From positions 1-32,156 of the forward strand of contig CAXTKV010000036.1 of NCBI GenBank assembly GCA_964244895.1: DNA of 32,156 nt. The letters run 5' to 3'. Position 1 is the stretch's first letter. Each line of letters opens with the position of its first letter. Under the pieces are notes generated by a model that ran no database searches, had not been told where the DNA came from, and worked only from the letters and a program-made list of their open reading frames with translations. The DNA comes from an uncultured Deinococcales bacterium (GTDB taxonomy: Bacteria; Deinococcota; Deinococci; Deinococcales; JAAFIG01). The position numbers were made by a program, and so were the translations under genes. Positions 1 through 32,156 of the stretch are shown in pieces.

Positions 1-79
1 TATGGGCATGTCAGAGACGCTCCAACATGCAGACGGGGAGCAAACATATCGTAGGAATCCAAAAACTACGAACCAGAAA

Positions 80-2425
80 TCAGCCACCTGGATGCTGGAG
101 GTGCGCGCCGATAGCCCCGACGGTGAACGACTCAAGGAAGTCTGTCCGGGCGCAGACCTCCATGGCCTTGTCTTCCGTCAGCGCCTCGGTGGAATCGACC
201 GTGTCCTCTCCGCCGCCCTTGATCCAGGCACTCTCCCAGAGCACCGCGAGCAGGTGCGTGCCGAGTTGCATCACCTCGATCGTCTTCGTGCCGAACTGTT
301 GCCAGAAGACCTCCGCCCGATCCTTGGGCTTGCCCGAATAATCGATGAAGGCCTGCACGATCTCCGAGGGCGGCAGCGACTTGAAGGTCGAACGCATCAG
401 TTCGATCGTGAGCTTCGCTGCGGAGAATCCGTCCCCGATAAGTTCCCCAGTCTCAACTTTGGCCGTCAGGGCCAGCGCGTCGAGGATCTGGCCTCGGTTC
501 GCGTTGATCATCTCGTCCTCGTAGGCGGCGTGGACGCCCTTGCCGAGCGGATCCTGCACGTCCTCGACCGTGCCGTTTCGGTGGTGAACCGTGCGCGTCA
601 CTGGACGCAGCGGATCCCCGTCGTGGAGGTACGAGACGTGCAGCGGCTGGCACGCGTCAGCGACGTAATGTGTCAGCACGCCCGCTGCGCACACGAACTC
701 ATCCGCCTGGCCCGCCGCCGCGAACTTGACCATCTCATCGAAGATCTGCCAGACCCGGAACGGCAGCAGGCCGCGGTGCTTGGCTTCGATCGGATCCCCC
801 GAGAGCAGGTCGCGCACGGAATCGTAGAACGCGTTCCAGGCGTCCGCGTCGATGTTCGTCGGAGCCTTGCACAGGGCGAGCAAGTCCTGACCCGCATCGT
901 TTTTCTGATCCATGTCGGCGAAGTGGTTCGGCCCCTCGAAAGGCCGGGCGTGGCCCTGACGGCCATGCTTCCAGTAAAAATCGGGAACGTCCGCCAAGTG
1001 GACGAAGGCCTGGCTGCCCATGCCCTTGAACTCGGCGTTTCGAATCGTCTCGTCGTCGGGCGCGATCAGCGCGGCGTTGTTGGTCATCAGTTCGGTCAGC
1101 TTGCGGTTGTCGCCCGAGAGAGCGCCTACGACGCGCGAAGCGATCGAGAAGTGGCCGACCGCGCCCCAGGTGTCGGGCTGGTCGAGGTTCCAGTCGCGCA
1201 CGAGATCGACGTCGAGCAGGTTGCAGACGGTGCTGAGGAAGGTCGCCAGCGCGTAGGATTGCGGCCCCTGACCGCCCCCGTGGAGCAGGTGCTCGCCCCA
1301 CTGGATCGCCAGCGGTCGGTAGGAGGGCTTAGGGGGGCTCTCGTCGTCCGTGCGCTTGCCGTTGGCCTGAGCGGGCTGAGGCTCGAGCAGGTAAAGCGTT
1401 CCCGAGTCTCCCGGATGGGTAGCAAAGGAAGGCGGGGTCTGGGCACGCGTTCTCGAGGGCTTGGCCACGTCGGTGTGGGCCACCGAGCGCGGGCCGACCA
1501 AGACATCGGCGATGTAGTCGAATCCGCCCTGGGACTTGTAGCGGTAGAAGAGCGCGTGGATCTCGCCGAGCAAGAGTCCGCTGGCGCTGCCGTGGCCGCG
1601 CACCTGGCAGCCGACCAGGGCCAGGCTGATGCTGTGAACGGAGAGGTCGAACATCGGTCCCATCGTGCCGATCCCCTCGATCTTGGCCGTCCAGTCCTCG
1701 AGCCGGTCGATGTCGATCAAGCCGACGTCGAGGTTGACGAAAACATCGTTCCCCACGAAGCCGGGGTAGAGCTCCATGAAACGCATCCGCGTGAGCTGCT
1801 TGGTTGCCGTGACCCCGATCCGCTCGGTTCGGCCCTGGAGCTTGGTATAGACGACCTCACCGGGTTCGCCCGTGACGTGTCGGTTGGTCAGGGCGTAGGT
1901 CTTGTGACCGTCGCGCACCAGGCAGGCGACGGTGGCGACGTGCTCCTGATTCTGGACGCGGGCCGTGATCGGGCGACCGCCACCGATGTTGTTCAGGGGG
2001 AACTCGATCTCGGGGGTCGGCGGGACGCTCAGCTCGCGCGGGGCGCTGATCACGCAGACCGGCACGCGCCGGCCATCCGGGAGGTAGAGGGTCTTCGGCA
2101 CGACCTCGTCCGGGTCGTAGCCGCCCCCCTCCTGGAACTTATCGAGCGGCACCCAGTGGTCGACAAAGGCCAGGATCGCCGGCCACGAGTACGGTCGAAC
2201 CTCGGAGTTCTCGAGGGTGCGCTCCCCCTTGCCGTGGATCTTGCCAGGGCCGTGCTCGTCGGGCCAGCTGTCACCGACACGGATGCGGTAGCGCCCGATG
2301 GCGGTGGCGACGACGTTCGGGTGGCGCATCAGGTGGACGTGATACAGGTCCTGAGCGTCCAGGAGATCCTTGAGCGAGAGCTGATCGTAGTTGTTGAGGG
2401 ACGACTGGTAGGCACGCAAGTCCAT
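80..2425 (-). CDS. NAL1-like trypsin-type serine protease fused to a C-terminal S1/P1 nuclease / phospholipase C-type Zn domain (781 aa)
   Basis: ATG at 2425 follows AAAGGA (track uses upstream TTG 2440). N-half: VATAIGRYRIR..PAILAFV (NAL1-type N-domain), LTNRHV (His), LDVGLI (Asp), HPGDSG (Ser). C-half: WGAVGH, ADVPD, NHFAD, HYVADACQPLH, VHAAYED, matching the S1/P1-PLC zinc ligands. No signal peptide. Confidence 0.85.
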   Translation of the reverse strand: MDLRAYQSSLNNYDQLSLKDLLDAQDLYHVHLMRHPNVVATAIGRYRIRVGDSWPDEHGPGKIHGKGERTLENSEVRPYSWPAILAFVDHWVPLDKFQEGGGYDPDEVVPKTLYLPDGRRVPVCVISAPRELSVPPTPEIEFPLNNIGGGRPITARVQNQEHVATVACLVRDGHKTYALTNRHVTGEPGEVVYTKLQGRTERIGVTATKQLTRMRFMELYPGFVGNDVFVNLDVGLIDIDRLEDWTAKIEGIGTMGPMFDLSVHSISLALVGCQVRGHGSASGLLLGEIHALFYRYKSQGGFDYIADVLVGPRSVAHTDVAKPSRTRAQTPPSFATHPGDSGTLYLLEPQPAQANGKRTDDESPPKPSYRPLAIQWGEHLLHGGGQGPQSYALATFLSTVCNLLDVDLVRDWNLDQPDTWGAVGHFSIASRVVGALSGDNRKLTELMTNNAALIAPDDETIRNAEFKGMGSQAFVHLADVPDFYWKHGRQGHARPFEGPNHFADMDQKNDAGQDLLALCKAPTNIDADAWNAFYDSVRDLLSGDPIEAKHRGLLPFRVWQIFDEMVKFAAAGQADEFVCAAGVLTHYVADACQPLHVSYLHDGDPLRPVTRTVHHRNGTVEDVQDPLGKGVHAAYEDEMINANRGQILDALALTAKVETGELIGDGFSAAKLTIELMRSTFKSLPPSEIVQAFIDYSGKPKDRAEVFWQQFGTKTIEVMQLGTHLLAVLWESAWIKGGGEDTVDSTEALTEDKAMEVCARTDFLESFTVGAIGAHLQHPGG

Positions 2426-2563
2426 GGCAATTCCTTTCAAACACTGGTCAAACAGATCCGGGCGACGTGGCGATCGCTTCAGTGACCTTTGGATGGGGCT
2501 TCATGGGTTCGCCGCGAAATAATTGGTCTTCGTCGGTCTCCACTCGAGACTGGAGAACCGCGC

Positions 2564-3652
2564 TCACGCCTCCTTTTGCCAGTCTGCGAGCTCATCGCTG
2601 ACATGCCCGACTGCGACCTGGGCAGCCCGCTCGAGCCAGCCTTTCGGTTGACGATTGATGTGCTCGGTTGCGCGCTGACACGCCTTCGCATCCCCGAGGT
2701 GGACGTTGCCCGTCTCGAAACCCATCGCACCCAGAAGCTGCAACAGGTGTGCCTCCCCCGTGACGTGTTTGAGTTCGATCCGGATCGCATCCGGCCCCAA
2801 GCGCCGACCCACCCAGCGCGCACTGAAGTGCAATTTCGGGTCTTGGTCTCGCACCGCATGCCCAATCACTTCCCGTTGCTTCGGTCGCTCGGCGATCAGC
2901 CCCGCCCACCGGCCTGCCGACGGCACGAGCCGCTTGACCTCCTGCACGACCGATTGCCCCTCAAGCGACCGCATCACCACGAAGCGTGGCCTTCCGAGGC
3001 TGCCGAGCCCGGCCCGAAACCGCTGGTGGACCTCGCCTCGCGTCAAGTCGGGAAACGGTGCGCGCAGCACCTTCAGCGCTTCGGCTGGGACGGCTTCGGA
3101 AGGTGGCCCAAGGTCTTTCTCGAGCCCCTCGAGGAACCGCTTTTCCGTGGGCATGGCGCGCTGCGCGTGCTCGCGCAGCCAGCGGTGCTTCTCGAGCCGG
3201 AACGGTCGCCCGCCGGATCGGATGGCGCTCGCGTAGCCGTCGAGGATCTCGTCGCAGGCCGCGCGAGGGGTGAGGGGCAGCACGCCCGAATCGATGGCAA
3301 TCAGCGCACTCGTCGCGAGACGCACGAGGTCGAAGGCGTAGGGGTAGCGGCCCGCCTCGTCGAAATCGTTGATGCCCCACACCAGCCCGCCCGGCGTTCG
3401 CCACGTCCCGAAGTTCTCGAGGTGTGCGTCCCCGACGGACGGCACGAGCGGAATGGCCTCGAGTTCGGGAAAGTGTTCGCGCCAGGTCTGGGCGAAGCGG
3501 AAGAAGGTCGCGCGGAAAAACCGGAACGCGTCCAGGCGCATCTGAGCGTGCTTATAGGCGAGATCCGCGGCCACGAGCGGCGTCTGCGCGCGCAGCCACG
3601 ACTCGAACTCGCGGTTGGCCTCCCGAAAGCGCATCCACACCCCCGTAAGCAT
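2564..3652 (-). CDS. DUF2252 family protein (protein-kinase-like fold)
   Basis: Motifs FRFFRATF, VGDAHLENFG, WGINDFDEA, DLVRLATS, AGLGSLGRPRF, EVK are typical of DUF2252. Start may be ATG 3634. Confidence 0.85.
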   Translation of the reverse strand: MLTGVWMRFREANREFESWLRAQTPLVAADLAYKHAQMRLDAFRFFRATFFRFAQTWREHFPELEAIPLVPSVGDAHLENFGTWRTPGGLVWGINDFDEAGRYPYAFDLVRLATSALIAIDSGVLPLTPRAACDEILDGYASAIRSGGRPFRLEKHRWLREHAQRAMPTEKRFLEGLEKDLGPPSEAVPAEALKVLRAPFPDLTRGEVHQRFRAGLGSLGRPRFVVMRSLEGQSVVQEVKRLVPSAGRWAGLIAERPKQREVIGHAVRDQDPKLHFSARWVGRRLGPDAIRIELKHVTGEAHLLQLLGAMGFETGNVHLGDAKACQRATEHINRQPKGWLERAAQVAVGHVSDELADWQKEA

Positions 3653-3700
3653 CCATACCTGCGGCCAGACCTCGAGTCCTGGCCTAATCGATCGAAGCCC

Positions 3701-4723
3701 TCAGAAGGTGATCGTCCAGCCCCGATGTCGCGCGTCCTTGCGGCTGTACGACACGCCGTGAACCTTCAAGCCGTTCGGGTCGAGCAGCGTGATCAACCCA
3801 CCCCGATCCGAGAGTTGCACCTCACCCGCGAGCGCAATGGTTTTCGTGTCCCCGGCCTTGATCGTTCCTGACAGGGCGAAGAGGTCCTTCTGCGCGTCCG
3901 CGATCGACCAGCCCTTGAGGCTCACATCCTCGCTCGAGGTGTTGAGAAGGATAACCGTCTCGCGCCCGCCGTGGGTGGGGTTGACGACCGCCGCCACGAT
4001 CCGCACCACGAAGCTGGGCTCCTTCTGCGGCCCGCCCGGCAGGGGCGGCGTGACGGGTTGCACGCCCTTGAGCTTGTGTCCGGTCTGATCGTCGGTGTGC
4101 CAGGGTTGCGACTGGAACTTGATGAACGCCCCTACCCAGGTCTGGCGGGACGGGAGCTCGAGCAGCCACGCCCCATCCTGCCAGACGCCGTCGTCCTTGA
4201 CCCAACGCCGGGAGTTGCCCTGATTCATGTGGATGTCGTGCACACCGTTGTCCGGCTCGGGGTGGAAGTACGCGTGTTGCGGAGCCTGGCCTGGAGCGTC
4301 CTGCCAGCGCTGGCCGAAGGCGTAGACGATGGCCTTCGGGTCAGCCTCGGCCAGCTTGACGTAGAACTCGAACTTCTCGTTGAGGTCGTTGTCCGGTCCG
4401 GGCACGTCGAAGGGCAACACCGTGAAGTCGCGCGGGTCGAAGAGGTTGGCGCGGATGAAGTCGAGTGCGACCCCGCCAGGTTTGGAGGCGAGTGGTGAGA
4501 AGCCCTCGCGGAGCGCGCGAAGTTTCGGGAGGATCGGATGGTCGAAGCGTTCGCGAATCAGGTATTCGACCTCGGAGGGAGCCTCGCCGGAGCGCACGTT
4601 GATCGCCACGCGCGAACGCAAGCCGGGTGACTCGACGAGCAGTTGGAAGTGGTCGGCGGCGTCGGTGGCGAGGACGTGCTCGAGGATGCGACCTTTCAGC
4701 ACGCCGTAATGCTTGAGCGGCAT
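3701..4723 (-). CDS. DUF2278/YukJ family protein with C-terminal lamin-tail domain (340 aa)
   Basis: ATG 4723 (MPLKHYGVLKG) follows GAGAGGGGA. Motifs LDFIR, YAFG, NGVHDIHMNQGN, DGVWQDG, FQSQ; C-terminal VRIVAAVVNP..ETVILLN..VSLKGWSIAD..L..GGLITLLD is LTD-like. The track's extension to 4948 looks spurious. Confidence 0.85.
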   Translation of the reverse strand: MPLKHYGVLKGRILEHVLATDAADHFQLLVESPGLRSRVAINVRSGEAPSEVEYLIRERFDHPILPKLRALREGFSPLASKPGGVALDFIRANLFDPRDFTVLPFDVPGPDNDLNEKFEFYVKLAEADPKAIVYAFGQRWQDAPGQAPQHAYFHPEPDNGVHDIHMNQGNSRRWVKDDGVWQDGAWLLELPSRQTWVGAFIKFQSQPWHTDDQTGHKLKGVQPVTPPLPGGPQKEPSFVVRIVAAVVNPTHGGRETVILLNTSSEDVSLKGWSIADAQKDLFALSGTIKAGDTKTIALAGEVQLSDRGGLITLLDPNGLKVHGVSYSRKDARHRGWTITF

Positions 4724-5071
4724 GGATTCCCCCTCTCGGTCTTTTAAGACTGCAAAAGGGAGTGTACACAGAATCGGAAGTGAGTGGGTCAAACAGCGTC
4801 TAAATGCGTGCAGGGGGCGGCTCTCAGCCCGCACAATGCCTCGCGAAATGCGGCGGAGTGAATCGCGTCGCGCTGGAGTTCGTGGCCGACGCGTCGAAAC
4901 CATCTGATTTGACTGCCGCTGCCCCTTGGTGAACAGCATCGACGGCATCGCCGTGAATGGGGCAACGCGTGGTGGGAGATCTTTCTCGTTCGGAGGACGA
5001 AAACCAAGGCACTCAAGGAACTTATCGGTACTTTCATCTGCCTCATGCCTGGGATGAGCTACCCTGAAGGC

Positions 5072-5713
5072 ATGAGTAACGCTTCGATGATCGCTCGGGT
5101 TCTGTGCACGGCGGTCGGTCTCGCCGCAGTTGCATCGCTGAACCGCGTCGGTGCCCAGCCCATCGCGCTGCCAGCGCCCAACATCACGATTCCATTGTTC
5201 ACCCCGATCAAGTCAGCGCCCTCTTCGAACAATTTCAAGCGCTTCACCACGACATTTGAGGTACTCAACCCGATGGAGCTTCGGATCACCAAAGACGCGA
5301 AGGGTGACGCGGCTTGCGCGACCTACCCGAGCTACGCCGTTTTTCCGTACAGGACAAGCCTCGGAAGGGCTGGGGCGCTGCTAAGGCTCGAGCTTTCAAC
5401 GAGTAAGATCGTAGCTTTATCGAAACTTGGTGCCACGACTCAGGTCTACCAGAAGAACCTCGAGACGCCTCTTCTCAAACTCGATGTTCCAGGAATGCCT
5501 TCACTTCAAGTCGCCGTTTTCGAAGCGAAAGCGGACGCGTTTTCCGCTTTCAAAAAGACCATCACAATCACCCCAGGGATCGCCGACCCGAGGGCGTTAG
5601 CGGTCGGCCTTCAACCGGGGACACACCGTCTGACCTTCACCGTCAAGGATCCAGCCTCCACGAACTGCATCCACGTAGACCTGACCGTGCCCGTGTTCCG
5701 GTCCCTCCAATAG
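5072..5713 (+). CDS. Hypothetical secreted protein
   Basis: Signal-peptide-like N-terminus (IARVLCTAVGLAAVASLNRVGA-Q), beta-rich body. ATG 5072 lies 6 nt after TACCCT; the ORF is open from 5045. Confidence 0.65.
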   Translation: MSNASMIARVLCTAVGLAAVASLNRVGAQPIALPAPNITIPLFTPIKSAPSSNNFKRFTTTFEVLNPMELRITKDAKGDAACATYPSYAVFPYRTSLGRAGALLRLELSTSKIVALSKLGATTQVYQKNLETPLLKLDVPGMPSLQVAVFEAKADAFSAFKKTITITPGIADPRALAVGLQPGTHRLTFTVKDPASTNCIHVDLTVPVFRSLQ

Positions 5714-5874
5714 GTGAGGCGTTCGGTTTGCGCCGAGTGGTTCAGATGCGTACAACCCCATACGATGACGATACAACCGGAACTCGGATCTTGTCACGAG
5801 TTCAGCCGTCCTGAACGCTAAAAACCCTGCATGGTGAGCCCTCGAGGGTGGTCGTGCATTAACATCGTCTGACG

Positions 5875-8187
5875 ATGGACCCCTGGCTGATCCTGGTACT
5901 TTCCTTGTTTGGCACGGTGCTCCTGTGGCCCGTCGTGCTCGGACGTTTGGCAGACGCGCTTCCCAACTTCTTGAAACGATTGCTGCCTGTCCTGGCCGTC
6001 GCTGTCCTGGTGTTCACCGTCATCGACTACCTGCGGGTGAGTCTGAAAAAGCAGGTCGTCGAACGCTTCGCCGTCGTGGGTACCTCCGTTTTGGGAGCCA
6101 CCAAATCCCTTCCTGAGACGAAGCCCTCGAACACCACGAAACAGCCCGGCGATGCGATCGAAAGCGCTCCTGACGAGCGTCTGTTGGGCGGCCTGTTCGC
6201 CGACGAGGCCCGGTCGCTCTCGGGCGCGGTCGCACCGTTTCTCGAAGACGTCCGCGCAAATATTGCGCTGGCGCTGGCTCAGGGTGCAGATGCAGACGTC
6301 TTCCTCTACTCCCCGACCATCAGTTTTAGTACGGATCTGAAAATCACGGTCAACAAACTCAAAAAAGAGTTCGCCTTCAATGACACCGTGGTTGAGAAGC
6401 TTGAGATTGCGGGCGTCTCCGTGCCGGTTGACGCACTGCTTAGACCGCTCGTCCGGACGCTCGGGCAACGGCGATTGCGAATCACGCTGGCGACAGGTGG
6501 CGAGTATTCGGCCATCATCGCCTCCGACACGGGAGAGGAGGTTTGGCGCGTCACGGAAGCTGAGGCCGCCTGCCTCGACGGTTTACAAACTGCCTGTTCA
6601 GACCCAACCTGGAATGCCCAGAGCGATCAGATCAGGGGTGGAGATCGACTCAAGCGTTTGTTGCGCGCGATCGCGGCGAAACTGCTCTTTCACGATGTCG
6701 AGGCAGGCTCCAGCGACGCTTCTTGGATCGTCAAGGCCAACCTGCTCGAGGGACGTTCGATCTTAAACAATTCGTTCGTGCGCGAAAAAGAATCGGGTGA
6801 TCCGAAGTCTTTGACGTTGATCCCCCACGCGCGCTCGGATCTGGCGGCGCGAGCCAAGGCCAAATTCGCGACGTCACTGGGTCTGCTAACTGTCGGAAAG
6901 GTTGCAGCATTCACCAGCGACGAGGACCTCGAAAAGGTTCGCGCCCTGGCCATCCTCGGGCTCTTGGCGGCGCAAGGCGCACAGACGAGCGCCATCGCCA
7001 GCGAGCGCTTTGCCAGCGTCCAGGACATTGATGCGCGCCTGACAGGAACCCTGACTGGAGCCATTGAGCGTTTTGATCGCTGCGGCCTCGTCGGCGCAGC
7101 CTTTCCACTGCCCCAGGAGACCGTCTCGTCCACCCGAAGGCCCCGCGCGAAGGCTGAGGCGGCAATCCGGGCGACACGGTTCTACGCAGCCATCATCGAT
7201 CAGGCCGCCAGCATCCTCGCGTCGGTGGACGGTCGCCCGAAGTCAAAGCCACAACAAGATCATGACGATCATCAACTCCTGGCGCTGATGGCGTCGGTGC
7301 AGTACGTCGCCCACCTTCAGCGCGCGCAAGCCTTTGAATGCGCCGACCAGCTGCAGCTCGCCATACGGGACGAGGAAGCCGCCGAAAAGGATCTCAACCG
7401 CTTGGCGAATCTTTCAACGAACGACCTGAAGATTGCCACTCAACTCGCCCTTCGAGGTTCCGAAGTTCGGATCGCGCTGCGCGAAGTGAAGCTCGCACGG
7501 CAGAGACTTGAGCAAGCTAATTTTACGTCTTCAAGCGATCCGATCACGAGCAGCCTGCTCAAAGATGGCCGTGTACGAATAGAAAAAGCCATCACAGAAG
7601 AGGACAAAAATGCTGTTTTGCGGGCAAAATACCGATCGCAACTCGTCGAAAATATTCTCCTTGACGCCGGATCAGCAGAGGCTGGAAATGCACAGCGCGC
7701 ATTGCAGGAGGCCCTCGGGGATCTCAGGGGCGCGACAGATATCGAGGCGAAACGAGCGAAGCTCTCGGTCTTGCTCGGATTCGTTTCTTTGTACAAGAAT
7801 CAGGACGATTCAGCAACGCGCATTGGACTCCAGGCCCTTAGCAACCCCCAGGTTCGACTGCCGGAGTTTCTAGCGTCTTATCTCAGGCTCAGGTATGAAG
7901 ACCAAAAACCATACGCGATCGGAACGGCTCAAACGGAGCAGTTCAGAAGTTTGAAGCAGATGATCACGGCGCTCAATTGCTTGGGGAACCAGGCCAAGAC
8001 CGCACTGGCCGAGGCTCGCGAGGTCTTCGATGGGCTCCGTGCGGCAGGTGAGTGGAGTCCAGCCGACCTCCAGCTGCTGGGTCACCTCGAGATCCTTTCG
8101 CAGGTGGTTGCCGTCGTTGGCGAGCGCTTTCGGGATCAACGACATCAGACGGCTACCTATGTATATGGACAATGCTTGGTCAGGTGA
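5875..8187 (+). CDS. Hypothetical membrane-anchored, largely alpha-helical (possibly TPR-like) protein, 770 aa
   Basis: Long ORF with two N-terminal hydrophobic helices followed by an Ala/Leu-rich helical region; no family recognised. Confidence 0.7.
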   Translation: MDPWLILVLSLFGTVLLWPVVLGRLADALPNFLKRLLPVLAVAVLVFTVIDYLRVSLKKQVVERFAVVGTSVLGATKSLPETKPSNTTKQPGDAIESAPDERLLGGLFADEARSLSGAVAPFLEDVRANIALALAQGADADVFLYSPTISFSTDLKITVNKLKKEFAFNDTVVEKLEIAGVSVPVDALLRPLVRTLGQRRLRITLATGGEYSAIIASDTGEEVWRVTEAEAACLDGLQTACSDPTWNAQSDQIRGGDRLKRLLRAIAAKLLFHDVEAGSSDASWIVKANLLEGRSILNNSFVREKESGDPKSLTLIPHARSDLAARAKAKFATSLGLLTVGKVAAFTSDEDLEKVRALAILGLLAAQGAQTSAIASERFASVQDIDARLTGTLTGAIERFDRCGLVGAAFPLPQETVSSTRRPRAKAEAAIRATRFYAAIIDQAASILASVDGRPKSKPQQDHDDHQLLALMASVQYVAHLQRAQAFECADQLQLAIRDEEAAEKDLNRLANLSTNDLKIATQLALRGSEVRIALREVKLARQRLEQANFTSSSDPITSSLLKDGRVRIEKAITEEDKNAVLRAKYRSQLVENILLDAGSAEAGNAQRALQEALGDLRGATDIEAKRAKLSVLLGFVSLYKNQDDSATRIGLQALSNPQVRLPEFLASYLRLRYEDQKPYAIGTAQTEQFRSLKQMITALNCLGNQAKTALAEAREVFDGLRAAGEWSPADLQLLGHLEILSQVVAVVGERFRDQRHQTATYVYGQCLVR

Positions 8188-8204
8188 TGCGATTCGTGCC
8201 CGCC

Positions 8205-8726
8205 CTAACGACGCCCAGCACCCTCTGAGCGGTCATACCCTGTACCGGTTTCGTAAGCGAGGAGCGTACCGACAACCGCGAGGCTCCAACGCACCCAGTC
8301 CTGGATGCTGCCCCATCTAGCGATCAACGCTCCCGCTAGGGCGCAAAGCAGCAGCAAACCCAGTGGCCAGAATCGCGCCCAACTTGGCGGAGGATGCTTC
8401 ACGGGCTGGAGACTCGCCAGGCGCTCCTCCAGCACAATCGAGGAAACAATGTTGACGTGATCTGGATCGTGCGCGAGCCAGAGCGCTCCACTTTCGGGTT
8501 GGGCAACGAGCTCGCATAAGGTTCGCAGACCATTGCGGACGACCGATAAATTGGCTGCGACCTGTGCGGCCTGACTCTCGGTATCCATCCGGACGGATAG
8601 GTTCGAGAGTGCGCGTGCCGCATCGGCACCGAGGCGCGCATCTACGAGCACGCCCATGCCGGTGCGAAGGCGATCCTCGTCCGCGCGGATACGGGCTTCG
8701 AGGTCAACCGTCGGAGGTTCGCTCAT
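8205..8726 (-). CDS. Hypothetical membrane protein, 173 aa
   Basis: Coiled-coil-like N-terminus and two C-terminal hydrophobic segments; CATAAT lies 6 nt before the ATG. Confidence 0.6.
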   Translation of the reverse strand: MSEPPTVDLEARIRADEDRLRTGMGVLVDARLGADAARALSNLSVRMDTESQAAQVAANLSVVRNGLRTLCELVAQPESGALWLAHDPDHVNIVSSIVLEERLASLQPVKHPPPSWARFWPLGLLLLCALAGALIARWGSIQDWVRWSLAVVGTLLAYETGTGYDRSEGAGRR

Positions 8727-8762
8727 TCATCCATTATGCCGCAATCTGATCGGGCTGTTCGA

Positions 8763-8999
8763 TCAGACCGTGGTCTTCCCAGACCACGAACGATTCGACG
8801 CGGTGTGGGTGTAGCTGGCGAATTTCGAGGCATGGGTGATGTCGAGGAGCTCAACGACATTGTCCTTGCTAGGAGGGAATAGACGAGTTGGTTTTCCGTC
8901 ACTTCTGATGATCCAGAATCTCGATTCTGATTTGAGAATTGATCCTCCATCAACCTGCCCCACAACCAATGAAGTGGGGCTAGAGACCATCTTGAACAT
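8763..8999 (-). CDS. Short hypothetical ORF or gene fragment next to the IS remnant
   Basis: 78 codons with protein-like composition; no clear RBS; may be a remnant. Confidence 0.25.
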   Translation of the reverse strand: MFKMVSSPTSLVVGQVDGGSILKSESRFWIIRSDGKPTRLFPPSKDNVVELLDITHASKFASYTHTASNRSWSGKTTV

Positions 9000-9046
9000 C
9001 AGCCCACGATGACAGGATGATCAAGCCCGCCACCATCACCCCAACA

Positions 9047-9520
9047 CTCGATGACCAATACGAAAAGCCCGAAGACCTGCCCGGCGAGAACGGGCTTTAA
9101 AAGCAGTTGACCAAGGCGTTACTCGAGCGCGCCCTCAAAGCCGAGATGACCACGCACCATCGGGCTTTGCACGCGTAGGTGTGACGGGCACGCCCAAGGA
9201 GAGTCCGTTACCGATGAGAACGGCAACAAACGCAATGGCCTTACAGCAAAGACCGTCCAAGCCGAATTCGGTCAACTCGAAATCGAGGTTTCCCGCAACA
9301 ACGATGACTGCTTTGAGCCAAAGCTTGTGAAGAAACACCAGCCGCGATTGCGCGGTCTGAACACGAGCATCGTCAATTTCTAAGCCAAGGGCATGAACAC
9401 CCGCGAAAACCAAACTTACCTCGAAGAGATGTACTGCGTCGAGGTCAGCCCAGAATGACTCTCGAACGTCACGAACGCTGTCACGGACGCGACCAAAGCC
9501 TAGCAGTCAGGTCGGCACTC
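9047..9520 (+). pseudogene. Degenerate IS256-family transposase, N-terminal fragment
   Basis: Manual translation across stops and frameshifts: YEKPEDLPGENGL*KQLTKALLERALKAEMTTH..NGNKRNG..KTVQAEFGQLEIEV..FEPKLVKKHQ..F*AKGMNTRE..LEEMYCVEVSPE*LSNVTNAV..A*Q, a classic IS256 N-terminus. At least 4 in-frame stops; DDE region absent. Confidence 0.85.
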
Positions 9521-9601
9521 GGATCGCTACGTTCGAGGCTTTGGCACGGAATGAATTCAGGTGTCTTTCCAGGCGTTCCATAAGTCGAGCGCCGCGACGA
9601 A

Positions 9602-11509
9602 TCAGGGCAAGATCATCCGAAGATGCGGTAGCAGTCCGCCTCGCTCAGAATCTCCTGAGAGCGTGCTCAACACAAAGTATTGGTACCGTTGGCACGGCGC
9701 GTTGATCCACGCGCTCGACCCAGTGTCGTTCAACGACCGCACCCGAAGGCAGAGCGACTTGCCCGACTTCTCCGGTGCGTTCGGATTCAATACGAAGGTC
9801 GCCACCGCTCCAGATACCCCCGTCCGTCGCGCGGTCACTACGTCCGGAATTGTCAAGCCCTGCCCATCGAAAGTTCCAGTGAATTCGTAGCGTAAAGCGT
9901 TCGAGACTTCCGGCCAGGCGAGGAATACGCGTCCGGTGGAGGACATGGTCGCGTCGAGCCGATCCGGCGCACTCGGCGCCGGTGGCGGGGTCGTGATCTC
10001 GAGCGTGAAGTTTAACGCGGGCGCGAACGCCCCGTTGTCGTTGTCTCCGGGGCCGTTGAAGGCCGTCATGTTCCACCGGTACGCGCTGATATCGGCCCGT
10101 TGGAATTCACTCAGCGGAATTGTCAAAATCGAACCCGTCACCTGCTCGTTCGAGTACACGAGGTTGGCAGCACCGTAAGGAGCCTTGGAAATGTAGAGTC
10201 CGTACCGCGTCGCGCCCCGCACAGCCGTCCAGCGAAACTCGAGCGAGCCGTTCTGCGCGACGCTCGCGGTCGCTCCCGGCAGGGTGCTCGAGCCTGGGGA
10301 GACCAGCGCGGGAGCGTCGGGAAACGCGGGACCGATCGGCGGGGCGCTCGGGCCGAAATACGCCTCGAGCCCCACCCGAATACCGTCGCCAACGGCGCGT
10401 TGGAGGCCGTCTTGCCCCAGGGCGGGGCCGTCGACCGGGTTGGTGTGAAACCCGACCTCGACGATCGCGGCGGCCATCTTGGCGAAGCGCGTCTCGCCGT
10501 AGTTGCCATCCACGATGACCTGCGCGTCCGGCCATTGCAGGGCGGGTTGCGCGAGCCGGATCGCGGCGACGATTGAGGTCTGAAGGGCGGTGGCGAGCGC
10601 CTTGCTGTCCGCCTCCTGCGCGATTGGCGTGTTCGGCAGCGGGTGGTCGTTCGTGATGTAAATCCGCGTGCCGCGCGGGGCGGTATCCTGATTCGCCCCG
10701 ACAGCGTTCGTGTGCAGGCCGATCAGCGCATCGGCGCCGAGCGCGTTCGCGTACAGGGGTCTGGCGCGGATGTCCTTTTCCTCGTTGCAATCCAGACCGC
10801 CGTTGGGCCGCTCGGAATTCCAGATGCCGGAGTTCAAGCCCAGGGCCTCGAGGTGGTGCTTGGCGGCCTCTTGCCATCTCGGGTAACCGGATGCACCGTT
10901 CCCGGCGGTCTTGTCGAGGTTCCGCACGGACGAGACCAGCGCGCCCGTTGCGGCCAAGGCATCGCGCACACGGATCGCCATCTCGAGGTTGTTGAAATCC
11001 TCCTGCACGTAGATGGGCGGGTTGCCGGTGGTGTTCACCACTCCGCGCTGCAATCCCCACGCACCGGTGGTGCGCAGCGTCCAGCCGTGTCCGGGATTCA
11101 GCACGATCTTCGCTCCCGTGATGGAAGTCGGTTTCGATCCAGCCGGGAAGTCCGTCAGGATCGCCGATCCCGCGCAGATCGCGAGCGGTTCGGGCGGTTC
11201 GACGGGTTCGAGCTTCGTGTCGAACTCGAGGTACTTGACGCGATCAAAGAGCGCATCCGCGACCGCCCGGTTCACGCGAAGGCTCGCATCGCGATCCGAG
11301 GACTCGAGCCGCAACGTGACCTTCGCGGCGCGCGTGCCCAAGGTGAGTGTCCGAGATTCCAGCACCCGCCCGCGCCCCTTGAGCGCACCATTCGCGGCGC
11401 GGGCGATGATCGCTTCGAGCGAATCGGGCGGGTTGGGCGGTACGGGTTGCTGCGCGCACGAGGCGATCAGCAACAGCGTCATGGTCGCAGCGGCTGTCCT
11501 CAAATGCAT
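9602..11509 (-). CDS. N-acetylmuramoyl-L-alanine amidase (Amidase_3) lipoprotein with C-terminal FN3-like domains
   Basis: ATG 11509 after GGGAGG; lipobox LIASC; Zn-amidase motifs IVLNPGHG, QEDFNN, IGLHTNA, AAIVEVGFHTN. Confidence 0.85.
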   Translation of the reverse strand: MHLRTAAATMTLLLIASCAQQPVPPNPPDSLEAIIARAANGALKGRGRVLESRTLTLGTRAAKVTLRLESSDRDASLRVNRAVADALFDRVKYLEFDTKLEPVEPPEPLAICAGSAILTDFPAGSKPTSITGAKIVLNPGHGWTLRTTGAWGLQRGVVNTTGNPPIYVQEDFNNLEMAIRVRDALAATGALVSSVRNLDKTAGNGASGYPRWQEAAKHHLEALGLNSGIWNSERPNGGLDCNEEKDIRARPLYANALGADALIGLHTNAVGANQDTAPRGTRIYITNDHPLPNTPIAQEADSKALATALQTSIVAAIRLAQPALQWPDAQVIVDGNYGETRFAKMAAAIVEVGFHTNPVDGPALGQDGLQRAVGDGIRVGLEAYFGPSAPPIGPAFPDAPALVSPGSSTLPGATASVAQNGSLEFRWTAVRGATRYGLYISKAPYGAANLVYSNEQVTGSILTIPLSEFQRADISAYRWNMTAFNGPGDNDNGAFAPALNFTLEITTPPPAPSAPDRLDATMSSTGRVFLAWPEVSNALRYEFTGTFDGQGLTIPDVVTARRTGVSGAVATFVLNPNAPEKSGKSLCLRVRSLNDTGSSAWINAPCQRYQYFVLSTLSGDSERGGLLPHLRMILP

Positions 11510-11621
11510 CAGTGTGCCTCCCGCCGCACGAACCGCCACGGCACGTGCCGAACCCTCTGGAACCCTACCCCGAAACGCCCCATTGCCGGTGCTTCACGCG
11601 GCTCAGGATGCCATCCTCGCC

Positions 11622-12140
11622 TCAGAATTTGAACGCCACGCCGATCCCGGCCTTCAGGATCGTGCCGAACAGCGGCAGGACGACGCTCGTGTTTCCACTC
11701 CGCCCGACGGCGACCAGGATCGCGTAACCGCCGCTCAACTCGACGAAGGCCTGGATCGAAGGCGCGATCAGGTACGACAATCCCAGCGTCGCCTGTCCCC
11801 CGACGACGATCACGGTCGCGCTCGAGCCGCCCGAGGAAGCACCCGCGTAGCCGAGCGTCAACCCGCCCCCGTAGTACGCACCGAACAGTCCCTCTTGATC
11901 GATCATCGTGTTCCACAGCGAGTCGACCTGCAAGTTCACGCCGAACGTACCGGAGAGGGCGTTGAGGTTCACCCGGAATCGGAGGTCGTTGCTCGCCCCG
12001 AAGACGTTGCCGAAGGCGTACTGGAGTCCGATCGATCCGAGCGAGATCTGCGTGAAGTTGAAGTGCACCCCGAACGAATCCGCGAACGCCGACGACTGAA
12101 TCCCGAGCATGGCCACCATCGAGAGTAAGAGTTTTTTCAC
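11622..12140 (-). CDS. Small outer-membrane beta-barrel protein
   Basis: GTG after AGAGGGG; Sec signal MKKLLLSMVAMLGIQSSAFA; alternating amphipathic strands; C-terminal AGIGVAFKF (beta-signal-like terminal Phe). Confidence 0.75.
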   Translation of the reverse strand: MKKLLLSMVAMLGIQSSAFADSFGVHFNFTQISLGSIGLQYAFGNVFGASNDLRFRVNLNALSGTFGVNLQVDSLWNTMIDQEGLFGAYYGGGLTLGYAGASSGGSSATVIVVGGQATLGLSYLIAPSIQAFVELSGGYAILVAVGRSGNTSVVLPLFGTILKAGIGVAFKF

Positions 12141-12200
12141 ACGACACCCCTCTGGCGCGCCGCCACGAGAAACGGTTGATGGTGGAAACGGAGCGAGCCC

Positions 12201-12833
12201 TCACTGCACCCGCGCCTTCAAGGCGTTCAAACCGTTGTCGAGGCTCTGATCCAGGGCAGCGTCGAGCAAGCCGCCGCCGAACAGCCCGCGGCTCGCGTAG
12301 CCGTTGGTGATGATGTCCGCGACGACGCGCCGGTTGACGCGGTCGTAGACGATCAGGTTGACGGTCGCGCTCGAGTCGATGGTGGTGAAGATGAACCAAC
12401 CACCGATGCTGGTGCCCGCGTACTGCATTCGGGGCAAGACCATGTATCTCGCACCGACCGCGTCCAGCACGGCATCCAACGTCTCCTGGCGGAGCGTTCC
12501 CTGAAGGTCGTACTGGTTCATGGCCGCCAGCAGATCCCCATCCATGTTCTTCGCTTTCGCCGCCTCGAGCGTCTCGTCCCTGCCTCGAGCGCCCGCGCCG
12601 AAGAGGGTCTGGAGGGCGGCCTCGGTGCGCGCATCCATGCGATCGCGCTGGTCGGGCTTGATGATGCTCAAGAAATTCCGAACCTGCATCGGTGCGGCCA
12701 CGATCCCGAACTTGGTGACGCCCGCCCGCGTGAAATCCGCCTCGATGTTCGCTCGGATGAGCGTGACCGGGGCGCACGAGACGAAGGTCAGGGCGAGCAT
12801 CGAAAGGATGACTGCTGGACGTTTGGTGGTCAT
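12201..12833 (-). CDS. Hypothetical lipoprotein (alpha/beta; CsgG/LpoB/TolB-N-like appearance)
   Basis: ATG after AGGGGAG; lipobox FVSC; pattern LDAVGARYMV..ATVNLIVYDRVNRRVV..terminal helix. Confidence 0.7.
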   Translation of the reverse strand: MTTKRPAVILSMLALTFVSCAPVTLIRANIEADFTRAGVTKFGIVAAPMQVRNFLSIIKPDQRDRMDARTEAALQTLFGAGARGRDETLEAAKAKNMDGDLLAAMNQYDLQGTLRQETLDAVLDAVGARYMVLPRMQYAGTSIGGWFIFTTIDSSATVNLIVYDRVNRRVVADIITNGYASRGLFGGGLLDAALDQSLDNGLNALKARVQ

Positions 12834-12971
12834 GGTTTCTCCCTGGTGCGACTGAGATCAGAAGTGGGTCAACGAAAGTGAGATCCGAGTGCAGGCGTGG
12901 GCCAGCATGCGACAACGAAATCCTTTCCGAGCCGCTGGCGCGGCTCGAGCGGACGAACTGTCCAGCGCGGG

Positions 12972-15458
12972 TCAGGGTTGCGAGATCGTGATTGTCGGCT
13001 GGTCTCCTCCCGAGAGCGTCGAGAGTCCCGTCATCGCGTAATACCTGTAGGTCGCGCATACCTGCGTCGAGAGCGGACTGTCGCCGCCCGAGTTCCTGGC
13101 CAGGATCTGAACGCACAAGGCTTTGCCCTGCTTGGCCGGATCGCTCGGGTTGGCGTCCCAGACGAGTACCGCGCCGCTCGTCCCGCCGCTGCGGGCGTTG
13201 ACCGTACCGCTGAAGGTCAACGGCGCGCCGTTGAAGGTTCCCGCGAATTGGTAGACCACGGCGCTACTCACTTCGGGCCACGAGACGAACAGCCGCCCGT
13301 TCGAGGACATGGTCAGGTTCAAGCCCGTCGGCATTCCCGGTTTGGGCACCGCGGCGACCTGACAGCTTCGAACCAGATTGATGGTGGTCGTCGCACCGTT
13401 GCCCGCGATGGTCAGTGTGCCTTGTTGCTGGTTTGCGTCGGCGCAGGCTTGCGCCCGGACGGTGTATTCGAGCGAGGTCTGTCCAGCGCCGAGGTTCTGT
13501 GGCCCCGCGAAATTGACGGAGAACGGGCCGGGCGCGACCGCCAGCGTGAAGCTGCCCGGCCCGGTGCCCGCATTCTTGACGTTGAACAGCACCGCAGCGT
13601 CCGAACCGCCGACCATCCCGGTGGCGAATTGAATCGACCCGCTGACCGGCAGGTTTCCCACCAGCATTTGCCAGGCGGGATCCCCCGAGCAGGTTCGCGA
13701 GAGTGGAATGTCCGCCGCGACCCCATTCCCGGAGATCCGCAAGACGCCCTGCTCAGCGTTCGCGTTGGCGCACGGCTGCGCGCTGAGGGTGTACTCGAGG
13801 GATGTCTGACCCGCGCCCAGCCCCTGGGGGCCAGCGAAGTTGACGGCGAAAGGCCCCGAGGTCACGGCCAGGGTGAAGCTGCCCGCAGCCATGCCGCCGT
13901 TTCTCACGTTGAAGAATGCGTCCGCGCCGGATCCTCCGACCGTACCCGGTGCGAAGTCGAAACGGCTGACGGGTGACGCGCCACCCCGCGAGATCGCCTG
14001 CCAGACGGGCGTCCCTTGCGCGTACGTCACGGAAACACTCGCCGTCGTCGCCGAGCCCGCCGCATCGCGGGCGATCACGGCGATCGTGTTCGGACCGGGT
14101 ACGAGCGTCACGTTGAAGCTGAAGTTGATGCCGGAGAGGGGCGGCATGGGTTGTTCCGCCCCGCCGTTCAGTTTAAATTGAACGCTCGCGATGCCGCTGC
14201 CACCGGCGTTGTCCTGAGCCGTACCCGAGACCGTCAGGGCGCTCGAGGTCACGGTCGAGTTTGCCGCGGGGCTCGAAATGCTGACGGAGGGCGGCGTCGT
14301 GTCCGGTGGTGTCGCGCTCGGAACCCATTGCTGATCGCCATCTTGATCGTTGCAGGCGTACATCGTCACGCGGCTGTTCGCGGCTGGTTGGTACGCGTTC
14401 AAGCAGAATCCGCGCCCTTTACTCTCGAGCAGGAAAAACGGGGTGTTCGTGAAATAACGATAGTCCCACTGCTGATCCGGGTCGCTCGGGTCGCAGGCGA
14501 ACGCGATCACATCCGAACTGTTCTTGGGCTGGTAGGCGTTGAGGCACGCATTTGTTCCCCGCCGCCTGAACATGAACCCGGCGTTGCCGCCCCACATGCC
14601 CGGTTTGAAGACCTGCCAGACCTGCTCGTCGTCGCTCGTATTCGATGGGTACAGCCACGAGTAGGTCGCGGTCGGATAGGGTCTCGAGTTGAGGGCGAGG
14701 CCCGTCCCGTATCGGATGAACTGAATCTCGGAATCCGGAGCTGGAACCGAGCCCGATGCGCCGTTCTGGGAGGTGTAGCTTTCTCCCTGCACCGCGTAGC
14801 CATCGGTGCGTCCCGCGTCAATGACTTCCTTGAACTTGGTCTTCGAGGTTGCCGTCCCGGAGGTGTCGGTGTAGACCTGGAGGTGCAGGTGCGGTCCTGG
14901 GACACTACACGCAGCGTCGCCGCACGTATTTCCCGTCGATCCGGATAATCCCAGGCGCTGACCGCGCACCACCTGTCCGCTGGAAACGGCGACGCTCCCC
15001 TTTTGCATGTGCAGGTAGTAGGCCCTCGAACCATCCGCGTGGCCGATCACCACGAAGTTGCCGTTTGCCAGGCCGCAGACATTGCTCCGATAGCACGACG
15101 GATCCCAGTCGCGCCCATCGACGGCGTTGAGTACGGTTCCATCCCGGATGGCGCGAATTTCCGTCCCTTCCGGCATCCCGAAATCGAGCGCGGCCACATT
15201 TTGGTGGGAAAACGTACCGTAATAGCCCTGAATCACGCTGAACCTCGAGCCGTTGGGGAACGGCAGGAAGTAGATGAAGTTGTCGTCGTGGGCCTGCGTC
15301 TTGACGCTCGAAGAGGGGTAATTCTTGGCCGCAGGATCGTAGGTGGCCGGGTCGAAGGCCGAATGCGGGGTCGGTGCGGGCTGCCCAGGAACGACGTTGT
15401 TCTGGCATCCGATCAACCCGACGAAGGCCATGGCAGAGAGAACAAGCCATTTTTTCAT
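12972..15458 (-). CDS. M23 metallopeptidase lipoprotein with ricin-B lectin, Ig-like, two ASH-like repeats and FN3-like C-terminal domain
   Basis: ATG 15458 after GAGGA; lipobox LIGC; M23 motifs HQNVAALDF, YLHM, SGSTG, PHLHL; QxW lectin repeats (EQVW, DQQW twice, CLNAY twice); DTTPPSVSISSP Ig domain. Confidence 0.88.
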   Translation of the reverse strand: MKKWLVLSAMAFVGLIGCQNNVVPGQPAPTPHSAFDPATYDPAAKNYPSSSVKTQAHDDNFIYFLPFPNGSRFSVIQGYYGTFSHQNVAALDFGMPEGTEIRAIRDGTVLNAVDGRDWDPSCYRSNVCGLANGNFVVIGHADGSRAYYLHMQKGSVAVSSGQVVRGQRLGLSGSTGNTCGDAACSVPGPHLHLQVYTDTSGTATSKTKFKEVIDAGRTDGYAVQGESYTSQNGASGSVPAPDSEIQFIRYGTGLALNSRPYPTATYSWLYPSNTSDDEQVWQVFKPGMWGGNAGFMFRRRGTNACLNAYQPKNSSDVIAFACDPSDPDQQWDYRYFTNTPFFLLESKGRGFCLNAYQPAANSRVTMYACNDQDGDQQWVPSATPPDTTPPSVSISSPAANSTVTSSALTVSGTAQDNAGGSGIASVQFKLNGGAEQPMPPLSGINFSFNVTLVPGPNTIAVIARDAAGSATTASVSVTYAQGTPVWQAISRGGASPVSRFDFAPGTVGGSGADAFFNVRNGGMAAGSFTLAVTSGPFAVNFAGPQGLGAGQTSLEYTLSAQPCANANAEQGVLRISGNGVAADIPLSRTCSGDPAWQMLVGNLPVSGSIQFATGMVGGSDAAVLFNVKNAGTGPGSFTLAVAPGPFSVNFAGPQNLGAGQTSLEYTVRAQACADANQQQGTLTIAGNGATTTINLVRSCQVAAVPKPGMPTGLNLTMSSNGRLFVSWPEVSSAVVYQFAGTFNGAPLTFSGTVNARSGGTSGAVLVWDANPSDPAKQGKALCVQILARNSGGDSPLSTQVCATYRYYAMTGLSTLSGGDQPTITISQP
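13362..14012 (-). repeat. Tandem intragenic duplication of an approximately 107-aa Ig/ASH-like domain
   Basis: PVWQ..GSFTLAVTSGPFAVNFAGPQGLGAGQTSLEYT..C..C versus PAWQ..GSFTLAVAPGPFSVNFAGPQNLGAGQTSLEYT..C..C; boundaries approximate. Confidence 0.85.
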
Positions 15459-15472
15459 GCACGTTCCTCGAA

Positions 15473-17296
15473 TCACGAGCAGCCACCGGAGCACGGAACG
15501 ACCTTGAGGTTGACGACCGCCGGATTCCCATCCACGCCGCCGCCCCTCGAGCTCAGCGTCACCTGGTAATCACCCACGGCTGCGCTCGCGCCAGCCCTGA
15601 TGACGATCGCGGCGCGCGCGCTGCTCGAGAGGTCCGTGCGGTAGGTGAAACTCACCTGGTTCGCGCCCGTTCCGACGATGCCACCGGATGGCGTGATGAA
15701 TTGCAGCCCGTTGGCGGGCGTGTTGAACGGGCTGATCGGGTTCAGGTTCAGCTCGTAGAGCGCGTCCGCACCCTGCGCGATGATGTACGCGTTGCCGCCG
15801 GGGGCGTACACGGGCGAGAGCGTGAAGCCGCCGCCATTGCGCGTGACGTTGAGCTGGGCCTGACCCTCGTTGCCCGCGGCATCGCGAGCGAAGACCTCGA
15901 TCAGGGTGCTGCCGACGCTTAACGCGCTCGAGAAGCTGAAACTGCCCGTTCCGGGCAACGACTGTCGCGGGCCGCCGTTGACGCGGTACTCGAGCTGCGC
16001 GACACCGACATTGTCGTCGGCTGACCCGGTGACGGTGATGCTCGAGGCGTCGGTCGAGGCGTTGTTGGCCGGGCTGGTGATCGTCACGGTCGGTGGAGCG
16101 CTGTCCTGACTTCCGGTGGTGGCGGTGAATGCGCCGGACACCCCGCCGACGGTCAGCGTGGCGGTCGTGGCGCTCGAGTAATTCGCGCTGGTCTGCACGC
16201 GCAACTTGATGTAGGTGCCGTTGGCGACGCTGCCGCTCGCGCCCGTCCAAGCGCTGTACGTCACATCGTCGCTCGAGGTGGCGTACTCGCCTCCGCCGAT
16301 GCTGGTCGGGCTGGGCGCACTGATGCCTGTGATGCGAATGGGGTTGCTCTCGATCAGGATGCTGCGCGGTCGGTTTGTCTGGCTGGCGAAGCTGAACGGG
16401 TCGGGCGTGGTGTCGAGCGTCGACGTGGGCGTGTACGTCAGGTTGAGGCTCGCGGGTGTCTCCTGGGTCTTGGTGTCGGTGGCGAAGACCTCGACGGTGT
16501 TCGCACCCTCGATGAGCGTGACGCTGAAATTGAAGCTTGCGCTCGTCGGCAGGTTCTGGCGCGCCCCGCCGTTCAAGCGGTACTGGAGCGACCGGATGCC
16601 CTTGTCGTCGCTGACCGTGCCATTCACGTTGACCACGCTCGAGTTGGTCGTTCCACTGCTCGGGCTCGTGATCGTCACGACGGGCGGGTTGTCGATCTGA
16701 GGCGACCCCGGCGTGTACGAGAAGCTCACCAAGGCGCTGTCCTTGAGCCCCGATGCGTTCTCGGCGAAGACCTGGACGTTGTTGTTGCCGACCGCGCTGG
16801 CCACCGTGAAGTTGAAGGCGCTCGAGGCCGTGAGGGTCTGCCTCGAGCCGCCGTTCAGGCTGTACTCGAGCTTCGTGACCCCGACGCGGTCGGCGACCGT
16901 GCCGATGATGCTGAGGCTGGCGTCCGAGAAGCTCGCGCCGTTCGTGGGGCTGGCGATCAGCACGACAGGAGGGGTCGGAGAGGCGCTGCTCGAGAAGCTC
17001 GCCGTCACGCTCTGATTCTGGTTGACCGTCAGCGCGCAGCTTCCCGCACCGCTGCAGGCGCCACCCCAGCCCGCGAAGCTCGAGCCAGTGGCAGGTGTGG
17101 CGGTGAGGACAACCGCCGTGCCCGCCGCGTAGCTCGTTGAGCACGTGCTCCCGCAGTCGATCCCGGCAGGATTCGAGCCGATCGTACCGCTGCCCGTTTT
17201 CGAGACGGTGAGCGTCACTGCGGATGGCGGACTCGATGTGGGACAGGCCGTGAGGATACAGACCAGTACCCCGAGCGCGAGGTGTCGGATTCGCAT
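15473..17296 (-). CDS. Ig-repeat surface lipoprotein (divergent InlB B-repeat plus several bacterial Ig-like domains)
   Basis: ATG after AGGAGG; lipobox LTAC; LTVSKTGSG..GIDCGSTC..LTATPATGSSFAGWGGAC repeat; three PPxVxIxSP..YxxNGGxRQ..IEVFA domains; Ser/Thr rich. Confidence 0.88.
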   Translation of the reverse strand: MRIRHLALGVLVCILTACPTSSPPSAVTLTVSKTGSGTIGSNPAGIDCGSTCSTSYAAGTAVVLTATPATGSSFAGWGGACSGAGSCALTVNQNQSVTASFSSSASPTPPVVLIASPTNGASFSDASLSIIGTVADRVGVTKLEYSLNGGSRQTLTASSAFNFTVASAVGNNNVQVFAENASGLKDSALVSFSYTPGSPQIDNPPVVTITSPSSGTTNSSVVNVNGTVSDDKGIRSLQYRLNGGARQNLPTSASFNFSVTLIEGANTVEVFATDTKTQETPASLNLTYTPTSTLDTTPDPFSFASQTNRPRSILIESNPIRITGISAPSPTSIGGGEYATSSDDVTYSAWTGASGSVANGTYIKLRVQTSANYSSATTATLTVGGVSGAFTATTGSQDSAPPTVTITSPANNASTDASSITVTGSADDNVGVAQLEYRVNGGPRQSLPGTGSFSFSSALSVGSTLIEVFARDAAGNEGQAQLNVTRNGGGFTLSPVYAPGGNAYIIAQGADALYELNLNPISPFNTPANGLQFITPSGGIVGTGANQVSFTYRTDLSSSARAAIVIRAGASAAVGDYQVTLSSRGGGVDGNPAVVNLKVVPCSGGCS

Positions 17297-17471
17297 GGAA
17301 CCTCCTGCTAACGGTTGGGCTTTGGTTGTCGCGAGCGCATCGAATGGCGTTGGCTCGTGTGAGCGCAGTATGGGGTTATGAGGGTCGTGCGCGCAAGCAC
17401 AGTTGAGCCGATTTCGTTCGCAAACGTTCGCAAGTGAAGCGCCGGGTCACTTTCACGAGTTACGCTGGCCC

Positions 17472-18830
17472 ATGCCGACCTTGCGCGTTTCGGTGCTCGA
17501 AGGGAAAGTCTGGCTGGACGACAGGCTCTTACCGCTCACCAGGCGCTGGGCGCTGGTCGTAGCGCGGTTCGCTCTGGCGCGAGTCGAAGCCAAGAACAAT
17601 CCCGCGCGCGCCTTCGTCTCGGTGCTCGAGGTCGTCCGCGTGCCGGGATGGGAAAAGACGAGCGCCAAAAATGCGGGCAAGAGCCTGCAGCGCTTCGAGG
17701 AAGACAAACTCGAGAAGATCGGTGCACCGATTTTCTCTGCGGAGCACGGCGAGTGGACCAAGCAGGTGCGGCTCAATCCGGATTTCGTCACGGACATCGG
17801 GTTCGTCGAACCCATTCGGCAGGTGCGGTTGACCTTGAAAATCCCGTCGCAATCCGTCGTCCGCCGGAGCCTGATGGCGACCCATCACCTCTCCCTGGCG
17901 CAGACCGCCTTCGAACAGGGGCGGTACACTGAAGTCGAAGAGATCGTGACGAAAGCGTTGGCTGCGGATGCCACCCCGGATCAAGTGATCGAGGGTTTGG
18001 CCTTGTGGGCGTGGACGCGCGCTGTTCAGGGCGAACGCGAGCAGGCCCTGAGGTTGGTGCAGGAGTTGCAGAAAAGGGCGAGCGATTTTCACGCCTCTGG
18101 ACAAACCGTACACGCCTCGAGCCAGGCGCTCGTGTGGATTCAAACCGCGCGCTTTCACCTGCGCATGGAGGAGTGGCAACCAGCACGGCGCGCCTATGCC
18201 AAAGCGGCGACCCTGGTGCTGCCGGAGGATCATCGGGGCTGGGGTGCCCTCGAGTCGGGCTGGGGATTTCTGGCGCAGATGGCGGATCGTCTCGACGAAG
18301 CCGAACAGCACTACGAGGCGGCACTCGAGAGGTTCACCCTAGCTCGGTGGTCTTGGGGCATCCAGGTCGCCTATGGCAACTTGTGCGCAGTATGTCTGCT
18401 CCGATACGAGCAATATGAGGTCGATCAACCGGAAAAGGCGCGCGCATGCCTCGATCAGGCGATCGAGTGGTGCCTGCAGACGGTGCAATTCTCGGAAGAC
18501 ATGAACTTTGGTGGCAGCGGCAGCAACGAGATCAACCTGGCCAACGCCTACCGGATTCTCCGGCAGTTCGACAAGGCTCGCGTCTGGCTGACTGAGGCCG
18601 ACCGGTGGATCGACGCGAGCGACAACAAACCCGAGGTCGCCGGGTCACTCGCCGCACGCGCCGAACTCGAGGAGGCCGAAGGGAACCGCGATGGCGCACT
18701 AGAGCTGCTCCGTCAAGCATCGGTGATTTTCGGGGAGATCGGCAGGCACGAAACTGTGGGTCTCGTACTCGACCGTATGACACAACTCGAGGGGCAAAAA
18801 CCGATGGGGCGAGCGCTCAACTTGTGGTGA
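17472..18830 (+). CDS. TPR-repeat protein with putative N-terminal winged-helix DNA-binding domain
   Basis: ATG 17472, 5 nt after TACGCT (track start TTG 17403). N-terminus LEGKVWLDDRLLPLTRRWALVVARFA resembles OmpR/SARP wHTH starts; C-terminal two thirds are TPR-like (AEQHYEAALERF, NLANAYRIL..A, ALELLRQA). Confidence 0.75.
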   Translation: MPTLRVSVLEGKVWLDDRLLPLTRRWALVVARFALARVEAKNNPARAFVSVLEVVRVPGWEKTSAKNAGKSLQRFEEDKLEKIGAPIFSAEHGEWTKQVRLNPDFVTDIGFVEPIRQVRLTLKIPSQSVVRRSLMATHHLSLAQTAFEQGRYTEVEEIVTKALAADATPDQVIEGLALWAWTRAVQGEREQALRLVQELQKRASDFHASGQTVHASSQALVWIQTARFHLRMEEWQPARRAYAKAATLVLPEDHRGWGALESGWGFLAQMADRLDEAEQHYEAALERFTLARWSWGIQVAYGNLCAVCLLRYEQYEVDQPEKARACLDQAIEWCLQTVQFSEDMNFGGSGSNEINLANAYRILRQFDKARVWLTEADRWIDASDNKPEVAGSLAARAELEEAEGNRDGALELLRQASVIFGEIGRHETVGLVLDRMTQLEGQKPMGRALNLW

Positions 18831-18919
18831 AGGTTCATCGTCGAACTCGACCTGCGAAGCACTGATCGATCGTCTCAAACACGGTTTGCAAAATTCGTCC
18901 ATAAGATGCACTTTTGCGG

Positions 18920-19403
18920 CGTCCAGGACGGTCTTTTCACGCATAACCGCTCGGGTCGAACTCTTCCATTGCGTCCCCTAACACCTCCGAGACGAAGTCC
19001 CGAACCTCGCTCGCCTTCTCAATGAACGCACCGTCCACCCGGATGTCGTTCGTCTGGCCTTCGGTGATCTCGACATCGGTGTCCTCACCGAAGCGCCCTC
19101 GGATTTGAGGCTCGAGTACGGCCAACAGGTCGCGGCGGGCGGCGGTGCCGTCGAAGGTGGGCGCAGCGCTGCCTCTGGGCAGGGCGAACCTGATCGTGAT
19201 GCGTTTCTGCATTCGCGCCAGCGCGAGCCTGAGTTTACGCGATCATCGAAGCGCTTTGCCGCGCACCCTCGAGCCAGCCCGGAGGCGAGGGTATCCCAGG
19301 CAATCCGGGCAAGGCCGACGCCCACCACGGCTCAAGACGATTGAGCACGAGACGTCGTTTCCTGGCTCGCAAAGGACTAATTCTAGAAAGACCGTCCTAG
19401 ACG
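18920..19403. repeat. 17-bp inverted repeat pair (18920-18936 and 19387-19403) bracketing the 91-aa ORF
   Basis: CGTCCAGGACGGTCTTT versus AAAGACCGTCCTAGACG, 16/17 complementary. Confidence 0.7.
18937..19212 (-). CDS. Small acidic hypothetical protein, 91 aa
   Basis: Protein-like beta-alpha-beta-beta-alpha pattern; TAAACT upstream; GC-rich third codon positions. Confidence 0.6.
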   Translation of the reverse strand: MQKRITIRFALPRGSAAPTFDGTAARRDLLAVLEPQIRGRFGEDTDVEITEGQTNDIRVDGAFIEKASEVRDFVSEVLGDAMEEFDPSGYA

Positions 19404-19645
19404 GTGCTCCTTACAGGTCGAACACCACCGACCGACTGACCATCCCAATACCCCGATTGTTTTTCCACGGTTTGAAGCCGAACTTCGCGTACCAACCCGC
19501 CTACACAGCACGCCACGCCATTTGACCGATGATCCCGGCTGCCGACAATTTCTTACCGTCGGTAACCCGAACCTTAATTGTCATCACTTTCGACGCGAGG
19601 TCTACGGAGAGCAGGTGAGCGAGATCACGAGTCGACTCAACTGAC

Positions 19646-19662
19646 GCGACAGGATTTGTCGC
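19646..19662. promoter_or_regulatory. Palindromic candidate operator GCGACA-N5-TGTCGC
   Basis: Perfect 6-bp inverted repeat about 140 nt upstream of the peptide gene. Confidence 0.4.
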
Positions 19663-19801
19663 AGACCCGAGGGACGATTTGAGCGAGGAGGTGTTGCCCC
19701 TGGCTCACGCGGGTTTTGCTCGGTGTTCGGTCGTCGGTTTTTGTTCGAGGACGCGGCTCATCTGCCAGGACAGTCCGCGTCCCCACCTCAATGGAGGCAT
19801 C

Positions 19802-19951
19802 ATGCAGCGTACACGTTCGTTCGTGCACGTGGTCGTCGCGTTGAGCTTGTTCGCGATGGCCTTGATCGGTGGCGTCAGCGCCACTCAATCGGTTTCGGGC
19901 TCCATGATATTCGCAGGCGACAACCCCAAGGGCGGCAGCGGCGGCGGTTGA
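19802..19951 (+). CDS. 49-aa secreted pro-peptide, candidate signalling peptide
   Basis: GGAGG RBS 4 nt before ATG 19802; MQRTRSFVHVVVALSLFAMALIGGVSA (n/h/c signal regions) followed by TQSVSGSMIFAGDNPKGGSGGG; directly upstream of a TPR regulator. The track start at 19679 is too long. Confidence 0.75.
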   Translation: MQRTRSFVHVVVALSLFAMALIGGVSATQSVSGSMIFAGDNPKGGSGGG

Positions 19952-19994
19952 ACGGCGCAATCGTAGGGGTTGCGCAGTAAACTCAAACCTCAGC

Positions 19995-21701
19995 ATGGAG
20001 AAGCACAACACCAGCTCGCCAGCATCGCGCGTTTCCGTCTCGGAAGCGCGCGATGCTGTGCGGGGGCTGGTGGCTTTGAACCAGTTCGTTGCAGCTTTGC
20101 GGACGCTCCAGCTGGCACTCGCCTCTGCTCGGAACGTGCTCGAGTGCCAGGCGGTGGCCGAGCTCTTCGAGCTGGTTCCGGAGCGAGTGCGCTCGAGCGA
20201 CCCGAGCTGGGCGGTAGTGCAGGTCAAGGCGTTGTGTTTCGCGCGGCGACCCGAGACGCTCGAGCGGGTGGCCGGGGCGGCCCTCGAGCGTTGGGGTGAG
20301 TCGGCGGGTTCGGTGCGTCCCTACCAGGCCTGGGCGCTCGCGCGGCAGCGAGCGAGCGCCCAGGAGGCGCTCGAGGTGGCGGACGCTGTGATCGCGGCGC
20401 GCGCGGGGTTTCCGTCGTCTGAGATCGGGCTGGCCTGGCGCGCGCGGGCCGAGGCTTTGGCGTGGCTCGATATCCACGGCTGGCGCGAGGCGTTCGCGCG
20501 GGCGCGGGGCCTGCTGACGGGTCGCTCGTTAGGCACGTGCCTGATCGCGGAGGGGTTCCACCTGGATCGGCGAAACGAGTCGGTGGCGGCGCGGCGGGTT
20601 TGGTTGCAGGCGGCGGCCATCCTGCGCGACCCCTACTACGAAGCCTGGGTGCAGTACAACCTCGGCATCTCGTTCCTGAAAGAGGCTGCTCCAGAGGCCG
20701 AGGCGCACTTCTTGCGCCTGGAAGGTCTGACCCGGCGCGGCGTCGGAGCAGGATTCGCGGCGCGAGCTTGGTGCGGTCTCGGGGCGAGCCGCCGCGCGCT
20801 CGGCGAGTGGGATCGGGCGCAGGGTGCTTATGCGACGGCCATCCGCTTGGCTCACGAGGATGACGATGCGCTCGAGGCCTGGCGTGGGCTGGGGCACACC
20901 CTGCGTCTTGCTGGCGATTGGGCCAGGGCACTGGAAGCCCTGCACAAGGCCGTGGAAATGGATCGGAATTGGGTGACCGAAGGGCGTTCTTGGGTGATGG
21001 TCGATTTGGCCGCCGCTCGGCTCTCGATGGGCGATGAGCAGGGTGCACGCGAAGCGCTCGATCACGCCCGCGCCGAGGACCAGGATGACCGCGACCGCGA
21101 GCGCATCGTCCGGGCCGAGTTGCACCGCCGGGCGGGCGAAGCCGACGCCGCCCTGGAGACCATGGCCGGGGTCGAGCTCGGGACGCTCTGCGCCCGAGAA
21201 GAGCAGGCGTGCTTTCCAGCGGTCTTCGCGCTCCTTGAGGCACTGACGGGCCGGGCTCCAGCAGCGCTGAAGCGCACTTCGGGCACGGTGGTCGAGGTGC
21301 GAGCGATGGGTGTGTTGGAGGTTCGCGTCAACGCTCGACGCGTGCCGATCTCTCCGACGTCGATCGTCGGGGAATTGCTCGTGTTGCTGGTACACAACGG
21401 TGGCGCGCTCAGCACCGAGGTGCTGCTCGATGCCCTCTACGCCCACCAGGGTGTCGAGCGTCGCGCCAGACAGGCGCTCTCGAAGCAGGTACGCGCGTTG
21501 CGCGAGGCGCTCGGTTGGGTGGGCAGCGTGGTCGAGGTCGGCGGCGCGTACCGCCTGGACGCGGGCGCCACTTGGCGCTACGACGTGATCCAGGCGCGCG
21601 AGGCGGGCAGACCGGTGGCGCGCTTCCTCGACGGCGTGTACCGGGAGTGGGCGCTCGAAACGGCCCGGCAGCTCGAAACCAACCCGCGCGACCTCAACTA
21701 A
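19995..21701 (+). CDS. TPR-repeat transcriptional regulator with C-terminal SARP/OmpR-like winged helix
   Basis: TPR helices (AWVQYNLG, AWCGLGASRRALGEWDRAQGAY, AWRGLGHTLRLAGDWARALEAL); C-terminal VEVRAMGVLEVRVN..ELLVLL..EVLLDALY..LSKQVRALREALG..GAYRL..FLDGVYREW. Confidence 0.82.
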   Translation: MEKHNTSSPASRVSVSEARDAVRGLVALNQFVAALRTLQLALASARNVLECQAVAELFELVPERVRSSDPSWAVVQVKALCFARRPETLERVAGAALERWGESAGSVRPYQAWALARQRASAQEALEVADAVIAARAGFPSSEIGLAWRARAEALAWLDIHGWREAFARARGLLTGRSLGTCLIAEGFHLDRRNESVAARRVWLQAAAILRDPYYEAWVQYNLGISFLKEAAPEAEAHFLRLEGLTRRGVGAGFAARAWCGLGASRRALGEWDRAQGAYATAIRLAHEDDDALEAWRGLGHTLRLAGDWARALEALHKAVEMDRNWVTEGRSWVMVDLAAARLSMGDEQGAREALDHARAEDQDDRDRERIVRAELHRRAGEADAALETMAGVELGTLCAREEQACFPAVFALLEALTGRAPAALKRTSGTVVEVRAMGVLEVRVNARRVPISPTSIVGELLVLLVHNGGALSTEVLLDALYAHQGVERRARQALSKQVRALREALGWVGSVVEVGGAYRLDAGATWRYDVIQAREAGRPVARFLDGVYREWALETARQLETNPRDLN

Positions 21702-21810
21702 ATTTGAGTCGAACGAGCGCAAGTAAAATGCGTCCGTAAAGGGCGCAATGTCGTGTTGCGACACTGCGTCGTCACCTCTCCCGTAGCCTCATCCCAGAGA
21801 GGAGGACGAT

Positions 21811-22797
21811 GTGAGCGACGAGAATTTGGTGTGGAACAAAGCCAATCGGCTGAACGAACTCGAACGCCTGCTGCGGCTGAAACCCCACACGGCGACCGAG
21901 CTGGCGAACCGCTTCGGCGTCGAGTCTCGCACCATCCAGCGCTACCTCAAAGAATACGAGGTGAACAGGGGCGCCCTCGAGCGTCAAGGGCGCAAGTACG
22001 CTATCTCATCGCATCGCCCCGAGTTCCACCCCGTCCAAGCTCTGGCGGCGCACGCGGCGGTGCGGTTGCTCTACCACCACGCTCCCGGCTTCGACGCTGA
22101 TTACCTCGGTGCGCTGCACCACTTGGCCCAGCGCTTGCCGGAACCGGCGCGCGGCCTCGCCGAGCGCAGCACCGCCGTGCTCGAGACCCGCAAGGGTCAG
22201 CCGCGCCCGGACGTGCGCGAGGCCGCGAACTTGGCGCACGTCGCCCGCGCTTGGTTTGAGCGACTCGTGTTGAATTTCTATCACACCAAACCCGGCGAGG
22301 CCGAGGAGCAGCGCGCCATCGAGGTTTACGCCATTGAGATCTCGAGATCCAACCTGGCGATGTACGTGATCGGCTTCGAGCGCGTGAAAAGCAAGAGCAT
22401 CCGTACTTTCAAGCTCTCCCGAATGCGCCACCCCGCCGTCACGAGCGAAACCTACACCATCCCAGCCGAATTTGACCCGAGCGCATACCTGTCTGATGCC
22501 TGGGGCGTGATCGGCAGGAGCGACGGCGAAACCATTTCAGTCCAGTTGCGGTTCGCGCCGGAGGCCGCGTATCGGCTCGAGGAGGGCGGCTACCCGAACC
22601 TCGAAATTACAAAGCGCTACGAAGACGGGTCGCTCGCGGTCGAGGTCACAGCGGGCACGGATCACACGGGTTTACCGCGCGAATTGCTGCCGTGGATTCT
22701 CGGCTGGGGACCGCGGGTAGAAGTGGTCGGACCGCCGAGGGTGCGCGAGAAATGGCTCGACGAAGCCAAAGAGCTGCTCCGGCGATACGCGACCTGA
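21811..22797 (+). CDS. HTH-WYL-WCX transcriptional regulator
   Basis: GTG after GGAGG; HTH TATELANRFGVESRTIQRYL; WYL core MYVIG..IRTFKLSRM; WCX LLPWILGWGPRVEVVGP. Confidence 0.93.
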   Translation: MSDENLVWNKANRLNELERLLRLKPHTATELANRFGVESRTIQRYLKEYEVNRGALERQGRKYAISSHRPEFHPVQALAAHAAVRLLYHHAPGFDADYLGALHHLAQRLPEPARGLAERSTAVLETRKGQPRPDVREAANLAHVARAWFERLVLNFYHTKPGEAEEQRAIEVYAIEISRSNLAMYVIGFERVKSKSIRTFKLSRMRHPAVTSETYTIPAEFDPSAYLSDAWGVIGRSDGETISVQLRFAPEAAYRLEEGGYPNLEITKRYEDGSLAVEVTAGTDHTGLPRELLPWILGWGPRVEVVGPPRVREKWLDEAKELLRRYAT

Positions 22798-22914
22798 GCA
22801 CCTATCGGAAGACCTCAGCGGACGCGGACACACGTGTTATTTCTGGCTAGGTCGCCGAGTGGCTGTCATTAGAACGGGTCGCACGGCAATGGGCTGCCGG
22901 GGAAAGAGACTCAC

Positions 22915-25200
22915 ATGAAACCAGACCTCGCAGCGCACACCCCTCGGGATGCCACAGACCCCCACAGTCCTTGGCATGACCTCACTGAACACCTCGAGCG
23001 CGTGGCATCAATGGGGACGATCTTTGCGGCAAAGTTTGGCGGTGCAGCCATTGCGCTGCAAGCAGGTTGGTTGCACGATGCCGGAAAATGCAGCCACAAA
23101 TTTCAATCGTATCTTCTGGACGCATTCATCGCCAAGCGCGATGGGACAAACCCGCCCGAACGCGGCAAAGTCGATCACTCGAGTACAGGTGCGGTCCTCG
23201 CGGCAGAGTGGTTCGATCCAACCGGTGCCGATGGCCACAACCTTGAACTGGCCTTCGTGATCGCCGCGCATCACGGTGGACTCGACAGCGTCGGTGGACT
23301 CGAGGAACGCCTGCGCAAAAAACAAAATGATGACGTGGTCGAGGATGGCATCTTGCGGTACTTCGCCGCCTATCCCAAGATTGCCGATCAACTCGAGTCA
23401 GGAACCACACCGACCATGCCGCACTTCAGCCATCCTCGAGAACGAGAAGTGTTCGTTCGGTTTTTGCTCTCGAGCTTGGTGGACGCCGACCAACTGGACA
23501 CCGAATCGTTCGGCAGTCCGCGCAAGACGGCACAGCGCGAGGCGTACCGCGCCGGATTCGCGACGCCAAAAGAACTGCTGGTTCGCCTCGAGCGAAACCA
23601 GGCCGAATTGCAAAGCCATGCGCCGCCGACATCGCTCAACGCCGCCCGCAAAGAAATCTTTGAAGCCTGCCTCGAACAGGCGTCGCTCGCTCCAGGCTTC
23701 TACCGTTTGAGCGTCCCGACGGGCGGTGGCAAAACCCGCTCCTCACTCGCCTTCGCCCTCAAGCACGCCGTGACGCACGGCTTTGACCGCGTGATTTATG
23801 CGCTGCCCTTCCTGACCATCATCGACCAGACGGCCAAGGAGTACCGCACAATTCTGGGCGATGCCGAGGTGCTCGAGCATCACAGCGCCTTCAACCCGAA
23901 ACCGCAAACCGACGATGGAGCACAAACCGGAGACGACTGGTCGAGCCTCGCGAGCGAGAACTGGGAAGCACCGGTGATCGTGACCACCACCGTACAACTG
24001 CTGCACAGCCTGTTCGCGCGGCGCACCAGCCAGCTTCGCAAACTCCACAACATCTGTCGCTCCGTGATCGTTTTCGACGAAGCGCAATCGCTGCCCGTGC
24101 CACTGCTCGAGCCGATCTTGGACATGCTGCGCGAACTCGTGCGAGCCTACCAGGTCAGCATCGTGTTTTGCACGGCCACGCAACCTGCCTTTGAAGCCCT
24201 CAAGGTCGAAGGCATTACCGAGATCATCCCTGATCCAGCCCGCTACTACGCCACGCTCGAGCGCGTGAAGTACGATCCACTGCCCAGCGAACGTTGGGGT
24301 TGGGATCGGGTGGCCCGAGAGATGCTGGCGAGCAATCAAGCCCTGTGCATCCTCAACACCAAGAAGCAGGCTCGCGCCTTGTTTGAAGCCCTCGGCAACA
24401 AGGATGGCGCGTATCACTTGTCCACCAACATGTGCGGTGCGCATCGCCTGGACGTCCTCGAGACCATCCGGGCGCGACTGAAAGCCAGACAAGCCTGCTG
24501 GGTCGCCTCGACTCAATTGATCGAGGCCGGTGTGGACCTCGACTTCCCTCGAGCACTCCGCGCCATCGGGCCGCTCGATTCGATTGCGCAGGCGGCGGGA
24601 CGCTGCAACCGCGAGGGCGCGCTGCGTGATGAGTACGGCAACCTGACCCTCGGTCGCGTGACCGTCTTCCGCCCCGAGGAGGCCGGATCACCACAGGGTA
24701 TCTACGAAGTCGCCATGGGGATCGCCCAAGATTTTCTCGAGCAAGGCGCGGACTTCAACGATCCTGAAACGTTCAAGCGGTACTTCAAACGCCTGTACGC
24801 GCACACCAACACCGACGGCAAGGAGATTCAAAAGTACCGCAACGCGCTCGATTACCCGAAGGTCGAAGAACTCTTCAAACTCATCCCGGACGACACGCAA
24901 GCCGTGCTGATCCGAACCTACGATGCCGAGCCGGTGAACCAGATTCTCGAGGCGTTCGCTCGGGCCACCAGGCACTTCACCAGCCGCAAAGCGATCAAAG
25001 ATGTCTTCCGGGATTTGCAACCGTACTTCGTGAACATGTACGCCAAGAAATTCGAGCAGCTCAAAAACGATCCCAAAGGCTTGATCCGACCCGTCACGCA
25101 ATTCGTGGATGTCGGCATTGAACTCTACGAATGGAGCGGACAGTACAGCCCTCAATTTGGTGTGCTCGAGGCGACACAAGTCGAATCGTTTTTCTTCTGA
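22915..25200 (+). CDS. cas3: CRISPR-associated HD nuclease/helicase Cas3
   Basis: HD motifs EHL, LHDAGK, AHHGG, LVDAD; Walker A PTGGGKT; DEAQ; TAT; QAAGRCNR. Confidence 0.97.
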   Translation: MKPDLAAHTPRDATDPHSPWHDLTEHLERVASMGTIFAAKFGGAAIALQAGWLHDAGKCSHKFQSYLLDAFIAKRDGTNPPERGKVDHSSTGAVLAAEWFDPTGADGHNLELAFVIAAHHGGLDSVGGLEERLRKKQNDDVVEDGILRYFAAYPKIADQLESGTTPTMPHFSHPREREVFVRFLLSSLVDADQLDTESFGSPRKTAQREAYRAGFATPKELLVRLERNQAELQSHAPPTSLNAARKEIFEACLEQASLAPGFYRLSVPTGGGKTRSSLAFALKHAVTHGFDRVIYALPFLTIIDQTAKEYRTILGDAEVLEHHSAFNPKPQTDDGAQTGDDWSSLASENWEAPVIVTTTVQLLHSLFARRTSQLRKLHNICRSVIVFDEAQSLPVPLLEPILDMLRELVRAYQVSIVFCTATQPAFEALKVEGITEIIPDPARYYATLERVKYDPLPSERWGWDRVAREMLASNQALCILNTKKQARALFEALGNKDGAYHLSTNMCGAHRLDVLETIRARLKARQACWVASTQLIEAGVDLDFPRALRAIGPLDSIAQAAGRCNREGALRDEYGNLTLGRVTVFRPEEAGSPQGIYEVAMGIAQDFLEQGADFNDPETFKRYFKRLYAHTNTDGKEIQKYRNALDYPKVEELFKLIPDDTQAVLIRTYDAEPVNQILEAFARATRHFTSRKAIKDVFRDLQPYFVNMYAKKFEQLKNDPKGLIRPVTQFVDVGIELYEWSGQYSPQFGVLEATQVESFFF

Positions 25201-25215
25201 AGGAGGAGGTCGCGA

Positions 25216-25926
25216 ATGAATCTGGTTGAAGTCAAAGTCTGGGGCGAGTACGCCTGTTTCACCCGCCCGGAGAACAAGGTCGAGCGCGTCAGTTACGACG
25301 TGATGACACCGAGCGCGGCGCGAGGGGTGCTCGAGGGCATACTGTGGAAACCACGAATGCGCTATCGAGTGCGTGAAATTGCGGTGCTCAAACCCATCCG
25401 ACGGGCCAGCATCCTGCGGAACGAAATCAACACCGTGCAATCCGCCGGGACGGCGCAGCGTTGGCAGAAATCTGGCGGCGGGTACGCCAGCGACGAGGAC
25501 CGCGCCCAACGTCACGCGCTGGTGCTGCGCGACGTGGCCTACGTGATCCGCGCCGAAATTCAACTCACCACCATCGCCGATGCCGACGAATCGATCCAAA
25601 AATACCTGGCGATGTTCAAGCGTCGGGTCGAGCACGGTCAGTCATTCCGGCAGCCGTACCTGGGGACTCGAGAATTCAGCGCCCACTTCGCAGCGCCAGA
25701 GGCGACCGATACACCCATCGAACACTCAGATGAACTCGGACGGATGCTGCTGGACATCGCCTTCACGCCGCGCAAAAAGGGAACGCTCAAATACCTAACG
25801 CACGATGCGGCCCAAGCGCAAGTGACGCAAGGGCAGGCCACACCTATTTTCTTTCGGGCACGGCTCGAGAACGGCGTGCTTCGCGTGCCGGAGGATGAAT
25901 ACAAACGCCTCGAAGAGGTGAAGTGA
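25216..25926 (+). CDS. cas5c: Type I-C Cas5c (Cas5d)
   Basis: VWGEYACFTRPENKVERVSYDVMTPSAARG..WKP; QPYLGTREF. Confidence 0.96.
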   Translation: MNLVEVKVWGEYACFTRPENKVERVSYDVMTPSAARGVLEGILWKPRMRYRVREIAVLKPIRRASILRNEINTVQSAGTAQRWQKSGGGYASDEDRAQRHALVLRDVAYVIRAEIQLTTIADADESIQKYLAMFKRRVEHGQSFRQPYLGTREFSAHFAAPEATDTPIEHSDELGRMLLDIAFTPRKKGTLKYLTHDAAQAQVTQGQATPIFFRARLENGVLRVPEDEYKRLEEVK

Positions 25927-27779
25927 TGCTGCTCGAGCAACTGGTCGAGTATGGGCAACGCCTCGAGAAAAACGCGGACGAGGCAGGAACAGCGAGCCTG
26001 CCCTCTATGTATCAGGAGCAGCCAATCCGATGGATTCTTCATTTGGATTTGGACGGCAACCTGATCGGTGCACCGACACCGACCTCGGATGGAAGCGGCA
26101 AGAAAAACGACCGAGGTAAAAGGTACGCCACACCACACGTGATTCGCACGGTTGGCATCAAACCCAAGCTTCTTGCCGATAACGCCGAGTATGTGCTCGG
26201 TACACCAAACCTCGAGAAAAAACGCAGTGAAAAAGCGGATCCACTACGGTCGGCACTCGAGAAACACACCGCCTTCAAACTTGAGGTCGAAGCTTGTGCG
26301 GAAATCACTGGAGTCGAAGAGGTTCGCGCCGTTCAGAAATATCTGCAAGGCCTGACCGATGCCCCTTTCGTGCCACCCGAAGGTTTGAGCGCCGATGACA
26401 ACGTGAGTTTCAGTGTCAACGACGTGATGCCGTTCGCCGTACCTGCCGTGCAGACCTATTGGGCAGGTAAGTTCTCGAGTGCCGAAACTGGCAAGGAGGA
26501 TGGTTCCGCCCAAGAGGGCGCGTTCTGGGCCGAGTGCTTGATCTCAGGCGAGTTCGGCCCGGTGATGGAACGCGAACCCGTCAAAATCAAAGGCATCCCA
26601 GATGGACAGACATCAGGTATGAATCTCGTCAGTGCGAACGTCGCAGCGTTCGAGTCTTACGGATTGCACGCCTCGCAGATCGCGCCGATCAAACTTGCTC
26701 TGGCCGAAAAATACGCGAACGCGCTGAATGCTTTGTTGCGCGATCCATACACGCACCTTCGCGTCGGGCCGCTCGTGTACGCCTTCTGGACCCGCTCAGA
26801 ACCCATTCCAAATTTGGTCGAGACGCTCAAGAATCCCAAAGCAAACTCGAGGATCGCCGCCCGACGACGAGGCGAAACGCCAGCACCGCTCGAGGGCACT
26901 GCCAGGGCCGAAACCGTGCGTGACCAACTCAAAGGCATGTTCTCCGGCAAAGTGTTCGAGGTTCACAAACCCGATGCGTTCTATGGCGTGGCCCTGTCCG
27001 CAAGCGGTTCGCGGGTCGTGGTGCGCGAACACATCACCAGCACCGTGCAAGCCGTGGACGATGCGCTTTCGGATTTCTACCAGGCGCAAACCATGATCGA
27101 TGCTGAAGTCATGGGGGTGTTTGAACTTTCCGCCAGCCTCTACCGCGATGCCAGCAAAGAACTCGTCTCGAGCGTTCCAACAGCACTGATCGCCTTCGCG
27201 CTGCAACGCCGACCGTTGCCGCTCGCCTGGCTGGCGCAACTCGTGGGTCGTAATCGTGCCGAACAACGTTTGACGCGACCTCGAGCCGTGATGACCAAAT
27301 TGATTCTTGTCGCCAACACCTCACCCACGCAAAGGAGCCAATGCATGAACGAACTCAGCAAACTCAGCCCCACTCACGCCGATCCCGGCTATCAACTCGG
27401 CAGGTTGCTGGCCGCGCTCGAGAACTTGCAATACGACGCACTCGGCGACCTGAACACCACCCTCGTCGACCGATATTACGGCTCGCTTTCGAGCACACCT
27501 GTCGTGGCGTTCTCGAGATTGGTGGCGAACGCCCAAAACCACCTGTCCAAACTGCGCAAAGACCCAGGTAAGGCTGGCGCTGCAGTCAACAACGACAAAC
27601 TCTTGCAAGAGATCCTCGGACAGCTCGGCCCAAGCATTCCGAGCACCTTGACGCTTGAGAGCCAAGCCATGTTCGGGTTGGGGTTCTACCACCAACGCGC
27701 CGACCGTTTCGCCCAAATTGAGGCCGCCAAACTCGCCAAAGCCGAAAAAGCACACAACGCTCAAGGAGGCCAAGCATGA
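25926..27779 (+). CDS. cas8c: Type I-C large subunit Cas8c/Csd1
   Basis: DNAEYVLG, CLISGE, LVSAN..FESYG, YQLGRLLA.LE, FGLGFYHQ; lies between cas5c and cas7. Start is ATG 25926 (TGATG overlap) or GTG 25923. Confidence 0.95.
   Translation: MLLEQLVEYGQRLEKNADEAGTASLPSMYQEQPIRWILHLDLDGNLIGAPTPTSDGSGKKNDRGKRYATPHVIRTVGIKPKLLADNAEYVLGTPNLEKKRSEKADPLRSALEKHTAFKLEVEACAEITGVEEVRAVQKYLQGLTDAPFVPPEGLSADDNVSFSVNDVMPFAVPAVQTYWAGKFSSAETGKEDGSAQEGAFWAECLISGEFGPVMEREPVKIKGIPDGQTSGMNLVSANVAAFESYGLHASQIAPIKLALAEKYANALNALLRDPYTHLRVGPLVYAFWTRSEPIPNLVETLKNPKANSRIAARRRGETPAPLEGTARAETVRDQLKGMFSGKVFEVHKPDAFYGVALSASGSRVVVREHITSTVQAVDDALSDFYQAQTMIDAEVMGVFELSASLYRDASKELVSSVPTALIAFALQRRPLPLAWLAQLVGRNRAEQRLTRPRAVMTKLILVANTSPTQRSQCMNELSKLSPTHADPGYQLGRLLAALENLQYDALGDLNTTLVDRYYGSLSSTPVVAFSRLVANAQNHLSKLRKDPGKAGAAVNNDKLLQEILGQLGPSIPSTLTLESQAMFGLGFYHQRADRFAQIEAAKLAKAEKAHNAQGGQA
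27345..27779 (+). CDS. cas11c: Cas11c small subunit from an internal in-frame start within cas8c (144 aa)
   Basis: AAGGAG (27332-27337) lies 7 nt before in-frame ATG 27345 (MNELSKL..), just before the YQLGRLLA C-terminal domain. Confidence 0.7.
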   Translation: MNELSKLSPTHADPGYQLGRLLAALENLQYDALGDLNTTLVDRYYGSLSSTPVVAFSRLVANAQNHLSKLRKDPGKAGAAVNNDKLLQEILGQLGPSIPSTLTLESQAMFGLGFYHQRADRFAQIEAAKLAKAEKAHNAQGGQA

Positions 27780-28663
27780 AGCACCTGGAAGCCAACAACC
27801 GTCACGATTTCGTCCTGCTCTTTGATGTCCTCGATGGCAACCCGAACGGCGACCCGGACGCCGGGAATCTGCCACGAGTAGACCCAGAAACCGGTCAGGG
27901 TCTCGTGACCGATGTGGCCTTGAAGCGCAAGGTTCGCAATTACGTGGACGAACTGATGGGCGAAGATGAACGTTACAAGATTTACGTGCAACAGGGCGCG
28001 ATCCTGAACAACCAGCATCAACGGGCTTACAAAGGACTCGGTTTGACCTCCAAATCCAAGGAGGAGGCACCAGGTGTACGAAAATGGATGTGCGACAATT
28101 TCTTCGACATTCGAGCCTTCGGGGCCGTGATGAGCACCGAAGTGAATTGCGGGCAAGTTCGTGGCCCAGTACAACTCACGTTCTCGAGAAGCATCGACCG
28201 CATTCTGCCACTCGATGCCGCGATCACCCGTGTTGCCCTGACCAAATCGGATGAAAAGAACACCAAGCAAAATGACGATGGCGAAGATACTGCCCGCAGC
28301 GGCATGATCGGTCACAAAGCCTTCATTCCATACGGCCTGTATCGCGCTCACGGCTACTACGTTCCCAGTTACGCCAAAGATACCGGTTTTGACAGCGATG
28401 ACCTGGAGATCCTCTGGCGCAGCCTGCAAAACATGTGGGATTTGGACCGCAGCGCCTCTCGAGGCAGCACCGCCTGCCGTGGCTTGTACGTGTTCAGTCA
28501 CGACTCGAGCCTCGGCAACGCACCGAGTCACAAACTGTTCGGACGCATCAACATCGATCCACTCGAGGGCAAAGCGGCACGAAAGTTCCAGGATTACACC
28601 GTGCGGGTGGACGAATCGGACCTGCCCCAGGGCGTCACGTTGACCAGACTTCTCGAAGGCTGA
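27776..28663 (+). CDS. cas7c: Type I-C Cas7/Csd2
   Basis: GNPNGDPDAGNLPRVD, TDVALKRKVRNY, FFDIRAFGAVM, GQVRGPVQ, YGLY. Confidence 0.97.
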   Translation: MKHLEANNRHDFVLLFDVLDGNPNGDPDAGNLPRVDPETGQGLVTDVALKRKVRNYVDELMGEDERYKIYVQQGAILNNQHQRAYKGLGLTSKSKEEAPGVRKWMCDNFFDIRAFGAVMSTEVNCGQVRGPVQLTFSRSIDRILPLDAAITRVALTKSDEKNTKQNDDGEDTARSGMIGHKAFIPYGLYRAHGYYVPSYAKDTGFDSDDLEILWRSLQNMWDLDRSASRGSTACRGLYVFSHDSSLGNAPSHKLFGRINIDPLEGKAARKFQDYTVRVDESDLPQGVTLTRLLEG

Positions 28664-28664
28664 C

Positions 28665-29312
28665 ATGCCCGACCTCGAGCCCATCGCCCTGTCCGCGTTG
28701 CAGCATTACGCTTACTGCCCCCGGCAGTGCGCGCTGATTCACGTCGAGCAGGTCTGGAGCGAAAACGTCTACACCGAGCGTGGCGCGCGCTTGCACACCC
28801 GCGCCGACGAACCAGAGTGGGAAATGCTCGAGGGCGTGCGCGTCGAACGGGCATTGCCGCTGTACTCCGACGCGCTCAGATTGGTGGGCCGCGCTGACAT
28901 CGTGGAATTCTTACCGGATGGCACGCCGTACCCGGTCGAGTACAAGAGCGGCAAGAAAAAACGCACCTCCGATGCGACCACCGCTGAACTCACCAGACTG
29001 TGCGACGACATTCAGCTTTGCGCGCAAGCCCTGTGCTTCGAGGAGATGATGCGCGCGAGCATCCCTCGGGGCGCGGTGTACCACGCGGGCAGCAAACGCC
29101 GCCGGGAGATCATGTTCACGCCCGCGTTGCGCGCTCGCACGCTCAAGGTGATCGACGATGTGCGTGCCATGCTCGAGGCTCGGGTCACGCCCGCACCTGT
29201 GAACGACGCGCGATGCACGCACTGCTCGCTGATCGAAGCGTGCATGCCGGACTTGCCCACACTCGAGCTATTCGACCCTTTTCAGCTCGAGATGATTGAA
29301 GGTGCGCCATGA
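28665..29312 (+). CDS. cas4: Cas4
   Basis: SALQHYAYCPRQC, ADIVE, PVEYK, QLCAQA, CTHCSLIEAC (4-Cys Fe-S cluster). Confidence 0.97.
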   Translation: MPDLEPIALSALQHYAYCPRQCALIHVEQVWSENVYTERGARLHTRADEPEWEMLEGVRVERALPLYSDALRLVGRADIVEFLPDGTPYPVEYKSGKKKRTSDATTAELTRLCDDIQLCAQALCFEEMMRASIPRGAVYHAGSKRRREIMFTPALRARTLKVIDDVRAMLEARVTPAPVNDARCTHCSLIEACMPDLPTLELFDPFQLEMIEGAP

Positions 29313-30343
29313 GCACAGTGCTGAACACACTGTTTGTGCAGACCCAGGGCGCGTACCTGCACCTCGAGACGGACACCGTCCGTCTGGATGTTGAGGGCGA
29401 ACTGAAGGCCCGCATCCCGCTACACCATCTTTCCGGCATCACGGTGTTCGGACAGGTGATGCTCAGCCCGTTCCTGATCGGTCGTTGCGCGCAGGATGGG
29501 CGAGACATCACCTGGCTTTCCAGGTCAGGGCGCTTTCAAGGCCGGTTGCACGGCCCCGTCAGCGGCAACGTGCTCTTACGCAAAGCACAACACGACGCGC
29601 TGAACAACCCCAAACGCACCCTCGAGATCGCCAAACGCTTCGTGGTGGGGAAACTCCAGAACGCGCGGGGCACGCTGCTCCGCGCCGCCCGCGAAAGCGA
29701 AACCGAGAGCGATCAGACGGCGCTGCGCGACGCGGCCCGCAGCCACGCGAGCGCCATCACCTTGCTGCGCGACTGCTCGAGCCTGGACGAACTGCGCGGT
29801 GTGGAAGGCATCACCGCCAAAGCGTACTTCGCGGCGTTTACCAACCTGGTGCGAACCAACCGTGACGACTTCACCTTCACCGAGCGCAGCAAACGCCCCC
29901 CTCGAGATCCGATCAATGCATTGTTGAGCTTCACCTATGCACTCTTGACGGGTGATTGTGTCGCCGCCCTCGAGGGTGTCGGGCTCGACCCGCAAGTCGG
30001 TTTCCTGCACGTGTTGCGTCCCGGACGGCCCGCGCTCGCGCTGGATTTGATGGAAGAGTTCCGCTCGAGCCTGGCTGACCGCCTCGCGCTGACGCTGATT
30101 AACCGTGGGCAGATCACGCGAGCAGATTTCGACGAGCGTACAGGCGGCGCGTGGTCGCTCAACGAGACCGGACGCAAAACCGTGCTGGTCGCGTACCAGA
30201 AGCGTAAGCAGGAAGAAATCACCCACCCCACTACGGACAAAACCATCCCGATGGCGCTCGTACCGCACGTGCAAGCCCGACTGCTCGCCCGACACGTGCG
30301 CGGCGAATTCGAGCAATACCCGCCGTTCATCCCGAAGGTCTGA
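29309..30343 (+). CDS. cas1: Type I-C Cas1
   Basis: LNTLFVQTQGAYL, SGNVLLR, LRGVEG, RPPRDPINALLSF, GFLH, LDLMEEFR. Confidence 0.98.
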   Translation: MSTVLNTLFVQTQGAYLHLETDTVRLDVEGELKARIPLHHLSGITVFGQVMLSPFLIGRCAQDGRDITWLSRSGRFQGRLHGPVSGNVLLRKAQHDALNNPKRTLEIAKRFVVGKLQNARGTLLRAARESETESDQTALRDAARSHASAITLLRDCSSLDELRGVEGITAKAYFAAFTNLVRTNRDDFTFTERSKRPPRDPINALLSFTYALLTGDCVAALEGVGLDPQVGFLHVLRPGRPALALDLMEEFRSSLADRLALTLINRGQITRADFDERTGGAWSLNETGRKTVLVAYQKRKQEEITHPTTDKTIPMALVPHVQARLLARHVRGEFEQYPPFIPKV

Positions 30344-30345
30344 GC

Positions 30346-30636
30346 ATGGATATTCTAGTGAGCTACGATGTCAACACGGAAACCCGCGAAGGTCGCCGCC
30401 GACTGAGGCACGTAGCGAAACTCTGTCAGGCATACGGGCAACGCGTGCAATTCAGCGTCTTCGAGTGTCACGTAGACGATGTACAGTACGAAGCGCTGCG
30501 ACACAGGCTGGTGAAGGTGATCGAACCGAGCCAGGACAGCATCCGGCTTTACAAACTGCGGCAACCTCGAGATCAAAGCGTCGAAACCTACGGCATCGAC
30601 CGGTACGTGGACTTCAACGACCCGCTCGTTTTGTAA
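30346..30636 (+). CDS. cas2: Cas2
   Basis: ILVSYDV..RRLRHVAKLCQAYGQRVQFSVFEC..DSIRLY. Confidence 0.98.
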   Translation: MDILVSYDVNTETREGRRRLRHVAKLCQAYGQRVQFSVFECHVDDVQYEALRHRLVKVIEPSQDSIRLYKLRQPRDQSVETYGIDRYVDFNDPLVL

Positions 30637-30815
30637 TCCGCGAACCTCGAGTGCTGCCGGAAACTCGGGGAGGTTCGCGGAATCGAATATCGGCTTGCAG
30701 CACGGGTTTCTTGACAATTGAGGATGACACAGATGAAACTGATGGAGATGCAAACGGAGGGGTTCGCGGAAAGGAGCGAAAAACAGCGTGCTACACGGCA
30801 CGTGCGACACCCTCC
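30637..30815 (+). promoter_or_regulatory. CRISPR leader with inverted and direct GGTTCGCGGA motifs
   Basis: Non-coding stretch between cas2 and repeat 1; TCCGCGAACCTC (30637-30648), GAGGTTCGCGGA (30670-30681) and a third GGTTCGCGGA (30761-30770). Confidence 0.85.
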
Positions 30816-32146
30816 GTCGAGCACGGCTTCGGTCGTGCTCGAGGATTGAAACACCGTCCCGTACGGGGTTACGGGTGATTCAGGGCGTCGAGCACGGCTT
30901 CGGTCGTGCTCGAGGATTGAAACGTGACGAACGCCTCGTATTTCTGATGGATCGGCGTCGAGCACGGCTTCGGTCGTGCTCGAGGATTGAAACGATTACT
31001 CGAGCCGTCCGGCGATGGTGGACAGCCTCGTCGAGCACGGCTTCGGTCGTGCTCGAGGATTGAAACCAGTTTTGTACCCTGAAGGCTGCAAGTGACCCGG
31101 TCGAGCACGGCTTCGGTCGTGCTCGAGGATTGAAACATCTTGAAATCAGCCTGTCGCGTGACTTCAGAGCCGTCGAGCACGGCTTCGGTCGTGCTCGAGG
31201 ATTGAAACATTCGCGACCGCGACGCGTGGCGCACCGGGCCGATCGTCGAGCACGGCTTCGGTCGTGCTCGAGGATTGAAACTGATCCTCGCCACTGGCTT
31301 TTACATGCGCGACCACGTCGAGCACGGCTTCGGTCGTGCTCGAGGATTGAAACGATGATCTCGAGCGTCGTCACCACCCCACCGCGCGAGTCGAGCACGG
31401 CTTCGGTCGTGCTCGAGGATTGAAACCCGATGCCGAGGACATCGCAAACATCGACCAGCACGTCGAGCACGGCTTCGGTCGTGCTCGAGGATTGAAACAT
31501 GCGCGAGGATCGCGCCCAGGTGCTCGAGCGCCGGTCGAGCACGGCTTCGGTCGTGCTCGAGGATTGAAACTGGATGAGCGTGTTGACGCTCGCCCCCTCA
31601 TCGCCCGTCGAGCACGGCTTCGGTCGTGCTCGAGGATTGAAACGGGTTGACCTCGAGCTGCCACGCCCTCGGGCCGCCGGTCGAGCACGGCTTCGGTCGT
31701 GCTCGAGGATTGAAACCTCTGCGCCCATTGCAACAAGCCCCGAGGCAAACACGTCGAGCACGGCTTCGGTCGTGCTCGAGGATTGAAACATTTTGTTGCA
31801 CCGCAGGGCGTGATCCCTCGAGGTCGAGCACGGCTTCGGTCGTGCTCGAGGATTGAAACAGTATCGCGCGACCGTGGACGGGCAACGCAAAAGGTCGAGC
31901 ACGGCTTCGGTCGTGCTCGAGGATTGAAACATCTATCTCAAATGCCATGTGGCCTCCAACACCGTGTCGAGCACGGCTTCGGTCGTGCTCGAGGATTGAA
32001 ACAGGGTAAACCCTGGCGCTTGTGGCGTAACCATGCTCGTCGAGCACGGCTTCGGTCGTGCTCGAGGATTGAAACTTCGAGTGGTTGGCAGAGCGCGGAA
32101 GCGCGGGGGGTCGAGCACGGCTTCGGTCGTGCTCGAGGATTGAAAC
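30816..32146 (+). CRISPR. Type I-C CRISPR array: 19 identical 37-nt repeats, 18 full spacers of 33-36 nt, continuing beyond the window
   Basis: Repeat GTCGAGCACGGCTTCGGTCGTGCTCGAGGATTGAAAC starts at 30816, 30887, 30957, 31030, 31100, 31172, 31245, 31317, 31390, 31462, 31534, 31607, 31680, 31753, 31823, 31894, 31966, 32039, 32110. It forms an 11-bp stem (one G-U pair) with a cUUCGg loop; the 3' ATTGAAAC sets the orientation. Confidence 0.99.
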
Positions 32147-32156
32147 AGCAAACCAC

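Follow-up and report, generated by a model that had tools for sequence, protein, structure and literature searches.

Because their activity depends on a tryptophan with a free N-terminus, enzymes of the PLC/P1 fold are familiar as exported proteins. How might such an enzyme be made and used inside the cell when its tryptophan lies in the middle of a chain, directly behind a protease? The question is raised by a gene in the 32,156-nucleotide stretch of DNA from an uncultured Deinococcales bacterium that was analysed here as a whole (the window). The minus-strand open reading frame at 80-2425 encodes a protein of 781 aa and 85.8 kDa, and the elements picked out by the first-pass annotation, namely the 781-aa frame itself, H183, the Asp of LDVGLI (D233), S341 and the W420 codon at 1168-1166, all lie where it had placed them. 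Conservation was counted over a homologue set in which 453 profile hits gave 338 full-length rows and, after thinning to <65% identity, 108. The features of the gene, with the evidence for each, are as follows.

80..2425, minus strand: whole gene, a NAL1-type protease and a PLC/P1-fold zinc phosphoesterase in one chain (sequence, structure matches)
2432..2436, minus strand: AAGGA resembling a ribosome-binding site, 7 bases before the ATG at 2425 (sequence)
2042..2392, minus strand: counterpart of the NAL1 ATP-binding domain, residues 12-128, with an additional conserved insert at about 50-80 (structure and profile match)
1196..2041, minus strand: trypsin-fold serine protease domain, residues 129-410 (Pfam, structure and profile match)
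1877..1879, minus strand: catalytic His183 in TNRHV (338/338 homologues)
1727..1729, minus strand: catalytic Asp233 in LDVGLI (338/338 homologues)
1403..1405, minus strand: catalytic Ser341 in GDSG (337/338 homologues)
1418..1420, minus strand: Thr336, S1-pocket position 190 in chymotrypsin numbering from the catalytic Ser (covariation)
1292..1303, minus strand: Q375-W376-G377-E378, S1-pocket positions 213-216 (covariation of 378 with 419)
1169..1195, minus strand: linker residues 411-419, of fixed length and low model confidence, with Thr419 the predicted P1 (model, alignment)
1166..1168, minus strand: Trp420 (TGG), equivalent of residue 1 of mature P1/S1 nuclease and PLC, and predicted new N-terminus (structure alignment, conservation)
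83..1168, minus strand: PLC/P1 fold, residues 420-781, 39.6 kDa (model, structure search, conservation)

Only 80 bases separate the end of the gene from the first base of contig CAXTKV010000036.1, and genes for DUF2252 and DUF2278+LTD proteins (Pfam) lie upstream of it on the same strand. Its GC content is unremarkable (0.653, the genome 0.627), and a promoter and terminator scan gave no signal above chance. A long open reading frame on the opposite strand, 2-2485 (+), was taken as a GC-rich shadow frame.

Structure search, profile search and Pfam agree that the N-terminal half is a NAL1-like protease, as first proposed. In the AlphaFold2 full-length model (pLDDT 87, pTM 0.62), this half matches rice NAL1 over about 420 columns (Foldseek E 2.7e-21, TMt 0.70-0.79), with alpha-lytic-type proteases next and far behind at E 2e-7; the NAL1 profile is matched at E 5.6e-18 in an alignment that runs from position 79, and the Pfam Nal1_C match reaches 31.8 bits, the cut-off being 26.1. 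The trypsin-type triad is intact in 108 of the 108 thinned homologues.

The C-terminal half is equally distinct in fold. Its model (residues 420-781, pLDDT 97), compared with 48,161 PDB representatives, gave six chains above Z 5, all PLC or S1/P1 enzymes at Z 16.2-17.9, followed by the next at Z 3.9. Trp420, residue 1 of the model, superposes on residue 1 of 1ah7, residue 21 of 5fb9 and residue 27 of 8qjl, which are the first residues of the mature enzymes, so that the reading of this Trp as a structural residue 1 stands. The downstream zinc ligands inferred from the letters also hold up: all nine ligand positions, assigned by motif, are conserved, with W420 kept in 337 of 338 full-length and 107 of 108 thinned homologues (one carries Phe in its place), H425, D482, H501, H586, H596 and H632 in all 338, D590 in 336 and E636 in 334 (Asp in the other four).

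What the enzyme acts on is less clear-cut, and the earlier label of 'S1/P1-type nuclease' survives for the fold alone, the choice of S1/P1 over PLC being left undecided by tied Z-scores. A nucleic acid or nucleotide seems to us somewhat better than an even bet as the substrate. All of the first 13 Foldseek ranks of the C-terminal half are S1/P1 nucleases, its best profile match is AtBFN2 (E 0.001; the PLC profile follows at E 0.022), and most of 47 diverse homologues match Pfam S1-P1 weakly, often from profile position 1, with 2 of the 47 passing the gathering threshold of 29.5 bits. H501-F502-x-D504 matches the nucleoside site Phe81/Asp83 of S1 (F or Y in 105 and D in 103 of 108 homologues), while the Lys/Arg that S1 carries three residues past the catalytic Asp is missing (W485), with K or R at +4 in 101 of 108. 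Set against these are the signs of a phospholipase C-like hydrolase of membranes or lipids, a released product that we regard as rather unlikely: the Z-scores of 17.9 for clostridial alpha-toxin and 17.3 for Bacillus cereus PLC are level with the 17.7 for S1, and the window protein itself matches Pfam Zn_dep_PLPC (PF00882) weakly, at 19.8 bits under a gathering threshold of 26.8, and S1-P1 (PF02265) not at all at E 0.01. A Glu also stands at 636 where the nucleases have HxxWD, and this E636 with its 'PD' context resembles PLC motifs.

Among 8000 candidates examined, 2079 proteins scored as relatives, and a search with the C-terminal half returned 671 representatives at 50% clustering, the best 150 of which are nearly all the fusion or fragments of it. 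The exceptions within these 150 are two stand-alone C-domains with leaders of 6 and 11 residues, one of them from Mycobacterium kyogaense, and a third protein in which a different N-terminal domain is fused to a C-domain with a degenerate Trp/His motif. When longer forms of the C-terminal half were sought (764-2180 aa), the 120 matches listed were all of 764-851 aa. The named hosts, mostly soil-type genomes, include members of Alphaproteobacteria, Planctomycetota, Acidobacteriota, Gemmatimonadota, Myxococcota, Chloroflexota and Bacteroidota. Identity across several phyla is 55-70%, which is high for a defence gene. An exact-motif search gave at least 275 matches among 185,579 genomes, a lower bound; occurrence is patchy, with the family in 2 of 18 genomes of the window organism's own family and no strong match among 42 other genomes of the same order, several of these genomes being incomplete. 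Five of 72,556 plasmid records carry the family, and no relatives were found in viral contigs and phage genomes. No NCBIfam family covers the 14 members scanned, and the ESM Atlas clusters matched were only unnamed or Nal1_C ones. A full-text literature search, with subscription papers and supplementary tables outside its scope, found no description of the fusion, and for NAL1 or P1 nuclease terms no mention of it occurs in the available portions of PMC12799240, PMC12642450, bioRxiv 2025.09.03.673762, PMC7159879, PMC8195603 and PMC12366544. The conserved fusion architecture is real and apparently undescribed.

The protein also appears to stay inside the cell, as had been supposed: judged by hydropathy, none of the 76 rows examined out of the 108 has a segment resembling a signal peptide or a membrane span (best N-terminal 11-residue value 1.53, best 19-residue value 1.66). 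It is established that enzymes of this fold bind zinc through the main chain of an N-terminal Trp, as S1 nuclease does according to the text available of PMC5201275. The pro-form of Listeria PLC is described as inactive, one extra residue before W1 abolishing activity, and its maturing protease, Mpl, is a separate protein (excerpts of PMC10576769, which there cites an earlier study).

Several observations suggest that the fused protease makes the corresponding cut here. In the full-length model just two stretches fall below pLDDT 50, and residues 413-419 form one of them. The spacing from L404 to W420 is 16 residues in 105 of 108 homologues, while within the protease the S341-W376 loop ranges in length from 17 to 84 residues. 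The junction proposed earlier, DxWGxxGH, is conserved in its near-invariant Trp but not in its 'Dx', which is clade-specific: the residue before Trp is mostly Tyr (56 of 108) or Thr (37), otherwise Ser (6), Phe (4) and in a few cases Arg, Val or Ile.

This variable residue covaries with the protease. In an unguided mutual-information scan over the 108 rows, the pair 378-419 came first of 201,295 (z 12.7), and when the 31 rows of the window protein's own clade were cut to one, to limit the influence of ancestry, it still ranked third of 186,966, the top three partners of 419 then being 378, 375 and 336. We take the motif QWGX to be chymotrypsin positions 213-216, with residue 378 at position 216, the mouth of S1, in a register carried from the trypsin-like protein of locus L157 to IHWGG of V8 protease by a weak profile match (probability 6.6). 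On this numbering the three partners are positions 216, 213 and 190, and the available text of PMC7914634 has positions 190 and 216 shaping the S1 pocket. Of the 60 rows with Tyr or Phe at 419, 58 have Gly378 (the Sphingobium fuliginis plasmid protein WP_025548962.1 is a Tyr/Gly homologue), and of the 48 rows with another residue there, 45 lack it; the five exceptions among the 108 are three non-aromatic rows that keep Gly378 and two Tyr rows that have Ala. A wider set that includes partial sequences gives 89 of 94 aromatic rows with Gly378 and 45 of 51 non-aromatic rows without. With the window protein's clade set aside, T190, Q/E213 and G216 occur together, as the full pocket signature, in 55 of 60 rows with an aromatic P1 and in 1 of 17 others. 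The direction is the expected one, a bulky P1 side chain calling for an open pocket. The pocket formed where P1 is Thr, with Glu, Arg or Gln at 216, is an unusual one.

The whole covariation signal rests on seven to eight changes of P1 class. In trees built with the columns concerned left out, Gly378 changes on 5 of 7 class-change branches (FastTree) or 5 of 8 (IQ-TREE). A branch-coincidence test, post hoc in that the pair had already been picked and assuming changes proportional to branch length, placed 378 first of 614 columns and 336 second on both trees, with 0 of 2,000,000 random placements doing as well on the FastTree tree. The strict independent-pairs test was not significant, either for the five starred pairs (3.5-4.1 concordant, 0 discordant, median p 0.125) or for the seven of the wider set (4.7 concordant, 0 discordant, median p 0.0625). 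A complex prediction of residues 12-410 with 413-781 scored 0.00, which is uninformative either way.

The same data allow a reading in which no cut before Trp420 is needed, or another protease makes it: the internal Trp would bind zinc by its carbonyl only, or a substitute ligand would serve, and the fused protease would have outside substrates. NAL1 itself cuts other proteins (FZP) inside its cage, in the part of PMC12012508 available to us, Y, T, S, F, R, V and I all occur in front of the Trp, two stand-alone domains carry short leaders in front of the Trp, one other fusion has a degenerate motif, and the covariation could reflect a non-productive contact or common descent. Yet this reading would leave unexplained why the three best partners of 419 are three S1-pocket positions and why the linker length is fixed, and a single added residue inactivates Listeria PLC. 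We consider it improbable.

We therefore favour, at a probability of about 0.72 and on comparative and modelling grounds, the interpretation that the protease half cuts its own family's chain before Trp420 and frees an active phosphoesterase. The gene product would be a single-gene, likely cytoplasmic pro-enzyme in which the NAL1-type half probably cuts between Thr419 and Trp420, so that the freed amino group of Trp completes a three-zinc site and the 39.6-kDa phosphoesterase, more probably a nuclease or nucleotidase than a phospholipase, would be switched on. Each protease may act on its own chain, or one subunit of a NAL1-like oligomer may cut another. Of the zymogen and self-cleavage scheme advanced by the first-pass annotation, the near-invariant Trp and triad, the fixed linker and the covariation of 419 with the S1 pocket thus lend comparative support to the activation step, whereas the cell-death role attached to it does not receive such support.

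Control of the cut could lie in the N-terminal domain. In NAL1 the corresponding domain is the site of ATP binding and holds the trimer together (PMC12012508, in the text available). This domain is highly conserved in the bacterial family (H29, T41, W91, C124, R49), and we infer that it is a candidate regulatory or oligomerisation domain, its conserved pocket or interface being the natural candidate for control. Whether it would bind ATP is a matter of partly kept ligands: the equivalent of NAL1 R122, R49, is present in 102 of 108 homologues and that of R120 is R or L, but Trp stands in place of K139 and an invariant Cys in place of D166, the NAL1 stretch R120-K123 being aligned to the bacterial protein at a non-significant score. 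ATP binding may accordingly be listed as a candidate property, judged from residues.

The role of such an enzyme is the least certain part. Release of a toxic effector on stress or infection is plausible, although in our estimate its chances fall a little short of even, and a close rival is a built-in maturase that is not a switch. There, a constitutive Thr419|Trp420 cut would supply the N-terminus of a non-toxic cytoplasmic phosphoesterase with a narrow substrate (a nucleotide, a cyclic dinucleotide or a lipid head group), the cut being the same and the gating and role different. Methionine aminopeptidase leaves Met in front of large residues. A protease would then be needed to make the N-terminus, because a cytoplasmic enzyme has no signal peptidase and Met is not removed before Trp. 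All the evidence for cleavage fits this alternative equally well, a relative, SmNuc1, acts on c-di-GMP by its PDB title (9emg), and the family is strongly conserved and, among groups of related alphaproteobacteria, stays at syntenic positions. To retain 410 residues of NAL1 module, its N-terminal domain highly conserved, would, however, be costly for a one-off cut; the family is unevenly distributed (in 2 of 18 genomes of the window organism's family; 275 exact-motif matches in 185,579 genomes), and an S1/P1-like nuclease without a gate should be harmful to its host cell. We hold the maturase tentatively, as possible but with the odds against it. The Het-C toxin domain has been linked to the PLC/P1 fold (PMC3482391, from the portion available).

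The genomic surroundings speak to the same choice. Genes were called by a codon-score script in 91 loci of at least 9 kb, and after 16 near-duplicates had been dropped the 144 nearest neighbours of 75 loci were scanned; they are mostly metabolic, transport or regulatory genes, with four integrases and two transposases. Across 80 GTDB loci there is no conserved partner gene, shared neighbours being housekeeping genes of related genomes. As a raw count, ten of the 144 neighbours match PADLOC at 1e-10, nearly all through generic domains. Two loci are suggestive. On a conjugative Sphingobium plasmid the fusion gene has an anti-phage dGTPase, a ParDE pair and a transposon next to it, the one defence-like cluster among four plasmid loci examined; at locus L110, a trypsin-NucA fusion lies directly upstream of the fusion gene. 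The protease half was not found in any longer, sensor-fused form (1368-3905 aa) among 4071 candidates, a weak test. The 'abortive-infection or cell-death effector' of the earlier reading is therefore not borne out by its setting, the gene being solo, without conserved partner or sensor and with mostly metabolic neighbours, features that the maturase accommodates. A link to Pycsar was dropped, the two neighbouring cyclases being of generic class III.

Also suggestive is a PADLOC model, PDLC03017 ('trypsin-like'), that matches the protein over its full length, both halves included, at E 3.4e-36. The models that neighbour it in PADLOC are TIR-TM, MTase_I, subtilase, peptidase_U41, Hydrolase, Hp2, gop and DUF4238-Pers. 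We guess that it may belong to a gasdermin-associated protease set. The gasdermin preprint, in the text available, mentions no such protease, no gasdermin occurs among the 144 scanned neighbours, and the best match of PDLC03017 in a sample of 401 genomes is an unrelated trypsin/ATPase locus. The most elaborate version of the toxic role, a one-gene sensor, protease and effector in which a NAL1-like cage would sense a nucleotide or infection cue by way of its N-terminal domain, cut itself at X|Trp and so make the zinc-binding N-terminus of a cell-killing P1-type nuclease, we rate as doubtful.

If the favoured cleavage reading holds, a conserved cytoplasmic family of many soil phyla with an apparent maturing protease of its own would show that the chemistry of these exported enzymes is used, and possibly gated, inside the cell. 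Protease-activated nucleases are a topical subject in bacterial immunity, and the family would be a candidate for reaching them with a single gene. For the NAL1-type protease it would provide a predicted natural substrate, its pocket code open to reading (Gly216 with Tyr/Phe, a bulky 216 with Thr/Ser), as well as a simple bacterial system for what the NAL1 N-terminal domain senses. Should the sensor-protease-effector version be true, the activation chemistry would be one undescribed in prokaryotic immunity, and the family a bacterial model for plant NAL1 gating.

Four groups of known systems bear comparison. Rice NAL1 (PDB 8HAU, 8PMG, 7Y77; PF25608/PF25819) shares the ATP-binding-like domain joined to a trypsin-fold protease with the same triad. 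The present protein differs in being bacterial, in its conserved insert near residues 50-80 and in carrying a PLC/P1 domain where the solved region of NAL1 ends. NAL1 is active only as a hexamer, for which strand aa 48-53 is required (PMC12012508, available text), whereas the bacterial protein begins past this strand, which by alignment has no counterpart in it.

The trypsin-MBL modules of Hachiman, Avs, Lamassu and DRT, and canu (PMC12799240, PMC12642450, bioRxiv 2025.09.03.673762), resemble it in pairing a trypsin-like protease with a latent nuclease and in site-specific cleavage, which here is predicted. In those systems, as far as the available texts describe them, the MBL-fold nuclease has a gene of its own and is opened when insertions that block it are cut, and the protease carries a fused sensor; the window protein, in contrast, is the product of one gene, has the PLC/P1 fold and no known sensor, and would be activated through a metal-binding N-terminus. 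The NucA-trypsin conflict systems (Kaur et al. 2020, PMC7159879, in the portion available) likewise combine a trypsin-like peptidase with a nuclease, sometimes in one chain and with predicted proteolytic activation, but their NucA is of HNH type, their contexts are multi-gene, their protease belongs to a different clade and they have no requirement for an N-terminal amine.

Closest in the C-terminal half are the S1/P1 nucleases (1AK0, 5FB9, 8QJL, 3W52; PF02265) and zinc PLCs (1AH7, 8CQM, 1OLP; PF00882), with the same fold, a Trp at structural position 1 and the full set of metal ligands. Those enzymes are exported and matured by signal peptidase or by a separate protease. The window protein, which falls below both Pfam cut-offs, has no signal-like stretch, holds its Trp internally and carries a candidate maturing protease in the same chain.

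Two genes precede the protease–zinc-domain fusion on its own strand, and a TPR gene and a CRISPR-Cas region lie towards the far end of the window:

2564-4948, same strand as the fusion: DUF2252 gene and DUF2278+LTD gene, upstream of the fusion
19995-21701: TPR protein, upstream of the WYL and cas genes
21811-32147: gene for a WYL-domain regulator, followed by type I-C CRISPR-Cas genes and their repeat array

DUF2278+LTD again lies ahead of the fusion homologue in a genome of the same family (G706), and DUF2252 flanks the homologue at another locus (L110). The G706 copy (locus L167, contig C17, within the stretch 2000-20000) seemingly has an error-prone polymerase cassette on one side and replication/ParB-like genes on the other, as labelled from first residues only, and these flanks suggest that it occupies a mobile or variable region. 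In Mesorhizobium sophorae (L030), the gene directly downstream of the fusion (10386-11225) encodes an S1/P1 nuclease of the ordinary kind, which has a leader of 20 residues.

The type I-C operon, comprising cas3, cas5, cas8c/csd1, cas7, cas4 and cas1, is followed by a repeat array of 19 or more units that reaches the window end; this region is about 20 kb from the fusion gene. The TPR protein strongly matches two TPR models of the PADLOC defence-gene collection (E values of 1e-140 and 3e-100). Separately, a minus-strand run of cell-wall-related proteins (9602-17296) encodes an amidase_3, an Ig-repeat protein and a peptidase M23 protein that also carries ricin-type lectin and Ig domains.

The zinc domain also occurs alone, with leaders of 11 and 6 residues ahead of the Trp equivalent to mature residue 1 of P1/S1 nucleases (P0242, WP_335329174.1, and P0257, respectively), and joined to an unrelated N-terminal domain in a 777-aa protein (P0240) that has lost this Trp and the first His. 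Homologues at seven loci (L034, L039, L040, L042, L046, L049 and L161), many of them in metagenome-assembled genomes, are apparently split or frameshifted, which may reflect assembly errors or decay.

At a further locus (L157, G447 contig C8, 3522-14278), genes labelled by motif as a trypsin–nuclease-like fusion, a subtilase–trypsin-like fusion, a trypsin–ATPase-like gene and a long ATPase-like gene form a cluster resembling trypsin/ATPase defence operons.

Follow-up and report, generated by a model that had tools for sequence, protein, structure and literature searches.

Among the systems described so far, the closest to the locus analysed here are the RRNPP(A) pairs of Bacillota (Rap-Phr, NprR-NprX, PlcR-PapR, AimR-AimP), in which a pro-peptide with a signal-like N half and a conserved C-terminal tail is encoded directly beside a cytoplasmic TPR protein. 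Published criteria for such pairs include a pro-peptide of 10-100 aa and a receptor of 250-500 aa (PMC10075063). The effector domain is N-terminal and the TPRs are C-terminal (PMC9765709), and RRNPP_detector rejects layouts with N-terminal TPRs. In SARP activators the SARP domain is N-terminal (PMC10972967); the SARP BTAD comprises seven helices, and AfsR binds direct repeats 8 bp before the -10 hexamer (PMC11301090). For the WYL regulators PafBC and DriD, the recognised sites are tGTCgg-N10-tA-N3-T, where PafB reads GTC via two Arg four residues apart (PMC8635444), and the palindrome CGAC-N7-GTCG (PMC12041258), respectively.

The window (the whole stretch of DNA that was analysed, 32,156 nucleotides) holds, in this order, a pro-peptide gene, a receptor gene, a gene for an HTH-WYL-WCX regulator, a complete type I-C cas operon and a CRISPR array. 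The initial annotation had described a 49-aa ORF behind a GGAGG and, 43 nt after its stop, a 568-aa TPR/winged-helix ORF, and all of these are present in the sequence. The features of the locus are as follows.

19646..19662, + strand: predicted WYL activator site of the peptide-receptor promoter, inverted repeat GCGACA-N5-TGTCGC with PafBC/DriD-like geometry
19673..19678, + strand: weak -10-like hexamer GACGAT, 10 nt 3' of the inverted repeat
19793..19797, + strand: ribosome-binding site GGAGG, read from the sequence
19802..19951, + strand: 49-aa pro-peptide ORF, N half signal-peptide-like
19916..19948, + strand: predicted mature peptide GDNPKGGSGGG, residues 39-49, from tail conservation and the Ala at -1
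19955..19975, + strand: small hairpin 3' of the peptide stop, possible attenuator or stabiliser
19995..21701, + strand: 568-aa receptor (C3a198), TPR superhelix (about aa 11-419) and C-terminal SARP-type winged helix
21282..21698, + strand: SARP/OmpR-type DNA-binding domain with a shortened BTAD-like end
21480..21482, + strand: codon of Ser496 in the predicted recognition helix (aa 488-506), within the SARP/OmpR-type domain
21717..21733, + strand: third conserved palindrome RCKCA-N7-TGMGY, about 40 nt 5' of the direct repeat
21758..21774, + strand: predicted receptor operator, direct repeat GCGACA-N5-TCGTCA with an 11-bp period
21784..21789, + strand: -10 hexamer TAGCCT of the WYL-cas promoter, 9 nt 3' of the direct repeat
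21811..22797, + strand: HTH-WYL-WCX regulator of PafBC/DriD architecture
22915..30636, + strand: type I-C cas operon (cas3, cas5c, cas8c, cas7, cas4, cas1, cas2)
30816..32147, + strand: CRISPR array of 19 repeats, reaching the contig end

The association of the receptor with cas genes is already known: it is catalogued, without a function, as the CRISPR accessory family C3a198 (PADLOC PDLC01092). Shah et al. 2018 (PMC6546367) list cluster 198 as 'TPR protein' with three members in type III-B loci, and the available text of that paper gives it no function and mentions no peptide, DNA-binding domain, WYL link or operator. The receptor of the window matches the PADLOC profiles C3a198 (E 3e-100, positions 13-517 of 523) and PDLC01171 'TPR' (E 1e-140); it belongs to the same family of CRISPR accessory proteins and likewise has a cas operon downstream. 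What is new here is the predicted reciprocal circuit. In a literature search that covered few subscription papers, neither the peptide nor the operators nor the circuit turned up; the supplements of bioRxiv 10.1101/270033 may list the TPR family.

A cell-to-cell signal that alters cas expression, as predicted here, has precedents in quorum control. AHL quorum systems control CRISPR. The agr quorum sensing system of Staphylococcus aureus does so as well (PMC12462963). Those systems are global and act indirectly on cas, whereas here a dedicated cassette lies inside the cas locus.

The pro-peptide, the TPR/SARP regulator, the WYL protein and the cas operon form a conserved four-part module. We propose that it works as a peptide-relayed alarm loop with an activating peptide, a reading to which we give a probability of about 0.5. 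ssDNA from infection or damage would activate the WYL regulator, which in turn would act on the inverted repeat and turn on the peptide-receptor promoter. After export and trimming, the peptide would re-enter cells as GDNPKGGSGGG, possibly by way of oligopeptide permeases, and the peptide-bound receptor would turn on the WYL-cas promoter through the direct repeat, both in the same cell and in its neighbours. The reciprocal wiring as such, with a peptide effect of either sign, we regard as probable. Binding of the peptide by the receptor, and the assignment of each protein to its site, we infer; ssDNA sensing by the WYL protein is suggested by its analogy to PafBC and DriD (PMC8635444, PMC12041258).

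Receptor fold and family

The AlphaFold2 model of the receptor (pLDDT 94) consists of a TPR superhelix and a C-terminal domain. TPR matches in Pfam go down to E 1.4e-12. When the TPR part was compared by VIA with 48,161 chains, RapI came first (Z 23.4, rmsd 4.1, 326 aligned), followed by OGT (Z 22.3), LGN (22.2) and MalT domain III (21.2); RapH, NprR and AimR align with it too. Because OGT, LGN and MalT domain III lie within about 2 Z, the TPR fold is not specific to RRNPP. Foldseek with the whole receptor gave generic TPR matches only, and the Pfam/NCBIfam search gave no family-specific model. Arginines R149, R266, R267, R274 and R304 of the TPR part are conserved and are candidate contacts for the acidic pair of the peptide tail.

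The C-terminal domain (aa 430-568) has its best structural matches in the SARP domain of AfsR (TM 0.70, E 4e-6) and in EmbR (TM 0.64-0.66), and its profile match to EmbR has E 0.009. As in these activators, an OmpR-type winged helix is followed by the first BTAD-like helices. Only three short helices are found after the winged helix, so that the full seven-helix BTAD is not present, and PF03704 has no match in 45 members of the receptor family. Unlike in SARPs, the domain is shortened and C-terminal, a TPR region precedes it, there is no NB-ARC/ATPase, and a dedicated peptide gene accompanies the receptor. The model, with its AfsR match, bears out the reversed domain order that the initial annotation had put forward.

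The comparison with RRNPP is a divided one. Three of five criteria agree: a pro-peptide of 49 aa, a TPR receptor and adjacent genes. Receptor length (568 aa against 250-500) and domain order (a C-terminal SARP/OmpR-type domain against an N-terminal HTH or three-helix bundle) differ. The host phylum Deinococcota, the tail of 9-12 aa that is acidic/Gly-rich or Cys-containing, and the WYL-cas operon as target are also unlike RRNPP. The cassette appears to work like RRNPP, as the proposal of an RRNPP-analogous system had it, yet with a 568-aa receptor and a C-terminal SARP domain it should not be filed as a member.

Homologues of the receptor are about 520-580 aa long, and all named ones come from Deinococcota, in agreement with the host assigned from the sequence at the outset. 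At E<=1e-30 a library of 1.84 billion proteins holds 195 receptor representatives. Of the 364 genomes of the phylum, 120 had a match to the receptor profile, and these belong to three of the six families; three candidates were scored per genome, and about a dozen of the matches are weak and divergent. Our sample comprises 123 receptors, from 120 stretches round the stronger matches (186 matches were listed in one search) together with paralogue C310 and the window; longer contigs were favoured among the fetched stretches. The window's own genome carries two paralogous cassettes: C310, with a Gly-tailed peptide followed by a WYL gene at the contig end, and C41, with two Cys-tailed peptides. Eight plasmid records carry the receptor, all from Deinococcota, while the phage collection and, with one query, the viral contigs gave no match.

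Several similar genes were left out of the family. The 475-aa wHTH-TPR gene at 17403-18830 of the window resembles the receptor in the TPR part alone. In genus g9, the three weak matches that were inspected proved to be divergent TPR-wHTH genes that lack a peptide gene 5' of them. Longer TPR-BTAD clusters of other phyla in the Atlas are look-alikes, and a search for longer fused receptor forms gave four matches, none over more than 25% of the query, which is weak evidence.

Pro-peptide gene and its tail

In the 49-aa pro-peptide (ORF 19802-19951), a basic N-terminus is followed by a hydrophobic core, and the tail is AGDNPKGGSGGG. The in-frame TTG at 19679, which would give a 90-aa extended form, was discarded as the start codon because the paralogue and the homologues begin at an ATG behind GGAGG. 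Signal-peptide ORFs are found 5' of 107 of the 120 receptor genes with enough upstream DNA, against 9 of 630 other genes in the same loci at a common threshold. Of these peptides, 92 had served to train the peptide profile, after a profile-free screen had first detected them. With this screen and then the profile, 110 of the 123 receptors have a peptide gene; one false call was dropped by eye, and three of the called peptides look damaged. The other 13 have no peptide gene upstream, three of them at contig edges, and in three uncalled loci the peptide is displaced downstream. In the own genome, the profile ranks its four peptides, all in the training set, at the top of 87,353 frames. The pair that had been claimed from a single locus is thereby confirmed as a real and conserved cassette.

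The tail is 9-11 residues long in 99 of 108 peptides, and an Ala immediately precedes it in 74. Across three bins of receptor identity (20, 50 and 227 pairs), tail identity is 0.91, 0.81 and 0.64, against 0.53, 0.25 and 0.13 for the linker. In the 60-80% bin the receptor itself has 0.69, with 0.81 for the tail and 0.25 for the linker. These comparisons show that selection acts on the peptide tail; conserved above both the preceding residues and the receptor, it is therefore most reasonably the working part. The peptide would be Sec-secreted and matured to GDNPKGGSGGG, the example of a mature signal given in the initial annotation, which the Ala before the tail now supports by comparison.

An identical 11-mer tail recurs in five loci and some tails are common to several species. 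Tails vary between clades and between paralogues within one genome. In several members the tail directly follows the hydrophobic core at an AxA-type site. In many members the conserved Ala site lies at least 12 residues beyond the core, so that a membrane anchor is possible. The peptide might then be a cell-autonomous sentinel, exported or membrane-tethered, which meets the receptor only when a phage blocks secretion or damages the envelope; the low tail diversity would suit this, as no private code is required. We consider such a sentinel distinctly unlikely: an AxA-type site right after the core corresponds to the release mode of RRNPP pheromones, and clade-specific tails that differ between paralogues of one genome argue against it as well.

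The hairpin noted at 19955-19975 does fold, without a U tract, and its z of -1.75 is not significant alone. As a family-wide trait it fares better, since stable hairpins (z<=-2) follow the peptide stop in 55 of 108 loci against 10 of 108 control stretches. The Rfam search gave zero matches, and the leaders of the loci have no conserved upstream ORF. In the homologous locus L107, contigs from one RNA run, in which DNA carry-over is possible, cover the locus almost evenly, with the bin spanning most of the peptide gene uncovered.

Neighbouring genes and two promoter motifs

The neighbourhood was counted for the 107 receptors with at least 3 kb of downstream DNA. The next gene encodes a WYL protein in 76, cas genes lie in the fetched stretch in 69, and both are found in 64; cas or an array occurs in 73 and neither in 34. 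The link to CRISPR drawn from the window therefore extends to most of these loci. Most of the Cys-ended peptides (11 of 13) precede unrelated genes, as do other non-CRISPR loci. Since Cys-tailed and some Gly-tailed clades of the window's own family are among them, the cassette could in principle regulate something else and hitch-hike beside cas operons. This we regard as highly improbable, because the association with cas recurs in three families and with several cas types (I-C, I-E, other type I, III-like), and two promoter motifs connect the cassette with the WYL-cas unit.

The first motif, GCGACA-N5-TGTCGC, stands 5' of the peptide gene in 37 of 108 loci; shuffled sequences give 1.4. A relaxed form of this inverted repeat occurs in 53 loci, and in 45 of them a NAnnnT hexamer lies exactly 10 nt further on. 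A matrix made of the inverted repeat, N10 and the -10 scores in 57 of the 82 loci with a WYL gene, in 1 of the other 26 and in 1 of 324 shuffles. Both the TGTCG-N10-(-10) and the CGAC-N7-GTCG geometry are those of PafBC and DriD, whose HTH-WYL-WCX architecture the regulator shares; unlike these, it is encoded by one gene beside a cas operon and is predicted to act on a signalling cassette instead of DNA-repair genes, and the -10 is weak (SAnnnT). Where the WYL helix has no second Arg, the standard repeat is missing (12 of 12 loci, a single clade and thus one evolutionary event) and another palindrome stands at the same spacing. The WYL protein is predicted to bind the inverted repeat and to activate the peptide-receptor promoter. 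When viral contigs were scanned for the inverted-repeat pattern, 120 loci matched; no convincing peptide accompanied them, and they were treated as chance.

This promoter also bears on the kind of signal. The initial annotation had proposed quorum sensing, of which the peptide-signal cassette stands. In the strict meaning of cell density the term is probably too restrictive, because the promoter site is typical of ssDNA-activated WYL activators, and this analogy points to a signal triggered by damage or infection. An alarm is preferred to a plain census since a damage signal would be needed for the peptide to be made.

The second motif, 5' of the WYL gene, is the direct repeat KCGACA-N5-KCGACA-N9-TAnnnT (spacer 9 in 40 of 40 seed matches, 8-10 allowed). 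It precedes 72 of 79 receptor-adjacent WYL genes when a TGGAC variant is included, which was added to the pattern after data inspection, so that the promoter-region logic of both loop halves was partly set afterwards. It also precedes 11 of 14 further WYL genes of the receptor-bearing families f3 and f5, one of which adjoins a broken receptor. None of 26 WYL loci of receptor-less lineages has it, and five genomes of these lineages, searched in full, hold no full-length receptor. Like SARP targets, the repeats have an 11-bp period and lie just 5' of the -10; the receptor is predicted to bind there and to activate WYL-cas. In the own genome, the two best matches of each motif matrix are the two expected promoters, both in the training sets.

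Base 1 of the half-site tracks receptor residue 496 in 66 of 69 loci, three ties being left out: Ser goes with G, Trp or Tyr with T. No receptor column does better than residue 496, which shares first place; among the WYL columns the highest count is 63 of 69, at a position outside the WYL HTH. The link between residue 497 and base 2 is matched equally by a WYL column. With kinship removed, the covariation of residue 496 and base 1 is not significant (5 and 3 tree changes, sign test p 1). In genus g13 and its kin, type I-E WYL genes with their own adjacent receptor (QAIWPH-type helix) read TCGAC. TGGAC is what stands at five I-E WYL loci that have no receptor of their own, and their siblings with a receptor are 83-91% identical. 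Each of these five genomes has one full-length receptor, and the four helices that were read are of the KALWE type, which goes with TGGAC. This natural experiment favours the receptor as the reader of the half-site. To be noted, the I-C WYL protein of the same genome could act in trans at these five loci instead.

Both motifs have the CGAC half-site in common, and one protein could read both. The WYL protein might occupy both promoters, regulating its own gene as well as the peptide operon, with the receptor binding the peptide and acting elsewhere or via protein contacts. The non-significant covariation after tree correction favours this, as does the rarity of the direct repeat downstream of receptor loci without a WYL gene (1 of 31, expected 0.4; relaxed 6 of 31, expected 4.4). 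We rate it marginally below even the sentinel in likelihood. The absence of the repeat from all WYL loci of receptor-less lineages argues against it, and near-identical WYL helices stand on different half-sites. In addition, base 1 of the inverted repeat stays G with every type of receptor helix, including where the direct repeat has T, and the inverted repeat changes only where the WYL helix changes.

Sign of the peptide effect and reach of the signal

The weakest step of the proposed alarm loop is the sign of the peptide effect, and here we lean modestly towards activation. Activation is favoured because the shortened SARP end is without most of the BTAD helices that dimerise AfsR, and peptide-driven oligomerisation would therefore supply tandem binding. 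With the same wiring and the opposite sign, the apo-receptor would activate WYL-cas and the re-imported peptide would shut it off, as a delay timer or an 'already alerted' signal like AimP and Phr. Rap proteins are inhibited by their peptides. The closest TPR fold to the receptor is Rap, gene order and promoter evidence fit an inhibitory peptide equally well, a positive WYL-receptor loop requires an off switch, and RRNPP peptides either activate or inhibit (PMC9765709). We hold this reading to be rather unlikely. The WYL gene is often kept in peptide-less receptor loci, which is compatible with either sign, and the cross-species tails would suit a public alarm over a private timer.

With an activating peptide, the broader and more tentative idea follows that Deinococcota have independently evolved a dedicated immunity pheromone, in which the partly cross-species peptide of an infected cell would pre-arm the CRISPR-Cas of its neighbours, with a readable protein-DNA code on both arms of the loop. 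If this is true, the orphan accessory family C3a198 gains a function and one-component peptide signalling reaches beyond Bacillota. Whether an infected bacterium can warn its neighbours to raise adaptive immunity becomes testable, as the candidate ligand is a purchasable 11-mer and both predicted operators are specified with single-base precision. For work in these genera, a SARP activator that responds to a peptide would be a potential tool as well.

The Deinococcota envelope has two membranes, which the peptide would have to cross. The own genome has 22 family-5 ABC solute-binding genes, whose products are possible peptide importers. The module occurs in the cultured strains Allomeiothermus silvanus, Deinococcus proteolyticus, D. 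gobiensis and D. geothermalis. Besides the two repeats, the palindrome RCKCA-N7-TGMGY is found in 19 of 80 loci against 3.5 in shuffles.

A third conserved element and variant WYL genes

Between the receptor gene and the WYL regulator gene, the window carries a third conserved element of this kind:
21717-21733, palindrome RCKCA-N7-TGMGY, 39-41 nt upstream of the direct repeat
This palindrome is present in 19 of the 80 WYL promoters, against 3.5 in shuffled sequences. The WYL genes themselves vary. In many I-C loci of the receptor-bearing family f5 the WYL is fused in frame with Cas3, giving ORFs of about 1,080-1,130 aa (loci L071, L075-L077, L081, L082, L086, L087, L095, L103, L107 and L227:7784-11038). 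Long insertions of up to about 40 residues are found within the WYL HTH at L172, L174, L176 and L169, which nonetheless have the standard operator. A third, distant WYL gene of the window's genome (G000:C266:1107) is immediately preceded by a perfect CCGACA-N5-TGTCGG palindrome, a likely autoregulatory site.

Rearranged cassettes and divergent receptors

At L207 and L208 the receptor is lost, and an orphan peptide gene with its own inverted repeat lies immediately upstream of the I-E WYL gene. The peptide gene has moved to the downstream side of the receptor at L116, L119 and L164. At L073, L074, L082, L086, L087, L091 and L103 the promoter of the peptide gene is immediately preceded by a CRISPR array with its leader. 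In these loci the mRNA for the peptide appears to be leaderless, with the start 39-40 nt from the palindrome. Two receptors are divergent. Upstream of the one at L223 lies a signal-type ORF that contains an ADNTGGG-like motif in its interior; the one at L224 is followed by a WYL gene, with no peptide gene seen there.

Neighbouring genes and a Cys-tailed paralogue

Other genes lie near the cassette in the window:
9602-17296, secreted-type protein cluster (Ig-like, M23 peptidase with ricin-type lectin, amidase), divergent to the next gene
17403-18830, second regulator, 475 aa, N-terminal winged-helix-like region and TPRs
18937-19212 (-), 91-aa ORF, divergent to the cassette, no match in Pfam or NCBIfam
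The 475-aa regulator does not belong to the receptor family; a relative is present in L151. Elsewhere in the same genome, contig C41 (L155:2276-2658) encodes a receptor paralogue with two differing Cys-tailed peptides in tandem, whose CxxC could possibly form a disulphide ring. Cys-ended peptides have non-CRISPR neighbours in 11 of 13 cases.
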